The notes under the pieces: model-generated
Seen by the model: the letters and a program-made list of their open reading frames with translations, nothing else
What the model was told of the DNA's origin: nothing
Databases searched by the model: none
Part shown: positions 1-64,000 of the stretch, one piece after another
Position numbering within the stretch: the stretch's first letter is position 1
Layout of the letters: each line of letters starts with the position of its first letter
Translations under genes and position numbers: made by a program
Source of the DNA: Holophagaceae bacterium
GTDB lineage: Bacteria; Acidobacteriota; Holophagae; Holophagales; Holophagaceae
Direction of reading: 5' to 3'
Assembly: GCA_016722505.1 (NCBI GenBank)
Contig: JADKJH010000005.1
Span: forward strand, 190,872-254,871
Length of the DNA: 64,000 nucleotides

Positions 1-86
1 CGTATTGACCTACAGCACAAAGGGGACAGGGAGCAAGAACCGAAAAAGGAATAGCGAAATAAAGACGAATGCCATAAACTTCCACC

Positions 87-1454
87 ATGGCTAAAAGCAC
101 ACCGGTTTTCGAATGCACGGCCTGCGGAACCCGGTTCCCCAAGGCAATGGGGAAATGCACGAACTGTGGCGCCTGGGACAGCATCGAAGAGGTGCGGGGC
201 TCCTTGAAACGCGATCTACAGCGCACCCGCAGCTCATTCGCGCAAGGACACTACAACGGCCCAGTGGCCATTCTCGATGTGGAAATCACCGAAACGGAAC
301 GCACCGCCACGGGACTTGTGGAGCTGGATCGCGTGCTGGGCGGCGGTGTTGTGCCAGGCATGGTGGTGCTGCTGGGGGGCGAACCTGGCATCGGCAAATC
401 AACACTGGTGCTGCAATGGGCCGCCACGGAACCAGGCCTCGTGCTCTATGCCAGCGGCGAAGAAAGCGAGCGTCAGATCAAGCTCCGCGCACAACGTTTG
501 GGGACTGAAAATCCTGGCATCCACCTGCTCGCGGAAACCGATGTGCGCATCATCCTGGAAGAGGCCGAACGCATGAAGCCGGCCCTGCTGTTGATTGATT
601 CCATCCAGACCCTGTTCGATCCGGATTTCGAAAGCAGCGCGGGGTCCGTCAGCCAGGTGCGCGGCTGTGCGCAACTGCTCACCCGCTGGGCCAAAGCCAC
701 CGGGACGCCCCTCGTGCTGGTCGGCCACGTCACAAAAGACGGTAGCCTGGCAGGCCCCAAAGTATTGGAGCATCTGGTGGATACGGTGCTGGCCTTCGAA
801 GGCGACCGCCACCACCATCACCGCCTGCTGCGGAGCCTGAAGAATAGATTTGGCGCCGCTTTTGAATTGGGTGTTTTCGCCATGACTGAGCGGGGTCTCG
901 TGGCCGCCGAAGGCAATCCATTTTTTCTTGACGCCGAGCCACGGCCCGGTTGCGCTGCCACAGTGGTTCTGAGCGGCACACGGCCCATGGTGGTGGAGAT
1001 CCAGGCGCTCGTTGCATCCGCAGGGCTTGGGATCCCCCGTCGAACCGCCTTGGGCATTGATGGACAACGGTTAGCCATGCTCTGCGCGGTAGCCGAGCGA
1101 CGCGGTGGAATCCAACTGCATGATCGCGATGTCTACGTGAACGTGGCTGGAGGTCTCGAGATCGAAGATCCAGCCGCGGACCTGGCGGTGCTGGCGGCTC
1201 TGACGAGCAGCGCCACTGGGCGCCTGCTCGCCGAAAAAAGCCTGTTCATGGGTGAAGTCGGACTCACCGGAGAAGTCCGCCCCATCGCTCAGCTTCCCTT
1301 GCGATTACAGGAAGGCGCCCGCCTCGGTTTTTCCTGCGCTGTCGTACCGAAGGTGGGCCTCGAAGGCAAAGCGCCCATCGAAGTAATGCCAGAGACCAGC
1401 GTCGAGCGGCTGCGGGGGAAGGCAGGGCTGCGGCATTCTGCCGAAGAAGAATGA
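87..1454 (+). CDS. radA: DNA repair protein RadA/Sms
   Basis: N-terminal C4 zinc finger (CTACG...CTNCG), Walker A GEPGIGKST, KNRFG motif, Lon-protease-like C-terminal domain; 455 aa typical length. Confidence 0.95.
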   Translation: MAKSTPVFECTACGTRFPKAMGKCTNCGAWDSIEEVRGSLKRDLQRTRSSFAQGHYNGPVAILDVEITETERTATGLVELDRVLGGGVVPGMVVLLGGEPGIGKSTLVLQWAATEPGLVLYASGEESERQIKLRAQRLGTENPGIHLLAETDVRIILEEAERMKPALLLIDSIQTLFDPDFESSAGSVSQVRGCAQLLTRWAKATGTPLVLVGHVTKDGSLAGPKVLEHLVDTVLAFEGDRHHHHRLLRSLKNRFGAAFELGVFAMTERGLVAAEGNPFFLDAEPRPGCAATVVLSGTRPMVVEIQALVASAGLGIPRRTALGIDGQRLAMLCAVAERRGGIQLHDRDVYVNVAGGLEIEDPAADLAVLAALTSSATGRLLAEKSLFMGEVGLTGEVRPIAQLPLRLQEGARLGFSCAVVPKVGLEGKAPIEVMPETSVERLRGKAGLRHSAEEE

Positions 1455-1470
1455 ATGCCAGCAAATTGAA

Positions 1471-2407
1471 TCAGTGATGCCCGTAATTCTTCTCCCCGGC
1501 CTTCACCGCGATCGGAAGCCGGTTCTGCTGGGGTGGTAGCGGGCAGGTGGCGAAGGGCGTGAAGACGCAGGGCGGATTGTAGGCCCGGTTGAAATCCAGG
1601 GTGACCTTGCCTTCCTTCGGCATGGCGGCATAGAGGAAACGCCCCGCCGGGTAGGTACCCTTCCCACTTGTCTTATCGCGGAATATGAAGAACAGCTGCG
1701 GATCCGCCGGGTCTTCAATGACAGGCTCCAGCGTCAGTTCCTTCCCGCGCAATTTAAATTTGACGTAACCCGGAGCCTGCATGGTCTCCGTGGTGCCCAG
1801 CACCGTAAGGGATTTGGACATCCTTGGGCTTTTCATAGGGAACGAACTGGGCATCCACCCGGAAAGTTGGATTCGCGGGATAGGAAGCAATGCCTTTGAA
1901 GTTGAGCCGGACTGGACTGTTGGAATCCTTCACCCGGATGCCAAAGCGGTCTCCCCTTTTGATCACATAAAACGAAAGATCTCCCAGCGTGAGGACATCC
2001 GGTTTGCCTTCCGCATCGCTCTTCAAGGCTTGATCCACATCCGCCTCCACGGACTTGCCATTCAGGTTCACGCCGCTGCCCGGAGCCGCTTTCACTTTCA
2101 CGACTCCATGCTCGAGCACAAAAAGACCAGCCTTGGCGGGAGCTTTCTTCTGAGGCAGTGGAACAGCGTTGGATGGGTCCGAACCGAAAGGATTCTCGCC
2201 TTCGGCCAGCCAGCTCAATCCCACCAGCGTGAGCCATCCGTTTTCACGGCTCAGGCTGTCATGTCTCGTCTTGCGCCACTGCTCCAACTCCTTGAAAAAC
2301 GCAGTCTGCTTCACGCCCTCGGATGACATCGATGCGCCGATTGGGGTCACAACGGCGGGCGGCATGGCAAGCGGAATCATCGGCATAGCAATCTCCTGGG
2401 GGCGCAA
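1471..2407 (-). pseudogene. DUF1684 family protein, interrupted by a frameshift (N-terminal part 1754..2407, C-terminal part 1471..1890 in another frame)
   Basis: Two overlapping minus-strand ORFs in different frames together reconstruct a DUF1684 fold (N part ...TFRVDAQFVPYEKPKDVQIP, C part ...TVLGTTETMQAPGYVKF...DFNRAYNPPCVFTPFATCPLPP). Junction maps to about 1826-1838 in ccc/aaa runs. Confidence 0.7.
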
Positions 2408-2487
2408 GAACGGCCACCGATCCTATTTTTGTATTGTCCAGGCCTCTTGTGGCTGATTTAGTTTTCCCGGCTTGCCGCGGCTGCTGC

Positions 2488-4208
2488 CTAGCGGCCCTGC
2501 AATCCCGGGTCCTGGGTGAGCTCCTCGATGAGATCATGCACGCTCATCATGTCCTTGAGGCGGGCGCCATTGCTGCCGGAAAAGAAGAGCCCGCTCTCGC
2601 GGTCCCCGTGCCAAGCATCCGCCAAGCGATCTGCAATGCAATAGCCGACCTCCATGGCGCCTTTGCCGTGGCCACAAGGTGTAAGGCATTGGCTCACGCA
2701 ACGAATTTGAGGCGCGGTGCCTTCTTCCATGCGGGACTGCAGCGCTGTGCGCACTCCGCGGGCGGGCATTCCCACGGGCGACTTCATCAGGACGATGTCA
2801 TCGGCTTCCGCTTTCAGAATCGTTTCTTTGAAGTTGGGGTGGGCGTCACATTCAAAGGTGCCGATGAAGCGTGTGCCCATCTGCACACCGGATGCGCCTA
2901 GCGCCAGGAAACGCATGATGTCAGCGCGGTCCCATACACCACCGGCCACCAGCACGGGGAAATCCCCCCAGTTATCCCGCTCCGCGAGCACCGAGGGCAG
3001 CAGGTTCTCGATGGTGAAAGCAGGGTCCACGCATTGTTCAGGGCTGAAGCCCTGGTGGCCGCCGCTTTCGGGGCCTTCCAGCACCACCGCATCTGGCAAT
3101 CGCCCATATTTCCGTTGCCACTGCTTGCAGATGACACTCAAGGCGCGTGCGGAGGAAACGATCGGCACCAGCGCCACATCCGCATCCCCACATATCCTGG
3201 CAAAGCCAAGGGCAGCCCTGCGCCAGATACGATCATTTGCGCGCCAGCCGCCACCGCGGCCCGCACCGTGGCCTCGTAACCTTCGATGGCGCACAGGATG
3301 TTGACGCCCACGGCGCCTCGGCCTTCGGCCCGCTCCAACGCGGCGTGCAGGATGGTTGCAAGGGCTTCGGGTGGATTCAAAGAGGACGTCCCGTCAGGTC
3401 TGCCGAACCTCTGAGGACTGCGGGCAGAAGGGTGGTAGCCAGTTCCGATGGCTGATACTAGGCCTACGCAACCTTCTCGCGCCACGGCCCCCGCAAGGCC
3501 CTCCCAGGACACGCCCACGCCCATCCCGCCCTGTTGGATGGGATAGGACAAATCCAGATTGCGGATCCGCAAGCGAGACATATTACCTGGACCTTTTCGC
3601 AATAGCATCTGATCGGTCCGATCTAGGCCCTCCATCAACCGCGAGGTGAATTGCGGCAAAGAAGGCTCATCAAGGAGCACCGGTGACCGGGGTTGAAGGG
3701 CGAAAGCGCCTGCTTCCATGCCTTGCCGCGCCTGGGCTTCATTTTCAGCGATGGCGAGAATCGGCAATCCATGATGATTCAACGACTGGACCTTGTCAGC
3801 GGGCGCCAATAAGGCCGATGCGCCCTGGGCGCGAGCCTGGCTGGCTTCCTCCTCGTTCGCAACCGCCACAATGCGGGGGACATTAATTCCTAACAGGGCT
3901 TGCATCGCCGGTGGAAGTTCAGCCGTATGCAGCAAGAAGGCCACACCTGCTTCCCTTGCCGCCGCAAGAACCCCATCGGTGCCACCGCGAAGCCCCCGTA
4001 GATCAAGTCCAAGTTTGGCATTGCCTCGCACTGAAGCCGCTAATTCCTGCAAACGCTCTTTCAGCCGTGCCGCATCCGGGAATGCCTCGGTCCGCGGCAA
4101 GGCCCACCCGCCAGCCCTAAGAAATGTCGCGCTCAGATCCAAAGCGCCAGGGGCTTGCCATCCCTGAAGAACAGCGCTTGCATCATCTGCGAATAGGTAT
4201 TTGGCCAT
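2488..4208 (-). pseudogene. Nitronate monooxygenase / 2-nitropropane dioxygenase (NMO, FMN TIM-barrel) family protein with a roughly 200 aa N-terminal extension; frameshifted between 3138 and 3294
   Basis: N fragment carries IQQGGMGVGVS...VSGAGLP; C fragment carries VALVPIVSSARALSV...DAVVLEGPESGGHQGF. The two fragments are in different frames and overlap 3138..3294. Confidence 0.7.
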
Positions 4209-4335
4209 TCAGGCCTCCAGAGGAGACGGACACCGGCAAGCGGGACGCATCCATCCACAATGATGGACCCTCCCGGTGATCATGGACACGGAATTCATGC
4301 GCTTACAATTGCAAGGATCAACCTGGGGAGCGCTT

Positions 4336-5211
4336 ATGAGATCCATGACAGCCTATGCGGAGTTGGTGCGCCCTTTGGAACGAGGACAACTGCGGCTAAG
4401 TATTCGCAGCGTGAACAGCAAGGCCCTTGACTTGAATCTGCGCCTGCCTCCGGCGCTTTTCCCTTTGGAAACGAAGCTCAGGGCCGCGGTGCGCGAGGCA
4501 ACGGGCAGAGGGAAATTGGATCTCAGCATTGAGGTCCAGGATGAGCCAGACTTGGAACCTCAATTGAATCGCCCCCTGCTCCGCTCTATCGCCAAAACCT
4601 GGCAGGAGGATGCGGAATGGCTGAATCTGCCTCCTCTCACTGCGGAAGCCTTCTTCCGGTTGCCCGGCGCCTGGATGCCACCCGCTTCGGATCTGGCTCA
4701 GCGCTTGGAAACCCCGGTGCTGGATGCGCTGAGGGAACTCCTAGACAAATGGAACGAATGCCGCGTCAAAGAAGCGGACCGTCTGCGCCCGGCTTTTGAA
4801 TCCAACCTGTCTGAGCTTCGGCGGCTTCGCCAAATACTGCAGATCGAGGCTGAAACCCAGGCGGCGGAACTCCCAGAGCAATATCGCCTGCGACTGGATC
4901 AGGTTTTGAAGGATGCCCAACTCGCGGGGCAACTACCGGCCGAGCGTATTGTCGGCGAAGCTGGCGCTTTGGCTGAGCGTCAGGATGTAAGAGAGGAGCT
5001 GGTAAGGCTTTCCGCCCACTTGGATGATTTCGGGGAGCGGCTCGCAAAAGGCAAACTCGAAGGCAAGGCCGTGGATATCTGGTGCCAGGAAGTGCTTCGT
5101 GAACTCAACACCTGCGGCAGCAAGTGCAAGCGCTTGGCCATGACCCGCGCGGTGATGGAAGCCAAGGGCGTCCTCGATCAGATTCGCGAACAAGCCGCGA
5201 ATTTGGAATAG
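4336..5211 (+). CDS. yicC: YicC family stress-induced protein (YicC_N + DUF1732)
   Basis: MRSMTAYAEL...LSIRSVNSKALDLNLRLP matches the YicC N-terminal signature; ORF could start earlier at 4276. Confidence 0.8.
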   Translation: MRSMTAYAELVRPLERGQLRLSIRSVNSKALDLNLRLPPALFPLETKLRAAVREATGRGKLDLSIEVQDEPDLEPQLNRPLLRSIAKTWQEDAEWLNLPPLTAEAFFRLPGAWMPPASDLAQRLETPVLDALRELLDKWNECRVKEADRLRPAFESNLSELRRLRQILQIEAETQAAELPEQYRLRLDQVLKDAQLAGQLPAERIVGEAGALAERQDVREELVRLSAHLDDFGERLAKGKLEGKAVDIWCQEVLRELNTCGSKCKRLAMTRAVMEAKGVLDQIREQAANLE

Positions 5212-5240
5212 TCCGTTTATTGGCTAGCCAACTCATCAAC

Positions 5241-8200
5241 TCAACGGGGCACCGGAACAAAGGGGGAGGATTCCCCCAAGTCCCAGTCCAGAGGCGCATC
5301 CGGCGGAAGGGAAGACCTTACCTGGAGCGTTCCGTTCGAGATGAGATCAGGAATGCTCATGGATCGGGTCTCCAGAACCATGTCGGCATCCGCCACTTCC
5401 CCAGGGAATAGACCCACCCAGGCATCCCGTCCAGCCCGCTTTGCCGCATAGAGGCAATGATCCGCCACATCCACAACCCGCTCCCAGGCGAGAGCCTGGG
5501 GCAGTTCCGGTATGAATGGATAGAGCGCGAAACCCGATGAGCAGGTAAGGCGCAATGACTTGCCGTCTCCGATGTCGAAGAGATGAAAAGCGACTTGGGA
5601 GCGGATGCGTTCCACCAGGATGGTGGAGTCCCGGCGGCAGACATTGCGGGCCACGACAAGGAACTCCTCACCTCCCCAACGCACCACGGTATCCGTGTCG
5701 CGGGTGGCTTCCTTCATGATCTCGCCCATCTGCTGAAGCACCTTGTCGCCCGCAGCGTGGCCATGTTCGTCGTTCACGAGCTTGAAGTGGTCGAGGTCCA
5801 CCATGATGAAGAGTAGATCAATGTTCAGGGCCATCCGCTCTTTGCGGGGCGCTTCCAATTCGCGGAAAGCCCGATTCACCAAGGCCACATCCTCGGGCAG
5901 GCACTCCCCGAGAAAACGGCGGTTCCTCAATCCAGTCAGAGGATCCGTCAGGCTCTGGTTACGCAAAGCCTCATTCGCGGATTCGAGCGCGTCATTGGCC
6001 CATTCCATGGCGTCATTCGCCGCCTTCAACTCTTTCGTGCGGGCTGCGACCTGTGCTTCCAGCAACCGGTTCTGCTGTTGGAGGGCGAACATCCGCCAGC
6101 GTACGACCAGTGCGACCAGCCCTGCGGCGCCAAGACCCATGAGCATCCGGAACCACCAGGACTGCCACCAGGCTGGCAGCACTTTGAAATCAAAAGCGGC
6201 GACGGGACCCCAAGCACCCTGCCCTATCCGGGAACACACCTCAAGCCTGTAATGTCCAGGCCCTAATGCTGGGTACCGCGCCTCGCGGGTATCCGTCGGA
6301 TGCCATTCAGATTCCAGCCCCACGAGCCGGACCCTCTGATGCACCGCTTGCTCCCTTGGGAAGCTCAGGCATGCAAAACGGGCTTCCAGCGTATTCGACC
6401 CAAAGGGCACCTCGATTTCTTTCTGTCCAGGCCAAAAAGCCTGTTGCCCCAATCTCAGGGAAGTCAACTCCGTGGGGGGTGGCGCGGAAAGCCCATGATA
6501 TGCCTTCGCATCGAAGCGCGCGAGGCCCGTGCTGGTGCCAATCCAAACATCGCCATTTTCCTCCGGGAAGAAAGCCATGTTGTCGCAGTCCTCCCCAACC
6601 AAACCTTCAGCAACACCAAAATGCTCGATGCCTTCAGGCCTGATCAGATCCACACCCTTTCCGGTTCCGATCCAGATGCCGCCTTTGGCATCCTCGCCCG
6701 TGAGATAGACCATGTCTTCCACCAGCCCTGCGCTGGCATCGAACTGTTTGAGCACTTTCAGCCTGCCTTCTTCGTAGCGGGCAAGAGTCAGGCCGAGCGG
6801 CTCGTTGTAGGAGATCAAGAGGTCGCCGCCCTTGGTTGAAGCGATATAGGCCGCGTGATCCTGCTTGAGTCCATCTTTCATTGTGAACCGCCGCCATCGG
6901 CCATTCTCCAGCATCGCAAGGCCTCGCTCTCCAGGCGCCCAAATCCGCCCGGCAGCATCCTGGTGGACGTCGCTGATGTATTCCGTCGGCAGGCCCTGCG
7001 GAAGCTCCACCCGCTCGAATTTCAAGTTTCCTGGGGTCAACGGCGCCCTGAAGAGCCCCGCTCCATCCGTGCTGGCCCAAAGCACGCCATTTTGGTCGAT
7101 TTTAAGCCTGAAGATGCGTTTCGCGGCTGCATCGTGGCCGAGTTCAAAACGCTGGAGCACCCGCCGTTTCTGGTCGTACCTGAGCACTTCGTTTCCAGGG
7201 ACTCCTGCCATGTACAAGACTCCGTCCGGTCCCTGGACGATGGTGCGGATGACATGCCCCAGAGTACCTGGAATGACCTCCCACCCCGTTGCGATGGATC
7301 GTGCGAGACCATTGTCCGTGCCCACCCAGAGTTGCCGCTCCCGGTCCCTGAAGATTCGCCAGATGACGCTGCTGGGCAACCCGTCCACCTGAGTGTAGAT
7401 ATGCCAGAGGCCACGGCCCAGAAGTCTGTAGACGCCCACAGAGCCAACCCACAGAGAGCCTTCCCGATCCTCCAACGCTGTGCGGCACCAAGTGGTTGGT
7501 AATCCCTCCTTGGCTCCCAAAACGGACCAGGCATCTCCTTCCAGATGGGCTAATCCATGCTGTGTCGGGAGCCAGATATCGCCATGCCGGCCTGTGATCA
7601 GGAAACCCCTGTCGTTGATGACGGAAACGGGCGCGCTGGCCTCGCGAAACCGGGAAGCCCCAGGACCAAGCACCCACAAGCTGTGGGGGGTGCGGGCCCA
7701 GAGACGGCCAGCCCCATCCTCAGCTAGGGAGTCGATCCTCTCTTTGTCCAGGCCCGGAGGAGCTTCGAAAACCCGCCAACTTCCGCCACGGTGGGCCAGA
7801 ACCCGAGACCTGCCATCCCAGTTTGCCACCCACATGATGTCGGATTTCTTCCCCCCTGAGAGCGCGGTCGCCTCGCCTTTTGGCCATCCCGGAGCTTTCG
7901 TGAACCGTCCCGCCGGATCCTGGAAATAGGGGCCATCGTTTGTAGCGGCCCAAAACCCGCCGGGGCCGCTGGCCAGCCCTTCAATGGGAACCATTGGCAG
8001 CCCCTGAGCTGATGCGACCGCCTCGAAAGATTGGCCATTCCACCGCGCCAATCCCCGGCGGGTTCCCACCCAGAGGGTTCCATCAGGGTCTGAATACATG
8101 GCGAGGATATCGCTCGAAGGCAGCCCGTCTTTCACACCGAATGGTTCGAACCGGGATCCGTCATACCTGAAAAGCCCAGCCTCGGTGCCGGCCCAAATGA

Positions 8201-8420
8201 ATCCCCGGCTGTCCTGTGCCAGATGCCAGACAGCCAGGTTGGAAAGCCCCTGGTCCGCATCGTAGGCACGAAAGGTCTGGCGGCCAGGAGGCATTTCGTT
8301 TGAAGAGATAGGTGTCGGAAGAGCCATGAGCCCGCATGCGGACATGACGGCCGCAAAAAACAGGTAGCGGAAGAAAGAGGCCATGATTTCCTGGGAGGTT
8401 TCCACCTCAAGTATCGTCAA
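5241..8420 (-). CDS. Sensor diguanylate cyclase: signal peptide, two-component-regulator propeller (Reg_prop) repeats, Y_Y_Y domain, TM helix, coiled coil, GGDEF domain
   Basis: 1059 aa; N-terminal hydrophobic signal; many WVGT/WIGT propeller repeats; TM WWFRMLMGLGAAGLVALVV; C-terminal GGDEF with intact RWGGEEFLVV active site. Confidence 0.85.
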   Translation of the reverse strand: MTILEVETSQEIMASFFRYLFFAAVMSACGLMALPTPISSNEMPPGRQTFRAYDADQGLSNLAVWHLAQDSRGFIWAGTEAGLFRYDGSRFEPFGVKDGLPSSDILAMYSDPDGTLWVGTRRGLARWNGQSFEAVASAQGLPMVPIEGLASGPGGFWAATNDGPYFQDPAGRFTKAPGWPKGEATALSGGKKSDIMWVANWDGRSRVLAHRGGSWRVFEAPPGLDKERIDSLAEDGAGRLWARTPHSLWVLGPGASRFREASAPVSVINDRGFLITGRHGDIWLPTQHGLAHLEGDAWSVLGAKEGLPTTWCRTALEDREGSLWVGSVGVYRLLGRGLWHIYTQVDGLPSSVIWRIFRDRERQLWVGTDNGLARSIATGWEVIPGTLGHVIRTIVQGPDGVLYMAGVPGNEVLRYDQKRRVLQRFELGHDAAAKRIFRLKIDQNGVLWASTDGAGLFRAPLTPGNLKFERVELPQGLPTEYISDVHQDAAGRIWAPGERGLAMLENGRWRRFTMKDGLKQDHAAYIASTKGGDLLISYNEPLGLTLARYEEGRLKVLKQFDASAGLVEDMVYLTGEDAKGGIWIGTGKGVDLIRPEGIEHFGVAEGLVGEDCDNMAFFPEENGDVWIGTSTGLARFDAKAYHGLSAPPPTELTSLRLGQQAFWPGQKEIEVPFGSNTLEARFACLSFPREQAVHQRVRLVGLESEWHPTDTREARYPALGPGHYRLEVCSRIGQGAWGPVAAFDFKVLPAWWQSWWFRMLMGLGAAGLVALVVRWRMFALQQQNRLLEAQVAARTKELKAANDAMEWANDALESANEALRNQSLTDPLTGLRNRRFLGECLPEDVALVNRAFRELEAPRKERMALNIDLLFIMVDLDHFKLVNDEHGHAAGDKVLQQMGEIMKEATRDTDTVVRWGGEEFLVVARNVCRRDSTILVERIRSQVAFHLFDIGDGKSLRLTCSSGFALYPFIPELPQALAWERVVDVADHCLYAAKRAGRDAWVGLFPGEVADADMVLETRSMSIPDLISNGTLQVRSSLPPDAPLDWDLGESSPFVPVPR

Positions 8421-8474
8421 ATTCCAGGAATCGCCTTCCAGGTTTGTTTAGGACCAAGTAAAGAGATGGTTTCT

Positions 8475-9779
8475 TCAGGCGATTTCAGCGCCCAAAAACT
8501 GAGGTCCAGCCATGGTAACCGTTACATCCACCAACTCGCCAAAGGGCAATATCCGTCCATCTCCGGTTTGGATATGGACGTTTTTCCAATCCCCCGTCCG
8601 CCCCATCCAAAAGCCATCTTTAGCTGGGCTGTGGCTTTCGACCCGCGCCTGCACCGTGCGGCCGACGAACCGCAGATTGCTCTCTTTGGCCAGCTCCAAC
8701 TGCCGTTTTTGAAGCCGCTGCAACCGCCCGGTCTTCACAGAGGCTGGAATGTCATCCTTGAGCCGCAGCGCCGCCGTTCCTGGGCGTGGACTGTAGATGA
8801 AACTGAAGGAAGAGTCGAATTTCACAGTCTCCAGCAGCTTCATGGTGGCTTCAAAGTCTTCATCGGTTTCTCCCGGGAAACCCACGATGAAATCCGTGCT
8901 GAGGCCAAGTTTTACACGGCCATCCCCCAGGTAACCCAGAGACTCCAGATACTGTTCCACCGTGTACTCCCGGAGCATCCGCCGCAGCACCGCATTGGAA
9001 CCGCTCTGTACTGGAAGATGAAGGAATGGCGCTACTTTGGGATTAGTGACAAGGACTTTGGCCAGCTCTTTGGTGAAGTTCATGGGGTGGCTGGTAGTGA
9101 AACGGATCCATTCCAGGCCTTCAACTTCCGAGACTCGCTCCAACAATTCCGCGAAGCTGCAACCGCCACTGAAAGAGTTGACATTCTGGCCAAGCAATTC
9201 CACTTCACGATACCCACTTGCCACCACCCCCCGGACCTCGGCCACGATGTCCTGCCAGGGGCGATTTCGCTCAACCCCGCGGGTGGTGGGAACAATGCAA
9301 TATGTGCAGGCGTGGTTGCAACCTTCAATGATGGTCACAAGGGCTTTTGCGGTGCTTCTACGCCTCGCGGCTTCAGGTGGGAAAAGGTGGTTGTCGGGAT
9401 ATTCCCCGGTATCCATGACGCGTTTTTTGCCCGCCTTGGCTTCTTCCACAAGGCGTGGCAGCTGGTTCAAGGCCATGGTACCCAGCACAAAATCTATATG
9501 CGGGGCCCTCCTGAAAAGCGCAGCCTGTTCCTGCTGGGCCAGACAGCCGGTCACCCCAATGAGAATGTCCCGCTTCTGTTTCTCCTCCCGAAGGCGGCCC
9601 AGCACTGAAAAGACCTTGTGGACAGCCTTTTCGCGAATGGAGCAAGTATTCAAAAGCACCAGATCCGCCTCGCTCGAGGTGCTGACCTGAGTGAAGCCTT
9701 CCTTCAAGAGCAACCCCGACAGCCTTTCACCGTCGTGGTCGTTCATCTGGCATCCCCAGGTTTGGATATGGAACTTCAT
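8475..9779 (-). CDS. miaB: tRNA-2-methylthio-N6-dimethylallyladenosine synthase (radical SAM methylthiotransferase)
   Basis: MKFHIQTWGCQMN MTTase N-terminus, CTYCIVP radical-SAM motif, TRAM C-terminus; 434 aa. Confidence 0.95.
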   Translation of the reverse strand: MKFHIQTWGCQMNDHDGERLSGLLLKEGFTQVSTSSEADLVLLNTCSIREKAVHKVFSVLGRLREEKQKRDILIGVTGCLAQQEQAALFRRAPHIDFVLGTMALNQLPRLVEEAKAGKKRVMDTGEYPDNHLFPPEAARRRSTAKALVTIIEGCNHACTYCIVPTTRGVERNRPWQDIVAEVRGVVASGYREVELLGQNVNSFSGGCSFAELLERVSEVEGLEWIRFTTSHPMNFTKELAKVLVTNPKVAPFLHLPVQSGSNAVLRRMLREYTVEQYLESLGYLGDGRVKLGLSTDFIVGFPGETDEDFEATMKLLETVKFDSSFSFIYSPRPGTAALRLKDDIPASVKTGRLQRLQKRQLELAKESNLRFVGRTVQARVESHSPAKDGFWMGRTGDWKNVHIQTGDGRILPFGELVDVTVTMAGPQFLGAEIA

Positions 9780-10075
9780 AATCGTTCCCTATTCCTGGGA
9801 ATGCCGATGAAGTGGACTACCCCCCGATCACGCAGTCCACTGGACTGCGCTCCCGCTCGCCTCCGGCTCGCGGAGGGGGCCCCGTGGACTACCCCCCGAT
9901 CGCACGGTCCACTGGACCGTGCTCCCGCTCGCCTTCGGCTCGCGGAGGGGGCCCCGTTCTGGCATCCCCAGGTTTGGATATGGAACTTCATGCGCGGTCC
10001 TGACCAAACCTTTAATTCTAAGAGGCGGCCACCTGAAAGTCCTCGGAAAATATAGCGATGGTGGACTTCTGGCAT
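9776..10075 (-). promoter_or_regulatory. miaB leader: upstream ORF that begins with a perfect copy of the first 11 MiaB codons (MKFHIQTWGCQ) and ends in TGA overlapping the miaB ATG (ATGA)
   Basis: 33-bp exact direct repeat 9747..9779 and 9959..9991 (ctggcatccccaggtttggatatggaacttcat) brackets two 72-bp tandem repeats. The reading frame is open from 10075 or 9991 down to TGA at 9776..9778. Confidence 0.45.
9812..9955. repeat. 2 x 72-bp tandem direct repeat in the miaB leader (about 90% identical units)
   Basis: Unit 1 is 9812..9883 and unit 2 is 9884..9955 (gtggactaccccccgatc...cggctcgcggagggggcccc). Each unit contains a small hairpin ctccg-gctcg-cggag. Confidence 0.9.
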
Positions 10076-10121
10076 ATATTTTCAGAGATCAACGCAACCT
10101 GAACTAGCGCACACCCCCTGG

Positions 10122-11105
10122 ATGGGGTTATCTTGTGGCACTAATCCCAAGAAAGGCAGCTGCCCTGTGTCGGCCCCTACGAAAAAACTTGGTGAATTGC
10201 TTGTCGAGGCGGGATTACTCACGCCTGTGCAGCTTTCGGAGACCTTGAGGCACCAGCGATTCCATGGTGGTCGTATGGGTGGGAACCTGGTTTCCCTTGG
10301 CTTCATCAGCGAAGACATGCTGATGAATTTCCTAGCCCAGCAAACCGGTGTGCCTCGTCTGGAGGCCAAGGCCCTGGAACATATCCGCCCCGAAGTCCTC
10401 AAGCGGATACCGCAACGGATGGCTGAGCAGCTAACCATCCTCCCAATTGAGTTCAAGGAGCCCAAGAGCCTGATCCTGGCCATGGCCGACCCATCGGACC
10501 TCAACGCCATAGACAGCGCTCGTTTTGCTTCTGGTCTCAGCATCGAACCCCTGGTGGCATCCCACAGCATGCTGAAGGCCGCCATCGCCGAACAATATCG
10601 AAAAGCTGAGCCGCCCGTTGAGACCACCTTTGAAGTGAGCCGCGCATTCAATTCCAATGAAGCTCTGCCAGTCAGCTTTGACCTTCCCACCATCCAGGTC
10701 ACCCCCTCACGGGAAGCAAACAAATCCAACATCACGGGGAGTTTTGGCCGGGACCCATTTTTCGATGACGTGCCTGAAGTCCGCCACATCCAGGCTGAAG
10801 AGCCCTTGGGCGTTTTCGCGCCGATGAATGCCTTCGATTCTTTTGCCATTCCAAGTTTCGATATCACCGATGCCCCAGGGCTTAGGAATACTCAGCCTTC
10901 CGCGCCCACCCCGGGAGAGGGCGCCCTGATCGTCCACGACCGGGTTGCCGCACCTTCCTCCATGAAAAAAGCAGATTCCTACGGCACACGCCAATTGATC
11001 CTTGGGCTCGTCAAGATCCTTCAACGCCATGGCGTCATCGGTGACGACGAACTCCAGCGCACCATCCAGGGGATGATCGACACTGGCGAGATCAAGCCGG
11101 AATGA
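10122..11105 (+). CDS. Standalone T2SS-E N-terminal (MshEN-type) domain protein; predicted c-di-GMP receptor
   Basis: KLGELLVEAGLLTPVQLSETLRHQ fits the MshEN c-di-GMP-binding motif RLGxxLLxxGLLxxxxLxxxLxxQ exactly. Second GspE_N subdomain follows (ILPIEFKEPKSLILAMADPSDLNAID); no ATPase domain; low-complexity C-terminus. Confidence 0.8.
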   Translation: MGLSCGTNPKKGSCPVSAPTKKLGELLVEAGLLTPVQLSETLRHQRFHGGRMGGNLVSLGFISEDMLMNFLAQQTGVPRLEAKALEHIRPEVLKRIPQRMAEQLTILPIEFKEPKSLILAMADPSDLNAIDSARFASGLSIEPLVASHSMLKAAIAEQYRKAEPPVETTFEVSRAFNSNEALPVSFDLPTIQVTPSREANKSNITGSFGRDPFFDDVPEVRHIQAEEPLGVFAPMNAFDSFAIPSFDITDAPGLRNTQPSAPTPGEGALIVHDRVAAPSSMKKADSYGTRQLILGLVKILQRHGVIGDDELQRTIQGMIDTGEIKPE

Positions 11106-11110
11106 GGCCG

Positions 11111-11143
11111 TGAGGTACGAGGAGCCTCATTCCTCGTACCTCA
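11111..11143. terminator. Perfect 13-bp-stem hairpin between convergent genes (tgaggtacgagga-gcctcat-tcctcgtacctca)
   Basis: Inverted repeat seen directly; lies between the MshEN gene stop (11105) and the feoB-associated gene stop (11141). Arm motif resembles the IR of the repeat elements at 39.6 and 61.1 kb. Confidence 0.6.
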
Positions 11144-11335
11144 TGCCTGTTTCTTGGCTTCCCATTCTCGTTTCAAGGCCTCTAGCTTGCTCAGGGTGCA
11201 TCCACCTTCGCCGCAGTTGGAGCAGCCCCCGCTGGAACAACCACCCTTGCCCATGAGCCCCAAGAAAAACCCGCGGCCAAAGTAGAGCGCGGCCAAGGCC
11301 GCGAGGATCAGGGTAACGAGCAGTTGCCAGTTCAT
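11141..11335 (-). CDS. FeoB-associated Cys-rich small membrane protein
   Basis: MNWQLLVTLILAALAALYFGRGFFLGLMGKGGCSSGGCSNCGEGGC: one TM helix plus a Cys/Gly-rich tail, immediately downstream of feoB with an ATGA-type overlap. ORF finder extends it to 11425 inside feoB. Confidence 0.6.
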   Translation of the reverse strand: MNWQLLVTLILAALAALYFGRGFFLGLMGKGGCSSGGCSNCGEGGCTLSKLEALKREWEAKKQA

Positions 11336-13530
11336 ACGAATCCCATCATACGTCCGAAAACCACCGTGCTCCACGCCAGCAGCCAGCCCAATCCCAGCCC
11401 ATAGGCCACGGAGAAGCCCGCCCAACCCCAGCTTCCTGCCTCGCGGCGGATCATGGCGACCGTACCTAGGCAGGGTGTGTAGATAAGCGTGAAAATCATG
11501 AACGCCAAGGCGGTCAGGGGTGTGAGGCCTGTGTGGTCCCGCAGCGAAACCTGCAAGGGACTCAGCTTCTCCCCGGCACCAGGTTGCTCACTAGCCTGAT
11601 GGATCACCGCCATGGTGCTGACAACGATTTCCTTCGCGACAAAACCTGCGGTGAGGGCGATGACATCCTTCCAAGCCTCGGTGCGCTTGTGGTCAGGATC
11701 GAGGATAGGCCGCATCACGGGCTCTGCGAACTTGCCAAGGCCCGCGGCAAGGCTGTGGTTCACAATGCGACTCTCCTTGGCCAGATCCAGATCCTTCAGC
11801 CGCTCGTCCTTTTGCGCATCCGGAATCTGCAATGCCATCACTGCGGTTCGCTGCTGTTGGTATTCGTGGTTCCAATCCGCATTTGCGATGCCGGGATACC
11901 GCGAGAGGAACCACACCAGCGTCGCACCCGCGAAAATCGTGGTGCCTGCCCGCGTGAGGAAAACCTTGGCCTTGTCCCACATGTGGATGATGGTGGCTTT
12001 CAGCACTGGCATCCGATAGGGCGGAAGCTCCATCACAAAGGGTGCGGAAGGGCCTGAGAACAAGGTGCTGCGAAGGATGCGACCGATGACCATGGCCAAA
12101 CCAAAGCCCAGGAAATGCATGGCGATGACGGCCAACGCAGCGCCGAAGGGTTTAAAGAAAGTGCCGGCAATGACGATGTAGACCTGAAGCCGCGCTGAAC
12201 AAGAAATAAGCGGTGTCACCAGGATCGTGATGAGCCGGTCTTGTTTGCTTTCGATGGTGCGTGCGGCTTGGATCGCGGGCACATTGCAGCCAGATCCCAT
12301 GAGCAACGGAATGAAGCTCTTTCCATGCAGGCCCATCAGGTGCATGGCCCGGTCCATGATGAAGGCCGCACGGGCCATGTAGCCCGTGTCCTCCAGAAAG
12401 CTGATGCAGCCCATCAGGATCATGATCACCGGCAGGAAAACGATCACCGCCGAAACCCCTGGAATGATGCCGTCCGTGAGCAGGCTCGTCAGTTCTCCCG
12501 CCGGCAGCTTTGCGGAAAGGAAAGCCGACAAGATCTTGAACCCTTTATCAATCCAATTCTGCGGGTACTTGCCGATCACGAAGGAGAGCGTATAAATCGC
12601 AACCATCACCGCCAGGAAAATCGGAATGCCCAGGTGCCGATGGGTGAGCAGGCGATCCAGCTTGGTCGTGTGGCTGACCTCGGGTGTTTCCGGCAGCTTG
12701 GCCACCTCCTGCACAAGCCCATGAAGGAAACCGTATCGGTGCTCGGCCAGCAAGGTGGCCGCATCTTCACCTAAATGCGCATGAAGAAATGTCCGGCTGG
12801 CTTCAAGCTGCGCCATGATGGCTTCACGGGCATGGCTGCCCTCCACAAGTTTGATGGCCTCGGCACTTCCTTCAAGCAACTGCAGCGAGAGCCACCTGGG
12901 CTTGATGGATCCAGCGAGATCCTCATCCCGTTTGACGTGCGCGGCCACCTTGGCCAGTTCACCTTCAATGTCGTGGCCGTAGTCCATGGGCCCGTGGCCT
13001 GCGGTTTCGGCTGGGAAGTTCCGGACTTTGGATTCCGTGCCATCCAGCACCTTCAGTAATTCCGTTTTCAGCGCATCCACGCCTTCCGCGCGATTGCCGA
13101 TGGTGGGAACCACGGGTCCGCCAAGGAGGGTTTCCAATGCAGGAATATCAAGCTGGATGCCACGCTGCTCTGCATCGTCCATCATGTTCAACACGAACAC
13201 GACCGGCTTGCCCAGTTCCAATAGCTGCGTGGTCAGGTAGAGGTTGCGCTCCAAATTGGATGCATCCAGCACATTGATGATGAGGTCCACCTGCGATTCC
13301 GCCAGGAACGACGCAGCAATGCGCTCGTCCTCGCTTTTCGCGGAGAGCGAGTAGGTGCCGGGCAGATCCACCACCTCTAGATTCCGGCCTTCCACCTCGA
13401 GCGCCCCGCTGCGCCGCTCTACGGTCACACCGGGCCAGTTCCCCACGTGGCGGTGCGATCCTGTGAGTGCGTTGAAAAGCGTGGTCTTCCCGGAATTGGG
13501 ATTTCCCGCCAGCGCAATGATCACTGGCAT
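11332..13530 (-). CDS. feoB: Ferrous iron transporter FeoB
   Basis: N-terminal G-domain AGNPNSGKTTLFNALTG, Gate/nucleoside-recognition membrane domains; 732 aa. Confidence 0.95.
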   Translation of the reverse strand: MPVIIALAGNPNSGKTTLFNALTGSHRHVGNWPGVTVERRSGALEVEGRNLEVVDLPGTYSLSAKSEDERIAASFLAESQVDLIINVLDASNLERNLYLTTQLLELGKPVVFVLNMMDDAEQRGIQLDIPALETLLGGPVVPTIGNRAEGVDALKTELLKVLDGTESKVRNFPAETAGHGPMDYGHDIEGELAKVAAHVKRDEDLAGSIKPRWLSLQLLEGSAEAIKLVEGSHAREAIMAQLEASRTFLHAHLGEDAATLLAEHRYGFLHGLVQEVAKLPETPEVSHTTKLDRLLTHRHLGIPIFLAVMVAIYTLSFVIGKYPQNWIDKGFKILSAFLSAKLPAGELTSLLTDGIIPGVSAVIVFLPVIMILMGCISFLEDTGYMARAAFIMDRAMHLMGLHGKSFIPLLMGSGCNVPAIQAARTIESKQDRLITILVTPLISCSARLQVYIVIAGTFFKPFGAALAVIAMHFLGFGLAMVIGRILRSTLFSGPSAPFVMELPPYRMPVLKATIIHMWDKAKVFLTRAGTTIFAGATLVWFLSRYPGIANADWNHEYQQQRTAVMALQIPDAQKDERLKDLDLAKESRIVNHSLAAGLGKFAEPVMRPILDPDHKRTEAWKDVIALTAGFVAKEIVVSTMAVIHQASEQPGAGEKLSPLQVSLRDHTGLTPLTALAFMIFTLIYTPCLGTVAMIRREAGSWGWAGFSVAYGLGLGWLLAWSTVVFGRMMGFV

Positions 13531-13536
13531 GGCGGC

Positions 13537-13827
13537 CTAGCCCAGCGACTGGGTGACAGGCTGAACCAGAATGCAGGCGCCTTCGTCCCGGCGCAGGCTC
13601 AGGTGATACCCCTTTAGCACCAATTCCATCGGGTCGCCCATGGGCGCAAGTTTTTCGACCTTCAGGGTCGCGCCCCGGATGAATCCCATTTCCAATAGAC
13701 GCTGCCGGATGGCGCCTTTGGCCTGCAATTGCACCACCGTGGCGCTCATGCCCGGCAAGAGCTGGCTCAGGAACCGGGTCCCAGAACTGCTATCGGAATT
13801 TGTATCATCTTGTTGATTTTGAGTCAT
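13537..13827 (-). CDS. feoA: Ferrous iron transport protein FeoA
   Basis: Small SH3-like FeoA domain (...ATVVQLQAKGAIRQRLLEMGFIRGATLKVEK...) directly upstream of feoB. Confidence 0.85.
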   Translation of the reverse strand: MTQNQQDDTNSDSSSGTRFLSQLLPGMSATVVQLQAKGAIRQRLLEMGFIRGATLKVEKLAPMGDPMELVLKGYHLSLRRDEGACILVQPVTQSLG

Positions 13828-13931
13828 CGTCTCAACTCCACTTCTACAAGTGTACCGCTGGGACCGCCCTTCGCAATGTGCCTGAGATCACAATTGGAAG
13901 CGGCTGTTTGAACCGAACATCTCGCTACCGG

Positions 13932-15086
13932 TCAGCGCGTCAACCGGTAGATCAGGATCGCGGCGCGCTCGGCACCCTTCGGGAGTTCACCCAGTTCGAC
14001 GTACTCGCCCGGGGCGTGCTCATGCTCCCCCAGCGCGCCCAACCCATCCAGACAATCGACCAGGCCCGCTACAAACGAAATGTCTCCAGCGCCGCGCTTG
14101 TTCGGATCATGCTCCGTGATGGGGCCTGTTCCTAGATCGCGGCTCACGCCATCAAGGAGGCATAACAGCGCGCGATTGCCATCGGTCGGAGCCATGGAGG
14201 GCATACCGTCCTTGAAGATGATGGTGGCCGACGTTTTCGGCAGGCCCTTCTCGACTATGGCTTTCATTTTAGCCCGGGACTTTTCAAGCTGGTCGCGCGT
14301 TAGAAACCGCGTGTCACCCTCCACGATGGCCTTCCTGGGAACCACATTTTGCTTCCCCGCCGCCGTCCCCGAGGCCGTGGCGCCGTCGTAAGTGACGTCC
14401 GTGCCCCCTACGACGACGCTCGGATTGTAGGTGAGGTTGGGCTCCCGGAGCTCGTCGTGGAACGCTGTGAGGATCCGCGCCATCTCGAAGATCGCGCCAT
14501 CGCCACGGGTTTCGCTGAAGATCCCCGACGAGTGCCCTTGCGACCCGGCCACTTCGAGGTGGAACGAGCCAATCCCGCGACGGCCAATGACGGCCATACC
14601 CGGCTCGTAGCCCTCGAACGCGAGAGCGGCATCGCTTCTCTTCGCAGCGTCGATGAGCGCCGCCCGGCTTTCCGAATGCGGCCGCTTTGGTTCCTCCTCG
14701 TCGCCCGTCATCACGACGATCACCTGGCGTCCGTCGAGCGCCCCCTCGCGGTGGAGCGCTCGGAGCGCCTCGATCATCACGACGTCGCCCCCCTTCATGT
14801 CCGAGGCGCCGCTGCCGTATGCGCGATCTCCGTCGCGGCGGAATGGTTCGCCCTGGAGGACGGTGTCGAGGTGGCCGATCAAGAGGAGCCTCTTCCCCTT
14901 CGACCCACGCCGTTCGGCCACAAGATGCCCAACCCACCTCGTCTCGAAGCCGAGGCTCCGGAGCTCATCGGCGAAGACCTCGCCCACACGCTTCACTCCG
15001 CCGGTGTTCTCCGTCGCGCTGGGGATGTCCACGACCTTCTTTAGCAGCGCGATCGCGGCGTCGCGATTCGCCTCGATCCGCGCCAC
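13932..15086 (-). CDS. M20 family metallopeptidase (carboxypeptidase G2 / glutamate carboxypeptidase-like); probable signal peptide is encoded in another frame upstream (about 15110-15190)
   Basis: HLDTV, GASDMKGG, GDEE metal-binding motifs of M20. MPKRLAALATLSLMFTLAPLAAA signal peptide lies in the +1 frame just upstream, implying a 1-nt indel near 15105-15125. Confidence 0.85.
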   Translation of the reverse strand: MARIEANRDAAIALLKKVVDIPSATENTGGVKRVGEVFADELRSLGFETRWVGHLVAERRGSKGKRLLLIGHLDTVLQGEPFRRDGDRAYGSGASDMKGGDVVMIEALRALHREGALDGRQVIVVMTGDEEEPKRPHSESRAALIDAAKRSDAALAFEGYEPGMAVIGRRGIGSFHLEVAGSQGHSSGIFSETRGDGAIFEMARILTAFHDELREPNLTYNPSVVVGGTDVTYDGATASGTAAGKQNVVPRKAIVEGDTRFLTRDQLEKSRAKMKAIVEKGLPKTSATIIFKDGMPSMAPTDGNRALLCLLDGVSRDLGTGPITEHDPNKRGAGDISFVAGLVDCLDGLGALGEHEHAPGEYVELGELPKGAERAAILIYRLTR

Positions 15087-15446
15087 GATCGCCTTCTCAC
15101 TCGCGAGAGGCCGTCCGCGGCCGCTAGCGGCGCAAGGGTAAACATCAGACTGAGCGTGGCGAGAGCGGCAAGCCGTTTCGGCATCAATCCTCCAAGAGAA
15201 AAGAGTGCGTGCACCGCTGATTCATCCACCTGGGTTTGATGCGCAAGCAGTGGACGATTTCGAAGCTGTCGTGGGGAGAGAGCCTGGACTATTCTGCCAA
15301 GGTATAGAAAGAAATAAAATGACCGAATACGGCCCGGACTCACCTCAACCTTTTCTTGGGTTGGCCGCTTCACTATTCATCAGCTCTCCATCCCGGTTGG
15401 CTGGATACACTGCAAACTTGGCCCCACACATGAACCTGGACGTGAC

Positions 15447-16010
15447 ATGACTCCCCTCACCATTCCGAACGCGCTGACACTGCTTCGGATATTGGCTGTC
15501 CCTTTCTTCGCGATCGCGGTCTGGTACAACCACTTGTGGGAAGCCCTGGCCATCTTCGTGGCGGCGGGACTAACGGATCTCCTGGATGGCTGGATCGCTC
15601 GGCGATTCAACCAGAGCTCTGACTTGGGGGCGATTCTGGACCCGGCGGCTGACAAGCTGCTCATGACCACGGCCTTCATTCTCATGGCCTTGCCCAAGGA
15701 TCATTTAAAGATGCCCATCCCCACGTGGGTCGCCATTCTTTCCATCAGCCGGGATGTGGTGATCTCCTTCCTGGCGCTGCTCTCCCTGATACAGCACATC
15801 GGCCTGAACCGGCGGCCTTCCATGCTGGGCAAGTTCACCACCGGCGCCCAAATCGTATCCTTGGGAGTGGGTCTGCTGGCCAACGCCCAAGGGCCCCAAG
15901 CATGGCAGCGATACGCACTGCCTTGGGTCTACTACGTCATGGCAGCCCTGGTGTTGGCCAGTGGCATTCACTACTATTTCCGCGGCACCGCCCAGGGAGC
16001 CAGCGCGTGA
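15447..16010 (+). CDS. pgsA: CDP-diacylglycerol--glycerol-3-phosphate 3-phosphatidyltransferase
   Basis: CDP-alcohol phosphatidyltransferase motif DLLDGWIARR...GAILDPAADK; 187 aa. Confidence 0.85.
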   Translation: MTPLTIPNALTLLRILAVPFFAIAVWYNHLWEALAIFVAAGLTDLLDGWIARRFNQSSDLGAILDPAADKLLMTTAFILMALPKDHLKMPIPTWVAILSISRDVVISFLALLSLIQHIGLNRRPSMLGKFTTGAQIVSLGVGLLANAQGPQAWQRYALPWVYYVMAALVLASGIHYYFRGTAQGASA

Positions 16011-17074
16011 GCGACGCGCCCCGTCCACGCCATGCGCTGGAAGAATTGCTCGGCGGCTTGCCTCTGCGCTTCACCGCCATCTTCCTCGGAGCGATCGTAG
16101 CGGTATGGCTGCTCCGCCAAGCCCTGATGCCGTTCTTCGTCGCGATGGTGTTGGCATATCTGCTGAGCCCTCTAGTGGAACACTTGGCCCGGCACGTGCG
16201 CCGCAGCTTCGCCGTTATCTTCGTGCTGTTCAGCGCACTGGCCACCATGGCAGCAGTCTTGCTTTTTATATCCCCCTTCCTCGGGACCCAAATCAGCAGG
16301 TTCTACACCTCTCTGCCCAGGTGGCAGGAACTGATGCTGAAGAAACTCGACCCCATTGTCCAAACCCACCCTGCCTGGGTTGAAAAAGCGCATAGCGCCA
16401 TGGAGGCCCTGGACCCGAGCGCTACATTGAAAAGCCTGCTGCAAGCCGGCTCGGGTCTACTAGGCTTCGTTTTGGCCAGCGTGACCCTGATTCTAGTGCC
16501 GCTGATCCTCTATCATTTGCTGCTGGATGGTCCACGCATGCTCGCTTCCGTTGAAGCCCTGGTTCCGCCCCGGTTTCGAGGCCGCTCCGCGAATATGATT
16601 TCCGAGATCCACGAGCGACTGGGTGGTTTCATCAGGGGCCAGATCGCCGTGGCTTTAGCGATGGCGTTGCTGCAGAGCCTGGCGCTCACCATCATGGGTG
16701 TGCCCTATGCGTGGATCCTGGGCACATTGGCGGGTCTCTTCACGGTGATTCCGTATTCACCTTACCTGGTGGGCCTCGCCCCGGCCCTGGTGTTGGAGAT
16801 GTTGCAGGGCGCGAGCGGCGCCCGGCTGGGCGCCGTGGCACTCGTTTTCGCAGCCGTGCAGGCGGTGGAGGGGCTTTATCTGACACCTGTATGGGTGGGC
16901 CGCGCCAGCAAGCTGCATCCCTTGGAAGTGCTGCTCGCGCTGGTGGCTTTCGGGCATTGGTTCGGCCTATTGGGCTTGCTCTTCGCCGTACCTCTGATGG
17001 TGACGGTGAAGGTGGTGTTCCATGTGCTGCTAGAGGACTACCAAAAGCACCCCTGGTTCACCGAAACCCAGTGA
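16007..17074 (+). CDS. AI-2E family transporter (PerM/YhhT, UPF0118)
   Basis: Polytopic membrane protein with the AI-2E family signature layout; probable GTG start overlapping the pgsA stop. ORF finder extends spuriously back to 15725. Confidence 0.8.
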   Translation: MSDAPRPRHALEELLGGLPLRFTAIFLGAIVAVWLLRQALMPFFVAMVLAYLLSPLVEHLARHVRRSFAVIFVLFSALATMAAVLLFISPFLGTQISRFYTSLPRWQELMLKKLDPIVQTHPAWVEKAHSAMEALDPSATLKSLLQAGSGLLGFVLASVTLILVPLILYHLLLDGPRMLASVEALVPPRFRGRSANMISEIHERLGGFIRGQIAVALAMALLQSLALTIMGVPYAWILGTLAGLFTVIPYSPYLVGLAPALVLEMLQGASGARLGAVALVFAAVQAVEGLYLTPVWVGRASKLHPLEVLLALVAFGHWFGLLGLLFAVPLMVTVKVVFHVLLEDYQKHPWFTETQ

Positions 17075-17179
17075 CAGGCTGTTTCCTTAAACCTATGTCA
17101 GAATAATGCTTCCTCGGGCCGATCTTTGATCCACGGCCGACGGAATCAACCGCGCCGTGAGGCGCCACAGGAGAGTCAA

Positions 17180-17890
17180 ATGGCCCTTGAACGCGTGCAA
17201 AAAATTCTCGCAGCCGCTGGCATCGCCTCGCGCCGCGCCAGCGAGAAGCTGATCACAGAGGGACACATCCATGTGAACGGAAAACTGGTGACGGAGCTGG
17301 GCACCAAAGCCGATCCGCGCCGCGATGAGATCACCGTGGATTTCAATCCCATCCAGAAAGAACAGCCGGTCTACATCCTGATGAATAAGCCAAAGGGCTA
17401 CATCACCTCGGTGAAGGACGACGAGGGCCGTCCCACCGTAATGGCGCTGATCCACGGCGTCACGCAGCGGGTCTACCCCGTGGGCCGCCTAGACTTCAAT
17501 TCAGAAGGGCTGCTGCTGCTCACCAACGATGGCGAGTTGGCGCAGACGCTCATGAAGCCCGACCACGAAATTCCGAAAGTCTACCTGGTGAAGGTCCATC
17601 GCAATCCCAAACCAGAAACGCTCCAGGAGATGCGCGAAGGCTTCCGGCTCAGTGGCCGCAAGCTGAAACCCTGCGGCATCGAGATCGCCGAAAAGGCCGA
17701 CAATCCGTGGCTCAAGGTGACGCTCACCGAAGGCAAGAACCAGCAGATCCGCAAGATGTTCGCCGCCGTGGGCCATCCAGTGTCCAAGCTCAAGCGGATC
17801 CAGTACGGACCCCTCATCGACCCGGCCCTGAAGCCCGGTGCATGGCGCTTTCTCAATGGCATGGAGATGAGGGCATTGAAGAGTTTGTAG
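17180..17890 (+). CDS. rluB: Pseudouridine synthase, RsuA/RluB family (S4 domain + PseudoU_synth_2)
   Basis: S4 domain RVQKILAAAGIASRRASEKLI, catalytic-Asp motif RLDFNSEGLLLLTNDG. Confidence 0.85.
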   Translation: MALERVQKILAAAGIASRRASEKLITEGHIHVNGKLVTELGTKADPRRDEITVDFNPIQKEQPVYILMNKPKGYITSVKDDEGRPTVMALIHGVTQRVYPVGRLDFNSEGLLLLTNDGELAQTLMKPDHEIPKVYLVKVHRNPKPETLQEMREGFRLSGRKLKPCGIEIAEKADNPWLKVTLTEGKNQQIRKMFAAVGHPVSKLKRIQYGPLIDPALKPGAWRFLNGMEMRALKSL

Positions 17891-17900
17891 GATCGGTCCT

Positions 17901-20837
17901 TTAAATCACTTCAGCATCTTCGTCAGGTTCTTCCTTCCCGGGCTCGGGCTCTTTGGGCGGATCCACCACCAGCGGCGCTTCGCGCTTCTCAGTGCCCAGG
18001 CTCAAGACTAGCGTGTACTTGCCAGGCAGGATGAAGGGGCGGCGGCCGACGGGCAGGCCCTTGATCGTGCCGGCATCCACCAGCAGATCCCAATCCACGC
18101 GGTTCAGACCGGCGCTGGCATTGATTTTCCAGGTGCGGACGGGTTCCTTCTTTTCACTCAATAATTGCAGTTCGATGGCACCTGGTTTGGCGGCGCTGAA
18201 CCAAAAGGATTGGCCTTTGGTCTCGCCCCGAGGCCACCAGGTGGGGCGGTCGCGCTTCCAGCTTTTCTGAGCCAGGACTTTTTTCGGTTCAAACAAATGA
18301 ATCTTTTCTGCGGCTACTTCCGCCGTGAACTTTTCGAGGGCCTCGATGGGCGCGACCCAGGCGCTGCGGCCATGGGTGCCCACCACGAGGTCGTGGGCCT
18401 TGGCCTGGATGGCGAGATCATGCACCGGGACGTTGGGCATCTCGTGGGCGAGGGCCTGCCAATGGGCGCCAGCATCCATGCTGGTGTACAGGCCGAAGTC
18501 CGAACCCGCGAAGAGCAGATACTTGTTGGCCGGATCCTCGCGGATCACATTCAAGTTTTCTTCGGGCAGGTTGGCTTTGATGTTGGTCCAATTTGCGCCG
18601 AAATCCGCGGATTTGAAAATGTAGGCGGCGCTTTCATCATTGCGCAGGCCGCTGAGGGTCGCGTAGACCGTGCCTTCATCGAAATGGCTGGGCTCCAGGC
18701 GCGTGATCCAGCGGTTCGCGGGCAACCCCTTGGTGATCTCGCTCCAAACGTAACCACCGTCATGGCTCATCCAGGCGCGTCCGTCATCGGTCCCAGCGTA
18801 AAGCAGCCCGAAGCGTATCGGGCTTTCCGAAAGTGAAGTCACCGTGCCGAAGGGCACGTTGCCGACTTTGGGGTTCGTACTGAGATCCCTACTGATCGCC
18901 TTCCATGTGGCACCCTTATCAAGGCTGCGCATCACATGTTGGGTACCGGCATAAAGGATGTCGGAGCTATGGGGGCTCAGCAGCAGCGGCGTCATCCAGT
19001 TGAAGCGGTAGGGCGCATCTTTGAGCTTGTGGCGCGGTTGGATGGACTTGAATTCGCCCGCCTTGGCATTGATGCGGAACATGGAGCCGAACTGGTATTC
19101 GGCATAAGTCGTCGCGTTGTCGCGGGGGTCCACCTGCACGAAGCCACCATCGCCCCCCAGGATGTCGCGCCAGCCGTCGCTCTGCGCACCGGGCCTCAAG
19201 GGTTCCGAAGGTCCCATGCGCACGCTGTTGTCCTGCAGGCCACCGTAGATCCGGTAGGGTTCGGCGTTGTCGGTGGCGATGGTGTAGAACTGGCCGACGG
19301 GCAGGTTCTTGATGCCGCGCCAGCTCCGGCCGCCATTGGTGCTGACATCAAGGCCGCCATCGTGGCCCAGCACCACGCGGTCCGGGTCAGACGGATCCAT
19401 CCACAGGGCGTGGAAATCGGCGTGGGCGGCGTATTCCGGAGTTCCGTTCGCGCCGTGGAAGGTCTGCCCGCCGTCCTTGCTTTCGATCATGGGCATGCCC
19501 AGAAGATAGACATGGCGGTCGTCCTTGGGATCCACGCGCATCTGGCCGAAGTATTAGCCGTAGCTATAGACCACATTATCCAAGCGGCCCGTATGGGTGA
19601 GCTTCCAGGTGGTGCCGCCGTTCTCTGAAACGTAGAGTTCCGGGCCGATGATATGCACGTCGAAGAGGGCCCGCTCCGCATCGGAGACGTAGGCCAGCAG
19701 ATCCTTCACCTCGATCTTGCCGGTTTTGAGATCAGCCTTCACGCTCTCGGCGGTGATGTCCTTATGAAAGCCGTTATCCTTCAAAAACTCTTTGAGTTTC
19801 TTGTCGTCCAGTTTCAGCGCTTCATCCTTGCTCAGTTTCTCCAACTGTTTGAGGGTGAGCTTGTCGGGATCCTCGAAGGGATCCTTCTCAGAGTCTGGCC
19901 GCGCGGTCTGATTATCGACGAAGGCGTAAAGCTTTGAAGAGTTCTGGCGGCTCATGGCCAGGCCGATGCGACCTATTCCATCACCCTTCGGAAAGCCGTC
20001 CGCCATTTGCTTCCAAGTGGCACCACCGTCCCCGCTCTTGTAGATGCCGCTGTTGATGCCGCTTTCCAGGAAATCATTGGGCTTGCGATCCTTCTCCCAG
20101 AGTGCCGCATAGACAACGGCCGGATTGGCTGGATCCACCACGAGATCCACGGCCCCGGATCGGTTGGGCGCAGCCAGCACCTGCTTCCAGCTCTTGCCGC
20201 CATCCTCTGTCTTGAAGACGCCGCGCTCGCCGCCGCTGGTGTAGAGGGGGCCTTGGGCTGCCACATAAACCACTTCAGGATTGCGGGGATCAGGGACAAT
20301 ACGCGCGATGCGATGGCTGTTTTTCAAACCCATATTGACCCACGTCTTGCCGCCATCCGTACTCTTGAAAATTCCCGCGCCCCCATAGGAACTACGGCTG
20401 GCGTTGGCTTCACCGCTCCCCGCCCAGATCGTTTTAGGTTGTCCAGGTTCGCCCCATTGCACGGCGATGGCTCCTAGCGCGAAGGCCCCTTCATGATCGA
20501 ACAGCGAGGTCCAATCGGCGCCTTCGTTCTTCGTGTGCCACAGACCGCCAGTAGCAAAGGCAACAACCCACGCGGAGGGTTTGCGGTCATCGGCCGCAAG
20601 TCCCACTACTCGCCCGCCCTGCCCTAATGGGCCAACGCTGCGAAAAGGGATTGCCTTGAGCGTGCTTTCAGAAAGCAGCTTGTTCCGCTGCGCAAATGCC
20701 TGATCCCGAGCATCAGGCGATGGTGTGGCGGCGACCGGGTGAAACCGCTCGGCCTGTTCCGTCTTCGTCAATGGCTTGTCGCCCGCGGCCAAGGAAAAAG
20801 TCAGCAGGGCCAAACTGGCAAGCGATCCAACGCGCAT
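17901..20837 (-). pseudogene. Sortilin/VPS10-like BNR/Asp-box repeat protein (Ycf48-like beta-propellers) with signal peptide; one ORF of about 985 aa interrupted by an in-frame TAA at 19554..19556
   Basis: ORFs 19554..20837 and 17901..19541 are in the same frame, separated only by ...VVYSYG-TAA-YFGQMRVD.... The TAA sits where the aromatic of a YGYYFG-type repeat is expected. Confidence 0.7.
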
Positions 20838-20914
20838 GGAAACCTCAATGATGAACTCGTAAGACGAGGCATCCAGGTTAACGCACTGGTGTTGGTCAAT
20901 CTGAAAGGAAAAAA

Positions 20915-21571
20915 TTACAGCGGTTCTTCCTTGAAACTCAGCAAGTGGCCACTCTTCTTGGCTTTGGTTTTCAGATAGCGGAGATTATGGGGGTTGCTTG
21001 CCTGCTGGTGGGCCTCGCGCATGACCTCAATGCCGGCAGCTTCCAATGCGATTATTTTTTTCGGATTGTTGGTCAGCAGGCGCACCTTGCGGATGCCAAA
21101 AAAGCGCAACATCTCGATGGCGGAGTTGTAGGTGCGCAGGTCATCGGCGAACCCCAGCATTTGATTCGCTTCCACGGTATCGTGGCCCTGCTCCTGCAAT
21201 GCATAGGCCTTCAGCTTGTTCAGCAACCCAATACCGCGGCCTTCTTGCCTGAGATAAAGCACCATGCCGCCGTTTTCACCAATGTAGCGCAATGCGGATT
21301 CCAGCTGTTGCCGGCAATCGCATTTCAAGCTGCCCAGGACTTCGCCAGTCAGGCACTCGCTATGGATGCGGACATTGATGCGCTTGCGGCTATCAATGTC
21401 ACCAGCCACCACGGCCAAATGCTCCTTGCCCGTGGCCCTTTCGAGGAACCCATAGACCGTGAATTTCCCGAAGATCGAGGGAACGTCCGCCTTGGCGACA
21501 AAGGGCACCGATTCGGTCTCGAACTTCTGGATGAGATCGAGCTTGGGAGCGTTGCTGCACTCTTTGGACAT
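20915..21571 (-). CDS. ribA: GTP cyclohydrolase II
   Basis: CxC...C zinc motif (HSECLTGEVLGSLKCDC), NLRYLKTK tail; 218 aa. Confidence 0.9.
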   Translation of the reverse strand: MSKECSNAPKLDLIQKFETESVPFVAKADVPSIFGKFTVYGFLERATGKEHLAVVAGDIDSRKRINVRIHSECLTGEVLGSLKCDCRQQLESALRYIGENGGMVLYLRQEGRGIGLLNKLKAYALQEQGHDTVEANQMLGFADDLRTYNSAIEMLRFFGIRKVRLLTNNPKKIIALEAAGIEVMREAHQQASNPHNLRYLKTKAKKSGHLLSFKEEPL

Positions 21572-21669
21572 TATTTATCTTTCTTTGGATGAAAGAAGGA
21601 TCGGCCCTTCTTCCATTTGATGCCGTGAGCGTGGATTTGGGACAAATGTTTGAACATCTTGTTGTGATT

Positions 21670-22671
21670 TTAAATCCTGGATAAATCGCGGTCCAATTGG
21701 TCCAGCACTGCGGCTTCCACTCGTGCCTTGGCGGCGAGCACGGGACCATCCAGTTTAGCACCGGAGGCCAGGCGATGCCCCCCGCCACTGAACAGTTTGC
21801 AGACAGCGTTCACATCCACCGCCTCCTTCGACCGCAGCGAAAGCTTGATACGCCCATCTGCCAATTCGTATAGCAGCCCGGCCACTTCGACAGATGCCAA
21901 CCGCGTAGGTTCCTGCACCAATTCATCCAGATCATCATGGGTGGCGCCACACTCCCTCAGGTCTTCCAAGGTGATGACCATCAGGCCAAATGAGCCCCCA
22001 CCCAACAGTGCCATCCGCTCCAGAGCGCGGCCCCAAAGTTTCACCTTGGACGGCGTGTCTTGCAGATAGATCCGCTGGTAGCTTCGCGCTGGCTGCACGC
22101 CCTGCTCGATGAGCCCAGCGGCCATGCGATGCACCTTGCCAGTGGAATTGGAGAACCTGAAATTCCCCGTGTCTGAAATCAGCGATGCATATATGGCCTC
22201 GGCCATGGACACCGGCAGCGGCAGACCCATGCGGGGGGCGGCCAGATCGTAGACCAACTCACCGCTGGCTGTGGCCTTGGGATCGGTGAATTCCTGCTCG
22301 AAGCCCCTGGGCGCTTCCTTCAAGTGGTGGTCCAGACACGCGCGGGGCGCCTTGGTGGATTCGAAGGCCGGATACATCGCACCCAAACGATGGGGTTCGG
22401 ACGCGTCCACGAGCAACCAGGCATCCGGCCAAGCTGCCAATTCCAGGTGAGGGCCAGCGGGATCGTACCGCTCGATCCAGCCCTCAGTGTCCAACCAGTG
22501 CAGATTGGATGGCAGGGAGGGCGACACTACGATCCGCGCCTCCTTGCCTAGAAATCGCAGGTAATGCGCCAATCCAAGGCAGGCCCCGATTCCATCGCCA
22601 TCCGGATTTTCGTGAGTCGTGAGAAGGATCCGCGAGTGCTGATCGAAGAAGGCTTGCAGACGGTCGAGCAT
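21670..22671 (-). CDS. nrnA: DHH/DHHA1 phosphoesterase, NrnA-like bifunctional oligoribonuclease / pAp phosphatase
   Basis: HENPDGDGIGA DHH motif, GGGH DHHA1 motif. Confidence 0.8.
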   Translation of the reverse strand: MLDRLQAFFDQHSRILLTTHENPDGDGIGACLGLAHYLRFLGKEARIVVSPSLPSNLHWLDTEGWIERYDPAGPHLELAAWPDAWLLVDASEPHRLGAMYPAFESTKAPRACLDHHLKEAPRGFEQEFTDPKATASGELVYDLAAPRMGLPLPVSMAEAIYASLISDTGNFRFSNSTGKVHRMAAGLIEQGVQPARSYQRIYLQDTPSKVKLWGRALERMALLGGGSFGLMVITLEDLRECGATHDDLDELVQEPTRLASVEVAGLLYELADGRIKLSLRSKEAVDVNAVCKLFSGGGHRLASGAKLDGPVLAAKARVEAAVLDQLDRDLSRI

Positions 22672-22755
22672 TTCAGGCCTCAGATATCAGGTTATCAGTC
22701 GACGGAGAAGCGGGGAGCGAAGCATCGCTCCCTTGTTGAGCCTTCAGCAAACAGC

Positions 22756-23823
22756 CTAGAGATGCTCCCGCTTGCTCTCCAGGCTCTTCGGCTTGAAGTT
22801 CTTCAGCTCTTCCACCACCTCGCCCAGCATGGCGCGCTTGATGGCATAGGGCAGGAAGGCGCTCTTGAAGCCCATGATGATGACTTCTTTGATTTCCTCC
22901 AGGCTGAAACCCAGCTGTTCATGGATGGTCAGGAATTCCTTGCTCACGGTGGTATTGGTCATCAACCGGTTGTCGGTGTTCACGGTCACACGCAGACCCA
23001 GATCGTAGAACAACCGGATGGGATGATCCGCCATGCGTTTCACCGCCTTGGTCTGCACGTTCGACAGGGGGCAGCATTCCAGCGGAATGCGGTGGTCGTT
23101 GACGTAGTTCATCAGATCGCCATCCTCGATGAGCCGCACGCCGTGGCCGATGCGGTGGGCGCCGCACAGATGGATGGCCTGGTGGATGCTTTCGGGACCG
23201 TAGGCCTCGCCCGCGTGCAGCGTGCAGTTGATGTTGTTGGCTAGCACGCGCCCGAAGGCGTCCTTGAATTTCTTGGCGGGAAAGTTTTCTTCAGCCCCCG
23301 CAAGATCAAAGCCCACCACGCCCTTGTTCTTGAAGGCCACCGTCAGGTCCGCCATCTTGTTGCCCATCTCGGGACTGATATGCCGGATGCCGCAGATGAT
23401 CACCCCGGTGCGGATGCCGTACTTCTTGCTGGCCAGCTTCAGCCCTTCCAGCACGGCCTGAACGATGGTGTGCAGCGTCAAGCCCTTCTGCTGATGAAGG
23501 ATCGGCGCATAGCGGACCTCCATATAGCGGACATTTTCCTTGGCCGCATCCTCCGCCAGTTCAAAGGCGGTCCGTACCAGGGAGTCGTAGGTCTGCATCA
23601 CCGACAGGGTGACGTCGAAAGCCTTCAGATATTCAACAAGGGACTTGCACTCCTCCCCGACTTCCACAAAGGGCCGCAGCTTATCCACGCTATCTGCGGG
23701 CAGCTTCACTTTCTGCTCTTCCGCCAGTTCCAGGATGGTCGAAATGCGCAGCGATCCGTCCAGATGGACATGAAGGTCGGTCTTGGGAAGACGTTGGATG
23801 TCTTGATACGTAAGGTTTGCCAT
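22756..23823 (-). CDS. add: Adenosine deaminase
   Basis: HVHLDGS, HAGE, NTDN motifs of the adenosine/AMP deaminase family; 355 aa. Confidence 0.9.
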   Translation of the reverse strand: MANLTYQDIQRLPKTDLHVHLDGSLRISTILELAEEQKVKLPADSVDKLRPFVEVGEECKSLVEYLKAFDVTLSVMQTYDSLVRTAFELAEDAAKENVRYMEVRYAPILHQQKGLTLHTIVQAVLEGLKLASKKYGIRTGVIICGIRHISPEMGNKMADLTVAFKNKGVVGFDLAGAEENFPAKKFKDAFGRVLANNINCTLHAGEAYGPESIHQAIHLCGAHRIGHGVRLIEDGDLMNYVNDHRIPLECCPLSNVQTKAVKRMADHPIRLFYDLGLRVTVNTDNRLMTNTTVSKEFLTIHEQLGFSLEEIKEVIIMGFKSAFLPYAIKRAMLGEVVEELKNFKPKSLESKREHL

Positions 23824-23872
23824 GGTCCAGGCTAGCGCCAGGACGCTCGTTAGACAAATGCGGGTGTTCTGG

Positions 23873-24385
23873 TCAGGCGTGCAATTGGCTTACACGGTGG
23901 GCTACGTCGAGTCCCTCGGTGCCTTTGGCCTGGCAAGCGTGGCAGATTCCGAAAATCTGCAAGCTATGGTGCAGAGGCTTGAATTGGAATTCAGTGCAGA
24001 TGGTCTCCTGCATGGCTTCCAGATCAGGTCTGAAGAATTCGATGACCGTGTCGCAATTCAGACAAATCAAGTGGTCATGGTGTTCATCGCCATGGACGGC
24101 TTCGTAGTGAGCGTGTTGGTCGCCAAGGCTCTGCTTGCGGACCAGGCCACATTGCACAAGAAGATCCAAGGTCCTGTATACCGTGGCGCGTGAAATTTCA
24201 TTCCCCTTCTGCCTCAAGGTCAAATGGAGGCTATCGGCATCAAAGTGGTGTTTGGAGGCGAACACGGCATCCAGCAAGGCTTTTCGCTCCCCCGTGTACT
24301 TGAGGTCTCGGCTCCGGAGGAATGCTTCGAAGCGGGTCTGCTCCTCCGGGTGGAGCTGTCTTCGAGAAGGCTGAGTTCTGACCAT
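23873..24385 (-). CDS. fur: Fur family transcriptional regulator (Fur/Zur/PerR)
   Basis: Winged-helix N-terminal domain, HHDH and CxxC...CxxC metal sites (HHDHLICLNC...CHAC). Confidence 0.8.
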   Translation of the reverse strand: MVRTQPSRRQLHPEEQTRFEAFLRSRDLKYTGERKALLDAVFASKHHFDADSLHLTLRQKGNEISRATVYRTLDLLVQCGLVRKQSLGDQHAHYEAVHGDEHHDHLICLNCDTVIEFFRPDLEAMQETICTEFQFKPLHHSLQIFGICHACQAKGTEGLDVAHRVSQLHA

Positions 24386-24729
24386 CTGGACTCCTGAAGA
24401 ACAAAATAAGGATCGTTACAGTGTAGCCAGCAATTTTCCACTCGGACGACTACGACACATAAGACTCCTGGTGGGGCACGGGCTGAAGCCGAGTGGGCGT
24501 TAATAGTTTGAGGTATGGGTTTGATAGGTGCGGGCCAAGCGGCGCAGGCTCATCTTGAGGATGTCCTAAATGGTGGCCGCGGCTCCTGGCAGGAAACTCC
24601 GCACATAAGACTGGCCCGCACGGGTAGTGGTATCACATTGTGCTGCGACTTGGAAGAGTCTGCACGGATGACAGTGTCGTGTTTCGCCCTGCAGACATCC
24701 CTCCTTTTGAGAGGTCCCATGGACCGGGA

Positions 24730-25900
24730 AGTCGCGAGTCATCCATCCCGTGGCTTGCGGGCTGGATGTCCACTCACCATCCTCGTGGCCTGCCTGGTCG
24801 CTCTGGCCCCAGTGGCGGCCTCGCTACGAAGAGGAGTTCCGGCCTGGGGCCTGAGAGAGCTTCGGGATTGGCTCTTCGCCAGTGGCTGCCAGGCGGTGGG
24901 GATGGAGGCCACGGGCGTATTGATGCCCGTTTTCGCGGCACTGGAAGGCCACGTCCAGATGACCGTGGGGAATCCGAACCATACGCAAAACCTGGGCCAT
25001 AAGACCGACCGCGGATGCGAGGTGGACGCGGGCCTTGCGGCACGACCTCATTCGCCCAAGCTTCGTGCCCAAGCAGGAATTCCGCGATGCCCGGGAACTG
25101 ACGCGGTTTCGTCGTCAGCTCATCCGCGCGGACCAGCATGCGCAATGAAGTCCAGCGGCTTCTCGCACGTCAGGGGTCACCTTGGGAACCGTGCTGAGCA
25201 AGTGTTCGGCACATCCGGCATGGCGATTCTGGAATCCCTGGCGGAGGACGGACGTCGTGGACGAACTCCCAAGCTCATCCACCACTCTGTGAAGAAGAAA
25301 CTGGGGATGCTGACGGCGGCCCTGGAAGCGCCCCTGTTCCCGGTTCCCAGGAAGCTGCTGGCGCTGCAACTCAAGCGGCTGGAAGTCGTGGAGGAAAACA
25401 TCCAGGATGTGGAGGGGCTCACGCAGCGCAGATGGCCCCTCACAAGCAGCAGCTGGAGTTGCTGATGAGTATTCCCGGCATCAGCCCCATCCGCGTGTGA
25501 TCTTGCCGAGATCGGTGTGGACATGAGCGTGTGGCCCACCGAGAAACACCTATCGCCTGGGCGGGCGTAGCACCTGGGTGCCGAGAGAGTGGAGGCAAAA
25601 ATACGCGCCGCCGCCCGAAAGGGGAACCCGTACCTTTGCAGCGCCTTGATGGAATGCGCCATCGCCGCCGTGAAGGCGAAAGACTGCCACCTCGGGGGCA
25701 AATACCGCCACCTCTGCGCCCAGATTGGAAGCAAGAAGAAGGCACTGATGGCGATCGCTAGAAAACTCGCGGTGATCATCTACCGCCTGATGAGCAAAGG
25801 CGCCACCTACCAGGAACCCATCTCCCAACCTCCCTCCTCTAAGTCCCGCCACCGTAGCATCCAGAGGCACATTCGCGACCTCGAAAACTCGGTCTGATGG
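24730..25900 (+). mobile_element. Degraded IS110-family transposase gene (DEDD N-terminal domain + Transposase_20 C-terminal domain) broken by multiple frameshifts and stops
   Basis: Fragments in three frames: GLDVHS, VGMEATGV, HKTDRGCEVDA, EFRDARELTRFRRQLIRAD, LLMSIPGISPIRV, AARKGNPYLCSALMECAIAAVKAKD...ALMAIARKLAVIIYRLMSKGATYQEP. Confidence 0.7.
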
Positions 25901-26060
25901 TCCAGCTCACACCCATTCCGGCGTTTTCCTAAAACCTCCTATTTCAGGTTTTCAGATTGGCTTTCATGACAGGTGGACCAGGAGACAACAGTAATGGGTT
26001 ATTCACAAATGCCACTTGACCAGTTTATGAGCCTACTTAAACTGTAATCTCACCCTTAAA

Positions 26061-26840
26061 TTGGAGTTGCCCATGGCGATGGTAGTTATACACACATCAG
26101 CTCTTACCAGGGTCCAGAAACAGCGAATCGGAGATCGTGTCATCGAGGCGCTCCATAACGAAGGCCTCCCAGCCAGCACCGTGGTAGTGCTATTTAAGAG
26201 GGAAGATACCGATATCTACCTGGATGGTGGCCTGCTCCACGAGTCCGCTGCACCCCTTTCTACTACCCAACCCACCGCCGTTGCCCCAGGGTTTGTGCCA
26301 GGGCCCCCCTCAAATGGCCAGGATTTCAAAACCAAAGTCCGCCGCTCCCGCCAGGAATTGGATGAGTTGAGATCCAAGCTGGTGGCGCTGCTCCAAGATC
26401 GAGGCGCCCTCTCTAGTTTCGAGGCCCAGGATGGATTGGAACTCGCTGATTGCGATTGGGCTCCCGCCACCCTGCGCCGTTTCTTTGCGGAACTCGAAGC
26501 TGAAGGCGTCATTTTCAAACAGGGGCAAAAGCGGGGCACTCGCTATGTTTGGAAAGGCGTTGCCAACCTCCCCAGGGTTTCCGCACCTGTGAAACTGGTG
26601 AAGAAGGATGACAGTTCCGAGTCTGAGTCGAGAGTCGAGAGCTTTATAGCGATCGCGCCTCTGGCGTCGGCTTTTTTTAGCTCATGGCTCGTACCTACTT
26701 CAGCGCCCGCTCCACATCCTCGGCTTTCCTGGGTAGGTGTGCGCTCAGGTTCTTCGGACCTTCCTGCGTCACCAGGACATCGTCTTCGATGCGTACGCCG
26801 ATGCCCTGCCACTTGGGATCTACGCCTTCGGCACCTTTAG
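26061..26840 (+). CDS. Hypothetical protein: tautomerase-like N-terminal beta-alpha-beta module plus predicted winged-helix domain; C-terminus and stop uncertain
   Basis: MVVIHTSALTRVQKQRIGDRVIEALHNEGLPASTVVVLFKRED resembles a 4-OT fold without Pro1. LRSKLVALLQDRGALSSFEAQ...RRFFAELEAEGVIFKQGQKRGTRYVW is wHTH-like. Follows a low-GC patch next to the IS remnant; the 3' end overlaps pepP convergently by 145 bp. Confidence 0.45.
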   Translation: MELPMAMVVIHTSALTRVQKQRIGDRVIEALHNEGLPASTVVVLFKREDTDIYLDGGLLHESAAPLSTTQPTAVAPGFVPGPPSNGQDFKTKVRRSRQELDELRSKLVALLQDRGALSSFEAQDGLELADCDWAPATLRRFFAELEAEGVIFKQGQKRGTRYVWKGVANLPRVSAPVKLVKKDDSSESESRVESFIAIAPLASAFFSSWLVPTSAPAPHPRLSWVGVRSGSSDLPASPGHRLRCVRRCPATWDLRLRHL

Positions 26841-28110
26841 CGATATAGATGCCGGGCTCGACCGTCAGCACCATGCCAGCCTCCAACAGACGCCGACCCC
26901 CGGCGCGATAGATCGGGTCCTTCGATCCATAGTCGCCTGCATCATGCACATCCAGGCCTAACCAATGGCTTGTGCCGTGGAGAAAGAAACGTTTCCAATC
27001 ACCTCGCTTATAAACCTCGTCCCTATCGCCTTTAATAATTCCAAGATCAACCAAACCATCACTTACCACACGCGAAGTAGCGTAGTGGGTGGCGATGTGG
27101 GGACTGCCCACCACACAAGCCACGATCCCAGCCTCCTGGGCCTTGAATACAAGATCGTAAATCGCACGCTGCTCTGTCGAGAATTTCCCGTTCACGGGCC
27201 ATGTTCGGGTGATGTCGGCGGTGTAATAGCCCACTTCACCGCCCGCATCCATGAGCTGCAGCTCACCGGGATGCAGCGGCGCATCATTAAACGGGTAGTG
27301 CAGGATGCAGCTCTGGTTCCCGGCCCCCGCGATGGTGTCGTAGCCGAGGAAGCGCGCGCCGAGTCCCCGGACCGCGCCCTCGAAGGCCCCGGCCACCTGG
27401 CCTTCGTTGGTAGCTGTTCTAGATGCCTTCATGGCGGCAAGGTGGCCCTCGATGCTCACATCCACGGCCTTTTGGATCATGTCTATTTCGGCTGGTTGTT
27501 TGATGGAACGCATCTCCGCCACCATGTGGCGCCCATCCACAACGGACTTCCGGAACAGGCCATGGTTGTTGTCCGTCCCGAGCGGCAGCACGGCATCGAG
27601 GATTTTTGTCCGGAACTCGCGGTCCAGATTGCAGACGAGCACGATTCGCTGGGCTTTCTTGATAGCCTCGGTCAATACTTCGTCGCCCTTTGGAAAATCG
27701 AAAGCCTGGTCCGCACCCAGTTTCATCGCGCCTTCAATGCCCAGCCGCGGCCCGTTCCACGCCTCCCGTTTGAGATCCCGGGGCCGCACCAACAGGGTGT
27801 AGGGCTTGTCCCCATCGGCCGAAAGCAATGCCACGGCACCCGGTTCCTCCACACCCGTCAGGTAGTAGAAATCAGAATCCTGGCGGAATGCCTGTTCGCC
27901 ATCCCCATTGCGCGGCTGCTCGGGCATGGACTTGATGACTGCCAGCGTACCGGGCCCCAGGGCTCTCAGCTGTTGGACCATCCGTGCGCGATTCCCTGAA
28001 AAAAAGGAAATCGGAAGACGAAGGCCGTGGTAGCCAGTGGATGGAGCCTGGGCCGAAAGGATGGTCGTCACCACGGTGAGACCAAAGAGCATTCCCTTGA
28101 TTCGAAACAT
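26695..28110 (-). CDS. pepP: Xaa-Pro aminopeptidase (M24B, PepP-like) with signal peptide
   Basis: Signal peptide MFRIKGMLFGLTVVTTILSAQA, creatinase_N domain, M24 metal ligands (HGTSHWLGLDVHD, TVEPGIY, IEDDVLVT). Confidence 0.85.
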   Translation of the reverse strand: MFRIKGMLFGLTVVTTILSAQAPSTGYHGLRLPISFFSGNRARMVQQLRALGPGTLAVIKSMPEQPRNGDGEQAFRQDSDFYYLTGVEEPGAVALLSADGDKPYTLLVRPRDLKREAWNGPRLGIEGAMKLGADQAFDFPKGDEVLTEAIKKAQRIVLVCNLDREFRTKILDAVLPLGTDNNHGLFRKSVVDGRHMVAEMRSIKQPAEIDMIQKAVDVSIEGHLAAMKASRTATNEGQVAGAFEGAVRGLGARFLGYDTIAGAGNQSCILHYPFNDAPLHPGELQLMDAGGEVGYYTADITRTWPVNGKFSTEQRAIYDLVFKAQEAGIVACVVGSPHIATHYATSRVVSDGLVDLGIIKGDRDEVYKRGDWKRFFLHGTSHWLGLDVHDAGDYGSKDPIYRAGGRRLLEAGMVLTVEPGIYIAKGAEGVDPKWQGIGVRIEDDVLVTQEGPKNLSAHLPRKAEDVERALK

Positions 28111-28162
28111 CCGGGCCTCCTTACTCCAATCTACACTTTTAGGGGCCGTGCCAAAATAACCG

Positions 28163-28951
28163 GTGCAGTTCGGTTATTTTGCTACGGCCCCTTATGATCG
28201 GAATGACGCAAGCATGGACTGGTTCGCCTACGACTTCGATCACCCAGCATATTTCGATCACTACCGAGATAAAGAGGGCGACGCTTTCTATGAAGGCCCA
28301 GCTCTGGCGTCCCTGCTCGGATTGGAAGGAGGATCGACAGTGCTGGATCTGCCTTGCGGGTGGGGCCGGCTGCGCCCAGCACTGGAAACCCGTGGGTACC
28401 GGGTCGTCGGTGGTGATCTCAGCCCGCTGAACTTGCAACGCCACCGCATCGAATATCCAGGCGCTCTCGTTCGCCTGGATTTCCGGGCCCTGCCCTTCCG
28501 TACAGCCTGCGTGGACGGCGTTTTCTGCGCTTTCACATCCTGGGGCTACTTTGCGACCGAGGAAGAGAACCTCCGCCAGCTCCAGGAATTCGCACGGGTT
28601 CTGAAACCCGGAGGCACCCTGCTGTTGGATCTCTGCGGCCGCGAATCCCTGGAGCGTGGCGTGGCCTCCACCGAAGGGCGATGGATGGAACTGAAAGAAT
28701 TCGGATACCGCGAACGGGTGCGCTGGAGCCCAGACCGGAAACGCATCTGGACCGAAAGAAAGCAGGGCAAATATTCATTCCGCCACGACATCTGGATTCC
28801 CACGGACGGGGAAGTCCGCGAATCCCTGGATATCGCGGGATTCGAATTGGAAGATGCCTTTGGCGGCTTGCATGGAGGGCCATGGGCGAGGGATGCGGAG
28901 CGGTGGATCTACCGCGCGATTAAGGGGCAACCTTCCTCGTCACCAGGATGA
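28163..28951 (+). CDS. Class I SAM-dependent methyltransferase
   Basis: Motif I VLDLPCGWGR, motif post-I VVGGDLS, LKPGGTLLLD; start may be at 28214 (MDWFAY). Confidence 0.7.
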   Translation: MQFGYFATAPYDRNDASMDWFAYDFDHPAYFDHYRDKEGDAFYEGPALASLLGLEGGSTVLDLPCGWGRLRPALETRGYRVVGGDLSPLNLQRHRIEYPGALVRLDFRALPFRTACVDGVFCAFTSWGYFATEEENLRQLQEFARVLKPGGTLLLDLCGRESLERGVASTEGRWMELKEFGYRERVRWSPDRKRIWTERKQGKYSFRHDIWIPTDGEVRESLDIAGFELEDAFGGLHGGPWARDAERWIYRAIKGQPSSSPG

Positions 28952-30080
28952 AGCTTCCGAACCCAAGGCCAACCAGAATCAAGGCCGCCTGCAATCCCAA
29001 CAACTGCACCAGGGCGCTACCCACCAGGGGGCCCACCATCATGCCAACGGCGTAGGCGATATTTAGGATCGAAAAAGCCGATGCATAACTGGTGCTTCCA
29101 GCCTTTTCAACTGCATCCGCCACCGCCGGACTCGATGGCGACATGATCAGGCTCGCGATGCTGCCCAGGGCCATCATGCTGGCGATGACAAGTACCGTGT
29201 GCCGGAAGAACACCGGCAGCGGAATGAACACCACGCTCAAGGCCAAGCCGATGATGAGCACTTTCTTGCGGCCGATGCGATCTGACAAATGCCCCATCAA
29301 GGGCGAAGTGAGCGTGTGCGTGAGCGCAGCAGCCGCAAAGCAAAGGCCGATCTGGCCAGGGCCAAAACGCAGCACCGCATCAAAGTGCAGAGGTAGCGTG
29401 GACTCCAGCACCGCCCACAAGGCAGATCCCAAGGCCAGTGCGCCGCTGAAGACAAGAATCACCGGGTTCCGCGCGAATACCATCGGACTGGTGCGCAGCT
29501 CTTTTTCCACCACTGCTTCTTCCAGAAGAAAAGCCCGCCCCCCCGCATCCAGCACGACTAATCCAATCCCGAAAAGAAAGGGCGCAGAAGCTCCCAATTC
29601 CTGTGTGAGATAACCAGAAATAGGCGGCCCGATGAGAAAGCCGAGATTGGCACAAGCGAAGGCCGTGCCCATAGCTTTCCCGCGTTGTTCACGGGGAAAG
29701 TGATCCGCCAGCAAGGCCATCCCGGGAATCCAAGTAGCCGCGCCGGCCGCGCCTTGAAGCCCTCGCGCAAGCACGAGCAGCCAATAATTCTTGGCGAACA
29801 AGAAGAGCAGCGTGGTTGCGCCCAAGGCCAACAACCCAATGAGCATCGGCCTGCGCCGCCCCACCCGGTCCGCAAGGCTTCCCAAGGGAAGCGTCACAGC
29901 GACCAAAGCGATGGCATAGCTCCCAAACAGCAGGCCGACGCGCATCTGCCCAAGATGCAGCTCCCGCGCATAAATTGGCAGGAGCGGCACCAGGAGATAG
30001 TAAAGAAACATATCGGTGAAAAAGGCCAAGCCCACCACGAACAGAGCAAGGGACTTGGCTGATGGGCGAGACTTCCTCAA
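28920..30080 (-). CDS. MFS transporter
   Basis: 12-TM major facilitator layout, GSLADRVGRRRP loop motif; 386 aa. Confidence 0.8.
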   Translation of the reverse strand: MRKSRPSAKSLALFVVGLAFFTDMFLYYLLVPLLPIYARELHLGQMRVGLLFGSYAIALVAVTLPLGSLADRVGRRRPMLIGLLALGATTLLFLFAKNYWLLVLARGLQGAAGAATWIPGMALLADHFPREQRGKAMGTAFACANLGFLIGPPISGYLTQELGASAPFLFGIGLVVLDAGGRAFLLEEAVVEKELRTSPMVFARNPVILVFSGALALGSALWAVLESTLPLHFDAVLRFGPGQIGLCFAAAALTHTLTSPLMGHLSDRIGRKKVLIIGLALSVVFIPLPVFFRHTVLVIASMMALGSIASLIMSPSSPAVADAVEKAGSTSYASAFSILNIAYAVGMMVGPLVGSALVQLLGLQAALILVGLGFGSFILVTRKVAP

Positions 30081-30805
30081 TGGTCGGCCGCCGAGACCTT
30101 ATCCACCCAAATGACTTCACAGGCTCCATCGCCTGAATCATCACGGGTCATGGAACTCTGCCATGTCCAACCATCCTTTCCATCCACGTGGACCAGATAG
30201 CCGTCCAGAGTCGCGATCTGGCCTTCCCGGACGCTCAGCAATCCGCGTTCCACCGCCTTGCTGGCTGGGATCATATGCATGTTGGCCGCATGGGATGTGA
30301 TCACATCCATGGGCAGCGGCAGTGTGCTTGCATTCCAGTGGAACCAGCGGTCGCTTTGGTTGATGTTCAATTTTTCAAGCACCGCAGAATCAGACATGGG
30401 GCCCCACCCCATCGCAAAATCTATTGGCGAAATTTCAGCAGCGCGGTCAAAGCGATAGCGTTCGGTGGAAAGCACCCGCGCATGGATATGGAAATTGGCC
30501 AGCGCAGTGAAGCGGTGGTCCTTTGCGGTCCAAGTCGTGCCTTTCAAAAGGTTCTCCTGCGCGGGGTCATCCGCCGCCAATACACCCGCAGGATGCCTGA
30601 CAGCGCGGGAATGCCAGTTGGAGCAACCCCAGCCCGCCATCAACACGGCGCCCAGCACCAGGGGCCAACGGGCCTTCAACCAGTAAAGCCATTCAGCGTC
30701 ATTTTCGTAGGGATCCATACCTGACCTTGGAAGCCCAGGATAACCCATCAAATCACCCGGCTGGCCGATGGGTTCTGTCCTCTCGGCGGCGCCTTGAACT
30801 ACCAT
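30077..30805 (-). CDS. Hypothetical membrane-anchored/secreted protein, ATGA-coupled to the downstream MFS transporter gene
   Basis: N-terminal signal-anchor WPLVLGAVLMAGWGCS; no recognisable domain; 4-nt overlap with the MFS gene. True start possibly at 30718 (MDPYEN). Confidence 0.5.
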   Translation of the reverse strand: MVVQGAAERTEPIGQPGDLMGYPGLPRSGMDPYENDAEWLYWLKARWPLVLGAVLMAGWGCSNWHSRAVRHPAGVLAADDPAQENLLKGTTWTAKDHRFTALANFHIHARVLSTERYRFDRAAEISPIDFAMGWGPMSDSAVLEKLNINQSDRWFHWNASTLPLPMDVITSHAANMHMIPASKAVERGLLSVREGQIATLDGYLVHVDGKDGWTWQSSMTRDDSGDGACEVIWVDKVSAADH

Positions 30806-30846
30806 CCGGGAGAATGAGGAGCCAGAGTTAGAATCAACGCTGCTCT

Positions 30847-32908
30847 TTGAAAGGAGTCTTCATGGACCTCACCTGGTTCCTTGACCATCCCGGCACCGCC
30901 TTCTTGCTGGCGCTGCTTTCCATCTTCCTGCTGGTGCTGCTCTCGAAATGGATCCGGTACATCCCCAACAACCGCGTAGGCATCGTGGAAAAGCTCATCA
31001 GCGGGAAGGGGTCCGTGAAAACCGGCCTCATCGCGCTTAGGGGGCGAGGCAGGATTCCAGCCTCAGCTCCTCCGCGGCGGCTGGCATTTCCTCATGCCCT
31101 TCCAGTACCGCATCCACAAGATGCCTCTGGTCACGATTCCCCAAGGCAAGATCGGCTACGTCTTCGCACGGGATGGCAAGGACCTCCCGGCCTCCCAGGC
31201 CCTGGCCTCCAATGAGCGCGCGCGGGATTTCCAGGATGTGGAGGCCTTCCTGCAGAACGGCGGCACCAAGGGCCCCCAGCGCATGATCCTCCGCGAAGGC
31301 ATCTACGCCATCAACCTGGTGCAGTTCGTGGTGCTCACCGAGGACCAGATGCTCTACCTGCCCCTGGACCGCAGCGAAGTGGACACCTTCACCAAGATGA
31401 GCGCCGTGATCGCCGAGCGGGGCGGCTACCGCCCCGTGGTCATCAAGGGCACCGACGACATCATCGGCGTCATCACGGTCCACGATGGGCCGAGCCTCCC
31501 GTCCGACGAAATCATCGCGCCCTCGGTGGGTAACGATCCCGCGCATCCCGACACCTACCACAACAATTTCCAGGACCCGGACAAATTCCTGAAGGCGGGA
31601 GGCCTCCGCGGCCGCCAGCTCCAGGTCATCGTGGAAGGCACCTACTACGTGAACCGCCTTTTCGCGACGGTGGAGTCCATCCCCAAGACCGTGGTGGAAG
31701 TGGGCACCGTGGGCGTGGTGGTGAGCTACACCGGCGTCGAGGGCACGGACATGACCGGCGCGGACTACAAGCACGGCGAGCTGGTGGCCGTGGGCACCCG
31801 CGGCGTGTGGAACGATCCATTGCTGCCCGGCAAGTACGCCTTCAACACCTACGCCGGAAAGGTGGTGATGGTGCCCACCACGAACTTCATCCTGAAGTGG
31901 AGCCAATCCGAAGTCGGTGCGCACCGCTACGACGAGAACCTGGCAGAGGTGAGCCTCATCACCAAGGACGCCTTCGAACCCAGCCTGCCGCTGTCGGTGG
32001 TGGTGCACATCGACTACCGCAAGGCGCCGCTCGTCATCCAGCGCTTCGGCGACATCAAACGGCTGGTGGAGCAGACCCTGGATCCCATGGTGGCCGCCTA
32101 CTTCAAGAACATCGGCCAGACCCGCACGCTCATCCAGCTCATCCAGGACCGCAGCGCCATCCAGGACCAGTCCGGCGTCCAGATGCGCGCCAAGTTCGAA
32201 CAGTACAACCTGGAATTGCAGGAAGTCCTGATCGGCACGCCCACCAGCGGAACCCAAGGCGGCCAGATCGAGCAGATCCTCATCCAGCTCCGTTCCCGCC
32301 AGATCGCCAACGAACAGGTGGAGACCTATTCCCGGCAGCAGGGCGCAGCCATCAAGGAGCGCGAACTGCGCGAGGCTGAAGCCAAGGCCAAGCAGCAGAC
32401 CATGCTGACGGAATCGGAGATCTCCATCACCGTGCAGAGCAACCAGGGCAAGGCGGATTACGCCCGCGCCCAGCAGGAGGCCAACCGCATCCAGACCCTC
32501 GCAGGCGCCGAAGCCGAGAAGGTGCGGATCATGGGCGAAGGCGAGGGCAAGCGCATCAAGGCCATCGCCGATGGTGAAGCCGAGCGCGCGGCGCGAGTGG
32601 GCATCGCCCAGGCCATCGCCATCGAGGAGCAGGTGCGCGCCTACGGCGGCCCGCAGTTCCAGCTCACCCAGCAGGTCATGAACCGCTTCGCCGAAGCCAT
32701 CGAAAAGGGCCAGATCGATGTGGTGCCGAAGATCAACATGTCCGGCGGCGGCGCGGGCGGAGGCAATCTTATCGAGAATCTGCTCGGGTTGTTGATGACC
32801 ACGAAGCTAGGCGAGACCGTCGGGGTGGTGGCGCCCACCGAACGCGATCCCGAGGTCCAGGCCATGCGCGATGCGCTGAAGGCGCAAATGAAAAGGCCCA
32901 AGGCGTAA
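30847..32908 (+). CDS. Flotillin / SPFH-domain protein (YqiK/FloA-like). N-terminal membrane anchor (30847..31018) is out of frame with the body (31022..32908) because of an indel in a G5 run
   Basis: N-terminal TM FLLALLSIFLLVLLSKWIRYIPNNRVGIVEKLISGKGSVKTG, then the frame changes at cttagggggcgagg. SPFH domain, long EA-rich coiled coil, Gly-rich tail. Confidence 0.75.
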
Positions 32909-32926
32909 GCAGTGCCGTTGCCAGCA

Positions 32927-32960
32927 AAACGGGGCGGGTTCATCCCGCTCCGTTTTTTTT
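32927..32960. terminator. Bidirectional rho-independent terminator (aaaacggggcggg-ttcat-cccgctccg + T8)
   Basis: GC-rich hairpin followed by 8 T on the plus strand and preceded by A4 (T-run for the minus strand), between the convergent flotillin and TonB-receptor genes. Confidence 0.65.
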
Positions 32961-32967
32961 CATCAGC

Positions 32968-35685
32968 CTAGAAGGCGGCCCTGGCGCTGAATTGCATGAC
33001 GCGGCCCTGCTGGTAGTTGTTGGGCTTCTGGGCCAGGTTGTTCGTAGCGCTCAAAGGCTGGGCATTGGTGAGATTCAAGACGTCCAATCCCAGGCGCAGA
33101 TCAGCGCCCTGGACTTTTTTGTGCCATGCGAAAGTGATGTCGAAACTACGGGCCCAAGGCAACTCACGGGCACCGCGAGCTTCACCTGGCGCTAGAACGG
33201 CGTTCCCGGAGACCTTGGCCAGGTTCGCGTAATGCAGGCCTGAGCGGATATTGAACGTCCCGGAAAGCTCAAGATTCAAGGGCAGCTTGGCCAATCCATA
33301 GGCTTTGAAATTGTGGCGGACATCTTCGTTGAGCGGACCGTCATACTTGCCCTGCCGGTAGTCTTCCGCAAGACCAGGAATCTGCGCGAAACCCGTGTTG
33401 GAAGGCGAGCTGCTGGCCACGTTCCCGACCTCGGAATTGCCGCTTAACCGGGCATTCGTGTAACTGAATCGCATCCAGTGGCCACCGTCAAAGGCGTGTT
33501 CCGCCACCAGATCCAAGCCGTTGTAATCGCGCTTCAGTCCCGGCAGATTGCCGATGACCCTCACGCCTGGCATAAAAGCCGGCAGGCCGAGATCAGCTGG
33601 GGCCAGGTAGCCCCAGGAAGGGTTGTAGGTGTCCACGAGATCTCTCATTGTTTTGCGGGTGTAAAGCACATCCAAAGTCCATTCACCCATGAATGCGCCG
33701 AGGTTCTGGACGCGCTGGGCGCCCACCTGGATCAGATCGGTGGAAGGCGACTTCAAACCCGGTTGCACTGCGAGTGTTTTCGGCACCACGACGCCCGCGG
33801 AGGCATAAGTCTTCCAAGCTGCCTGGGAGGGCACCCAAACCTGCTGCGTGGTGGAAGGTCCATCCGTCGTGGCGCCTGCGGGGCGCAGCGCGCCCGGCGA
33901 AGGCGGGCTGAAGATGCGGCCGAAGTAAGCGAACACGCGGGTCTGCCCGCGGCCATCGGGGTTCCAGGACACGCCCAAGCGCGGGCTCACCAGGGTTTGG
34001 CTGTAGAGTTCGTGTCCATCCTCGCCATCCGCGCTGGCCTTGTCCACGCGAAGGCCCAGATTGAAAGTCCAATAGGCATCGAGATGGTAGTCATCCTGAG
34101 CATAGAGGCCGATAGTCTTGGCCTTGAGAGGGCTCCCATATTCATTCAGGTCACTGAGAGTCCGACGGTAGAGAAAGCTCGCCACGCCCCCAAACAACTG
34201 GCCCGAAATAGGGCTCGGGGTCACCAGACTATCTAGATTCGCATAACCAAAATCGGATCCGCTGTTGGAGATCAACCCGGCGCGAATGGCCGCGATGTCT
34301 CCATTGCTAGGGCCTGCGCCGCCCGCGGCGCGATCCAGGTAGGAAAGGCCACCTGAGGGCCGCAAGAATACCCGGGTGAATTCCGAATCCAGCGCCTGGA
34401 GTCCGCCTTTGACAACATGCTCACCGTAATACCAGGTGAGTTCGCTCTTCACGGTCAGGTTTTTCACGCGCTCCAGGCGGTCCTCCGGGCTGCGGCCAAA
34501 GGACTCGCCGCCTGCGGCATCCAATTGGCCCCGGTAGGGACCGGCCTCGGGCGTGGCTGGCGACCATTGGAAAGCCGTCTGGTGCAACCCGATGGTGTTC
34601 TCCCAGGCGAGATTTCCGCCCAACAAACCCACATGCTTTGCCAAGAAGCTGTTGCCGCCCCGGGTGCGGTTGGCCTGCTGGAAATCCTTCACGGAGCTGT
34701 CGCCGGCCAGATCGAAATTGTATTGGGTGACGGGGTCGCCGAACCAGCTCAGATCCAGCCGATGGTTTTCGTTGAGGACCCAGGAGAGCTTGAGAAAGCG
34801 GTAGCTCCGGTCTTCGGATTGGATGCGGCGATGCGGCGGTGTTCCGATGGGCTGTACGTTCTCGAAATCCTGGGCCAGCAACTGGCGGTTGAAGGTGCCG
34901 AAGAAAAACAGTTTGTCCTTTATGAGAGGGCCGCTGAAGGAGAACCCGAATTCCGATGCGTCCGTGGGCCGCTCTTCGGGGGTGTTGGTTTTGCCGTCCT
35001 CTGGCTTGGCATTGTTGCCGCGGTTGATGCGGCTCGCGAACAGCGCGCCGTGGAAATCGTTGCCGCCGCTCCGGGTGACCTGGTTGTACACGGCTCCGGC
35101 CGCGAATCCATCCTCTGCCTTGTGGCCGCCGGTGGTGATGACCTGGCTTTCCAGGATTTCGCTGCTCATGTTCATGCCGAAGCGGCCCGTGGAGCTGAGA
35201 TTGGTGCTCATGCCATCCACCAGGAAGGCGTTGGCGTCCAGCATGGAGCCGTAGACCACGGGCTCGGGTTTTCCGCTAGGCGTGATGCCCGGCGCCAAAT
35301 AGCTGTGCTCCACGAAGCGGTGCGGCGCGAAGGGCAGGCTCTGCAGCTCAGCCTGGGTGAATCGCGTCTGCACACCCACGGAGCTGGTTTCCGCCAACAA
35401 AGGGGAAGCTTCCACCGCGACGGTGGCCTGCGCGTCGCCGATGCGCACGGTGACAAAGACCCGCTCATCCGGACGGAGGAGCACTTCCTTGCCATTGAGC
35501 CGGTAGCGGCCGGGGATCAGGCCGGAAGTTCCGGCCACACCCTCAGCATCGGTCACAAGGGTCCGGACTTCGCCGCGGTCCACAGTTTTGTCGAATTGAT
35601 CAGAAAATTCACAAAAGCTCCACGGAGAAGAAGGAGCCAGTCTATCTGACAAGAACATTAAATGTACATGGCAAAAACCATTCAA
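32968..35685 (-). CDS. TonB-dependent receptor-like outer-membrane beta-barrel with CarboxypepD_reg domain; 5'-truncated, no signal peptide
   Basis: CarboxypepD_reg segment starts at about residue 35; TonB plug/barrel features; C-terminal aromatic ...QFSARAAF. The annotated ATG abuts the stop of the upstream gene, leaving no room for the expected signal peptide and first roughly 45 aa. Confidence 0.7.
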   Translation of the reverse strand: MNGFCHVHLMFLSDRLAPSSPWSFCEFSDQFDKTVDRGEVRTLVTDAEGVAGTSGLIPGRYRLNGKEVLLRPDERVFVTVRIGDAQATVAVEASPLLAETSSVGVQTRFTQAELQSLPFAPHRFVEHSYLAPGITPSGKPEPVVYGSMLDANAFLVDGMSTNLSSTGRFGMNMSSEILESQVITTGGHKAEDGFAAGAVYNQVTRSGGNDFHGALFASRINRGNNAKPEDGKTNTPEERPTDASEFGFSFSGPLIKDKLFFFGTFNRQLLAQDFENVQPIGTPPHRRIQSEDRSYRFLKLSWVLNENHRLDLSWFGDPVTQYNFDLAGDSSVKDFQQANRTRGGNSFLAKHVGLLGGNLAWENTIGLHQTAFQWSPATPEAGPYRGQLDAAGGESFGRSPEDRLERVKNLTVKSELTWYYGEHVVKGGLQALDSEFTRVFLRPSGGLSYLDRAAGGAGPSNGDIAAIRAGLISNSGSDFGYANLDSLVTPSPISGQLFGGVASFLYRRTLSDLNEYGSPLKAKTIGLYAQDDYHLDAYWTFNLGLRVDKASADGEDGHELYSQTLVSPRLGVSWNPDGRGQTRVFAYFGRIFSPPSPGALRPAGATTDGPSTTQQVWVPSQAAWKTYASAGVVVPKTLAVQPGLKSPSTDLIQVGAQRVQNLGAFMGEWTLDVLYTRKTMRDLVDTYNPSWGYLAPADLGLPAFMPGVRVIGNLPGLKRDYNGLDLVAEHAFDGGHWMRFSYTNARLSGNSEVGNVASSSPSNTGFAQIPGLAEDYRQGKYDGPLNEDVRHNFKAYGLAKLPLNLELSGTFNIRSGLHYANLAKVSGNAVLAPGEARGARELPWARSFDITFAWHKKVQGADLRLGLDVLNLTNAQPLSATNNLAQKPNNYQQGRVMQFSARAAF

Positions 35686-36059
35686 TTTCCCTTGCCGCTC
35701 CAGGCCTGCAACCCCACCCCCACCACAATGATGGCGAGGGCCACCCAGCGCATGGGCGGGATCGCTTCAGCCAGGAAGGCCCTCGCCAGCACCGCGTTGG
35801 CGATGAACCCGAGCGCAAGGAAGGGATAGGCGTAGTTCACGTCCACCAGGGATAGGGCGCCCAACCACACCACCACACTCACCGCGTAGCAGGCGAGACC
35901 TGCCAGCACCCAGGGCTGAAGCATCAAACGCACCAGCGCGCCAAATTCCACTTGCATTCCGCCCGCGGCGTTAAGGCCCTTCTTAAGGCAGATTTGCGCC
36001 AGGGCATTGAGCAACACACCGATAACGATTAGAGGGATGGCTTTAAAGTTGGGGGACAT
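35682..36059 (-). CDS. ArnE/ArnF-like SMR/EamA-family small membrane protein (undecaprenyl-phosphate-aminoarabinose flippase subunit-like)
   Basis: 4-TM 125 aa protein with an EamA-like half; sits immediately downstream of GT-C glycosyltransferases. Confidence 0.7.
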   Translation of the reverse strand: MSPNFKAIPLIVIGVLLNALAQICLKKGLNAAGGMQVEFGALVRLMLQPWVLAGLACYAVSVVVWLGALSLVDVNYAYPFLALGFIANAVLARAFLAEAIPPMRWVALAIIVVGVGLQAWSGKGN

Positions 36060-36078
36060 GGTTCACCTCTCACGGTCT

Positions 36079-37506
36079 TCATTTAAGGAGTTGGTGCGTC
36101 ATCGGATCCTTGGCATTGATTTGACTGCGCAGTTTGGAGTCCAGACCGCGGAAACCCCAGGTGCCGATAATGAAAAACACCACGCAAACGGTCGCGGCGG
36201 TTTCGCGCACCAGGAATTCGCCCTCTCCATTGGCGCACCGAACACTCACCGAAAGCGCTCCCAGGGCCAATACCAGCGTAGCCAACCGCAGGGGTCCAAG
36301 CATGGGTGCGGCGGCGGCCTGAAGCCCAGCTCCCCCCAGACGAACCATACAAACTGCGAAAAAAGCGATGGAGGCCAACCAAAGCGCCGTGGCCATCACG
36401 GCTCCGATGCGCCGGATGCGGCCCATGCTGACGCCTTCCACGTAGACGGGTTGCAGCAACCCCGCCAGCAGCAAGGCCAGAAATGGATAGGCCATCAGCG
36501 GATCGGTCCCCCGCGTTCCATCACCCCACAGGCAGCTTGAAAACGGAACCAGGAACGCGAGTATCAAGAAGCGGGCGATGGGCGCTTTGTGGGCGCCGCT
36601 GCCCCTCAGGAAAATGACCAGGGCCGGCAGCAGCAGCGCCCAAGGGAACAGGTCCCGCACCAGGTATTCAGCATAAATCCAGGGGGATTGGATGCTTGAA
36701 AAACCCTGCAAGACGGCCTTAAACCCCGGCACCGGGACCAGGTTCCATGCGCATCCTGTAACCCCGACCGCGGCGAGAAGGAAGAATCCCCGATTCAAAA
36801 GGGTTTCTTTCAGGGCTTTCAAATCGGCCTGCCAGACCAGGAAGAGCAGAAGCAGCAGCGACGAGAACAGGAGCGGTTGCGGGCCTTTGATGAGAAAAGC
36901 GAGGCCAAGCCAGAGAGGCGATTTCCTGAACCAGCTCCGATGCTCATTCTCCTGTCCTTCGGCCTGGCGCCGCAGCAGCAGGTAGCCGGCCAGCCAACTG
37001 AGCCAGCTCCAGGCGAGCAGGGCGGAATACAGCAGGTCCACCTGGATGGCCTGCGACTGCCAGAACCAGATTGGCGTGGAACAAAGTATCAGCGTCGCCA
37101 GGCCCGCCACGTCGCCTTGGAGAAAGCGGGACGCCCACCGCCGGAAAAAACAAAGAAACAAGATGGAGCCGAGGATCGATGGAAGGCGCAGCGGCCAGGC
37201 CGGAAATCCGGATGCCGATCCGCTTCCCTGAAGCCCGGCCAACGCTGCCGGAATCTTTGTCAGCCAGAGATACAGGATGGATGATTCACCCAGTTCCTGG
37301 GGAGACCAGCTCCCCCGGTTCAGGAGGTCCCAGGTCAGGTCCGATATCCGGCGTTCATCGCCCCCCCAGGAACCCCGGCTGGATATCACGGCGATGAGCA
37401 ATATCCCGTACAGGATGACGATGCGGTTCTCCCGCACCCACTCCCCTAGCCGCTGCCCGGGAATCCGGGTTTCGCGGTGCTCTGAAAATTCATCAACTTC
37501 ATCCAT
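36079..37506 (-). CDS. GT-C fold membrane glycosyltransferase (GT39/GT83 PMT_2-like)
   Basis: Polytopic, 475 aa, GDERR first-loop motif, PMT_2-like hydrophobic core. Confidence 0.7.
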   Translation of the reverse strand: MDEVDEFSEHRETRIPGQRLGEWVRENRIVILYGILLIAVISSRGSWGGDERRISDLTWDLLNRGSWSPQELGESSILYLWLTKIPAALAGLQGSGSASGFPAWPLRLPSILGSILFLCFFRRWASRFLQGDVAGLATLILCSTPIWFWQSQAIQVDLLYSALLAWSWLSWLAGYLLLRRQAEGQENEHRSWFRKSPLWLGLAFLIKGPQPLLFSSLLLLLFLVWQADLKALKETLLNRGFFLLAAVGVTGCAWNLVPVPGFKAVLQGFSSIQSPWIYAEYLVRDLFPWALLLPALVIFLRGSGAHKAPIARFLILAFLVPFSSCLWGDGTRGTDPLMAYPFLALLLAGLLQPVYVEGVSMGRIRRIGAVMATALWLASIAFFAVCMVRLGGAGLQAAAAPMLGPLRLATLVLALGALSVSVRCANGEGEFLVRETAATVCVVFFIIGTWGFRGLDSKLRSQINAKDPMTHQLLK

Positions 37507-37559
37507 CCCCCCAGTGTCCCCCGGCGCCCTCGCCGGGCAAAGCGCATACTCAACAGGGA

Positions 37560-37853
37560 ATGGGAGGACCTATGCGCACCTTCATCCTTTGCACCCTGCT
37601 CGCCGTGCTGCCCTGCGTCGCCCAGGGCGCCAAGGAACAGATCAAATCGGATTTCAAGGAAGCTGGCAAAGACATCGCTCAAGCGGGGAAGAAAATAGGG
37701 CATGCCGCCAAGAAAGGTGGCAAAAAGGTCGGCCTGGTTGCGAAGGATAGTGGCAAAGCCATCGGCAAAGCCGCGAAGGAAAGCGGAAAAGCTGTTGGGA
37801 AAGGTGCCAAGGATGCCGGCCAAGGCGTGAAGAAAGCCCTGAAGAAGAAATAG
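37560..37853 (+). CDS. Secreted lysine-rich protein with five 11-residue repeats ([IV]G-x-AAK-x-SGKA)
   Basis: Signal peptide MRTFILCTLLAVLPCVAQG; mature part about 75 aa and highly cationic; repeats KIGHAAKKGGK / VGLVAKDSGKA / IGKAAKESGKA / VGKGAKDAGQG. Confidence 0.6.
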   Translation: MGGPMRTFILCTLLAVLPCVAQGAKEQIKSDFKEAGKDIAQAGKKIGHAAKKGGKKVGLVAKDSGKAIGKAAKESGKAVGKGAKDAGQGVKKALKKK

Positions 37854-37870
37854 ACCGGGTCCGACTGTTC

Positions 37871-39551
37871 CTATTTCAACCTTGCCAAAACCGTGCTGGG
37901 GCTGCGTCTAAGTTCCTGCCATTCCGACCGTTGGGTTTCGGGCAATCTGCCCCAATCATCCCTGTGGGCCAGCACCATCACCGGCTTCGATGGATCCTCG
38001 GATCTCATCCGCTGGGCGACGGTGCCAAGTTTCAATGGATCCTCCATGAACCAGCGATCCTGCTCAGCCTGGGCCAGCTGCCGTTTGCCGAATCCCAGCT
38101 CGCCGGTGCCGGCCACCACCACACAGCGCTGGCGCGTATGGAATGGAAGGCCCTGGAAATAGACGCCGAAGCTGATCCACTGGGCATTTGAAGGAGCGCG
38201 ATGGATCAGGGGGGCAACATCTTTTCCCGCGCTGGCCACGCGATCCGACACGAACACCAGCGCCAGCATGCAGCCGCCCAGGGAGGCCATCCAGCGAGGC
38301 GCGGTCAGGTGCTTCGGATACAAGGCGAACAGACCGACCAGTCCGAACGCGATGCCCAGTGCAACCACCCAGCCGTTGGCGTGGTTGAGATCCTTGGCGA
38401 AAACGAATCCGCCGATCAGGAAGATGGCGCCGAGCACGAACAACTCAACAGCGATCCGCTTCAAGCTGCGGAATTCTTCACCCTTTTCCTCGAAGGTGCA
38501 CCCCAGGGCCAGCATCGGCACTACGACGGGCAGGATGTAGGGCGCCAGCTTCGAGCCCGACACGCTGAAGAAAAAGAGGGGCCAGGCGAACGCCATCAGC
38601 ATCGTCGCCACGGTCCAACGGTTCAAGGCGGCTTCGAGGCCTTGAGGCCCCGTGGTCCGGCGTACGAAGGCGAGGCCCCGCTTGAGCCCGACAAGGCTAT
38701 GGCTGAGCCATGGGAGCATCCCCACCAGCAGGATTCCCGGGAAGTAGAGCTTGTCCAAGAACGGATTATCCGAACCCTGACGCGCGTGCTCATGCGTGAG
38801 GAACCGCGTGATGTGCTCATGGATGAAAAAGAACTGCGCGTGCCCCGGGTTGGCTTTGTTGACGAAGTAGAACCAGGGTGCCGTCAGCGCGAGGAAGAGC
38901 AGCCAGCCCAAAGGGATTGAACCCCATCGTCAGCACCGCTTTCCGCAGCTTCAGGTCCTTCCACGCGAAGGGCAGCGAAAGCCCCAGGATTCCGACCAGC
39001 AGCACCAGCGCGACAGGTCCCTTGGTCAGCACGGCAGCCGACAACGCGATGTAGGTCAGGAGAGTCCAGCCCATCGAGGCTTCGTTTCGGAATCTTGCTG
39101 CCACCGCTTCTAGCGCCGCTGTGAGTCCCAATACCAGGAATGCGGAAAAGAGCGCATCCAGCGTCAGTAGCTGGCTGCACACAAACGTCAGAAGCACCGT
39201 GGCCGTCATGACCATGGCCCAGATCGGTCCACGGGCGCCCAGGCGCCGCGCCAGCCGCCAGGCGCACCAGAACAGGATCAGCGAAGCCAGCGCCAAGGGG
39301 AGCCGGGCCGCCACCGCATTCAATCCAAAAAGCTTCATGGATGCCGCGGAAATCCAGTACTGCAACGGCGGTTTTTCGAAATACAGTACGCCGTTGAGGG
39401 TTGGCGTGAGCCAATCGCCAGAAGCCAGCATCTCCCGCGGAATTTCCGCGTAGCGGCCTTCGTCAGGTTCCCAAAGCGGCCGCATGAACAGCGGCAGCAG
39501 CCCCAGGATGGCCCAGAGCATCAGGTAGGTGGTGCGATCACGCTTGGTCAT
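37871..39551 (-). pseudogene. ArnT-like undecaprenyl-phosphate-sugar:lipid A / protein glycosyltransferase (GT83), frameshifted near 38880-38910 (gggg run)
   Basis: N fragment has the EPDEGRYAEIPREMLASGDWLTPTLNGVLYFEKPPLQYW ArnT/PMT signature; C fragment continues with APWFYF...HEHITRFL. The two are in different frames and overlap 38817..38911. Confidence 0.75.
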
Positions 39552-39564
39552 GGCTCGGCAGGTG

Positions 39565-39665
39565 GTGAGGTGGAGAGGTATGAGGGGCGAGGTTCAATAA
39601 GGTGGCGGCCAAAGGCCACATCAGCTAGTGCGCTGAAGGCGCACCCCTCATATCTCATACCTCAC
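39565..39665. repeat. Structured intergenic repeat element, copy 1 (about 101 bp, 25-bp imperfect terminal inverted repeats, internal hairpins); overlaps the stop codon of the arnA-like gene
   Basis: Left arm gtgaggtggagaggtatgaggggcg, right arm gcgcacccctcatatctcatacctcac. Core ttcaataaggtggcggccaaaggccacatcagctagtgcgctgaaggcgcac is about 80% identical to 61038..61145. Confidence 0.7.
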
Positions 39666-40732
39666 CCCTCCTCCTCCACCTGCTCCATGGCTTCGTACTC
39701 TTTCAGGAAGAAGTCGAGGCTCTTGGCCAGGGCCTCCTTCATGCTGACTTTGGGATCGAACCCGAAGGCGTCCTGCATCCGCTTGATGCTGGGTGTCCGC
39801 GTCAGCACATCCTGGTAGCCCTTGCCATAGAACGTCCCGCTGCTGGTTTCCACCAGTTCCGATAGCGGAATATTCCGCTTGATGCGCTCCGGGTGGACCC
39901 TCCACAACTCCAGCAGCATCTCCGCCACCTCGCGGACGCTGTGGTCGAGCTTGGGATTGCCGATGTTGAAGATATGGCCATCGGCCTTCCCTCCTTCATT
40001 TTTCAGCACCATCATCAGCCCGTCCATGGCGTCTTCCACGTCAATGAAGCAACGGCGCTGGGCGCCGCCGTCCACTAGCTGCAGCGGTTCGCCCTGGATC
40101 AGGTTCCACACGAATTGGGTCACCAGCCGCGAACTGCCTTCCTTCGCGGTGTTGAGGCTGTCCAGTTTGGGTCCCATCCAATTGAAAGGCCGGATCAGCG
40201 TGAATTTCAAACCATCCCGCTGGCCGTAGCCCCAGATCACGCGGTCCAGCAGCTGCTTGCTGGTGGAATAGATCCAGCGCTGCATGGGGATGGGGCCGGT
40301 CACTAGGGGAGAGGTCTCCTCGTCGAAAGCCGCGTCCGGGCACATGCCATAGACTTCCGAAGTGCTCGGGAACACCACGCGCTTTTTGTACTTCACGCAT
40401 TGGCGCACGATTCGCAGATTCTCTTCGAAATCCAACTCGAAAACCCGCAACGGATCCTGGACATAGATCTTCGGCGTAGCGATGGCGACCAGGGGCAGCA
40501 CCACGTCGCACTTCTTCACGTGGTACTCGATCCATTCTTTGGAGATGGTGATGTCGCCTTCCACGAAATGGAAGCGGTCATGGCCCAAATGTTCCGTGAC
40601 CTTATGGGTGCCGAGATCCATCCCGTACACCTCCCAATTGGTATCGCGCAAGATGCGCCCCACCAGGTGGGAACCGATGAATCCGTTGACGCCGAGGATG
40701 AGGACTTTCACATGTGCTCCAGAACAAACCAT
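39662..40732 (-). CDS. Standalone ArnA C-terminal dehydrogenase domain homolog (UDP-glucuronic acid oxidative decarboxylase, UDP-4-keto-pentose forming)
   Basis: Strong collinear similarity to E. coli ArnA residues about 317-660 (ILGVNGFIG, HFVEGDI, EWIEYHVKKCDVVLPLVAIATP, RVFELDFEENLRI, FPSTSEVYGMC, RWIYSTSKQLLDRVIWGYG, GNP...). Confidence 0.9.
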   Translation of the reverse strand: MVCSGAHVKVLILGVNGFIGSHLVGRILRDTNWEVYGMDLGTHKVTEHLGHDRFHFVEGDITISKEWIEYHVKKCDVVLPLVAIATPKIYVQDPLRVFELDFEENLRIVRQCVKYKKRVVFPSTSEVYGMCPDAAFDEETSPLVTGPIPMQRWIYSTSKQLLDRVIWGYGQRDGLKFTLIRPFNWMGPKLDSLNTAKEGSSRLVTQFVWNLIQGEPLQLVDGGAQRRCFIDVEDAMDGLMMVLKNEGGKADGHIFNIGNPKLDHSVREVAEMLLELWRVHPERIKRNIPLSELVETSSGTFYGKGYQDVLTRTPSIKRMQDAFGFDPKVSMKEALAKSLDFFLKEYEAMEQVEEEG

Positions 40733-40794
40733 TCAGTCTACCAGTGGATCGCGGCGGCCCAAATTCCTCAGAACGGCGAAACCGCCGGGGACAT

Positions 40795-41490
40795 TCAGAT
40801 CCCCAGCGTCCGCCGCAATTCTTCCATCCGGCGGCGGCTGACGGGGATCCGCCCGCTCGACAGCACCAGATCATCGTCCGCGCTCAGCTCCCGGATGGCC
40901 TGGACCCGGACCAGCGCGTTGCGGTGAACCCGGAAGAAGCCCTGGTCCTTCAAGCGTTCCTCCCAGAAGGCCAGTGTGCCGTCCACCGGTAGGCGGCCCT
41001 CCGCCACCCAGGCCACGCAATCACCCAAATCCGCCACCAGCGCGTCCACCTCTTCGGGCTGCAACAGGCGGGTGCCGGACTTTCGGCGGACGGGGATGCG
41101 CCGCCACTCCCGCTGGAGCGGCTCGTCCTTGGGGCGGATCCTGGAGATGGCCTGCGCCACACCGACCCGCGAAATGGGCTTGAGTAGATAGTGGACCGCG
41201 CCGCCAGCGAAGGCCTCCACAGCGTGCTGCGGATGGGCCGTCACGAAAACCACCGCAGGTTTCGGTTCCGACAGGAGCTGCATCAGTTCCACACCTTTCA
41301 TCCCTGGCATCTCGATGTCGAGGAACGCCGCGTCAGGCTTTAGTCCGGCAATAGCGGCAAGTCCAGCGCGGCCGTTTTCGGCCGTGGCCACCACTTCGAT
41401 TCCCGGAAGCTCCGAGAGCAGGTCCGCCAGATGCTGGCGCGCCAAGGGCTCGTCCTCCACCACGACCACGCGTATCAAGGTTGCCTCCAC
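40795..41490 (-). CDS. LytR/AlgR-family response regulator (CheY receiver + LytTR DNA-binding domain)
   Basis: Receiver with phospho-acceptor D (FLDIEMPGMKG); LytTR domain at the C-terminus. Confidence 0.85.
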   Translation of the reverse strand: MEATLIRVVVVEDEPLARQHLADLLSELPGIEVVATAENGRAGLAAIAGLKPDAAFLDIEMPGMKGVELMQLLSEPKPAVVFVTAHPQHAVEAFAGGAVHYLLKPISRVGVAQAISRIRPKDEPLQREWRRIPVRRKSGTRLLQPEEVDALVADLGDCVAWVAEGRLPVDGTLAFWEERLKDQGFFRVHRNALVRVQAIRELSADDDLVLSSGRIPVSRRRMEELRRTLGI

Positions 41491-42518
41491 CGGAAGCTTG
41501 CCACGGTGCGGGCATCTATTCGTTCCAGGCTCAAATCCTGGGGCTTCGAGAGGCGGCCCCGGAGCGTCGCCAGCGCCGTGCCGGTCCCCCGCTGGAAGCC
41601 GATGCCCGTGCCAGGATCGCTCACCTCCACCACCAGGACTTTCCCCTCCTGCCTCGCCCCGATGCGGATCTCCCCGCCACCCTCCAATGGCGCGATGCCA
41701 TGCTTCACAGCATTCTCCACGAGCACCTGCAGCGAAAGCGGCGGCACCGATGCGGATTCAAGTTCTTCGGGGATGTCCACGCGGACCCTCAGCCTTTCGC
41801 CCAGCCGCGCCTGCTCGATGCCCAGGTAGGCTTCGACGAATCCAAGCTCCTGCTTGAGCGGGATCGCCGCCGAATCCGAAACCTCGATCGCCTGCCGGAA
41901 GAGCTGGGCCAACCGCTCCGTAGTGGCCTGTGCCCCGCGCGGATCCGCTTCGATCTGCGCGTGGAGCGTGTTCAACGTGTTGAAGATGAAATGCGGCGCG
42001 AGCTTCGCGCGGAGCGCCTGCTCCCTGGCCAGCAGTTCCAGGTTTTCCAGCCGGGACTGATGTTCGCGGCCCACGATGCTTCCCAATATCATCACGGGGA
42101 AAAGCACGAGGAACAGCACCGAAACCGGCGCGTGGTGCCCCAGGATTTGGGAACCGGCCGCCAGGGCAACGCCAACAGGGACCGCGATCATCACGCTGCG
42201 GGCTTCCATCCGGGCCCGCCAGGCCTCAAATTCACGGGGCGAGAAGGTAGCCAGTTTGGATCGGCGGATTTCCTTCAATCTGAGCAGGATGATGAAATAG
42301 CAAACAAACCCCGCGCACAGGAGCAATCCAATCATCCAAGGATGAGGCAACCCGCCCCGCGCCTCCATCCAACGGCTATCGAGAAGACCCTGCACAACGG
42401 CATAGGGGAGCACCAGGGTCAAGATCCACCCTAGCCCACCATCAAGAGACCGGGTCATCCCAAGGGGGTGGAAAAGTTGCTGCAGCTTGAACGGGGGACT
42501 TGCGGGGACCTGCGACAT
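41475..42518 (-). CDS. LytS/YehU-type sensor histidine kinase (His_kinase PF06580 + HATPase_c)
   Basis: 4 N-terminal TM helices; HFIFNTLN H-box typical of LytS-type kinases; N/G boxes (LVENAVKHG, DPGTGIG); 16-nt overlap with the response regulator gene. Confidence 0.8.
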   Translation of the reverse strand: MSQVPASPPFKLQQLFHPLGMTRSLDGGLGWILTLVLPYAVVQGLLDSRWMEARGGLPHPWMIGLLLCAGFVCYFIILLRLKEIRRSKLATFSPREFEAWRARMEARSVMIAVPVGVALAAGSQILGHHAPVSVLFLVLFPVMILGSIVGREHQSRLENLELLAREQALRAKLAPHFIFNTLNTLHAQIEADPRGAQATTERLAQLFRQAIEVSDSAAIPLKQELGFVEAYLGIEQARLGERLRVRVDIPEELESASVPPLSLQVLVENAVKHGIAPLEGGGEIRIGARQEGKVLVVEVSDPGTGIGFQRGTGTALATLRGRLSKPQDLSLERIDARTVASFRWRQP

Positions 42519-42716
42519 GAAATTCCTCCAACACCAGAATCGCCCAATCGCTCAAGTCCGGTTCAGCCACCCCGTGATCGGCAATACGACGCCGTGAATG
42601 GCTTCACCGTGCCCTTGAACGGTCGCGCAGAGCAGCGCTTGCCCTGCCCGGTTCCCATTTCGGCCGCTCCGCCCCTCGCGGTTCGGCTTTCCCCGGTACT
42701 TCCTGCGACCCGAAGT

Positions 42717-43771
42717 TCAAACCCGGCAGACCACTTTCCCGAAGCCCTGCCCCGCCTCCAGGTGCCGCTGCGCCTCGGGGTAATCAGCGAGATTGAACAC
42801 CCGGTCGATGACGGGCCGGAAGGGCGGGTTGGTGGGATTGCGCTGGATATGCCCCAGCAGGGTCCACAGGTGTTCGCGGCGGCCCATGTAGGATCCGAGG
42901 AAGGTGAGTTGCCGGGCGAAAAGGGAGCGGAGGTCCAGCGTGATTTCGCGGCCCGTGGTGGCGCCGCAGGTGACGATGCGGCCCCCACGCGCGACGGAGG
43001 CGACGCTGGTCGCCCAGCTCGCGGCCCCCGTGTGTTCAAAAACCAGGTCCACTCCGCGCTTCTGGGTCAGCTCCTTCACTTTTATCGCCACATCCTGGAT
43101 GTCGCGGACGATGACATGCTCGGCGCCCAGTTCCCAGCACTTCACGGCTTTCATCTGATTGCCCACCACGGCGATGGCATGGCCACCAAGGAATTTCACC
43201 AATTGGATGGCCGCACTGCCTACGCCGCTGCTACCACCCCAAATCAAGACCGTTTCGCCCGGTTTCAGGTTGGCTTTATGCACAAGCATTTCCCAAGCAG
43301 TGAGGAAGACCAGCGGAAACGCCGCCGCCTGCTCAAAGTCCCAGTTTCCCGGGATGGGCAGCAGGTTGGCCGCAGGCACCATCACCTGGGTGGCTGCGGT
43401 GCCATCACAGGCATGGCCCATAACCTTATAGTCGCGGCAAAGCATATCGTCGCCCCGCAGGCAGGCCGCGCAGACGCCGCAGCTGAGCCCCGGCGCGATC
43501 ATTGCGCTGCCATTCAGTTCCACGCCTGGCGGCAAAATCGTGCCTTCCCCCACGGCCTCCACGAGGCCTGCGCCATCGCACCGGGGGTGAGCGGCAGCGG
43601 CAAGGGATACCCTTTCAGCCCCACCGTGGTCCACAGATCCAGATGGTTGAGCGCCATAGCCTTTAGTTGAAGCCTCACCCAGCCTGGCTTTGGGTCCTGC
43701 GGTTCGAAACCTTCCCGAACCACAGAACCGGCGGGGCCATGCTCATTCACGCGGAAACGGTAGGCGTTCAT
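42717..43771 (-). pseudogene. Zinc-type/MDR-family quinone oxidoreductase (alcohol dehydrogenase superfamily), frameshifted near 43540-43600
   Basis: N fragment MNAYRFRVNEHGPAGSVVREGFEPQDPKPGWVRLQLKAMALNHLDLWTTVG (GroES-like); C fragment ...CDGAGLVEAVGEGT...LIWGGSSGVGSAAIQL (Rossmann). Different frames, overlap 43514..43634. Confidence 0.7.
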
Positions 43772-43902
43772 GGGGGCTCCATGGGCTGTGGGTGTAACCG
43801 GAAGGTTTGGGATTTAGATGCTTATGGTTTCGAACCCTGGGTTTTATGCGCTCTATGCGCTCTATGTGATTGACAACCGGAAATCATCAATGGCAATTCA
43901 AA

Positions 43903-44916
43903 TTACTCTGATTTCAAGGATCTCTTCATGAGCCGTCCCACGGCTTCCTTTGGATTGGCACCGTCCAGCAACCGGGCTACTTCCTCGGCGATGGGTAATT
44001 CCACGCCCCATTGCAGGGCCAGGGCCAGCGCGGCTTTGGTGGTGCTGGCACCCTCCATGACTTGGCCGCCCATCAGGTCCTGGGCTTCGGCCATGCTTTT
44101 GCCCTCGGCGAGATAGGCGCCCAACCTTCGGTTGCGGCTTTGAGGCCCGGTGGCGGTAAGCAGCAGATCGCCCATGCCCGCCAGCCCCATGACTGTGTCC
44201 GGCTCCCCCCCCATGGCCGCGACGAGCCGTGAGATTTCAGCCAGCCCCCGGGTGATGAGCGCTGCTCTCGCATTGTGTCCAAGGCCCAGGTTTTCCACCA
44301 AACCCGCCGCGATGGCGAGGACATTTTTCAACGCTCCGCAAAGTTCCACGCCCACTACATCGCGGCTTAAATAAATGCGCAAATGTTCTGTGGCCAGATC
44401 GTGCTGGAGGGCCACGGCCCGCGCGGCAGAGACACCTGGAGGAAGTGCCAAGACCATGGCGGAAGGTAGGTTTTTGGCCACCTCGTCTGCGAAGGTTGGA
44501 CCCGAAAGCACACCCACGGGAATCCCCAGTAGCGGCTCCAGCGCTTCGGAAAGGCGCTGGTGGCTGTCTGCCAGAATGCCCTTGCTGGTGTGCAACAGGA
44601 CATCCGGCGCCTGGGATGTCCAGCTTGGCGCCTGGGTTCGAAGCGCTGCCCAGGCTCCGGGGCTCGCCTGGGTGGCGATGCTAGAGATCCACAACCCGGC
44701 CGAGAAGGCTTCGGCAGGGTCAGACATGGGGTAGAGGTTGGGCGGCAGCTCAGCCCCATTCAAGCGGGGGTGGCGCCGCGTGGTGGCCAATTCCTTCATT
44801 TTCGAAGGCGTGTGTCCCCATAACGCCACATGATGCCCGGCCTTGGCCCAGGCGATGGCTAGGGCCGTGCCCCAGACGCCGGCGCCGAATATCGCGATAT
44901 CAGGGCGGCTAGGCAT
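43903..44916 (-). CDS. gpsA: NAD(P)H-dependent glycerol-3-phosphate dehydrogenase
   Basis: IAIFGAGVWGTALA Rossmann, GALKNV motif. ORF finder extends to 45006 but the conserved start is MPSRPDIAIFG. Confidence 0.9.
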   Translation of the reverse strand: MPSRPDIAIFGAGVWGTALAIAWAKAGHHVALWGHTPSKMKELATTRRHPRLNGAELPPNLYPMSDPAEAFSAGLWISSIATQASPGAWAALRTQAPSWTSQAPDVLLHTSKGILADSHQRLSEALEPLLGIPVGVLSGPTFADEVAKNLPSAMVLALPPGVSAARAVALQHDLATEHLRIYLSRDVVGVELCGALKNVLAIAAGLVENLGLGHNARAALITRGLAEISRLVAAMGGEPDTVMGLAGMGDLLLTATGPQSRNRRLGAYLAEGKSMAEAQDLMGGQVMEGASTTKAALALALQWGVELPIAEEVARLLDGANPKEAVGRLMKRSLKSE

Positions 44917-45589
44917 TTGGCTTATCTTCTGGCGACGTGCCCCAGAGTTTGGATTCAGTGCCCATTTGCAGCCGGCAGATGTTCTCGTGATGCTTCGCGA
45001 TGACAAGGACCGCTACGCAAGTCCAGGCCAACAGGTAGGGGAAATGTTCCCCCAAGGCGCGGAAGCCGCCATACGGGCCGCTCAGCGCCAGCAGGAAGAC
45101 CTCCAAAGGCAACATCAACGCTGCGAGAATGCTGCCGAGGCTCACATGCCGGGTGAGCCAAAGGGCTGCCACGAAGAAAGCCAAAGGCAGGGCACCCAGG
45201 CGCCATTGCACCGCCAGGATGATGCCGAGGGCTGTCGCTACGCCCTTGCCACCCTTGAAGCGCAGCCAAGGGGAAAATGCGTGGCCCGATACCGCTGCGA
45301 AACCGACCCAGGGCAGGAAGGCTTCCTCGATTCCCGCACGGCGGGCCAGAATCACCGGAACGATTCCTTTTGCCACGTCCAGCAGAAGCACGATGATGCC
45401 GGCTCCCTTCCCGGCCACCCGGCTGACATTCGTCGCCCCTATGTTGCCGCTGCCCTTGGATCGGACATCGCCTTGCCCGAGCAACTTCACCACGATCAAA
45501 CCGAAAGGGACGCTGCCGCACAAAAAAGCGCCTAAGCACCAGAGCACTAGCCTGGTGGGCGCAAGCTGAAACAGTTGGGCAGATTCCAT
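44909..45589 (-). CDS. plsY: Glycerol-3-phosphate acyltransferase PlsY
   Basis: GSGNIGATN and FKGGKGVAT motifs; polytopic; conserved plsY-gpsA order. Confidence 0.85.
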   Translation of the reverse strand: MESAQLFQLAPTRLVLWCLGAFLCGSVPFGLIVVKLLGQGDVRSKGSGNIGATNVSRVAGKGAGIIVLLLDVAKGIVPVILARRAGIEEAFLPWVGFAAVSGHAFSPWLRFKGGKGVATALGIILAVQWRLGALPLAFFVAALWLTRHVSLGSILAALMLPLEVFLLALSGPYGGFRALGEHFPYLLAWTCVAVLVIAKHHENICRLQMGTESKLWGTSPEDKPNA

Positions 45590-45593
45590 CGAA

Positions 45594-46829
45594 TCACATT
45601 AGCAGAGGCGAGGTCTGCATCGCCCGCCTGAGCAGATCCAGCGCCCAGGCGGCGCTTCGTAGTTGGATATCCACGCGGTCCCCGGGAACAATCAGCGTGC
45701 GGACTTCCTCAGCCCTGGGTCCCACCACGGCGAGGGCGCATTCACCCAGGTTGCGCTCTATTCCACCGGCATCCAACGTTGGTCCCGCATTGCCGGTGAT
45801 GGCAAGTCCCCAGGTTGTGCCCAATCTCCCACGGATGCCCTTCGCGAGGGCCAAGGTCGTGGATTCACCAATGGTTCCATGCTCCTGGATGAAGGCCGGG
45901 TCAAGACCTGCCAAAGCGATTTTGGCGGTTGCGCTGTAGGCCACCGCGCCACCCAGAAATACCCTGCTGGCACCAGGGATGGCCGTAAGCCGTGAAGCCA
46001 CCAGCCCTCCGCTCATGCTTTCGGCCACCGCCAGGGTTTCGTTGCGTGATTCCAGCGTGTCCAGAATTGTACTTTCCAGATCGCCGCTGCCCACGCAAAC
46101 AAGGTCGCCACCCAGCTCCAAGGCCAGTTCCTCGCGCGCCACATCCAATGCGCCGGAATCAACGCTGCGGACAATGAACTCGACCTGGGCAAGGCCAGCG
46201 AGAATCGTCCAGTCGAGATGCGGATGGCGATGCCGGATGCCTTCGGTGCGCTGATCCAGCGTGCTCTCAGGCACGCCGCAAACAACCATGCGAAGTGTAT
46301 GCATCGCCAATCCAGCCATAGGTTTCAGATGTGGTTCCACGTGGTCCAGCCACATGCGCTTCATTTCCCTGGGCACGCCCGGCAGCATAAAAATAATTTT
46401 GCCGCCGCGCTCCCAGACGACACCAGGCGCGGTCCCCAATGGATTGGCCAGGGGCCTCGACCCCTCCGGGAAAAGCACCTGCTTGAAATTCGCGGGAGGA
46501 GGAACACGCTGTCTCTGCGCGTACCAAGCCACGAGATCCTCATGGCTCTGGGCGTCTTCAATCAGTTCCACACCAAAGGTGTCCGCCCACACCTCCTTGG
46601 TGAAGTCGTCAAAAGTAGGGCCGAGACCCCCGGTGCAGATAATCACGTCGCTGCGCCAGAAGGCCTCCTGGCAGAGTTCTGCGAGATCTTCCCGATGGTC
46701 TCCGATGGCCGTTTTGCGATGGAGTCCCAGCCCCAACCCTGCCAAGCGTTCGGCGATCCACACAGAATTGGTGTCCAGCCGCTTGGTGGTAAGCAACTCT
46801 GAGCCAATGGCGATGCATTCGATACGCAT
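45594..46829 (-). CDS. cinA: CinA family protein (MoCF-binding N-domain + NMN deamidase PncC C-domain)
   Basis: MRIECIAIGSELL...ICTGGLGPT and ESMSGGL motifs; 411 aa. Confidence 0.85.
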   Translation of the reverse strand: MRIECIAIGSELLTTKRLDTNSVWIAERLAGLGLGLHRKTAIGDHREDLAELCQEAFWRSDVIICTGGLGPTFDDFTKEVWADTFGVELIEDAQSHEDLVAWYAQRQRVPPPANFKQVLFPEGSRPLANPLGTAPGVVWERGGKIIFMLPGVPREMKRMWLDHVEPHLKPMAGLAMHTLRMVVCGVPESTLDQRTEGIRHRHPHLDWTILAGLAQVEFIVRSVDSGALDVAREELALELGGDLVCVGSGDLESTILDTLESRNETLAVAESMSGGLVASRLTAIPGASRVFLGGAVAYSATAKIALAGLDPAFIQEHGTIGESTTLALAKGIRGRLGTTWGLAITGNAGPTLDAGGIERNLGECALAVVGPRAEEVRTLIVPGDRVDIQLRSAAWALDLLRRAMQTSPLLM

Positions 46830-46899
46830 AGGCGCTCCGTGTGGATTGGCGATGAAGAAACTGGATTAAGGCATCGCGGCGAAGTAGTAACTTTGATAC

Positions 46900-47178
46900 A
46901 TGATCATCCCCGATATTGACGACTTGGTGCTGGAGCATGACGACGATACGGCCCTGGAAGAGGTCGGGCGGCGGGTCCTGAGCCGTGGCCCCTGGACCAC
47001 CGTGGCCTTTCTCGTCAATACCCGCAACGGTCCCGAGACCCCCTGGGAAGGCCCTTTCCTCTGGTTGCACCGTTACCAGAAAGTGGCGCAAGGCTACAAA
47101 CTTGTGAGCCGGTTCCACACTACAGACAAAGGCCAGCTGGATGCGCTTTCGGAGGCGATGCGGGAGTGGGAGCTTTGA
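46900..47178 (+). CDS. Hypothetical protein (92 aa, acidic N-terminus)
   Basis: ORF only; no recognisable motif; divergent from cinA. Confidence 0.3.
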   Translation: MIIPDIDDLVLEHDDDTALEEVGRRVLSRGPWTTVAFLVNTRNGPETPWEGPFLWLHRYQKVAQGYKLVSRFHTTDKGQLDALSEAMREWEL

Positions 47179-47208
47179 GCTATCAGCTCAAACCTCATAG
47201 CCTACCGA

Positions 47209-47370
47209 TCATCCAAAATATTCCCGATCGATCCAGCGTGCGGCCCAAAGGCCAAATCCGCTGGCCACCATGGAAAGCACCACGGCCGTAGTGATTCCAA
47301 CAAACGCCCCAAGCCACCACCCGATCCAGCCAGTGATCGTCATGAGCAAAAGGCTGATCATTCCTTTCAT
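47209..47370 (-). CDS. Small transglycosylase-associated/YeaQ-YmgE-like membrane protein (53 aa), in a different frame from the ORF-finder call 47195..47377
   Basis: Hand-translated: MKGMISLLLMTITGWIGWWLGAFVGITTAVVLSMVASGFGLWAARWIDREYFG. Two hydrophobic helices with the GxxG pattern typical of the GlsB/YeaQ/YmgE family. Confidence 0.5.
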   Translation of the reverse strand: MKGMISLLLMTITGWIGWWLGAFVGITTAVVLSMVASGFGLWAARWIDREYFG

Positions 47371-47440
47371 GATTCACCAGGGCATGAAGCGAGAGCCTTG
47401 GGCATTAAATCGGCGCGATCAGGGTTAAGGTGCCGCAATC

Positions 47441-48863
47441 TCAAAACGACATCACCTTCATCGTGTTCGTGCTGCCGCTCTTCCATAAGGGCAGCCCCAT
47501 GGTCATCACGATTTGATCTCCGGGATTCAGTTCGTGGTGGGCTAGAAGGAGTTCACGAAGGGCTTCCACCATTTCATCGGAACTTTCCACCCGGGGAATG
47601 ATGAGGGCCTTCACGCCCCGCAACAGGCCCATGCGCCGGGCACTTGCGATATCCGTGGTGGCGCCCAGCACGGATATCTTGCCAGCCAGGCGCGAAACCA
47701 TGCGGGCGCTGCCACCGCCTTCAGTGAAGGCCACGATCCAGCGAGCTTGAATTTCTTCAGCCGTGCGGCAGGCGGAAAAGGCCACGGAAATATCAGCCCG
47801 ACCATGGATTTTCGTGGCCAGTTCCCGCTGGATGGAATCGGTCCCGCGCTGCTGCTGGGAATCCGCTTCCATGGCGATGCGCACCAGCCATTGCACCGCT
47901 TCCACCGGGTACTGTCCTGTGGCGCTCTCGGCGCTGAGCATGACGGCATCGGTGCCATCCCAGATGGCATTGGCCACGTCGCTGGCCTCGGCTCTTGTGG
48001 GCTGAGGATTCACGATCATAGACTCGAGCATTTGCGTCGCAGTGATGACCGGCTTCAGCGCCCTTCGCGCGGCGCGGATGATGCGCTTTTGCAGCCCCGG
48101 CACGCGCTCCACGCCTAATTCGACCCCGAGGTCTCCCCGGGCCACCATCACCCCCCAGGAGACTTCGAGAATTTCCTCGAGATGGGCCAGGGCCAGGGGG
48201 TGCTCGATCTTGGCGATGATGGGTTGCGAGCCGCCTTGCTGCTCAATGCGCGCCTGCAGCAGCCGCACATCTTCTGCCCCCCGCACGAAACTCTGCGCGA
48301 ACAGATCCACGTCGTGGGCCACACCCCATTTGATATCGGCGAGATCTTTTTCCGTCAAGGGATCCATCGCCACATCGAGGCCCACGGGATGGACGCCTTT
48401 CCGCGCTTTCAGCAGGCCCCCCACCACCACCCGCGCCACCACAACCACCCCATTGGATTTGGTGACTTCCAGCTTCAACGCGCCATCATCCAACAGCCAG
48501 ACCTGGCCCGGCCTGGCCGCAGCAAAAAGTTCTGGATGAGGCAATGGCGCGGCCCACGCAAAGCCGGTGGGCGCGGGCGTTTCCGGGGGAATGCAACACT
48601 CCCGTGCTGCCTACCTCCAACTGCACCGGTTCATCCAGCAACCCGATGCGCCACTTGGGTCCTTGAAGATCCAAAAATATCGGGATGTGACGTCCCAGTT
48701 CCAAGCTGACAGCCCGGACCTCGGAGAGCACTTTTGCCCTGGATTCTGGGTCGCCATGGCTGGCGTTGAGGCGCACCGCGTCCGCCTCCAATAATATTTC
48801 CCGCAGCTTGGAAGAATCCTGAAGCGCCGGTCCCATGGTTATGACGATCTTGGTTTTGCGCAC
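47441..48863 (-). pseudogene. pyk: Pyruvate kinase, split by a frameshift in a C5 run (about 48555-48565)
   Basis: N fragment MRKTKIVITMGPA...IFLDLQGPK; C fragment ...MVARGDLGVE...AMLSAESATGQYPVEAV.... Different frames, overlap 48486..48544; junction at cattcccccggaaacg. Confidence 0.85.
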
Positions 48864-49010
48864 GTAGTTGGCCTTTCAATCCACAAGTATTCCACAGTGT
48901 TTTCCACACCGTGGGCCCCGAAACCTGCCTGCCGGTTAAAAAAAATGGGCTATGCACCACCCTGAGTGCAATGCTACAACCTTGAACTCTTCTGATTGTG
49001 GAGTACTGGA

Positions 49011-49235
49011 ATGCGTGAGCAGCTGCGGAATCTCGTGGCAGAAATGGTGCGTAGGGGCATCCCGTTGGAGATGGCCAAACGAGAATTCGAGCGGGCCTAC
49101 CTCGAAGAAGTCCTCATGTCCCATCAAGGCAATCAGAGCGCGGCGGCGCGGCATCTTGGCATTCATCGGAACACCTTTTCCAAGAAGCTGGAAGCGCCTC
49201 CGGTAAGGCTCCGCCGAGTGACGATGGCGAGTTGA
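49011..49235 (+). CDS. Fis-family small DNA-binding protein (HTH_8)
   Basis: GNQSAAARHLGIHRNTFSKKL is the Fis/NtrC-type HTH; 74 aa from MREQLRN. Confidence 0.6.
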   Translation: MREQLRNLVAEMVRRGIPLEMAKREFERAYLEEVLMSHQGNQSAAARHLGIHRNTFSKKLEAPPVRLRRVTMAS

Positions 49236-49278
49236 ACTCGGACCCTCTGGCTGAAAGGCCTCAAGCCTGGAGTCTGGC

Positions 49279-50282
49279 ATGAAGAAACTTGCAATCAACG
49301 GCCTGGGCCGGATCGGCCGGCTGGTCCTTCGGCTCTTGATAAAAGACCCCCAAGTCCAGGTGGTAGCGGTGAACGATCTCACCGACGCGGCGACATTGGC
49401 GCATCTCATAAAACACGACTCTGTGCACGGCACCGCGGATTTCCCTGTGGCCGCCGATGGCGATTTTCTTGTGCTGGATGGAAAGCGCATCCGCGTTTAC
49501 GCGGAAAAAGATCCACAGCTCATCCCGTTCGGCGCGTTGGGCGCGCAAGTGGTGTTGGAGTGCACTGGCATCTTCACCAAGAAAAATCAGCTTCCGCGCA
49601 TATCCAGGGCACCGTGAGCCACGTCATCATCAGCGCACCGGCCGACGATGCCGATCGCACGGTGGTGATGGGCATCAACGAGCAGGAGATCGATCCCGCC
49701 AAAGAATCCGTCCTTTCAAATGCCAGCTGCACCACCAACTGCCTGGCACCCATGGTCCAGGTGCTGGATCAGGCATTCGGCCTTGAACTCGGATTGATGA
49801 CCACGATCCACAGCTACACCAACGATCAACGGATCCTCGATCTCCCCCACAAGGACTTGCGCAGGGCCCGGGCCGCTGCACTTTCCATGATTCCCACCAG
49901 CACGGGGGCGGCAAAAGCCATAGGGCTCGTGATGCCGCATCTCAAGGGAAAGCTGGATGGCATTTCGGTCAGGGTTCCCACTGCGGACGTAAGCCTTACG
50001 GATCTGACCGCGACGCTCAAAACCGACGCATCCAAGGACGCTGTGAACGCGGCATTCAAGCAGGCCAGCCTTGAAGGCCCCCTGGCGCCTTATCTGGACT
50101 ATCTGGAAGAAGAACTCGTCAGCGTGGATCTCATCGGCAGCCCCGCCAGCTGCAGCTTCGATCCCTATCTCACCAAAGCTCTCGGGCCTCGCATGGTCAA
50201 GGTCTTCGGCTGGTACGACAACGAATGGGGATATTCAGCCCGGCTCAAGGATCTCTGTATGCATGTCTTGAACAAGCTTTGA
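49279..50282 (+). pseudogene. gap: Glyceraldehyde-3-phosphate dehydrogenase (type I), split by a frameshift in an A5 run (about 49583-49590)
   Basis: N fragment MKKLAINGLGRIGR...LECTGIFTKK; C fragment ...VSHVIISAPA...SNASCTTNCLAP...WYDNEWGYS. Different frames, overlap 49560..49617. Confidence 0.85.
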
Positions 50283-50297
50283 GGACGTGGCCAGCGC

Positions 50298-51302
50298 ATG
50301 ATTGGAATCAATGGCCTGGGGCGGATCGGAAGACTGTTGGTGCAGCGCCTCGCGGTGGCCGCGCCAGCCCGCCTTGGCGCCTTGAATGATCCGGCGGACC
50401 TGCAAACCATCGTTCATCTGCTACGCCATGATTCAATTCATGGCCCCTGCCCCATTCCAGTGACTGGCTTGGTGCGAAACGGCCGCGACTGGCTTCGCAT
50501 CGCCGACCTGGAGCTTCCACTTTTCCATGAACCGGACCCAGGCAACATCCCCTTCGAAGGATGCGGCGCAACCTTGGTGGTGGAAGCCTCGGGCCGCTTC
50601 ACCAAGCGGGAGATGGCCGCGCGGCATCTCAAAGGAGGCGTGAAACACGTCATCATCTCGGCCCCGAGCCCCGACGCGGACATCACGATCATTGCTCCCA
50701 TGAATTTCGATGCGCTGGATCTCCAGCGGCACCAGATCATCAGCAACGCCAGTTGTACCGCCCATGCCACCGCGCCTATGTTGCAGGTGTTGGAGGAAGG
50801 GTTCGGGATAGAATCCGCCGGAATGAGCACAGTCCATGTGGTGACCAACGATCAGCGCCTGGCCGACGCGCCCCACAAGGATCTCCGCCGGGCCCGCCAC
50901 GCCTTCCAGAGCATCATTCCCACGACATCCTCGGCCTTTGGCGCGCTGCACCGGGCCATGCCCAGCCTGCCGCCCGGCTTCAGCGGTTCTGCCCTGCGAG
51001 TGCCCACGCTCAGCGTGAATCTGGTGGACATCACAGCCACGTTGAAGTGCGACGTGGATGCGGCAGCCGTGGACCAGGTATTTCTCACGGCGGCTGCGGC
51101 CCCGCGCTGGCGCGGCATCCTGGGAATCGCAGAACAGGACTGTGTAAGCCATGATTTCATTGGACGCACCGAGAGCGTCGTGATGGATCTGCAACTCACC
51201 CGTGTGCTCGGGAAACGCTTCGTGAAGATCTGTGGATGGCACGACAACGAGACCGCCTACGCCGAGCGGCTGATGGAGCTGGTGCTGCGCATCAGTCAGT
51301 GA
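50298..51302 (+). CDS. Divergent GAPDH-family paralog (NAD-binding + catalytic domains, catalytic Cys retained, active-site motif SNASCTAHATAP)
   Basis: MIGINGLGRIGR, HVIISAPS, SNASCT..., WHDNETAYA; 334 aa intact; immediately downstream of gap. Confidence 0.8.
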   Translation: MIGINGLGRIGRLLVQRLAVAAPARLGALNDPADLQTIVHLLRHDSIHGPCPIPVTGLVRNGRDWLRIADLELPLFHEPDPGNIPFEGCGATLVVEASGRFTKREMAARHLKGGVKHVIISAPSPDADITIIAPMNFDALDLQRHQIISNASCTAHATAPMLQVLEEGFGIESAGMSTVHVVTNDQRLADAPHKDLRRARHAFQSIIPTTSSAFGALHRAMPSLPPGFSGSALRVPTLSVNLVDITATLKCDVDAAAVDQVFLTAAAAPRWRGILGIAEQDCVSHDFIGRTESVVMDLQLTRVLGKRFVKICGWHDNETAYAERLMELVLRISQ

Positions 51303-51696
51303 AACTCCAGATTTGGATATCACTGAGCTTCTCCACCACCGCCCTGATAACGTCGGGCGCGGGCTCTCCGTAACTCCGCACCTGGGCTTCACCATCGCGT
51401 TTGAGATGAACCACGTGGACAGAGGCCCCGCCCTCAAAGTCAGGGTGATGGGCCAAGGGCCGCGCCAGGGATTCCAGATCCAAGGTCTCGAACCACTGTT
51501 CTGGCATGGGCGCCGTCCGCGCGCCCGGCACCAGAGCGCCCACTTCGCGTGCCTGGAGCAGCACGAGGTGCCGTCGCCCCTGCTTTATTCCCAGCCAGCT
51601 TAAGAATGGCGGCAAGGTCCCAAATCCAATGCCGCCTTTGCGCGCTTCAGGCCATGCGCTGAGTTGCCGCACTTCGAGTAGATCCGCCACCTCCAT
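51292..51696 (-). CDS. Hypothetical protein (about 135 aa from MEVADLL; ORF extends to 51822)
   Basis: ORF with no recognisable motif; 11-nt tail overlap with the gap paralog; divergent from bshC. Confidence 0.35.
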   Translation of the reverse strand: MEVADLLEVRQLSAWPEARKGGIGFGTLPPFLSWLGIKQGRRHLVLLQAREVGALVPGARTAPMPEQWFETLDLESLARPLAHHPDFEGGASVHVVHLKRDGEAQVRSYGEPAPDVIRAVVEKLSDIQIWSFTD

Positions 51697-51870
51697 GGAA
51701 AACCGGGCGAGATCCGGTTGGAGCGGCAGGATCCAGGGTGCGACCAGCAGATCACTCACGGTTGTCCTCCAGCAGCCCTTTGCAGGCTTCAATCCAGACC
51801 GTACACACCTTCCGAGATACATTTCTTAAGCCTATCTCTTTCAAAACAGTCCCGCGGTTAGACTTCGAAG

Positions 51871-53069
51871 ATGCCAATTCTGAATGCCGCAGCGCAAAGG
51901 CCCGTGGTCGCCACCGGGCAGCAGATCGGTGCCGGTTGGACACCTGCGCTTTCCGTGGCCAAGGCCTTGGCGGCTTTGGCCGAAGCCACGCGCCTCGGCA
52001 TGGATGCGGTCTATTGGATGGCGGATGAAGATCACGACCGCGCCGAGGTGGCCACTACGGCGGGGCTTGAAGACGGCAGGTTGGTGCGCCACCGCTTCCG
52101 CTTTGATGCGCCGGAGGGTACCGCCGCAGGCTGGCTGCCCTGGGATACTCCACAGCAACACCAAGCCGAAGCGCTTTGGGGCGAAGCGCCGGCAGCTGTT
52201 GAAAAGACCTTGCGAGGGCACACTTTGGGACTGGGCGGGCCCCTCTGGGAGTTGGGACTGCAGCCCTTCTCACCCACAAATCCCACGCTACGCGAACCCA
52301 TCCAGCCAGAACTGGAACGCTGGCGCAGCCTGGATCTGGAAACCCAGCTTCTCCTATCGGCGGCGCGTCTGGAAGCTGAAGGCGCCCCCCTGCCCCTGGA
52401 CCCGCGGCAACAAGCCGCTTGGTTTTCCCTGGACCCTCAGACTGGCCTTCGCCGCCGCCTGGAACGCGGGGATGTCTGCCCCAAGGGCCACTGGCTCAGC
52501 CCTGGCGCAGCTCTCCGGCCCCTGATGCAGTCCTTGATGTTGCCGGTGGCGGCCGCCGTGCTGGGACCTTCAGAACGGGCCTATTGGCGGCTGACGGAGC
52601 CACTGTGGGAACAGGTGGGACTGAAGGCACCAAGAATCATTGCCAGGCCTTCTGTCTTCGTATTGCCTAAAGGCGCCCATGTGGAAGCTTCAAAACTTTC
52701 GGATCTGGATGCCCTCAGAGATGGCCGCTGGCAGGCATTCTCACATCCAGAAAATCGGCTCCCATCCCAGCGCCTGGGGATTCGGCCCCGGATCCAAGCT
52801 GGGGCCCGGCCATCGGCTCACGGTATGCCAAGGAGCTGGGTCGCACGCGGCATCGTCTGGAACGCCTGGACCAAAGGTGGGTCCGGGATCTTGCGGCGCA
52901 ACAGTTCAACATGGATCCAGAACGGCTTCGGCAGCGGCTCTTCCCCTTTGGCAAAGCCCAGGAGCGGGTACTGCCAGGCCTTTTTTGGCTGCGGGATAAA
53001 CTGCTCATTCGCCGCATATTGGAATCCCTGGACGGAAACAGAAGCCTGATCCTTGTGGAGGAATCATGA
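51871..53069 (+). pseudogene. bshC: Bacillithiol biosynthesis cysteine-adding enzyme BshC (YllA family), C-terminal third shifted into another frame (about 52780-52840)
   Basis: N part VATGQQIGAGW...VYWMADEDHDRAEV (TGQQ/EDHD hallmarks). C-terminal coiled-coil ...YAKELGRTRHRLERLDQRWVRDLAAQQFNMDPERLRQRLFPFGKAQERVLPGLFWLRDKLL found in frame +2, ending TGA 53067..53069. Confidence 0.7.
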
Positions 53070-53179
53070 GCAAGGGCCTCGACCTGTTCATCGGCGAGCA
53101 CCCGGAGCCTGCCGTACCAACATCTTGGCCCTTCCGGCCACGGCCTCGGTGCGCGGGCATTTCAGGGAGGAAGGCATGA
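53066..53179 (+). promoter_or_regulatory. 37-codon upstream ORF derived from a diverged duplicate of the bshB 5' end, ATGA-coupled on both sides (bshC stop / uORF start; uORF stop / bshB start)
   Basis: MSKGLDLFIGEHPE... versus BshB MSHEGLDLLVIGAHPDDAE; about 110-bp degenerate tandem duplication (53060..53175 versus 53168..53280). GGGAGGAAGG RBS precedes the bshB ATG. Confidence 0.4.
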
Positions 53180-53910
53180 GCCACGAAGGTCTCGATCTCC
53201 TTGTCATCGGCGCGCACCCGGACGACGCGGAAGTCCATGTCGGGGGCCTGCTGGCGCTGGCTTCCCTGCACGGCCTGAGGGCTGGAATCCTGGATCTCAC
53301 CAGTGGCGATCTTGGCACCCGGGGCACCGCGGAAACGCGCCGGGCGGAAGCTGCCGCCTCAGCCAGCATTCTCGGCGTCCAGCGCTATGATCTGGGTTTT
53401 CCAGATGGACGGTTTTCTGAAGAAGAGAGCTATCGCTTGCTGCTCATGTCGAAACTGAGGGAATTGAGGCCATCCGTACTCATCCTTCCGGCGCCAGAGG
53501 ATCGCCACCCAGACCATCGGCGAGCCTACCGTCTAGGCCGCGAAGCGGCGTATTACGCGGGTCTGAAAAATTATCCCTGCCCAGGAGACCCCTGGCGGCC
53601 CAAGGCTATCGCGTGGATGGCTGGAGAGAACCCGGGCCAGCCTGACCTTGTGGTGGACGTCAGCGAAGTTTGGGCCGCCCGGATGGCGGCCTTCGACGCA
53701 TTCGGCAGCCAGTTCTCCGCAGACCCTAGCGCCTCCACTCGCATCGCGCATCCCGCTTTCCGGCGGGGCGTAGAAGGGCGCGCCATGCACTACGCATCGT
53801 TTCTTCTCTGCAATTGGGCCGAAGCCCTTTGGTGCGAAAAACCCGTGCCTCCCGCGCTGCTGAACCTGCTTGAGCGATTGAACCAGCCTGTTCCGGGCAG
53901 CAGAACGTGA
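53176..53910 (+). CDS. bshB: Bacillithiol biosynthesis deacetylase BshB (PIG-L/LmbE family)
   Basis: LLVIGAHPDDAE, HPDH motifs of LmbE-like deacetylases; adjacent to bshC. ORF finder extends upstream to 53053 via TTG. Confidence 0.8.
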   Translation: MSHEGLDLLVIGAHPDDAEVHVGGLLALASLHGLRAGILDLTSGDLGTRGTAETRRAEAAASASILGVQRYDLGFPDGRFSEEESYRLLLMSKLRELRPSVLILPAPEDRHPDHRRAYRLGREAAYYAGLKNYPCPGDPWRPKAIAWMAGENPGQPDLVVDVSEVWAARMAAFDAFGSQFSADPSASTRIAHPAFRRGVEGRAMHYASFLLCNWAEALWCEKPVPPALLNLLERLNQPVPGSRT

Positions 53911-54920
53911 ATCGATTCGAAGCAACCCTGCTCTCTCAAATTCGCCATCGCAACGATGCGCTTGGGAATGGGCGTGTGGTGGTGGCATGCTCCGGCGGTG
54001 GTGACTCCACTGCTCTGTTAGCTCTGCTGGTCTCCCTCCGCGGGAGTTTGGGCCTGGAATTGTCCATGGCCCACGCGGACCATCAGCTGCGTGCGGAAGC
54101 TCGCGAGGACAGCCAATTCGTCAGGGAGCTTGCGCGGTATTTCGATTTGGATCTTGCCGAGGCGCGCCTTGATGTCGTAGCCCATGCTGCAAAGGAGCGG
54201 CTGGGAGTGGAAACCGCGGCTCGAGACCTCCGCTGGACCTGGCTTCGCCGTGAGGCTGACTCCTGCGGAGCTGATCTCATCGCCACTGGCCACACGCTGG
54301 AAGATCACACTGAAACGGTTTTTTTGCGGCTCAGCCGGGGTGGTGGAATCGGATCGCTGACTCCGCTGCCCGCCCGCCAAAGCCACCGCTGGTCCCCACT
54401 CATCGAGGCCCGCCGGGAAGAGCTGCGTGAATACTTGAGGAGCGAGGGGCTTCCATGGCGCGAAGATGCCAGCAATTTGACGGGCTTCACCCCTCGCAAC
54501 CGTTGGCGCGCCTTGCTTCCAACCTTACGGCGGGAGTCCCCAGCCTTGGATCAGCACCTATGGGAGACGCACCTGCAAGTGCGTGAGTTGAGTGACTTGC
54601 GGGATCGCCTGGTCGAAGCTTGGCGTGGTCCACGCTGGAATCTGGACGAAGACCAACATCCTACGGTGCGGTTGCGCATGGAATACTGGCGCGAAGACGA
54701 ACTGCGCTGGGTTCTGGAGGCCGCTTTCCGTCGCTCGGGTTGGACACGGGAAGCCGCCCTGTTGCGCGATTTAAGCGGCTGGGCGGCGCCCCATTTAGCC
54801 AGCCGCGGAAGGCATCATCAGTTCGGCCACTGGGCTTTGGATCCGCGCAAAGATGAACCTTTGCAATGGTGCTTGCATCCAATAGAGCGTGGCCCTGCTT
54901 CCATGGCTGGGTTAAACTGA
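53907..54920 (+). CDS. tilS: tRNA(Ile)-lysidine synthetase
   Basis: PP-loop SGGGDS; GTGA overlap with bshB; conserved tilS-ftsH neighbourhood. Confidence 0.85.
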   Translation: MNRFEATLLSQIRHRNDALGNGRVVVACSGGGDSTALLALLVSLRGSLGLELSMAHADHQLRAEAREDSQFVRELARYFDLDLAEARLDVVAHAAKERLGVETAARDLRWTWLRREADSCGADLIATGHTLEDHTETVFLRLSRGGGIGSLTPLPARQSHRWSPLIEARREELREYLRSEGLPWREDASNLTGFTPRNRWRALLPTLRRESPALDQHLWETHLQVRELSDLRDRLVEAWRGPRWNLDEDQHPTVRLRMEYWREDELRWVLEAAFRRSGWTREAALLRDLSGWAAPHLASRGRHHQFGHWALDPRKDEPLQWCLHPIERGPASMAGLN

Positions 54921-54971
54921 AAGGCTCCAAAGCCCGTAAGGCTTTAGAGGTAGGCCTTAAGGAGGCTCGTT

Positions 54972-56906
54972 TTGAATTCAGCCGTCAAAAGCATGTTGGT
55001 CTGGGTTGGAATCGTGGTGCTGGTCTACGTGGCCATCATCCAGATTCCCAAAACCAACAATGTGCAGGAAGTGCCCTTCTCCACCTTCATTGCTGAAGGC
55101 GTGGGTGGCAAATACAAGACCGTGACCCTTTCAGGCCAGGATGTGGAAGGCACCTATCGCGCTCCCTTCCGTAACGCCAAGGGCGACCAGATCGAGAAAT
55201 TCAAGACCATCGCCCCGCCCATGCAGGATCTCGGCAAGGTGATTCTCAGCTGGCGCCAGGAAGAGCCCCCCAAGCTCGATGAATTCAAAGCCACCAAGCC
55301 TTCGGACAACCAGTTCATGTACCTCCTGATTTTCTGGGGGCCTCTGCTGGTGTTCGTGGTGCTCTGGTTTGTATTCATGCGCCAGGCCCAGTCTGGTGGC
55401 AACAAGGCGCTTTCTTTCGGAAAAGCCCGCGCGAAGGGGCTTTCCAGCTCCAACAAGCGCATCACCTTCGCGGACGTGGCCGGGTGCGAGGAAGCCAAGG
55501 AGGAGCTCAAGGAAATCGTGGATTTCCTGAAGGATCCAGCCCGTTTCGTGAAACTGGGCGGCAAGATCCCCAAGGGTGTGCTGCTCATGGGCCCTCCCGG
55601 CACCGGCAAGACGCTGCTCGCCAGAGCCATTTCCGGTGAAGCCAAGGTGCAGTTCTTCTCCATCTCCGGCTCGGATTTCGTCGAGATGTTCGTGGGCGTC
55701 GGCGCATCCCGGGTGCGTGACCTCTTCGAGCAAGGGAAGAAGAGCGCGCCCTGCATCATTTTCATTGATGAAATTGACGCCGTGGGACGTCATCGCGGCG
55801 CGGGCATGGGCGGCGGCCACGATGAGCGCGAACAGACTTTGAATCAGCTGCTGGTGGAGATGGATGGCTTCGAGGGTAATGAAGGCGTCATTCTCATCGC
55901 CGCCACCAACCGCCCGGATGTCCTTGATCCAGCCCTGTTGCGCCCCGGCCGCTTCGACCGCCGGGTGGTCGTGGACCGCCCGGATGTGAAGGGGCGATTC
56001 GAAATCCTGAAGGTTCATACCGCCAACAAGATTCCCCTTTCCCCGGATGTGGATCTAGAAGTCATCGCCCGCGGCACGCCAGGGTTCGCGGGTGCCGATC
56101 TCGCCAACCTTTGCAATGAAGCTGCGCTCTATGCCGCCCGCACCAACAAGAAATGGGTGGAGATGTCGGATTTCGAGAATGCCAAGGACAAGGTCTACAT
56201 GGGCTCTGAGCGGCGCTCCATGGTCATGACGGACGAAGACAAAAAGATCACCGCCTACCACGAAGCGGGACACACGGTCCTGGCCGTCACGGTCCAGGGT
56301 GCCGATCCGCTGCACAAAGTCACCATCATCCCCCGGGGCCGCGCCCTGGGCGTCACCTGGCAGTTGCCGGTGGGAGACCGCTACAACACCACCAAGGAGT
56401 TCATGGAAGGCCGTATCGCGATCTCCATGGGCGGCCGCATCGCCGAGGAGATCTTCTTCAACCAGTTCTCCACCGGCGCCAGCAACGACATCCAGCAGGC
56501 CACTAGCATGGCCCGCTCCATGGTCACTGAGTACGGCATGAGCACCAAGCTAGGCCCACTCAATTTCGCTGGCGAACAGCAGGAGATTTTCCTTGGGCGC
56601 GATTACGGGCATCAACGGAATTTCTCCGAGGACACCGCCCGGGTCATTGATTCCGAGGTGCATGACATCGTGATGCGGAACTACGAGCGCGCCAAGCGGA
56701 TCATCCTCGAAAAGCGCGATTCGCTGGTCGCCATCGCTGAAGCGTTGCTGGTCCGTGAAACACTGGACGGAAATGACGTGGAACTGCTCATGAAGGGTGG
56801 CACGCTTCCGCCCCGCCCCGCTTCTGGAACCGGCGGCCCCACCGGCGTCGCAAGCGATGAAAAAAGTCCAGATCCAGGCCTTGATCCGGCTTTGAATCCT
56901 GCATGA
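54972..56906 (+). CDS. ftsH: ATP-dependent zinc metalloprotease FtsH
   Basis: Two N-terminal TM helices, AAA Walker [17 protein letters not shown] zinc motif; 644 aa. Confidence 0.95.
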
Positions 56907-57724
56907 AGCGCTGCTTCTTTTCCGAGGAAGGGCCACTCTCCCCGGGTGGCCCTTTCTTCATTGGAATCCTGAATATCACGCCAGATTCATTCAGCGACGG
57001 GGGACGTTTTTTGGCGCCAGGAATGGCGCTGGCCCAGGCCCTGAAGCTGGTGGCTTCAGGCGCCCGCATGCTCGATATCGGCGCTGAGAGCACCCGCCCA
57101 GGAGCCGCCGTCGTGCCGTGGCTGGAGGAATGGGAACGGCTGGAACCCGTGATCTCAACGCTCCAAGAAAACCTTCCTGGAATCCCGCTTAGCCTTGACA
57201 CCCGCCATGTCCGGGTTGCCGCGAAGGGCCTGGATGCTGGTATCTCCGTACTGAATGACGTGGCCGGATTCTCGGGTCCCGGAATGCTTGAACTGGCGAT
57301 GAGTTCAGATTGCGGGCTCATCGCCATGCGTAGCCGCATGAAAGACGGCTTGCTCTGGATGCCCGAGTACAGCGATTCGGCGCCTCATAGCGTTGACTTG
57401 GCGCTTTCTGAATTGCGGCATGTGCGGGATCGCCTGCTTGGCAGCAACATCGAACCAGAAAGAATCCTTCTGGATCCTGGATTTGGGTTCGGGACGACTT
57501 ATGCCGAGGACTCAGCCCTATGGGGCCTGCTCCCAGAAATTCCAGCGCTGTTGTCCTGGCCCCACGAACGTTTCTGCCTCGGCATCTCCCGAAAACGATT
57601 TCTCGCCTGGCGGAATGGGACACCAGCGCTGCCCCCGATCGACCGGGATGGCCTCACGGACTTGGCTCACCAAGAAGCTGTATCTATGGGCTATCGCATC
57701 TTCAGAACACACGAGCTACCTTAG
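56903..57724 (+). CDS. folP: Dihydropteroate synthase
   Basis: Pterin-binding TIM barrel motifs ([24 protein letters not shown]); ATGA overlap with ftsH. Confidence 0.9.
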
Positions 57725-57727
57725 AGC

Positions 57728-59044
57728 ATGACTTTGAATTATTTCGGCACAGATGGCATACGCGGCCGCGCCTATGAATCCCCTCTCAGCCTTTCCGAAG
57801 TTGCCCGCTGGGGACAGGCCTGGGGCCAGGTGGCGCAATCCAGGGGCATTTCAGGGCTGATCCTTGGATGGGACCCGCGCACTAGCTCCGAACCCATGGC
57901 CCGGGCTCTGCTGCAAGGCCTCGGAGCCTTCCCCACTACCATTCTCGGCATGGTTCCGACACCCGCTGTGGCCCTGCTCACCCAGCAATCTTCCAACGCC
58001 TGGGGCATCATGCTCAGCGCCAGCCACAATCCACCTGAAGACAACGGCATCAAGGGTTTCAATGGACTGGGCGAGAAACTGGAAGCGGAAGAAGAACAGG
58101 CCATCGAATCAGCATTCGGTCTCGCCGCTCTGCAGAATCCGCCAACTCCGCCGCTGCGCCCCGATCAAAGCCTTGCGGAAGGCTATCTCCACCACCTCGG
58201 CGGTGTGGATCTTCCGGACGATTTTTCGATCGTCGTGGACTGCGCCCATGGAGCCACAGCTCCATTCGCCCCGAGAGTGTTGCGGGGAAACATCCATTGG
58301 ATCGGCATCCCAGCAGATGGGGAACGCATCAATGTTGGAGTTGGATCCACTCATCTGGCAGCGCTGCGGGAGGCTGTAATAGCCTCTGGAGCAGAGCTCG
58401 GCATCGCATTCGATGGAGATGGCGACCGTTGTCTGATGGTGGATTCCCAGGGGACCCTAGTGGACGGCGACCAGATGCTCTGGCTGCTGGCCCAGGATCG
58501 CCTGGACGAGGGCGGATCACTTCCCGGCGTTGTGGGCACAGTGATGACCAACGGGGCCCTGGAAGCAGCGCTTGCTACCAGGGGCGTGGGATTTGTGCGG
58601 ACGCCGGTGGGGGACAAATTCCTTTTGCGTGAACTTCAGGCCCGAGGTTGGGATCTGGCCGCGGAAGCCTCCGGGCACGTGATCCAGAAACACGAAGGGC
58701 CTTCGGGAGATGGCTTGGCCACAGCCATCGCCCTGCTCCGGGCCCTCTTGCGCCGTCCTAGATCCGAGCGCTGGTCCTGGCGATTCGATCCCTGGCCCCT
58801 GAAATTGGTGAATCTGAAAGCAAAGAAACGCCGGGCCGTAGAGGAATGCGCGGCTTTGAGCGCCGCCATGAGGGATTTGGAAGCACGCCATGGTGGCACG
58901 GGTGGTTCGTTAAGATTGGTGGTTCGCTGGTCCGGCACAGAACCCAAACTGCGGCTCATGGCCGAAGCCAGGGAACCCGCATTGCTCGACTCCGCCATGG
59001 TTGCCCTTGAGACTGCCGCCCGCGCAGACTTGGGTATGTCATGA
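57728..59044 (+). CDS. glmM: Phosphoglucosamine mutase
   Basis: FGTDGIRG, active-site SASHNP, metal-binding DGDGDR; classic ftsH-folP-glmM order. Confidence 0.95.
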   Translation: MTLNYFGTDGIRGRAYESPLSLSEVARWGQAWGQVAQSRGISGLILGWDPRTSSEPMARALLQGLGAFPTTILGMVPTPAVALLTQQSSNAWGIMLSASHNPPEDNGIKGFNGLGEKLEAEEEQAIESAFGLAALQNPPTPPLRPDQSLAEGYLHHLGGVDLPDDFSIVVDCAHGATAPFAPRVLRGNIHWIGIPADGERINVGVGSTHLAALREAVIASGAELGIAFDGDGDRCLMVDSQGTLVDGDQMLWLLAQDRLDEGGSLPGVVGTVMTNGALEAALATRGVGFVRTPVGDKFLLRELQARGWDLAAEASGHVIQKHEGPSGDGLATAIALLRALLRRPRSERWSWRFDPWPLKLVNLKAKKRRAVEECAALSAAMRDLEARHGGTGGSLRLVVRWSGTEPKLRLMAEAREPALLDSAMVALETAARADLGMS

Positions 59045-59118
59045 TGCCCGTGCCCAAAGCCTGGAATCTGGTATCTTGGGCTATCTACATGTCCGCATCA
59101 ATGGGAGCCCGTTCTTGA

Positions 59119-59849
59119 GTCCACGCCTGGGTGTGAATATTGATCACGTGGCAACGCTGCGCCAGGCGCGTGTGGGTCGTGAGCCGGAACCCGTGGCCGC
59201 GGCCTTGGCGGCCCAAAGCGCTGGCTGCAATGGCATCACAGTCCACCTCCGGGCGGACCGGCGTCATATCCAGGACCGGGATTTAAAAGTATTGAAAGAA
59301 GTCCTGTCCTTGCCCTTGAATGTCGAGTGCGCCGCCACGCCAGAGGCTTTGGAATCCGTCATTGGACCCAAGCCTCAGATGGTGACTCTTGTCCCAGAGA
59401 CACGGGAGGAGCTCACCACGACGGGAGGATTGGATGCCATTTTCCTTCAAGCGCCCCTGCGCCAGATCATCCGTGAGCTCAAGGCCTCCGACATCCGAGT
59501 GAGCCTCTTCCTTGATCCTTCCAGGGAGCAGGTGATGATGGCGGCCAAACTCGAAGCTGACGCCGTTGAACTCAATACCGGCGTATATTCAGACCTCCCT
59601 TTCGGCAGCGACCCGAGTCTCGAATTAGGCCGCATCAGGGACGCAGCCAAGCGCTCAGCGAATTTGGGACTGCGTGTCCTGGCCGGCCACGGCCTCTCGC
59701 TCCGGAACGTCGGGCCAATCGCCGCCATTCCCGAAATCGAAGAATTGAACATTGGGCACAGCATCATCGCCAGGGCGATTTTCGTAGGTATGGAACGGGC
59801 GGTTAAGGAGATGCTGTCAGCCATGAATGGTAGGGGTGGCATCTCATGA
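59119..59849 (+). CDS. pdxJ: Pyridoxine 5'-phosphate synthase
   Basis: LGVNIDHVATLRQAR..., HLRADRRHI; probable TTG start at 59119 (ORF finder extends to 59001). Confidence 0.85.
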
Positions 59850-60211
59850 AGACCGTCCTGGTGGTAGATGACCAGCCGGAGGTCGTGGGCCTCCTTCAGG
59901 ATATTTTGTCTCTTGAAGGCTATCGCGTGCTCACGGCGGACAGCTCGGATCCTGCCCGGAAATGGCTGGCCATTAAAAAGGTGGATTTGGCATTTCTGGA
60001 TGTGGATATGCCAGGCGAGAGCGGCTACGAGCTCTGCGAATTCATCAAAGGCTTTCCAGGGGCGCCAAAAGTCGTGATGCTCACAGGCCTTGAAGATGAA
60101 GCGCACTGGCAAGAAGGGCATCGTGTCGGAGCGGATGTCTATGCGGTGAAGCCCTTCGGACGGGACCGCATTCTTATGATCGTGCAAGAGCTCATCGGAG
60201 AGGCTGACTGA
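59846..60211 (+). CDS. Single-domain response regulator (CheY-like receiver)
   Basis: VLVVDD..., phospho-acceptor FLDVDMPGESG, K in AVKPF; ATGA overlap with pdxJ. Confidence 0.8.
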   Translation: MKTVLVVDDQPEVVGLLQDILSLEGYRVLTADSSDPARKWLAIKKVDLAFLDVDMPGESGYELCEFIKGFPGAPKVVMLTGLEDEAHWQEGHRVGADVYAVKPFGRDRILMIVQELIGEAD

Positions 60212-61032
60212 TGTCGAATCTTCGCGGCAACTTGTCGAGCATTTCCCTCACGGATGTGGCCCAGCTGCTGCATGTGAACAAGAAAACAGGTCTCCTCAAA
60301 GTCACTGCCGGGAAGATCGCCGGAACCCTTTTCGTCGTGAACGGCGAAGTCATCCACGCCGAGACACCCCACAGCAAAGGCGAAATGGCGGCTTTCGAGA
60401 TATTGGAATGGGACAAGGGCGAGTTCGAGTTCATCGCCATGAAGGTGCAGGCCCCCAACAGCATCCGCCGTTCGGTTCCAGACCTGCTCATGGAGTCGGC
60501 CCGCACCTCGGATTCCCGCAAGCGATTGCGCAGCCTGTTTCCGAACCTCAAATCCGTGCCGTGGCCAACCCTTCAGGGCGATGAGTTGCTTCAGGGCATC
60601 AAGATCTACACAGAGGATCGGAAAATCATTCCTTATTTCGACGGGTTCCGGGACTTCATGGATGTCATGGCCACCACCGAACTAAACGAAGTCGCGGTGC
60701 TCCAGGCCGCGAGCATTCTTTATGATGCGGGACGCCTTAAATTATTCGAACCCGAGGTGCAGGTGAATGTCGGGATCATGAAAACAGGATTCTTCAAGAA
60801 GGGTGATCACTTGGAAGCGCCCAAGTCCCTCGAGGCCCAATGGCGTCAGCTGGAGCCCTACAGCAGCGCGCCCATCACCAACGTGCGCGTCATGTGGGCC
60901 AACGGTCCCGCCGTAGACCCCATCCAATTCGTCACCGGAATGAATGATTTCACCCTCGCGATCTCGAAGGACCTCTTGGGTGCATGGGGCCTGAATGAAG
61001 GTGACGTCGTGCAGGTTCGGCCAGCGCCCTGA
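60211..61032 (+). CDS. DUF4388 domain-containing protein
   Basis: GNLSSISLTDVAQLLHVNKKTGLLKV...GTLFVVNGEVIHA...GEMAAFEILEWDKGEFEF matches the DUF4388 pattern; 1-nt overlap with the receiver gene. Confidence 0.7.
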   Translation: MSNLRGNLSSISLTDVAQLLHVNKKTGLLKVTAGKIAGTLFVVNGEVIHAETPHSKGEMAAFEILEWDKGEFEFIAMKVQAPNSIRRSVPDLLMESARTSDSRKRLRSLFPNLKSVPWPTLQGDELLQGIKIYTEDRKIIPYFDGFRDFMDVMATTELNEVAVLQAASILYDAGRLKLFEPEVQVNVGIMKTGFFKKGDHLEAPKSLEAQWRQLEPYSSAPITNVRVMWANGPAVDPIQFVTGMNDFTLAISKDLLGAWGLNEGDVVQVRPAP

Positions 61033-61037
61033 CGAGG

Positions 61038-61145
61038 GTTGAGGTACAAGAGACGAGGGGCGAAGTTCAATAAGGCAGCGGCCGAGGGCCGCATCACCTA
61101 GTGCGCCGGAGGCGCCCCCCTCATACCTCGCACCTCATACCTCAC
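61038..61145. repeat. Structured intergenic repeat element, copy 2 (about 108 bp); overlaps the stop codon of the recombinase gene
   Basis: Left arm gttgaggtacaagagacgaggggcg, right arm gcgcccccctcatacctcgcacctcatacctcac. Core ttcaataaggcagcggccgagggccgcatcacctagtgcgccggaggcgcc about 80% identical to copy 1. Confidence 0.7.
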
Positions 61146-62056
61146 GACTTCTTCGCCCTGGGGTGCGCGGAGTTATAGGTCTTCGAGAGCTGTTCCAGGT
61201 CCAGGTGGGTGTAACGCTGGGTCGTGCTGAGGCTGGCGTGGCCCAGGAGTTCCTGGATGGCCCGAAGGTCCATGCCATGGGCAAGCAGGTGGGATGCAAA
61301 GCTGTGGCGCAGGGCATGTGGACTGATGCGTGCCCTGAGCGCCGCCCCTTCCACGGCCTTCTGAAGCAGATTGCGGATGCTGGTGGTGGTCAGGCGTCCT
61401 CCGCGCAGGTTTAAAAAAATCGCAGCGGTGGGTGGCAGGGATTTCAATGCCAGATGATCGCTTCTGAAACCCAGATAGCGTTCTAAGGCCTCGGCGGCTC
61501 CGGGATGAAAAGGCACCAACCGTTCTTTGCTGCCCTTTCCGACTACCCGCAGTGTCCTCTGTTCAAAAAACACATCTTGAAGATCCAGCCCCACCAACTC
61601 GGAAACGCGCAATCCAGAGGCGTAGAGCAATTCCAGGAGGCAGCGCAGCCGCGCGGATGGAAAATCAACAGCCGCTGGAAGATCCAGCAAGGAAGCGCTT
61701 TCACCTTCCGTTAAAAAGGCCGGGAGCTTGATGGCTTGCTTGGGGTTTCTGAGACCTGAAGCAGGATTCGCCGGTATGCGGCCCGTATCCCAAAGCCAAC
61801 GGAAGAATCCCCGGGCCGTGGATAAGATCCGGGCCTGGCTCGCAGGGTCCAGTCCACGCGTGCCCAGTTCCAAAGCGAATCGCCGCAAGGTGCGTGGAGT
61901 CACATCCCACCCCGCCCATGATTCTTGAAGCGCATGGGCAACGAGTTTTTCCAGGTCGCCTTTTTGTGCCATGACAGTGTGCGGCGAGACCCCTCTGGCG
62001 CGTTGTTCCAGATGGAAGGCTTGGACCGATTCAGTCAGCGGAGAAGAGGCATTCAT
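61142..62056 (-). CDS. Tyrosine recombinase XerC/XerD family
   Basis: Phage-integrase N-terminal SAM-like domain, catalytic R...HxxR...Y (ALRHSFASHLL...TQRYTHL); 304 aa. Confidence 0.85.
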   Translation of the reverse strand: MNASSPLTESVQAFHLEQRARGVSPHTVMAQKGDLEKLVAHALQESWAGWDVTPRTLRRFALELGTRGLDPASQARILSTARGFFRWLWDTGRIPANPASGLRNPKQAIKLPAFLTEGESASLLDLPAAVDFPSARLRCLLELLYASGLRVSELVGLDLQDVFFEQRTLRVVGKGSKERLVPFHPGAAEALERYLGFRSDHLALKSLPPTAAIFLNLRGGRLTTTSIRNLLQKAVEGAALRARISPHALRHSFASHLLAHGMDLRAIQELLGHASLSTTQRYTHLDLEQLSKTYNSAHPRAKKS

Positions 62057-62065
62057 CCTGTTACC

Positions 62066-63946
62066 ATGCCATCACATCTTCAATCCACCCAAGCTGGAGT
62101 CTTAACGGTGAACGAATCTGTCACGACCATCGCAGAATTATTTTATGCGGCGGTGGAGCACAACCTGCCGGACGCTCTCGCCTACAAAAAAGATGGAAGC
62201 TATGTCCCCATCTCGAGCCGGGAGCTGCTGGGCTCCGTGGAATGCTTGGCTCTGGCCATGCATGATCGCGGGTTGAGGCCAGGGACCAACGTGGCCATAC
62301 TCGCGGAAAACAGCCCGGAATGGGCCATGACTGACTACGCATGCGCCATATCAGGCCTTCCCACCGCTACGATCTACGCCACCCTTATCGCTTCCCAAGC
62401 CGCGTTCATTTTGAACAACTCGAAGTCCCAATGGGTGTTCTGTTCCGACCAGGCCCAACTGGACAAAGTGCTGGAGCTTTGGCATAACCTGCCGGACCTT
62501 CAGCTGGCCGTGCTCATGAATGGGCCAGTGCCAGAAGTCGAAGGCCGCGCAATCCTGTCCTGGTCCCAGCTCATGGAAGAAGGCAAGGCGCAGGCGGCAC
62601 GCGCCCCACAAGTGCGGCAGTGGGGGCTGGAGCGCAAGCCGGGTGATCTGCTCACGATCATCTACACATCGGGCACCACAGCCGACCCCAAAGGCGCCAT
62701 GTTGAGCCATGGCAATATCGTTTCCAACGTACATGCATCCTTGAAGGTGCTGCCGATGCAGGTTAAGGATCGTTGTCTTTCCTTCCTGCCTCTGACCCAT
62801 ATCTTCGAACGCATGGCGGGCCATTTCGTGATGCTGCATATAGGGGCGAGCATCTATTACGCAGAGAGCGTAGGCACCGTAGCGGAAAACCTGATGGAAG
62901 TAAGGCCCACTGTGCTTTGCAGCGTGCCCCGCATCTACGAGAAGATCTTCGCAAAAGTCATGGATGGCGTCGCAGGCTCCGGCTGGCCCAAGCACCAACT
63001 TTTCCACTGGGCCTATCTCGTCGGACTGCAGGCGGTGCCCCTCCTCTACGACGGAAAGAAACCCACAGGCTGGCTGGGTTTACGCTTCGCTTTGGCGAAA
63101 GCGCTTGTTTTTTCCAAAATCAAAGCCCGCACCGGCGGCCAGATCCGCTTTGCGGTCTCCGGCGGCGCACCCCTGATGCCCAAAGTGATGGAGTTTTTCT
63201 GGGCCATCGGCCTGCCGATCCTGGAAGGCTACGGCCTTACAGAAACAAGCCCCGTCATCACGGCCAACCGTTTTGGCGTGGTCGGTCCTGGTACCGTGGG
63301 CCTCGCGCTCTATGACACCTGGGAAGGCAAGCCCTTCCTCAAGATCGCCGAAGACGGCGAGATTCTATGCCACGGACCCAATGTGATGCTGGGCTACTGG
63401 GACAATGAGGCCGCCACCAAGGAAGCCATTGATGCCGATGGCTATTTCCATACGGGGGATATCGGTGAATTCGATGCCCGCGGGCGTCTGAAGATCACTG
63501 ATCGCAAGAAGGAACTCATCATCACCAGCGGCGGGAAAAAAATCGCGCCCCAGCCTATCGAGAATGAATTGAAAACCGACAAATATGTATCCCAAGCCGT
63601 GCTCATCGGGGACAAACGCAATTTCATCACTGCCCTGGTCGTCCCCAATTTTGATTCCCTGGAGCGCTGGGCTGGATACAAGCATTTGCATTATGCCAAT
63701 CGCCGGGAGTTGGTCGAGCAGCCCATCGTGATGGCGAAACTCATGACCCGGATCGAAAAGGTCAACGCCACCCTATCGAAATATGAGCGCATCAAGAAAA
63801 TCGTCATTGTCCCTGATGAATTGACCGTGGAAAACGGCGCCCTGACCCCCAGCCTGAAGATCAAACGGCGGATCGTGAACCATATGTACGATGGCCTTAT
63901 CGAGGCGCTGCACGAAGTCCATAAAGGCGAGTCCGAAGCGCACTGA
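62066..63946 (+). CDS. Long-chain fatty-acid--CoA ligase (AMP-dependent synthetase/ligase)
   Basis: AMP-binding motif IIYTSGTTADPKGAML, TGDIGEFD, KIAPQ; ORF finder extends to 61925 inside the recombinase gene. Confidence 0.85.
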   Translation: MPSHLQSTQAGVLTVNESVTTIAELFYAAVEHNLPDALAYKKDGSYVPISSRELLGSVECLALAMHDRGLRPGTNVAILAENSPEWAMTDYACAISGLPTATIYATLIASQAAFILNNSKSQWVFCSDQAQLDKVLELWHNLPDLQLAVLMNGPVPEVEGRAILSWSQLMEEGKAQAARAPQVRQWGLERKPGDLLTIIYTSGTTADPKGAMLSHGNIVSNVHASLKVLPMQVKDRCLSFLPLTHIFERMAGHFVMLHIGASIYYAESVGTVAENLMEVRPTVLCSVPRIYEKIFAKVMDGVAGSGWPKHQLFHWAYLVGLQAVPLLYDGKKPTGWLGLRFALAKALVFSKIKARTGGQIRFAVSGGAPLMPKVMEFFWAIGLPILEGYGLTETSPVITANRFGVVGPGTVGLALYDTWEGKPFLKIAEDGEILCHGPNVMLGYWDNEAATKEAIDADGYFHTGDIGEFDARGRLKITDRKKELIITSGGKKIAPQPIENELKTDKYVSQAVLIGDKRNFITALVVPNFDSLERWAGYKHLHYANRRELVEQPIVMAKLMTRIEKVNATLSKYERIKKIVIVPDELTVENGALTPSLKIKRRIVNHMYDGLIEALHEVHKGESEAH

Positions 63947-64000
63947 TGACTGACGGCTGACGACAGACAGCGCCAGAGCTGTTCTGCCCTTTTCACCTTT

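Follow-up and report, generated by a model that had tools for sequence, protein, structure and literature searches.

In an ancestor of one clade of the Holophagaceae, the 5′ end of miaB acquired a short DNA insert along with a duplication of at least 34 nt of the target. The leader formed in this way is, with a probability of about 60%, a retained and functional insertion, and synthesis of MiaB would depend on translation of the frame that opens at the upstream copy of the start. The leader was analysed in a 64-kb stretch of DNA from a Holophagaceae bacterium (hereafter, the window), in which an initial annotation had pointed out the duplicated start, and was compared with those of related genomes.

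Architecture of the miaB leader

The first 34 nt of miaB are present twice as an exact direct repeat, A1 and A2, with a spacing of 212 nt (Table 1), and the insert between the copies is 178 nt long in the window. This is the sole exact direct repeat of at least 23 nt within 1 kb in the whole window. Along the plus strand, the two copies are separated by a 32-nt tail (9780–9811), two 72-nt units and 2 nt, in this order. The initial annotation had described the exact repeat as 33 bp long and the last gap as 3 nt, both off by one nucleotide, while its 32-nt spacer and its two 72-bp units are confirmed.

MiaB homologues have the UPF0004, Radical_SAM and TRAM domains, and an exact look-up of MiaB from the window returned no record. 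A GGDEF gene is located 54 nt downstream of miaB, possibly in the same operon. The neighbours of the miaB insert and of a second insert at bshB (see below) are a MshEN-domain gene, feoB, the GGDEF gene, bshC, a PF01171 (ATP_bind_3) gene and ftsH. Neither a transposase, an integrase nor any other mobility gene is found in or beside the inserts, which are 59–178 nt long and non-coding. A scan of the window for tRNA and tmRNA found none, and the size of the 72-nt units is no signal of a tRNA. When compared with annotated plasmids and phages by blastn, the insert gave no match.

Table 1. Features of the miaB and bshB leaders in the window.
Feature	Position	Strand	Description
miaB CDS	8475..9779	-	434 aa
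miaB nt 20–38 (CCTGGGGATGCCAGATGAA)	9742..9760	-	3′ arm of the predicted A′–A2 hairpin
A2	9746..9779	-	proximal copy, true miaB nt 1–34; contiguous with the 434-aa MiaB ORF
uORF	9776..9991	-	71 codons; TGA stop overlaps the miaB ATG
Linker	9780..9793	-	14 nt, SD-like purine run, weak and variable
A′ (TTCATCGGCATTCCCAGG)	9794..9811	-	inverted copy of miaB nt 20–38 minus one base; 5′ arm of the predicted hairpin
Unit 2	9812..9883	-	72-nt module, predicted three-way-junction RNA
Unit 1, promoter-proximal	9884..9955	-	72-nt module, predicted three-way-junction RNA
AC dinucleotide	9956..9957	-	separates A1 from the first unit; the L013 unit, at an unrelated locus, is likewise preceded by AC
A1	9958..9991	-	distal copy of miaB nt 1–34 (ATGAAGTTCCATATCCAAACCTGGGGATGCCAGA); now opens the uORF
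AGGA, SD-like	9998..10001	-	6 nt upstream of the distal ATG
TAGAAT, -10-like hexamer	10015..10020	-	invariant across six species (upstream alignment)
bshB distal copy	53057..53106	+	SD, ATG and about 40 nt; original context
bshB insert	53107..53165	+	59 nt, unstructured; homologous to the L028 insert
bshB proximal copy	53166..53222	+	SD and true bshB start at 53176

Filled and empty sites in related genomes

Comparison of orthologous miaB leaders, which the initial annotation had proposed, found the duplication in six further assemblies of five other species (L006, L014, L015, L016, L017 and L026/L027), whose MiaB proteins are 89–94% identical where measured. One unit is present in L006, L015 and L026/27, and two in the window, L014, L016 and L017. 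In contrast to these filled sites, L018 (MiaB identity of 79%) has an empty site with conserved synteny, where both miaB repeats align to one single-copy target. Simple tandem duplication or slippage was considered for both miaB and bshB and rejected, the sequences that follow the distal and proximal copies being unrelated. Recurrent slippage, one of the two origins that the initial annotation had offered, explains neither case because the inserts do not copy adjacent sequence. A donor for the miaB or bshB insert was not found in the sequence examined.

It is extremely unlikely that the arrangement is an artefact of assembly or collapse, or that programmed hopping carries ribosomes from the distal to the proximal copy. 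Repeats of this kind do break short-read assemblies (contigs of L023/24 and L025 stop at the duplicated start, or a scaffold gap adjoins it), but the same structure is seen in seven assemblies made independently in different studies, by which an artefact is excluded for miaB. As for hopping, the two 34-nt copies, being identical, could in principle provide a take-off and a landing site, but the frame after A1 runs AAC GGG GCC without a stop, the gap is 106–178 nt, and an ordinary coupling route is available. In the bypass of T4 gene 60, a stop is located right after the take-off codon and the gap is about 50 nt.

Across species, conservation is 94.5% for A1, 89% for A′, 60.5% for the linker and 65% for third codon positions; between species, 26–42% of the third positions differ. 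The linker is the sole fast-evolving part of the leader, although it never varies in length. In five of the six species, A1 and A2 agree at both synonymous sites that are polymorphic, a result equalled by 8 of 720 permutations, and in L015 their similarity reaches upstream of the ATG. This co-variation of the copies across species indicates gene conversion, by which A1 and A2 would be kept alike, judging from two variable sites compared among six species (p about 0.01). Furthermore, the insert has been kept even though recombination between the 34-nt repeats could delete it, and therefore selection probably retains it.

The upstream frame and probable translational coupling

The uORF is present in the window as the initial annotation had described. 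It begins at the ATG of A1 (9991–9989) with MKFHIQTWGCQ, continues through 2 × 24 unit-encoded codons and FIGIPRNRERL, and ends with a TGA (9778–9776) that overlaps the miaB ATG (9779–9777) as ATGA. The frame is open in all seven assemblies, representing six species, and its stop lies 0–2 nt from the miaB ATG. The spacing between A1 and A2 is exactly 140 or 212 nt, and the tail is always 32 nt long, with only 60% conservation in its last 14 nt; because the units are 72 nt each, gain or loss of a unit always leaves the frame intact, and the uORF has 47 or 71 codons depending on unit number. A unit length divisible by three has, by itself, a 1-in-3 chance. Constraint on the uORF frame is not cleanly separable from constraint on RNA structure.

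The ATGA overlap is not invariant. It is found in six of the seven assemblies, whereas in L016 the uORF stop, TAA, ends 2 nt short of the ATG. The A after the ATG is set by the second codon of miaB, Lys, and is also found at the empty site of L018, which has the same second codon; the overlap is thus partly forced by conservation of this codon.

The AGGA upstream of the distal ATG is taken to be the original ribosome-binding site of miaB. It is exact in the window, L006, L014 and L026 (4/7 assemblies), while L016 has AGGG, L017 has AAGG and L015 has two AGGAs. The proximal start has a weak SD-like sequence that varies between species; the distal ATG, by contrast, is preceded by the conserved AGGA and, 23 nt upstream, by the invariant TAGAAT. 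A scan with the sigma-70 consensus detected no full promoter, and so it is the invariance of TAGAAT that suggests this hexamer as a putative promoter element. The intergenic DNA flanking TAGAAT is otherwise poorly conserved.

Translational coupling at miaB is a well-founded inference, because the uORF and the placement of its stop are conserved and the real ATG lies in a stable, conserved hairpin; translation of the uORF, the position of the promoter and the hairpin itself are all predicted.

A predicted hairpin at the real start

The predicted hairpin is formed by A′, which lies inside the uORF as the 5′ arm, and codons 7–13 of miaB. It has a free energy between −26 and −35 kcal/mol across all species and z-scores of −4.0 to −6.7 (−6.7 in the window). 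The stem has 18 bp, and the predicted loop of about 32 nt holds the proximal SD and ATG. Variation between T and C in A′ preserves the pairing as U.G or C-G.

An alternative duplex between A1 and A′ (12 bp, −22 to −28 kcal/mol) is also predicted in every species, and this pairing, if formed co-transcriptionally, could free the real ATG without coupling. The uORF would then be dispensable: A1 would act as an anti-sequestor that holds A′ and leaves the real SD and ATG free for direct initiation of MiaB, and ribosomes or factors disturbing A1 would move A′ to A2 and turn miaB off. P1 of the unit (see below) juxtaposes A1 and A′, and such a switch would give a selective reason for the identity of the 3′ half of A1 with A2. 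We consider it very unlikely, however, as the A′:A2 pairing is more stable by about 6–9 kcal/mol and is the one adopted in all minimum-energy folds, the co-varying sites 6 and 18 of A lie outside the pairing that it invokes, and several species have a weak proximal SD. The switch also leaves the conserved frame, the invariant 32-nt tail and the placement of the stop unexplained.

The 72-nt unit as a structured RNA

All of the eleven miaB units are exactly 72 nt. Units 1 and 2 of the window are 92% identical (TRF period 72, score 250), and five of their six differences are compensatory changes in hairpin P3. Unit 1 is predicted to fold with −43.9 kcal/mol (z = −4.25) and scores 102.9 bits with the covariance model. 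In the alignment of the units, 97.9% of cells are paired, compared with 33–50% when the partners are slid, and eight pairs are changed on both sides; none of 500 shuffles reaches the observed values. The ends of the unit, GGGGCCCCCU and GGGGGGUAGUCC, pair as P1 with a 2-nt bulge and through G.U pairs, which would be mismatches on the opposite strand. The fold is strand-specific because three G.U pairs of P1 are invariant, and the folding z-scores are −3.2 and −4.3 for the sense and −1.8 and −2.6 for the antisense strand. While the stems co-vary, GA in J2/3, GAUC in J3/1 and a GA/GA internal loop in P2 are invariant. Identity of the units across species is approximately 92%, against about 60–65% at neutral sites.

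Rfam 15 gave nothing at the gathering threshold in the window, and the sole hit in region 9700–10120 was CRISPR-DR58 with an E-value of 5.2, a chance match; the unit therefore looks like a new RNA motif that is absent from Rfam. Its distribution is extremely narrow. The covariance model found no further copy in 137 kb, two of the 185,579 species genomes scanned for exact 18-mers had one locus each, and a pattern scan of metagenomes found one miaB locus. An exhaustive HMMER search with the antisense ORF retrieved further miaB leaders only (P0241 and P0242), besides unrelated repetitive proteins. Four matches of the 18-mer scan in viral contigs were rejected, all being one chance word inside one phage gene. 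Six-frame peptides of the unit matched nothing at E ≤ 10 among 5.8 billion proteins, but this query is uninformative because gene callers skip the ORFs over the units.

A related unit of 85 nt occurs in another Holophagaceae genome (L013) at an unrelated locus, where it is flanked by a 21-nt target duplication. This duplication preserves both neighbouring genes and is shorter than the 30-bp criterion of Furuta et al. (2010; PMC2853133); an empty counterpart of the L013 site was not present in the sequence examined. The L013 unit shares the ends AC-GGGGCCCC...GTAGTCCAC with the miaB unit and, in spite of its divergence, folds independently into the same three-way junction, with the invariant loop nucleotides kept. 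It is antisense to both flanking genes, and no gene lies downstream on its own strand. The module of 72–85 nt (ends AC-GGGGCCCC...GUAGUCCAC) may be viewed as a tiny, strand-specific mobile element that encodes no enzyme of its own, moves as a unit, possibly with an RNA or single-stranded intermediate, inserts at gene boundaries and leaves long and variable duplications (21 nt, and 34 nt or more); at miaB it would have been domesticated, with the inverted copy of the gene start, for translational control. Such a reading is conceivable at best and rather doubtful.

The module might otherwise be a sensor, riboswitch-like or protein-binding, that controls the miaB operon with A1, A′ and A2 as the expression platform, the uORF being incidental or a partial read-out. 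The module is strongly conserved, with co-varying stems and with invariant junction and internal-loop nucleotides that persist even in L013; it has the sense orientation in the 5′ leader in all of the miaB cases, occurs in one or two copies like tandem riboswitches, and directly precedes a segment with two alternative pairing partners. Against this, no Rfam family matches even at E ≤ 10, the L013 copy lacks a gene that it could precede on its own strand, the distribution is limited to one locus per genome in one clade, the module sits inside an open frame that is itself conserved, and the genomic context suggests no ligand or partner. A sensor is thus quite unlikely.

The insertion at bshB

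The second case reported in the initial annotation is likewise confirmed: a uORF spans 53066–53179 and overlaps the bshB ATG (53176) as ATGA. The duplication is degenerate there: it covers about 57 nt, with about 75–80% identity and three indels, and its local alignment score of 44 exceeds the maximum of 26 in shuffles. The distal copy runs on without a break from the end of bshC, and the stop of this gene overlaps the distal ATG. The arrangement recurs in L032 and L033, two independent assemblies of a 99.3%-identical strain, by which an artefact is excluded here too, while the sites are empty in a closer relative (L029/L030) and in the outgroup L031. In L028, whose repeat is exact over 35 nt, the proximal ATG no longer exists and BshB begins at a different ATG, as an in-frame fusion. 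Folding shows no excess structure in the bshB leader (z = +0.98). An inverted target copy in the bshB insert was rejected, as only an 8-bp GC-rich complement exists in the window and is not kept in L028.

bshB is thus a real insertion whose target duplication is long, and not a conserved design. Two cases of the same architecture had been claimed for the window; both are real, but the bshB one has been lost or resolved differently in relatives. Likewise, the deliberate coupling design that had been proposed for both finds support at miaB, where the uORF, its stop and the hairpin are conserved, but not at bshB. A candidate for a third case in the window (32477/32543) turned out to be an internal repeat within a 604-aa gene. 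A 9-mer, TTCATCGGC, is common to the miaB tail and the bshB repeat and has four copies in the window, compared with 1.06 expected; it was dismissed as a meaningful link, since 4% of shuffles reach four copies, and is probably a common word.

The bshB insert bears on the possibility that the miaB insert, too, is a selfish or accidental one (a tiny MITE-like element or filler) that is tolerated because expression of miaB happened to be saved by the long target duplication and the stop of the uORF, its conservation merely keeping this rescue of miaB working. The bshB insert in the same genomes is clearly non-functional filler, a unit with the same ends occurs with a 21-nt target duplication at the unrelated L013 locus, and mycobacterial MIRUs have been interpreted in this way in the account of them in PMC12548453. 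However, the rescue needs no fold, and yet the miaB units show compensatory changes and 92% identity against about 60–65% at neutral sites; the bshB insert has diverged freely under an equal rescue constraint and was lost in one lineage, whereas the miaB insert has been kept in six species despite perfect 34-nt repeats that are prone to deletion. In addition, neither the covariance-model search of 137 kb nor the 18-mer scan shows the element to be multi-copy. Mere tolerance therefore appears unlikely, and a retained, functional insertion at miaB remains the preferred reading.

Proposed mechanism and implications

The inserted DNA carries one or two of the 72-nt modules and the 18-nt inverted copy A′, alongside the target duplication. 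According to the preferred reading, the native promoter, SD and ATG would have been left at the distal copy, from which an open uORF would run through the module(s) and A′. Pairing of A′ would bury the proximal SD and ATG, and therefore free 30S subunits should initiate poorly there. Since the insert splits the start signals from the gene, MiaB is probably made only by ribosomes that read the uORF: these would melt the A′–A2 stem and terminate at the start codon, and MiaB would then be produced by RNA unfolding and/or termination-reinitiation. The GC-rich modules in the uORF would probably set or modulate the number of ribosomes that pass.

miaB thus provides a clean, cross-species natural example of a gene surviving an insertion at its start codon, in which the long target duplication keeps both the old signals and an intact gene and translational coupling would reconnect the two. 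The unit is a candidate for a new structured RNA motif with good covariation, and as it precedes a tRNA-modification gene, its effect on translation is testable by reporter fusions. The duplicated start also has a practical side, in that it breaks short-read assemblies and has led to MiaB of related genomes being mis-called 11 residues short. If the module is indeed mobile, it would be a very small mobile element of a kind that had not been recognised before.

Comparison with known systems

The initial annotation had suspected a class of arrangement that had not been described. The arrangement reduces to an insertion with long target duplication combined with coupled repeats similar to MIRUs. 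According to the passages on MIRUs in the sources cited, these small tandem repeats insert at start codons and contain an ORF that is coupled with a spacing of −4 nt (Supply, 1997; PMC12548453; PMC3184786); they are 40–100 bp long and GC-rich, contain internal inverted repeats, form tandem arrays of variable number and are co-transcribed with flanking genes (PMC12548453; PMC3184786). The overlap of the MIRU ORF with the start is interpreted there as coupling that renders the insertion harmless (PMC12548453). The miaB leader resembles them in its 72-nt tandem units, whose copy number varies between species, and in the co-oriented internal ORF that ends on or beside the downstream start, implying that MIRU-like solutions exist beyond mycobacteria. 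On the other hand, MIRUs are scattered over a genome in about 40–50 copies, with direct repeats of just four nucleotides, whereas the miaB module occupies one locus per genome and the repeats are 34 nt at miaB and 21 nt at L013. The co-varying three-way junction, the inverted copy that would sequester the start and the concerted copies of the start are further features that set the miaB leader apart from MIRUs. Mycobacteria belong to a different phylum, and no reason was found to expect relatedness in sequence.

The literature already names insertion with long target duplication as a class of mutation (Furuta et al., 2010, PMC2853133; Lim et al., 2012, PMC3457768), and in one report the duplicates flank a 21-nt DNA whose origin is not known (Lim et al., 2012, PMC3457768). 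miaB and bshB conform to it in the comparison of filled and empty sites, in which each repeat aligns to a single-copy target, in repeats longer than 30 bp with lengths specific to the event (34, about 57 and 35 nt), and in the absence of a transposase or integrase. While the classical inserts of this class are restriction-modification genes of kilobase size, those at miaB and bshB are 59–178 nt, and the miaB insert differs further in being a conserved structured RNA with defined ends that is found at a second locus.

Among insertion sequences, target duplications of 19–26 bp for IS1630 and of 8–514 bp for IS1549 and IS1634 are mentioned in PMC2853133 and PMC2266710. Because these duplications are long and variable, a non-autonomous derivative of such an element could give the pattern at miaB, which nevertheless differs from them in having no nearby transposase gene, no clear terminal inverted repeats and no multiple copies; a related IS was not identified. 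Like Rickettsia palindromic elements and other MITEs, the miaB element is a small structured repeat near a gene that keeps the frame open (PMC10969869). MITEs have short target-site duplications of fixed length and many copies per genome, in contrast to the duplications of 34 and 21 nt at miaB and L013 and the single locus per genome; and whereas Rickettsia palindromic elements are multi-copy and fused in-frame into the host protein, the miaB element lies in a separate uORF and leaves MiaB unchanged.

For the coupling itself, the closest parallels are systems based on RNA unfolding or reinitiation, such as genes VII/IX of phage f1, the coat and lysis genes of MS2, and rpmI-rplT (PMC12548453). 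As in these, the start of miaB lies in a predicted hairpin that is traversed by an upstream ORF, and stop and start are within a few nucleotides of each other. In contrast to these, however, the upstream ORF at miaB is not a gene, but a relic of the start of miaB joined to the insert, and the arm that would sequester the start copies codons 7–13 of miaB itself in inverted orientation.

Organization of the miaB Leader

The start of miaB is duplicated in the window, and the two copies enclose a pair of tandem units followed by a 32-nt tail (table below). This is the sole exact direct repeat of at least 23 nt within 1 kb in the entire window, and in a BLAST self-comparison of the window the only gene-start cases are miaB and bshB. 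The repeat reported in the initial annotation is exact, but its true length is 34 nt and not 33, and the claimed 3-bp spacer is one base too long; the units and the upstream open reading frame (uORF) were otherwise described correctly. The uORF, which starts at the distal ATG, has 71 codons, and its terminal TGA overlaps the miaB ATG.

Features of the miaB leader in the window
Feature	Position	Strand
TAGAAT, -10-like	10020-10015	minus (miaB-sense)
AGGA	10001-9998	minus
A1, distal 34-nt copy of the miaB start, opened by ATG (9991)	9991-9958	minus
Dinucleotide AC	between A1 and first unit	minus
Two 72-nt units	9955-9884 and 9883-9812	minus
32-nt tail	9811-9780	minus
A2, proximal copy and true miaB start	9779 onward	minus

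Conservation and Age of the Insertion

MiaB assigns the window to Holophagaceae (Acidobacteriota, near Geothrix). Orthologous miaB leaders were recovered from six other independent assemblies, all of which share both start copies, AC, the 32-nt tail, and either one unit (L006, L015, and L026/L027) or two (L014, L016, and L017). The spacing between the distal and proximal ATG is exactly 140 or 212 nt in all recovered leaders. An assembly artefact is excluded by this recurrence. Because it is without the duplication, the locus L018, whose MiaB is 79% identical and which has the same upstream MshEN-domain neighbor, is an empty site for the insertion. The clade members differ from one another at 26–42% of third codon positions; they are separate species, and the insertion at miaB is older than their split.

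Assemblies break at the duplicated start. Two short-read contigs (L023 and L024) end inside it, at nucleotide 5 of miaB, and a scaffold (L025) has an N-gap directly upstream of miaB (~1365-1515). Because of such breaks, several orthologs are annotated with 423 instead of 434 aa; they are 11 residues short, and the conserved Cys in the N-terminal cluster motif is missing from them.

In a more divergent miaB locus, an antisense ORF (protein P0242) is 50% identical in the portion that lies antisense to miaB, and its end, WGPTSRSPMD, resembles WTTPRSRSPLD, the antisense translation of the unit. On this basis, the leader may occur in a degenerate form beyond the clade whose MiaB proteins share at least 84% identity. 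On the 3′ side of miaB, at a distance of 54 nt, a large regulatory-propeller/GGDEF gene (5241-8420, minus) lies on the same strand in the window. Such a same-strand gene is also found ~55–130 nt downstream of miaB in L015-L017 and L025-L027; at the empty site, the downstream neighbors differ and are on the opposite strand.

The 72-nt Unit as a Structured RNA

Each window unit is predicted to form a three-way junction, with P1 as its closing stem and two hairpins, P2 and P3; the folding energy is -42 to -44 kcal/mol. Sense-strand z-scores are -3.2 and -4.3, and those of the antisense strand are distinctly weaker. Across 12 aligned units, 97.9% of cells are paired, and sliding the 3′ partners lowers this to 33–50%; eight pairs have changes on both sides, and none of 500 shuffles matches the observed values. 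P1 has three invariant G·U pairs, which would become C·A mismatches on the other strand; therefore, the fold belongs to the mRNA-sense strand. The nucleotides of the junction and internal loops are invariant as well. Across six species, identity is 92% in the units, 60.5% in the 14-nt linker, and 65% at nearby third codon positions. The length is exactly 72 nt in 11 of 11 miaB units, and 85 nt in the unit at the unrelated locus L013, which is outside any reading frame. No match to the unit was found in Rfam 15, even at E <= 10, and none to the insert among annotated plasmids and phages. Judging from folding and alignment, the unit is a conserved, strand-specific, structured module.

The Predicted Start-Enclosing Hairpin and Probable Translational Coupling

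The tail opens with 18 nt, A′ (TTCATCGGCATYCCCAGG), that match the reverse complement of miaB nucleotides 20-38 except for one missing base. A′ is 89% conserved, and its sole common variant, T/C, turns a U·G into a C-G pair. The A′-A2 hairpin is present in the minimum-energy leader fold of every species (-26 to -35 kcal/mol; z = -4.0 to -6.7), and its predicted loop of ~32 nt holds the proximal SD-like sequence and the miaB ATG. An alternative duplex of A′ with A1 has 12 bp and is ~6–9 kcal/mol weaker than A′-A2 in all species.

Upstream, TAGAAT is invariant at 23 nt from the distal ATG, and the AGGA at this ATG is conserved, while the proximal SD is weak or variable across leaders; the distal ATG is probably where miaB was initiated originally. 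Although the last 14 nt of the tail evolve near-neutrally, its length is exactly 32 nt in every species. The module, A1, and A′ are under selection, the frame and stop position of the uORF are conserved, and the real miaB start is sequestered in the predicted structure. Most likely, MiaB translation is coupled to that of the uORF. Ribosomes would initiate at the distal ATG and traverse the module(s) and then A′, opening the A′-A2 hairpin. Termination would come at the miaB ATG or 2 nt short of it, and MiaB translation would then follow via RNA unfolding and/or reinitiation, both of which are documented for coupled genes (PMC12548453). The stable modules might contribute a brake or a sensor, or stabilize the mRNA.

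Concerted Evolution of the Start Copies

The 34-nt segment has two polymorphic sites (AAG/AAA and CAA/CAG), both outside the A′ pairing, and all four combinations are found among the species. Within each genome A1 and A2 agree, apart from a single case at one of the sites; an agreement this good is reached in only 8 of 720 permutations. L017, L026, and L015 are grouped by miaB distances, yet they differ at site 18, so that the changes must have been parallel in both copies. Furthermore, A1/A2 similarity reaches upstream of the ATG in L015, and lineage-specific changes are common to the units of one genome. All this is most simply explained by gene conversion between the repeats. Since such recombination could also remove the insert, selection is the probable reason why six species retain it. 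Third positions of miaB codons 1–11 (9746-9779) are 90% conserved across species, compared with 65% in codons 13–53, an extra constraint that fits A′ pairing and/or conversion with the distal copy.

A Second Insertion Site of the Unit

A covariance model trained on the 12 units recovers every known unit (78–104 bits) and no further one in 137 kb. An exact 18-mer scan of 185,579 species, one genome each, gave 13 matches, about the chance expectation, two of which are genuine: L006 at miaB and L013 in Holophagaceae UBA1801. A gapped-pattern scan of metagenomes and an exhaustive protein search returned miaB leaders only, and the independent unit loci known are these two, the miaB leader and L013.

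At L013, a relative of the unit with identical ends and an enlarged P2 lies antisense between two co-oriented genes, preceded by AC as at miaB. Its P3 is wholly different in sequence with pairing kept, and the same junction is predicted when it is folded alone. On either side of it lies one copy of a 21-nt direct repeat, the copies differing at two positions (alignment score 32 vs. a shuffle maximum of 22). Each copy codes for EWNRWS-stop, with which the upstream gene ends; the two differences are synonymous, and the GTG of the downstream gene comes 1 nt after the second copy. Genes on both sides were left intact by the insertions at miaB and L013. Because of the shared ends and flanking duplications, the same element appears to have entered two unrelated sites, each time with a long target duplication; the unit is low-copy in the sequence searched and seems to have moved at least once. 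The RNA motif and this apparent mode of insertion are worth following up.

The bshB Duplication and Other Repeats

The initial annotation regarded bshB (53066-53179) as a second case of the same architecture. The duplication is real, and relatives again have empty sites (L029/L030, BshB 89% identical; L031, 77%), in which the stop codon of bshC and the start of bshB overlap as GTGA or ATGA. A homologous insert, alignable end to end with that of the window, occupies the same junction (CCRGA|GCCTGCC) in L028, a locus of the genome that also contains L016; the duplicated copies in L028 are identical at 35 of 35 positions, which suggests conversion again. In this locus (1201-2004, GCA_016720465.1), the proximal ATG is gone, and BshB is annotated with 267 aa, starting at an out-of-frame ATG within the distal copy and running in frame across the C-rich insert, as a proline-rich extension, into BshB. 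The bshB insert lacks a 72-nt unit, shows no excess of structure (z = +0.98), and is little conserved in sequence. The bshB case is therefore the same kind of mutation as at miaB, with a different outcome in each lineage, and not a conserved leader design.

The 9-mer TTCATCGGC occurs both at the start of the miaB tail (9803-9811) and in the duplicated bshB segment (53087-53095). The window has four occurrences vs. 1.06 expected, a number reached by 4% of shuffles, and the sharing is probably a coincidence. In the adjacent bshC (51871-53069), a G-run at ~52775 has one G fewer than in two other sequences, a 251-kb contig of a sister strain with 99.3% identity (L033) and a Logan read assembly (L032). 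As a result, bshC, which has 399 aa in the sister strain, falls into two frames; either the gene is a genuine pseudogene here, or the G is missing through a sequencing error in the homopolymer. A weak third candidate at 32477-32584, a 42-nt direct repeat (76% identity, spacing 66), is an internal coding repeat of a 604-aa ORF (31094-32908) and unrelated.

Comparison with Known Systems

According to Lim et al., long target duplication had not yet been recognized for short DNAs; in their case, 270-nt duplicates have a 21-nt insert between them (PMC3457768). Direct repeats of 19–26 bp for IS1630 and 8–514 bp for IS1549/IS1634 (PMC2853133, PMC2266710) indicate that transposases can make long, variable duplications. 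The closest functional analog of the miaB leader is the mycobacterial MIRU, a small GC-rich tandem unit at start codons with an internal ORF coupled at -4 nt (PMC12548453, PMC3184786). The initial observation holds and its interpretation holds in part; the architecture is a variation on known kinds, MIRU-like coupling and long target duplication, and not a new class. Unlike MIRUs, the unit is not dispersed or multi-copy, and the direct repeats are not short. The co-varying three-way junction, the inverted start copy sequestering the real ATG, and the duplicated starts in concerted evolution are features of the miaB leader not described for MIRUs.

What the first reader, a model, noticed from the sequence alone, without database searches (positions are those of the whole stretch)
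35682..42518. Envelope-modification gene cluster: LytS/LytTR two-component system, then standalone ArnA dehydrogenase domain, two GT-C ArnT-like transferases and an ArnE-like gene, all on one strand
All of the following are transcribed in the same direction on the minus strand: a LytS-type kinase; a LytTR regulator; a protein highly similar to the E. coli ArnA C-terminal domain (UDP-GlcA oxidative decarboxylase); an ArnT-family GT83 (EPDEGRYAEIP motif); a second GT-C transferase; and an ArnE/F-like SMR protein. ArnB, ArnC and the ArnA formyltransferase are absent from the window. The sugar donor may therefore be an undecaprenyl-phosphate pentose made by a non-canonical route, and the acceptor (lipid A, LPS core or a protein) is unknown. 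LytS-type kinases sense membrane perturbation and cationic peptides in Firmicutes, so a LytS-driven lipid A or envelope charge-modification regulon is plausible. For an Acidobacteria-like organism this would be undescribed.
Basis: partly seen in the sequence, partly recalled or inferred. Interest (0 to 1): 0.6.

Follow-up and report, generated by a model that had tools for sequence, protein, structure and literature searches.

The report
Partial Ara4N-type envelope cluster, Holophagaceae
This is a real gene cluster, conserved in Holophagaceae, that looks like the last steps of the known aminoarabinose lipid A modification pathway; the neighbouring two-component system is an optional, lineage-specific neighbour, not a demonstrated regulator.

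Summary
(1) ArnT is split by a one-base homopolymer indel. This is one of five such indels in the window and is probably a sequencing error. (2) A conserved small Lys-rich secreted-protein gene lies on the opposite strand between ArnT and the second GT-C gene. The cluster is therefore neither all on one strand nor one operon. (3) In this lineage the second GT-C gene is a short ArnT paralogue that has lost the ArnT catalytic and phosphate-binding residues. (4) The kinase has the PF06580 core but no LytS sensor domain.

The core ArnA_DH, ArnT, (K-rich), GT-C2, ArnE is conserved in every Holophagaceae/Geothrix locus recovered. The two-component system sits beside it only in this window and one relative (L097). 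A third genome keeps a decayed relic, and the others have none. A -10-like box upstream of ArnA_DH is conserved whether or not the system is present.

ArnA_DH is clearly of the ArnA type (470 bits to ArnA versus 101 bits to UXS), and ArnT keeps all known ArnT signature residues. ArnB, ArnC, ArnD and the formyltransferase are absent from the window and from within 10 kb in the ten full-flank relatives. Whether they lie elsewhere in the genome could not be tested.

Verdict: a new variant of a known system, of modest interest.

The parts
41475..42518 (-). Sensor histidine kinase, 347 aa. It has four N-terminal TM-like segments, then a PF06580 His_kinase domain and HATPase_c. It has no 5TMR-LYT or GAF domain.
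   Evidence: Pfam; hydropathy; 77% identical orthologue at the same place in L097; the only PDB match is a kinase core.
40795..41490 (-). Response regulator, 231 aa, with receiver and LytTR DNA-binding domains. It overlaps the kinase gene by 16 nt, so the two look like one operon, kinase first.
   Evidence: Pfam. NCBIfam BtsR 146 bits (cutoff 246) and LytR 89.9 bits (cutoff 375). L097 has an 89% identical orthologue; L092 keeps a relic of residues 188-231.
42572..42623 (-). Three direct repeats (ACCGTTCAAGG, GCCATTCACGG, GCCGATCACGG) spaced 21 and 20 nt apart, 55-105 nt upstream of the kinase start. They are a candidate autoregulatory LytTR site.
   Evidence: partly conserved at the aligned positions in L097. 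The motif is not enriched in the window. This is inference only.
40712..40743 (-). Conserved leader of ArnA_DH: an extended -10-like box TGgTAGACT (40735-40743), GGAG (40717-20), then the GTG start at 40711.
   Evidence: Conserved in L003, L007, L092, L093, L095 and L097, with a variant (CTAAACT) in L098, whether or not the two-component system is present. Promoter function is inferred.
39662..40711 (-). Standalone ArnA dehydrogenase-type enzyme (UDP-glucuronate C4-oxidative decarboxylase, giving UDP-4-keto-pentose), 349 aa.
   Evidence: NF008872 540.6 bits (cutoff 294). 58% identity to E. coli ArnA residues 316-651. T432, S433, E434, Y463, K467 and R619 equivalents are conserved. PDB: ArnA 466-474 bits, PbgP3 430 bits, UXS 101 bits. 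dN/dS 0.02-0.08.
39552..39661 (-). Structured intergenic stem-loop between ArnA_DH and ArnT.
   Evidence: The 151-nt stretch 39540-39690 folds at -74.8 kcal/mol (z -5.3); the 110-nt intergenic region alone has z -3.9. The same element occurs in L097, different hairpins in L003 and L093, none in L092 or L095. No Rfam match.
37871..39551 (-). ArnT-like GT-C (GT83/GT39-type) polyprenyl-phosphate-sugar transferase. It is 559 aa once one extra base at about 38907-38916 is removed. The DEGRYAEI motif lies at 39438-39470.
   Evidence: Intact 559-aa orthologues are 77-90% identical. CmArnT 5EZM E=1e-39, with conserved residues at the positions I recall as functional. RYA/YFEKP motifs defined in PMC5377068. 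dN/dS 0.09.
37572..37853 (+). Small secreted Lys-rich protein: 93-aa precursor, 74-aa mature form, 22 Lys, pI 10.2, with 11-residue repeats (I/V)GxxAKxxGKx. It is convergent with ArnT and divergent from GT-C2.
   Evidence: Called as a 70-104 aa gene at the same place in L092-L100. dN/dS 0.13-0.18. No Pfam or NCBIfam family.
36079..37506 (-). GT-C2, a diverged ArnT paralogue, 475 aa. This is the short form. It lacks the loop-1 motif (PDEPDFAQ...YSEKP), has an 11-aa deletion that removes QNFxRATxAWDHIQPWW, and lacks the C-terminal domain of about 100 aa that Geothrix-type orthologues have.
   Evidence: dN/dS 0.22-0.28. Other reading frames do not restore the motifs.
35682..36059 (-). ArnE/ArnF-like 4-TM small transporter, 125 aa, encoded by a single gene. 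It is the putative flippase for the polyprenyl-phosphate sugar.
   Evidence: NCBIfam ArnE 36.7 bits and ArnF 33.6 bits, both below cutoff; a weak Pfam EamA match. 35% identity to E. coli ArnE. 75-91% conserved in relatives; dN/dS 0.05-0.08.

Best explanation
The window comes from a Holophagaceae (Acidobacteriota) genome. It carries that family's conserved envelope-glycosylation module, which is homologous to the ArnA-dehydrogenase, ArnT and ArnE/F steps of the Arn (Pmr) lipid A aminoarabinose pathway.

Shown:
- a bona fide ArnA-type UDP-GlcA oxidative decarboxylase;
- an ArnT orthologue-like GT-C enzyme that keeps all known ArnT signature residues and is under strong purifying selection;
- a single ArnE/F-like small transporter;
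- a second ArnT paralogue (GT-C2);
- a small polycationic secreted protein, always in the order ArnA_DH > ArnT > < K-rich, GT-C2 > ArnE.

Inferred pathway:
1. UDP-GlcA is converted to UDP-4-keto-arabinose by ArnA_DH.
2. Enzymes encoded elsewhere (ArnB-, formyltransferase-, ArnC- and ArnD-like) convert it to undecaprenyl-phosphate-Ara4N.
3. The ArnE-like protein flips this carrier-linked sugar.
4. ArnT transfers the sugar to a lipid A phosphate. This lowers the negative surface charge.

The module has at least two transcription units, because the K-rich gene is convergent with ArnT. In this sublineage GT-C2 has lost the Lys, Arg and Tyr residues that hold the carrier phosphate in ArnT. It is probably no longer a transferase, although it is still under purifying selection.

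The ArnT frameshift is most likely a homopolymer sequencing error.

The PF06580/LytTR two-component system was inserted between the upstream quinone-oxidoreductase gene and ArnA_DH in an ancestor of a small subclade, and has since been lost again in sister lineages. It may read through into, or modulate, ArnA_DH-ArnT in this organism, but it is not part of the conserved system.
For: Taxonomy and synteny. The core is conserved in all loci long enough to show it: L003-L007, L009-L011, L092-L097, L099.

ArnA_DH identity.

ArnT identity. Intact 559-aa orthologues. dN/dS 0.09.

Five single-base indels at or next to short homopolymer runs, including in pyruvate kinase and GAPDH, relative to the fully syntenic L092.

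K-rich gene.

GT-C2 decay.

Patchy two-component system: present in L097 (kinase 77%, regulator 89% identical); a regulator relic in L092; absent from L093, L095, L098, L099, L003-L007 and L010-L011.

Conserved -10-like box regardless of the two-component system.

Standalone DH is the commonest state: PMC12650200.
Against: No ArnB, ArnC, ArnD or formyltransferase gene lies in the 64-kb window, nor within 10 kb in the ten full-flank relatives. The Ara4N assignment therefore depends on genes I could not look for.

ArnT (178 bits) and ArnE (36.7 bits) fall well below the NCBIfam equivalog cutoffs (567 and 92). Those cutoffs look calibrated on close (presumably enterobacterial) orthologues.

No lipid A chemistry for Holophagae turned up in the paper library.

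The two-component system has stayed next to ArnA_DH, in the same orientation and with no predicted terminator, through about 15-20% protein divergence (window versus L097). This is compatible with a functional link.
Confidence: 0.6

Rival explanations
1. The PF06580 kinase senses membrane perturbation or cationic peptides, and through the LytTR regulator it switches on ArnA_DH-ArnT (and GT-C2-ArnE) as an envelope charge-modification regulon.
For: The genes run in the same orientation. Only 83 nt separate the regulator stop from the ArnA_DH start, and no terminator-like site lies between them. The kinase is an intramembrane type with four TM segments and minimal loops. The arrangement is kept in L097 at an identity similar to the neighbouring genes, and the window and L097 also share the ArnA_DH-ArnT hairpin.
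Against: The two-component system is absent from this position in all other related loci that include it, and is decaying in L092. The ArnA_DH -10-like box is conserved without the system. The sequence upstream of that box is not conserved between the window and L097. The triple direct repeat found upstream of the kinase gene has no counterpart upstream of ArnA_DH, ArnT or GT-C2 in either genome. None of 80 loci with related kinase cores has arn genes. GT-C2-ArnE is a separate transcription unit.
Confidence: 0.2
2. The donor is a non-canonical pentose. The enzyme behaves like the Ralstonia bifunctional UDP-4-keto-pentose/UDP-xylose synthase, and the GT-C enzymes use a polyprenyl-phosphate xylose or another pentose, without amination or formylation.
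For: The best NCBIfam model is NF008872, 'bifunctional UDP-4-keto-pentose/UDP-xylose synthase'. ArnB, ArnC, ArnD and the formyltransferase are consistently absent from the cluster in more than ten genomes.
Against: ArnT keeps the RYA and YFEKP motifs, which PMC5377068 defines as ArnT signatures, and the acidic residues aligned with CmArnT D55 and D158. Any GT-C donor still needs a GT2-type polyprenyl-phosphate glycosyltransferase, which is also missing locally. Local absence therefore says little about the pathway. Arn genes can be split between loci in other bacteria (my recollection, not checked here).
Confidence: 0.12
3. The acceptor is not lipid A. The two GT-C proteins glycosylate a periplasmic or outer-membrane protein, or another glycan, in the manner of PMT/GT39 enzymes. 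One candidate substrate is the adjacent Lys-rich protein.
For: The Pfam hits are to PMT/PMT_2, and sources name the proteins 'glycosyltransferase family 39'. A secreted protein gene is invariably embedded between the two transferase genes.
Against: The closest solved structure and the only NCBIfam equivalog hit are ArnT. ArnT-specific motifs are present. The cluster is tightly linked to ArnA_DH and to an ArnE-like gene. The mature K-rich protein has only 3 Ser and no Thr.
Confidence: 0.1
4. The module is decaying in this organism. On this view the ArnT frameshift is real and GT-C2 is a dead enzyme, so the cluster no longer modifies the envelope.
For: The frameshift is in the sequence as given. 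GT-C2 has lost its catalytic-loop motifs and its C-terminal domain, and has the highest dN/dS in the cluster.
Against: Four other single-base indels at or next to short homopolymer runs hit housekeeping genes within about 20 kb (PK, GAPDH, a quinone oxidoreductase, Band_7). This points to sequencing error. ArnT dN/dS is 0.09 on the window-L092 branch. The short GT-C2 form is an intact ORF in five related genomes, with dN/dS 0.22-0.28, so it is still under selection.
Confidence: 0.1

Closest known systems
E. coli/Salmonella arnBCADTEF (pmrHFIJKLM) lipid A Ara4N operon
   Same: ArnA dehydrogenase chemistry: 58% identity and all catalytic residues kept. ArnT-type GT-C transferase with RYA/YFEKP motifs. 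ArnE/F-like small 4-TM transporter.
   Different: No ArnB, ArnC, ArnD or formyltransferase in the locus. The dehydrogenase is standalone. There is one ArnE-like gene instead of an ArnE/ArnF pair. There is an extra ArnT paralogue and an embedded antisense gene for a Lys-rich secreted protein. No PmrA/PhoP-type regulator is present.
Standalone ArnA_DH enzymes: Burkholderia PbgP3 (PDB 3SLG) and Ralstonia solanacearum UDP-4-keto-pentose/UDP-xylose synthase (NCBIfam NF008872)
   Same: Same single-domain architecture. 430 bits to 3SLG; 540.6 bits to NF008872, above its cutoff.
   Different: From my recollection (not checked here), those enzymes sit in or near full arn clusters. Here the neighbours are only ArnT, GT-C2 and ArnE. 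Whether this enzyme also makes UDP-xylose is unknown.
Cupriavidus metallidurans ArnT (PDB 5EZM/5F15)
   Same: Alignment over residues 14-490, E=1e-39. Residues are conserved at the positions corresponding to D55, E84, K85, D158, H265, H267, R270 and Y345. The residue roles are from my memory of the structure paper.
   Different: Only moderate sequence similarity over the aligned region (percent identity not computed). The acceptor specificity is untested.
Rhizobium RgtA/B/C/D family (several ArnT-like GT-C paralogues that add GalA to lipid A and core)
   Same: Precedent for several ArnT-like paralogues serving different acceptor sites. UniRef names the Geothrix GT-C2 'Glycosyltransferase RgtA/B/C/D-like'.
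   Different: No similarity test against the Rgt proteins was run. The linked nucleotide-sugar enzyme here is a decarboxylase, not a GalA-forming epimerase. In the window's lineage GT-C2 lacks the catalytic-loop residues.
LytSR / BtsSR (YehUT) LytTR two-component systems
   Same: PF06580 kinase core with HATPase_c, and a receiver plus LytTR regulator.
   Different: No 5TMR-LYT or GAF sensor domains. The regulator is below the BtsR and LytR equivalog cutoffs. I found no report linking a LytTR system to lipid A modification.

Membership tests
Arn (Ara4N lipid A modification) pathway | UDP-GlcA C4-oxidative decarboxylase (ArnA C-terminal domain type) | tested here: met
   NF008872 540.6 bits (cutoff 294). 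T432, S433, E434, Y463, K467 and R619 equivalents are present. 466-474 bits to ArnA structures versus 101 bits to UXS.
Arn (Ara4N lipid A modification) pathway | ArnB aminotransferase, ArnA formyltransferase, ArnC GT2 and ArnD deformylase | tested here: not met
   None in the 64-kb window by tblastn or Pfam. None within 10 kb in 10 related loci. The rest of the genome was not testable with these tools.
Arn (Ara4N lipid A modification) pathway | ArnT transferase with RYA and YFEKP periplasmic-loop motifs and carrier-phosphate-binding residues | tested here: met
   The sequence reads DEGRYAEIPREMLASGDW...YFEKPP; FIHEHITR and SKLAPY are conserved relative to 5EZM. Motifs are defined in PMC5377068. 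However, the NCBIfam equivalog NF009784 scores only 178 bits against a cutoff of 567.
Arn (Ara4N lipid A modification) pathway | ArnE/ArnF heterodimeric flippase | tested here: inconclusive
   There is a single 125-aa gene. ArnE scores 36.7 bits (cutoff 92) and ArnF 33.6 bits (cutoff 99). 35% identity to E. coli ArnE over 66 aa.
Arn (Ara4N lipid A modification) pathway | Ara4N actually present on lipid A phosphate | not testable with these tools
   This needs lipid A mass spectrometry. No Holophagae lipid A data were found.
ArnT family (applied to the second GT-C, 36079-37506) | RYA and YFEKP motifs, plus Arg and Tyr equivalents of CmArnT R270 and Y345 | tested here: not met
   The window has GGDERRISD...LGESS, with no Lys, Arg or Tyr equivalents. 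It also has an 11-aa deletion and lacks the C-terminal domain. Geothrix-type orthologues carry the variant DEPDFA...YSEKP.
UDP-xylose synthase (UXS) used for capsule or glycans | Closer similarity to UXS than to ArnA_DH | tested here: not met
   UXS structures score 101 bits; ArnA scores 466-474 bits.
LytS-type sensor kinases (LytS, BtsS/YehU) | 5TMR-LYT membrane sensor domain (and GAF) N-terminal to the PF06580 core | tested here: not met
   Pfam finds only His_kinase (74.4 bits) and HATPase_c. The N-terminus has four TM-like segments.
LytTR response regulators | Receiver domain plus LytTR DNA-binding domain | tested here: met
   PF00072 78.9 bits and PF04397 54.9 bits. The BtsR and LytR equivalog cutoffs are not reached.
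Protein O-mannosyltransferase (PMT/GT39) | PMT domain plus MIR-type luminal domain and a protein acceptor | tested here: inconclusive
   The Pfam PMT hit is above cutoff (67.3 bits) and no MIR domain was reported. The best structural and equivalog matches are ArnT.

The most novel reading that the evidence does not exclude
The Holophagaceae locus could be a distinct envelope-remodelling system rather than a fragment of the Arn pathway. On this reading, an ArnA-type decarboxylase feeds a carrier-linked pentose made by a non-canonical route. Two ArnT paralogues with different loop-1 motifs (RYA/YFEKP and DFA/YSEKP) decorate two acceptor sites. The invariably embedded polycationic periplasmic protein with 11-residue repeats works with them, for example by binding or shielding anionic LPS. 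In the window's sublineage the second transferase has become a non-catalytic partner, and a LytTR two-component system has been recruited as regulator.
Probability: 0.1. Interest if true: 0.6.

Novelty: new variant of a known kind. Interest (0 to 1): 0.3.

Why it matters
If the module does add Ara4N, or another sugar, to lipid A, it would be the first described lipid A charge-modification system in Acidobacteriota, which are abundant in soil, sediment and wastewater. It would help explain intrinsic tolerance to cationic peptides and metals in those habitats.

The conserved pairing of ArnT with a motif-variant paralogue and a polycationic periplasmic protein is not part of any described arn operon. 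It gives concrete genes to delete in cultivable Geothrix.

Several features that seemed unusual turn out to be ordinary:
- the standalone ArnA_DH is the commonest state outside Gammaproteobacteria;
- the kinase/regulator adjacency is lineage-specific;
- the split ArnT gene is probably a sequencing artefact.

Tried and rejected
- Exact-sequence look-ups of the ArnA_DH product, with either start, found nothing on record.
- Rfam search of 35000-43000 gave no hit.
- Promoter and terminator consensus scans of 35400-42900 were no better than shuffled sequence.
- I searched for LytTR-like direct repeats upstream of ArnA_DH, ArnT and GT-C2. None were found. The motif upstream of the kinase gene is not enriched in the window (5 matches against 4.9 expected).
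- I tested whether other reading frames restore the GT-C2 motifs, which would indicate compensating frameshifts. They do not.
- I tested whether the short GT-C2 is a truncation unique to this window. It is not; the form is shared by L092, L093, L095 and L097.
- A metagenome scan with the kinase returned only catalytic-core relatives (49% identity or less, and none matching the first ~80 residues of the N-terminal sensor region). It therefore could not identify orthologues.
- I considered a programmed +1 frameshift at CCC_U in ArnT. I rejected it because relatives encode the protein in one frame and the window carries four other homopolymer indels.
- The word-indexed homology search with the K-rich protein gave only 5 hits. 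The profile search gave 423 low-complexity-prone hits with no annotation.
- Literature searches for arn or Ara4N in Acidobacteria, and for LytTR control of lipid A modification, found nothing relevant.

Full report
**What is in the sequence.**
On the minus strand between 35682 and 42518 there are ORFs for the following:
- a histidine kinase (41475-42518; Pfam His_kinase PF06580 at 74.4 bits, plus HATPase_c);
- a response regulator (40795-41490; Response_reg plus LytTR);
- an SDR enzyme (39662-40732);
- two overlapping ORFs in different frames that both match ArnT (38817-39551 and 37871-38911);
- a second GT-C-like ORF (36079-37506; PMT_2 at 25.7 bits, just under the 26.1 cutoff);
- a 125-aa 4-TM protein (35682-36059) with weak ArnE and ArnF matches.

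tblastn with the E. coli K-12 ArnB, C, A, D, T, E and F proteins hits only the ArnA C-terminal half (58% identity, residues 316-651), ArnT (two pieces) and ArnE. Pfam scans of about 50 of the largest ORFs across the 64 kb show no DegT-type aminotransferase, GT2, formyltransferase or ArnD-type deacetylase. The gene inventory and the stated absences are therefore correct.

**Four corrections to the observation.**

*1. ArnT is split by a frameshift.* One extra base in CCCTTTGGG (about 38907-38916) breaks the frame. Removing it gives a 559-aa protein. That protein is 77-90% identical over its full length to 18 intact 559-aa proteins from Holophagaceae MAGs.

The closest fully syntenic relative is L092 (GCA_016720465.1, about 80-86% nucleotide identity). 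Compared with it, the window carries five single-base, frame-changing indels, each at or next to a short homopolymer run. They fall in GAPDH, pyruvate kinase, a quinone oxidoreductase, ArnT and a Band_7 protein. ArnT has dN/dS 0.09. The frameshift is therefore most likely a sequencing or assembly error.

*2. A real gene lies on the plus strand at 37572-37853.* It encodes a signal peptide followed by a 74-aa mature protein with 22 lysines, pI 10.2 and 11-residue repeats. Gene callers find it at the same place in every relative. This includes a 37%-identical 70-aa homologue in the more distant loci L099 and L100. Its dN/dS is 0.13-0.18. It is convergent with ArnT and divergent from GT-C2, so the cluster is neither all on one strand nor one operon.

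*3. GT-C2 is an ArnT paralogue that has decayed in this lineage.* A profile of the family matches CmArnT 5EZM at E=8e-17. Geothrix-type orthologues are 560-575 aa and carry a variant loop-1 motif, DEPDFA...YSEKP. The window's sublineage (window, L092, L093/94, L095/96, L097) has a 472-497 aa form. That form has lost:
- this motif, including the Lys;
- an 11-aa segment carrying QNFxRATxAWDHIQPWW;
- the Tyr equivalent;
- the C-terminal domain of about 100 aa.

Other reading frames do not restore these features. dN/dS is 0.22-0.28, so the gene is relaxed but still under selection.

*4. The kinase is 'LytS-type' only in its PF06580 core.* No 5TMR-LYT or GAF domain is detected, and the N-terminus is four TM-like segments. 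The regulator is below the BtsR and LytR equivalog cutoffs.

**Identity of the enzymes.**
The SDR scores 540.6 bits to NCBIfam NF008872, the bifunctional UDP-4-keto-pentose/UDP-xylose synthase equivalog (cutoff 294). Other evidence:
- It keeps the equivalents of ArnA T432, S433, E434, Y463, K467 and R619.
- It scores 466-474 bits to ArnA structures and 430 bits to the standalone Burkholderia PbgP3 (3SLG).
- It scores 208 bits to UDP-apiose/xylose synthase and 101 bits to human UXS.

A standalone dehydrogenase is not unusual. According to PMC12650200, the DH-formyltransferase fusion is confined to Pseudomonadota, and separate proteins are the commonest state.

The repaired ArnT aligns with CmArnT over residues 14-490 (E=1e-39). 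The alignment shows PDEGRYAEI, YFEKPP, TLD, FIHEHxxR and SKLxxY conserved. RYA and YFEKP are the ArnT family motifs, whose Tyr and Lys are essential in Burkholderia and Salmonella ArnT (PMC5377068). The residue roles in CmArnT are from my memory of the structure paper. The NCBIfam ArnT equivalog cutoff is not reached (178 versus 567 bits). I therefore call the protein ArnT-like by motif and fold, not a curated equivalog.

**Conservation and the two-component system.**
A genome scan with GT-C2 returned ten Holophagaceae/Geothrix loci. Look-ups of ArnT homologues added L092-L098, and a look-up of a K-rich homologue added L099 and L100. Every locus long enough shows the order ArnA_DH, ArnT, (K-rich, antisense), GT-C2, ArnE. 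It usually lies downstream of plsY-gpsA and a quinone oxidoreductase, with variable insertions. These insertions include an Omp85-like gene, CorA, an aspartyl protease, a GATase, and DUF535/VirK between ArnT and GT-C2 in L004. None has ArnB, C, D or the formyltransferase within 10 kb.

The evidence on the kinase-regulator pair is as follows.
- It is found at this position only in L097 (kinase 77% and regulator 89% identical, similar to the neighbouring genes).
- L092 keeps a 44-aa relic of the regulator C-terminus (59% identity) in its spacer.
- L093, L095, L098, L099, L003-L007 and L010-L011 have none. The pair therefore entered an ancestor of a small subclade and has been lost repeatedly.
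- The roughly 45 nt before the ArnA_DH start (TGGTAGACT...GGAG) are conserved with or without the pair.
- The sequence further upstream is not conserved between the window and L097.
- Upstream of the kinase gene there are three direct repeats spaced 20-21 nt apart, partly conserved in L097. They are plausibly an autoregulatory LytTR site.
- Nothing similar precedes ArnA_DH, ArnT or GT-C2 in either genome, and the motif is not enriched in the window.
- Eighty metagenomic loci with related kinase cores contain no arn genes, but they are distant and lack the sensor region.

A regulatory link in this organism remains possible, because there is an 83-nt gap and no terminator-like site. It rests on adjacency alone.

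**Most likely mechanism.**
Shown: the enzyme identities and the conserved architecture. Inferred: the steps below.
1. ArnA_DH makes UDP-4-keto-arabinose from UDP-GlcA.
2. ArnB-, formyltransferase-, ArnC- and ArnD-type enzymes encoded elsewhere produce undecaprenyl-phosphate-Ara4N.
3. The ArnE-like protein, presumably as a homodimer, flips it.
4. ArnT transfers it to lipid A.

In Geothrix-type genomes GT-C2 probably serves a second acceptor site. In the window's lineage it has probably lost transferase activity. The role of the K-rich periplasmic protein is unknown. A profile search finds 423 mostly small representatives at E<=1e-3, with no annotation, and low complexity limits what can be inferred from them.

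I put about 0.6 on this reading. The alternatives overlap and are not mutually exclusive:
- about 0.2 on genuine control of the arn genes by the two-component system;
- about 0.12 on a non-canonical pentose donor;
- about 0.1 on an acceptor other than lipid A;
- about 0.1 on a truly broken ArnT.

**Novelty.**
Annotation pipelines already name these proteins 'ArnT family' or 'Ara4N transferase-like'. I found no paper on arn, Ara4N or lipid A modification in Acidobacteriota, nor on LytTR control of lipid A modification. The conserved five-gene architecture differs from described arn operons. It has a motif-variant ArnT paralogue and an embedded polycationic secreted protein, and it lacks a local arnBCD. 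I therefore rate it a new variant of a known kind, of modest interest (0.3).

Noticed in passing
window 37572-37853 (+): A small secreted Lys-rich protein with 11-residue repeats (74 aa mature, 22 Lys, pI 10.2). It always lies antisense between ArnT and GT-C2 in Holophagaceae, including a 37%-identical 70-aa homologue in L099 and L100. It has no Pfam or NCBIfam family. A profile search finds 423 small representatives at E<=1e-3.
   Followed up: partly
window ~49582, ~48593, ~43580, ~38907-38916, ~31040: Five single-base, frame-changing indels at or next to short homopolymer runs, relative to intact orthologues in L092. They fall in GAPDH, pyruvate kinase, a quinone oxidoreductase, ArnT and Band_7. 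The assembly looks indel-prone, so ORF-based annotation of this window under-calls genes.
   Followed up: yes
window 39552-39661 (-); L097:4094-4211; L003:2468-2546: Strong stem-loops lie between ArnA_DH and ArnT (z -3.9 to -7). The same element occurs in the window and L097. L003 and L093 have unrelated hairpins, and L092 and L095 have none. There is no Rfam match. It could be an intercistronic stabiliser or attenuator.
   Followed up: partly
window 42572-42623 (-): Three direct repeats RCCRYTCAHGG spaced 20-21 nt apart upstream of the kinase gene, partly conserved in L097. They are a candidate LytTR autoregulatory site.
   Followed up: partly
window 30077-30805 (-): A conserved hypothetical protein (242-aa ORF; called as 213 aa in relatives) with one N-terminal hydrophobic segment and no family or PDB match. 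It follows ArnE directly in L004 and L010, and a similarly placed unannotated 202-aa gene in L100 may be the same. Elsewhere it sits beside the divergent Band_7 gene, so it may belong to the ancestral cluster.
   Followed up: partly
L092:8488-8869, L095:5685-5860, L098:5606-5866: The spacers between the quinone oxidoreductase and ArnA_DH carry arrays and inverted copies of CTTTGTGG/CCACAAAG (CTTCGTG in L098). In L092 these flank the relic of the LytTR regulator gene. They could be repeat elements or recombination scars at a rearrangement hot spot.
   Followed up: no
L004:8707-9675; L010:1655-2551; L099:4928-7063: In some relatives a DUF535/VirK-family gene sits between ArnT and GT-C2, and CorA (Mg2+ channel) and Omp85-like genes sit just upstream of ArnA_DH. 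These neighbours fit an outer-membrane or divalent-cation theme.
   Followed up: no
window 49279-50282 and 50298-51302 (+): Two tandem GAPDH genes, also present in L092 and L093. The first is the one hit by a homopolymer indel in the window.
   Followed up: no

What the first reader, a model, noticed from the sequence alone, without database searches (positions are those of the whole stretch)
37560..37853. Secreted, highly cationic 11-mer-repeat protein encoded on the opposite strand in the middle of the ArnT-like cluster
A 97-aa ORF with a clear signal peptide (MRTFILCTLLAVLPCVAQG) is followed by five 11-residue repeats of the form [IV]G-x-AAK-x-SGKA (about 25% Lys). 11-mer periodicity is the hallmark of amphipathic lipid-surface-binding helices (apolipoproteins, alpha-synuclein, LEA group 3). 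A periplasmic or secreted polycationic amphipathic protein embedded in a cluster that probably reduces envelope negative charge is intriguing. It could be an envelope-binding chaperone, a self-made cationic peptide to which the cluster provides immunity, or a sensor ligand for the LytS-like kinase.
Basis: partly seen in the sequence, partly recalled or inferred. Interest (0 to 1): 0.55.

Follow-up and report, generated by a model that had tools for sequence, protein, structure and literature searches.

The report
Secreted cationic 11-mer-repeat helix protein
This is a real small gene for an exported, very lysine-rich protein built to form one long amphipathic helix; it belongs to an undescribed bacterial family and, only in Holophagaceae, sits backwards inside an ArnT-type envelope sugar-modification operon.

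Summary
The ORF is real. The CDS is most likely 37572-37853 (93 aa), and orthologues show purifying selection (median dN/dS 0.30). It encodes a signal peptide plus a ~74-residue mature chain: 30% Lys, 18% Gly, net +15, about 6.7 hendecads. The hydrophobic moment of the whole chain peaks at 98 degrees (z 7.4), and AlphaFold gives a single helix. There is no Pfam, NCBIfam or PDB relative. Exhaustive HMMER finds about 300 clusters of similar small "hypothetical proteins" in Holophagaceae, Rhodanobacteraceae and unassigned metagenome contigs.

In every Holophagaceae locus the gene lies antisense between an ArnA-decarboxylase-like/ArnT-like pair and a second GT-C/ArnE-F-like pair, with almost no intergenic space. 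It is missing where the second GT-C is missing. Distant family members sit in other contexts (prfB-lysS, pqiABC, csbD), so the ArnT link is lineage-specific. The LytS/LytTR pair is a window-specific insertion, which removes the support for the "kinase ligand" idea. Hydrophobicity is well below that of lytic antimicrobial peptides.

Best reading: a non-lytic periplasmic or envelope polycation that folds on anionic lipid or LPS surfaces, with expression coupled to the surrounding operon. This mechanism is inferred, not shown. Interest is moderate: an undescribed family in a suggestive but lineage-restricted context.

The parts
37572..37853 (+). CDS of the small secreted polycationic hendecad-repeat protein (93 aa plus stop; an alternative upstream ATG at 37560 gives 97 aa)
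   Evidence: ORF. Start supported by the SD at 37562-37568 and by the in-frame stop upstream in L004. Purifying selection: median dN/dS 0.30, with all 100 usable pairs below 0.61.
37572..37628 (+). Signal peptide MRTFILCTLLAVLPCVAQG (predicted SPase I cleavage after AQG)
   Evidence: Read from the sequence. An N-terminal hydrophobic segment is present in 222 of 225 small family members. No lipobox. No dedicated predictor was available.
37629..37850 (+). Mature chain of 74 aa, about 6.7 hendecads, net +15; predicted to form one continuous 3-11 amphipathic helix
   Evidence: Lag-11 z 6.4. Hydrophobic moment peaks at 98 degrees, z 7.4. AlphaFold gives a helix over residues 24-91, mean pLDDT 63.5.
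37507..37571 (.). 65-bp divergent control region shared with the second GT-C gene. It contains GCAAAGCGCATACT (37537-37550), which is identical in L006; L004 keeps GCAAAGCGCATACT too. It also contains the SD GGGAGGA (37562-37568).
   Evidence: Intergenic comparison. The consensus promoter scan finds no sigma-70 site here, so the promoter assignment is an inference.
36079..37506 (-). Second GT-C glycosyltransferase (PMT_2), divergent from the small gene; co-varies with it across loci
   Evidence: Pfam PMT_2, E 1.5e-5, just under the gathering score. No NCBIfam or PDB hit. Every relative that has this gene next to arnT also has the small gene; relatives without it lack the small gene.
35682..36059 (-). 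ArnE/ArnF-like small membrane protein (EamA/SMR type), last gene of the divergent pair
   Evidence: NCBIfam ArnE 3.9e-9 and ArnF 4.3e-8, both below cutoff. 74-90% identical in relatives.
37871..39551 (-). ArnT-like GT-C (GT83 type), convergent with the small gene (17 nt between the two stops). Split here by one extra base in the CCC run at 38907-38909.
   Evidence: Pfam PMT 2e-18 and Arnt_C. NCBIfam ArnT 119 + 55 bits, far below the 567 cutoff. Motif RPLWEPDEGRYAEIPRE. The intact orthologue hits only the C. metallidurans ArnT structure 5ezm, E 1e-37. Frameshift shown.
39662..40732 (-). ArnA C-terminal-like UDP-glucuronate decarboxylase (UDP-4-keto-pentose/UDP-xylose synthase), first gene of the conserved module
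   Evidence: NCBIfam NF008872 at 540.6 bits against a cutoff of 294; ArnA residues 315-649 at E 6e-158. 66-95% identical in relatives.

Best explanation
Shown by the tools:
- The gene is a genuine protein-coding gene.
- Its product has a Sec-type signal peptide followed by about 74 residues of lysine/glycine/alanine-rich hendecads.
- Its amphipathic stripe has exactly the 11/3 period.
- It belongs to an unannotated family of a few hundred clusters.
- In Holophagaceae it is embedded antisense in a conserved module: ArnA-decarboxylase-like, ArnT-like, small gene, second GT-C, ArnE/F-like.

Inferred:
- After export to the periplasm the chain is largely unfolded, because of its high charge, 18% Gly and low hydrophobicity.
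- It folds into a long, straight 3-11 helix when it lies on a polyanionic surface. Candidate surfaces are the phosphates of lipid A/LPS or anionic phospholipid head groups.
- In that helix the Val/Ile-Ala-Ala-Ser ridge faces the interface, and Lys at repeat positions 3, 6 and 10 contacts the phosphates.
- It would therefore act as a non-lytic, charge-shielding or stabilising envelope protein.
- The gene fills the whole gap between two same-strand gene pairs: 65 nt to the start of the second GT-C, 17 nt to the arnT stop, and no terminator. Its transcription must therefore collide with, or be antisense to, read-through of the glycosyltransferase operon. This probably couples the two, possibly reciprocally.
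For: Real gene:
- Orthologues were found in 12 Holophagaceae/Geothrix genome loci and about 10 metagenome loci.
- Median dN/dS is 0.30.
- Length variation occurs largely in 11-residue units.

Amphipathic 3-11 helix:
- The whole-chain hydrophobic moment peaks at 98 degrees, z 7.4. All 16 orthologues behave the same way, as do 224 of 225 small family members.
- AlphaFold predicts a single helix over residues 24-91.

Export:
- 222 of 225 members have an N-terminal hydrophobic segment.

Non-lytic surface binder rather than a pore former:
- Mean hydrophobicity is -0.08.
- The periodicity is 98-99 degrees, like alpha-synuclein and the LEA3 consensus. Moricin and cecropin peak at 106-107 degrees.

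Envelope theme in independent lineages:
- The ArnT module in Holophagaceae.
- A position 18 nt upstream of pqiA-pqiA-pqiB-pqiC.
- A position next to csbD.

Tight embedding:
- There is no terminator-like site or stable fold between the convergent stops.
- Only 4-25 nt separate the stops in relatives.
- The start codons of the divergent genes lie roughly 35-120 nt apart across the loci.

Co-variation with the second GT-C/ArnE-F pair:
- L032, L033, L038 and L039 keep the decarboxylase-ArnT pair but have lost both the second GT-C and the small gene.
Against: - No experiment or characterised homologue exists. There is no Pfam, NCBIfam or significant PDB relative, and the motif search of the literature was empty.
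- The apolar face is weak: one Val/Ile per 11 residues, the rest Ala, Ser or Gly. Membrane affinity would therefore depend almost entirely on charge.
- Net charge varies widely across the family (-11 to +20, median +6), so polycation function may not be general.
- Most distant members are not next to envelope genes.
- The Holophagaceae synteny could be inherited order rather than functional coupling.
- A homologous module in a distant taxon (L042) lacks the gene.
- AlphaFold confidence is only moderate (pLDDT 54-77).
- No transcript data support the antisense coupling.
Confidence: 0.42

Rival explanations
1. Generic periplasmic stress protectant (a hydrophilin or LEA-like molecular shield or chaperone) with no functional tie to the ArnT-like genes. 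On this reading the Holophagaceae position is an inherited accident of gene order.
For: Family members occupy unrelated contexts in other lineages, including directly upstream of the general-stress gene csbD. Composition is hydrophilic and Gly-rich (GRAVY -0.83, Gly 18%). The 11-mer repeats resemble group-3 LEA proteins. The synteny evidence comes from a single bacterial family.
Against: The module's surroundings were reshuffled repeatedly: a TonB-receptor insertion, a two-component insertion, and variable distance to the SPFH gene. The small gene nevertheless stayed in place while the neighbouring GT-C diverged to about 40% identity. It disappears together with the second GT-C/ArnE-F pair. 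There is no LEA_4 Pfam match, and the hydrophilin GRAVY criterion is not reached.
Confidence: 0.22
2. Accessory factor of the second GT-C enzyme (36079-37506). It could be a periplasmic partner that presents or retains the anionic acceptor, or a regulator of that enzyme.
For: Presence and absence of the small gene track the second GT-C/ArnE-F pair, not ArnT itself. The two genes are divergent, with start codons only 65 nt apart in the window and at comparably short distances in the relatives.
Against: Most family members in other phyla have no GT-C neighbour. L042 has the second GT-C without the small gene. The second GT-C evolves fast (about 40% identity), with no sign of matched co-evolution having been tested. 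Ser/Thr are not conserved (0-5 per orthologue), so the protein is not an O-glycosylation substrate.
Confidence: 0.15
3. Self-made cationic antimicrobial (bacteriocin-like) peptide, with the ArnT-like lipid A modification providing self-immunity.
For: The protein is cationic, amphipathic, helical and Sec-exported. There are weak compositional matches to the AMP families Clavanin (E 0.08 for the window protein; 3.9e-5 for one of 33 members) and Moricin (E 0.33). It is adjacent to a gene family known to confer polymyxin resistance.
Against: Hydrophobicity is far below that of lytic helical AMPs. The mature chain is 60-80 residues long. No dedicated exporter, immunity gene or processing protease is nearby. 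In Rhodanobacteraceae, homologues are embedded in a housekeeping context between prfB and lysS. The Pfam matches are below every gathering score.
Confidence: 0.08
4. Periplasmic ligand or signal for the adjacent LytS-type histidine kinase and LytTR regulator.
For: The kinase (41475-42518) and regulator (40795-41490) lie 3 kb away on the strand of the GT-C genes.
Against: Neither gene has a counterpart next to the module in any of the relatives. In the closest relative the epimerase-like gene is followed directly by the homologue of 42468-43670. The pair is therefore a window-specific insertion, whereas the small gene is conserved.
Confidence: 0.03

Closest known systems
Alpha-synuclein N-terminal domain (11-mer KTKEGV repeats; lipid-induced 3-11 helix)
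   Same: Imperfect hendecads rich in Lys, Gly, Ala and Val. The whole-chain hydrophobic moment peaks at 98 degrees (the reference sequence was recalled from memory). Low hydrophobicity. Expected coil-to-helix transition on anionic lipid.
   Different: No sequence homology and no Synuclein Pfam match. It is bacterial, Sec-exported, much more cationic (+0.20 against +0.03 per residue) and less hydrophobic (-0.08 against 0.24).
Group 3 LEA proteins (Pfam LEA_4, 11-mer TAQAAKEKAGE) and bacterial hydrophilins
   Same: 11-residue repeats with an Ala/Lys/Gly-rich, hydrophilic composition. Predicted to be disordered and to form an amphipathic helix. One relative is adjacent to the stress gene csbD.
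   Different: No LEA_4 match. Strongly net-positive, whereas the LEA3 consensus is neutral. The hydrophobic moment is twice as large (0.39 against 0.18). GRAVY is -0.83, so the hydrophilin threshold of about -1 is not reached. It carries a signal peptide.
Linear cationic alpha-helical antimicrobial peptides (moricin, cecropin, clavanin)
   Same: Signal peptide plus a Lys-rich amphipathic helix. The local motif GKAVGKG is shared with moricin. There are sub-threshold Pfam matches.
   Different: About twice as long. A straight 98-degree stripe rather than 106-107 degrees. Mean hydrophobicity is -0.08 against 0.24-0.31. There is no hydrophobic C-terminal segment. The matches are not significant for the window protein.
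Entericidin EcnA/EcnB small envelope lipoproteins
   Same: Small, exported, amphipathic-helix envelope proteins with a G-x-G-E/K-D-I-x-x-x-G motif that resembles the first repeats.
   Different: No lipobox. Many repeats instead of one. hhalign probability is 46% (EcnA) and 2% (EcnB), and the Pfam E-value is 9. The Ecn sequences were recalled from memory.
arnBCADTEF (pmrHFIJKLM) lipid A aminoarabinose operon, as the model for the surrounding module
   Same: An ArnT-like GT-C with the DE-x-RYAEI motif, an ArnA-decarboxylase-like enzyme and an ArnE/F-like protein.
   Different: No ArnB, ArnC, ArnD or formyltransferase domain was found in the 64 kb. There is an additional, unclassified GT-C. The ArnT and ArnE/F matches are far below the equivalog cutoffs. 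The small-protein gene embedded antisense was not found next to any of the more distant arnT-like loci sampled here and, from my own knowledge, is not part of the canonical arn operon.

Membership tests
Sec-exported protein (SPase I signal peptide) | Positively charged n-region, a 10-15 residue hydrophobic h-region, and small residues at -3 and -1 | tested here: met
   M-R, then TFILCTLLAVLPCV, then A-Q-G, read from the sequence. A hydrophobic N-terminal 12-mer is present in 222 of 225 family members. No SignalP-type predictor was available, so this is by inspection only.
Bacterial lipoprotein | Lipobox [LVI][ASTVI][GAS]C | tested here: not met
   VLPC has Pro at -1, and the Cys is absent from most orthologues.
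Group 3 LEA (Pfam LEA_4 PF02987) | Match to the LEA_4 profile | tested here: not met
   No match even at E up to 10.
Hydrophilins | Gly above 6% and mean hydrophilicity above 1 (GRAVY below about -1) | tested here: not met
   Gly is 17.6% (met), but GRAVY is -0.83 (not met).
11-mer (3-11) amphipathic lipid-surface helices, as a structural class | 11-residue sequence periodicity and a hydrophobic moment maximal near 98 degrees along the whole chain | tested here: met
   Lag-11 z 6.4. Moment peak at 98 degrees, z 7.4. The same holds in all orthologues and in 224 of 225 relatives.
11-mer (3-11) amphipathic lipid-surface helices, as a structural class | Coil-to-helix transition and binding on lipid | not testable with these tools
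   This needs CD or NMR and liposome co-sedimentation. AlphaFold only shows helical propensity.
Synuclein (Pfam PF01387) and exchangeable apolipoproteins (PF01442) | Profile match or KTKEGV motif; class-A charge layout | tested here: not met
   No Pfam match. Apolipophorin-III 1ls4 scores only E 0.26 in the PDB search.
Cationic helical AMP families (Moricin PF06451, Clavanin PF05452) | Profile match above the gathering score | tested here: not met
   Clavanin 13.6 bits against a cutoff of 21. Moricin E 0.33. 3 of 33 relatives reach E 3.9e-5 or weaker (up to the 0.01 threshold) for Clavanin.
Cationic helical AMP families (Moricin PF06451, Clavanin PF05452) | Hydrophobicity sufficient for bilayer insertion (an 18-mer with mean H of about 0.35 or more in the reference peptides) | tested here: not met
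   The best 18-mer reaches 0.10, against 0.36-0.56 in the references.
Entericidin (PF08085) | Profile match and lipobox | tested here: not met
   Pfam E 9. hhalign 46% and 2%. No lipobox.
Ara4N lipid A modification pathway (for the surrounding module) | ArnT: GT83 fold with the DE-x-RYAEI motif | tested here: inconclusive
   The motif RPLWEPDEGRYAEIPRE is present. The only PDB hit is ArnT 5ezm, E 1e-37. The NCBIfam ArnT equivalog score is 119 + 55 bits against a cutoff of 567.
Ara4N lipid A modification pathway (for the surrounding module) | ArnA decarboxylase step | tested here: met
   NF008872 at 540.6 bits, above the cutoff of 294. ArnA C-terminal half at E 6e-158.
Ara4N lipid A modification pathway (for the surrounding module) | ArnB aminotransferase, ArnC GT2, ArnD deformylase and the ArnA formyltransferase domain | tested here: not met
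   None of these domains was found among the ORFs of the 64-kb window that were scanned. They could be encoded elsewhere in the genome.

The most novel reading that the evidence does not exclude
Holophagaceae make their own periplasmic polycation that binds lipid A/LPS phosphates. They wire it, by antisense (excludon-like) embedding, as the reciprocal alternative to sugar-based charge masking by the ArnT-type operon. This would be a protein-versus-glycan switch for controlling envelope surface charge.
Probability: 0.08. Interest if true: 0.75.

Novelty: new variant of a known kind. Interest (0 to 1): 0.42.

Why it matters
If the inference holds, this is an undescribed and fairly widespread family of bacterial exported proteins. 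Members are seen in Holophagaceae and Rhodanobacteraceae, and other members come from metagenome contigs that I could not assign to a taxon. They use the same physical trick as synucleins, LEA proteins and apolipoproteins, a straight 11/3 amphipathic helix, but in polycationic form and in the cell envelope.

It would add a protein component to the ways Gram-negative bacteria manage the charge and stability of anionic envelope surfaces, alongside lipid A decoration. The antisense embedding in a glycosyltransferase operon offers a simple natural system for studying convergent-transcription coupling in the poorly studied Acidobacteriota. Cultured Geothrix species carry the locus, so the ideas are testable.

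If the gene order is merely inherited, the finding reduces to a new small-protein family of unknown role. That would still be useful for annotation but not surprising.

Tried and rejected
Database and literature searches that found nothing informative:
- Pfam, NCBIfam and PDB sequence searches with the protein and with a 33-member profile. Only sub-threshold or compositional hits came back: Clavanin, Moricin, Ag473, and designed helical repeats or coiled coils.
- Rfam on the whole window: no hit, so no known RNA explains the region.
- TRF on the DNA: no tandem repeat.
- Three literature searches, including exact peptide motifs: nothing relevant.
- Cluster names: all "hypothetical protein", with little taxonomy.

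Ideas tested and set aside:
- Entericidin relationship by hhalign: inconclusive to negative.
- O-glycosylation substrate of the PMT-type enzymes: rejected, because Ser/Thr are not conserved (0-5 per orthologue).
- Lipoprotein: rejected, because there is no lipobox.
- Spurious ORF or antisense artefact: rejected by dN/dS and by family members in unrelated contexts.
- LytS/LytTR linkage: rejected by comparison with relatives.

Technical notes:
- A family-wide alignment (A2) was too diverse for the locus-finding tool. The 4-sequence alignment A1 was used instead.
- The structure search was not run, because a single-helix model gives meaningless matches.
- The sigma-70 and terminator consensus scans found nothing in the control region or between the convergent stops.

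Full report
**Observation**

The ORF at 37560..37853 (+) is present exactly as described. The more likely start is the second ATG at 37572, giving 93 aa. GGGAGGA lies at 37562-37568, and in the closest orthologue (L004) a stop codon sits three codons upstream of the equivalent Met.

The N-terminus MRTFILCTLLAVLPCVAQG has the n-h-c organisation of a Sec signal peptide, with A-Q-G at -3 to -1. It is not a lipobox: Pro is at -1, and the Cys is not conserved.

The mature chain of 74 aa is 29.7% Lys, 18.9% Ala and 17.6% Gly, with net charge +15. Identity at lag 11 is 0.43 against 0.16 in shuffles (z 6.4); at lag 22, z is 5.2. No tandem repeat is detectable in the DNA, so the repeats are old and kept at the protein level. 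The region matches no Rfam family.

**Helix geometry**

The hydrophobic moment of the whole 74-residue chain has a single sharp maximum at 98 degrees, the 11/3 helix. The Eisenberg value is 0.52 against 0.11 +/- 0.055 in shuffles (z 7.4), and there is no signal at 90, 120 or 160 degrees.

On the 3-11 wheel:
- Position 1 (Val/Ile), flanked by Ala5, Ala4 and Ser/Ala8, forms a narrow apolar ridge.
- Gly2 and Gly9 line one side.
- Lys6, Lys10 and Lys/His3 line the other side.
- Asp/Glu7 sits behind them.

AlphaFold2, run with a 33-sequence alignment, predicts one uninterrupted helix from residue 24 to 91. Confidence is moderate (mean pLDDT 63.5), which is typical of chains that fold only on a partner.

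**Is it a gene?**

Yes. A word-indexed search found three relatives. All three lie in the same position relative to PMT/PMT_2 genes.

A scan of one genome per species found 12 loci. All were Holophagaceae, Geothrix or unclassified Acidobacteria bins. Three further weak hits, in Treponema and Chryseobacterium, were not analysed.

Codon-level comparison of 16 orthologues gives a median dN/dS of 0.30, and all 100 informative pairs are below 0.61. Much of the length variation comes in 11-residue units. All orthologues are net-positive (+6 to +15) and all have their moment peak at 98-99 degrees.

**The family**

An exhaustive HMMER search of 1.84 billion representatives gave 292 clusters at E <= 1e-3, of which 20 are at E <= 1e-10. 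A profile search gave 314 clusters at E <= 1e-5. Every one that carries a name is called "hypothetical protein", and the named sources include Rhodanobacter, Dyella and Oleiagrimonas.

Of the 225 small members retrieved:
- 222 have an N-terminal hydrophobic segment.
- 224 have their amphipathic peak at 96-101 degrees.
- 178 have 11 as their best self-identity lag.
- The median net charge is +6, with a range from -11 to +20.

No Pfam or NCBIfam model covers the family. The best PDB sequence matches are designed helical repeats and coiled coils, which reflects composition only. Similar 11-mers also occur inside very long proteins and next to a zincin domain.

**The neighbourhood**

The surrounding genes are as follows.

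| Coordinates (strand) | Assignment | Evidence |
|---|---|---|
| 39662-40732 (-) | ArnA C-terminal-like UDP-4-keto-pentose/UDP-xylose synthase | Passes the NCBIfam cutoff, 540.6 bits |
| 37871-39551 (-) | ArnT-like GT-C | DE-x-RYAEI motif; the intact orthologue's only PDB hit is ArnT 5ezm, E 1e-37 |
| 36079-37506 (-) | Second, unclassified GT-C | Pfam PMT_2 |
| 35682-36059 (-) | ArnE/F-like | |

tblastn of these proteins against all relatives shows the order ArnE/F-like + GT-C2 | small gene | ArnT-like + decarboxylase in every Holophagaceae locus long enough to judge. This holds even though GT-C2 has diverged to about 40% identity and the outer flanks differ.

The packing is very tight. In the window, 65 nt separate the two divergent start codons and 17 nt separate the two convergent stops. 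In relatives the stops are 4-25 nt apart. No terminator-like element or stable fold lies between the stops.

A metagenome scan seeded with the ArnT-like protein returned 80 loci:
- The small gene was found in six of them, all in the 46-60% identity group. In the five of these that extend far enough, GT-C2 lies next to it; L030 ends just after the small gene.
- Four relatives that keep decarboxylase-ArnT but lack GT-C2/ArnE-F also lack the small gene.
- A distant homologous module (L042) has all four enzyme genes on one strand, with an unrelated 244-aa ORF in the gap.
- More distant arnT loci are simply arnT followed by an ArnE/F-like gene.

The likely history is therefore a lineage-specific insertion of a pre-existing family member into the operon gap, followed by retention.

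**What is not linked**

- The LytTR regulator and His_kinase (40795-42518) and the TonB-dependent receptor (32968-35685) have no counterparts at the module in any relative.
- Distant family members lie in other places: between prfB and lysS in Rhodanobacteraceae; 18 nt upstream of pqiA-pqiA-pqiB-pqiC; 25 nt upstream of csbD; and in unrelated places.
- No ArnB, ArnC, ArnD or formyltransferase domain was found in the window. The sugar transferred, and whether it reduces negative charge, remain open.

**Mechanism**

The shown facts support a Sec-exported, intrinsically flexible polycation that can form a straight amphipathic helix about 10 nm long.

Its mean hydrophobicity (-0.08; best 18-mer 0.10) lies between the LEA3 consensus (-0.18) and alpha-synuclein (0.24). 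It is well below moricin, cecropin, LL-37 and magainin (0.20-0.37; best 18-mers 0.36-0.56). Its stripe angle matches the surface binders rather than moricin and cecropin, which peak at 106-107 degrees (the reference sequences were recalled from memory).

I therefore favour non-lytic binding to anionic envelope surfaces, meaning lipid A/LPS phosphates or anionic phospholipids. I also infer expression coupling to the glycosyltransferase operon, because transcription of either must traverse the other. Both the binding and the coupling are inferences.

The rivals are:
- A context-independent stress protectant.
- An accessory factor of GT-C2.
- A self-made antimicrobial peptide.
- A kinase ligand.

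The last is essentially refuted. The antimicrobial reading is disfavoured by hydrophobicity, by length, by the lack of export or immunity genes, and by the housekeeping contexts of homologues.

**Verdict**

The neighbourhood conservation is real but restricted to one bacterial family. The protein is a new, unannotated variant of the hendecad amphipathic-helix theme, with a plausible but untested envelope role. Interest is moderate.

Noticed in passing
window 38907-38909 (within 37871-39551, minus strand): The ArnT-like gene is split into two overlapping ORFs by one extra base in a CCC/GGG run. Deleting one base restores a 559-aa ORF, and all relatives have intact 555-577 aa genes. This is either a recent pseudogene or an assembly indel.
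   Followed up: yes
window 2488-4208, 47441-48863, 49560-50282: Other genes also look split or truncated. Nitronate monooxygenase is in two overlapping ORFs. The pyruvate kinase ORF starts at profile position 114, with a 125-aa ORF just upstream. A GAPDH-like ORF has only the C-terminal domain. Several frameshifts in 64 kb suggest homopolymer indel errors in the assembly rather than true pseudogenes.
   Followed up: partly
window 40795-42518 and 32968-35685: The LytTR regulator/His_kinase pair and the TonB-dependent receptor-like gene are absent from the corresponding positions in all Holophagaceae relatives. This includes L004, whose SPFH gene is 98% identical. They are window-specific insertions flanking the conserved module.
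   Followed up: yes
L019 6001-6363; L026 5001-5294; L027 3719-4012: In Rhodanobacteraceae-type contigs, the homologous Lys-rich secreted protein is encoded between prfB and lysS on the same strand, abutting or overlapping both. A lysine-rich ORF immediately upstream of lysyl-tRNA synthetase is a curious placement and might have a regulatory meaning.
   Followed up: no
L110 532-816; L021 6001-6261: One family member lies 18 nt upstream of pqiA-pqiA-pqiB(MlaD)-pqiC, an intermembrane lipid-transport operon. Another lies 25 nt upstream of a CsbD-family stress gene.
   Followed up: no
L008-L013, about 10-40 nt upstream of the small gene; window 37537-37550: Geothrix-type orthologues carry TAGAAT six nucleotides before the ATG, with an in-frame stop three codons upstream and no Shine-Dalgarno. 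This suggests a leaderless mRNA. The window, L004 and L006 instead share GCAAAGCGCATACT followed by a GGAGG-type site.
   Followed up: partly
proteins P0006, P0009, P0030, P0050: The same 11-residue motif, in the Asn/Trp-rich form VGNAAKDVGNW, is repeated dozens of times in 900-1150 aa proteins with a G-x-KG-x-KWG N-terminus. A Lys-rich version precedes a HELGH zincin-like domain in P0050.
   Followed up: no
window 36079-37506 versus relatives: The second GT-C evolves much faster than its operon partners. It is 39-65% identical in most relatives (77% over a 132-residue fragment in L006). The ArnE/F-like protein is 74-90% identical and the decarboxylase 66-95%. It has no NCBIfam or PDB relative.
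   Followed up: partly
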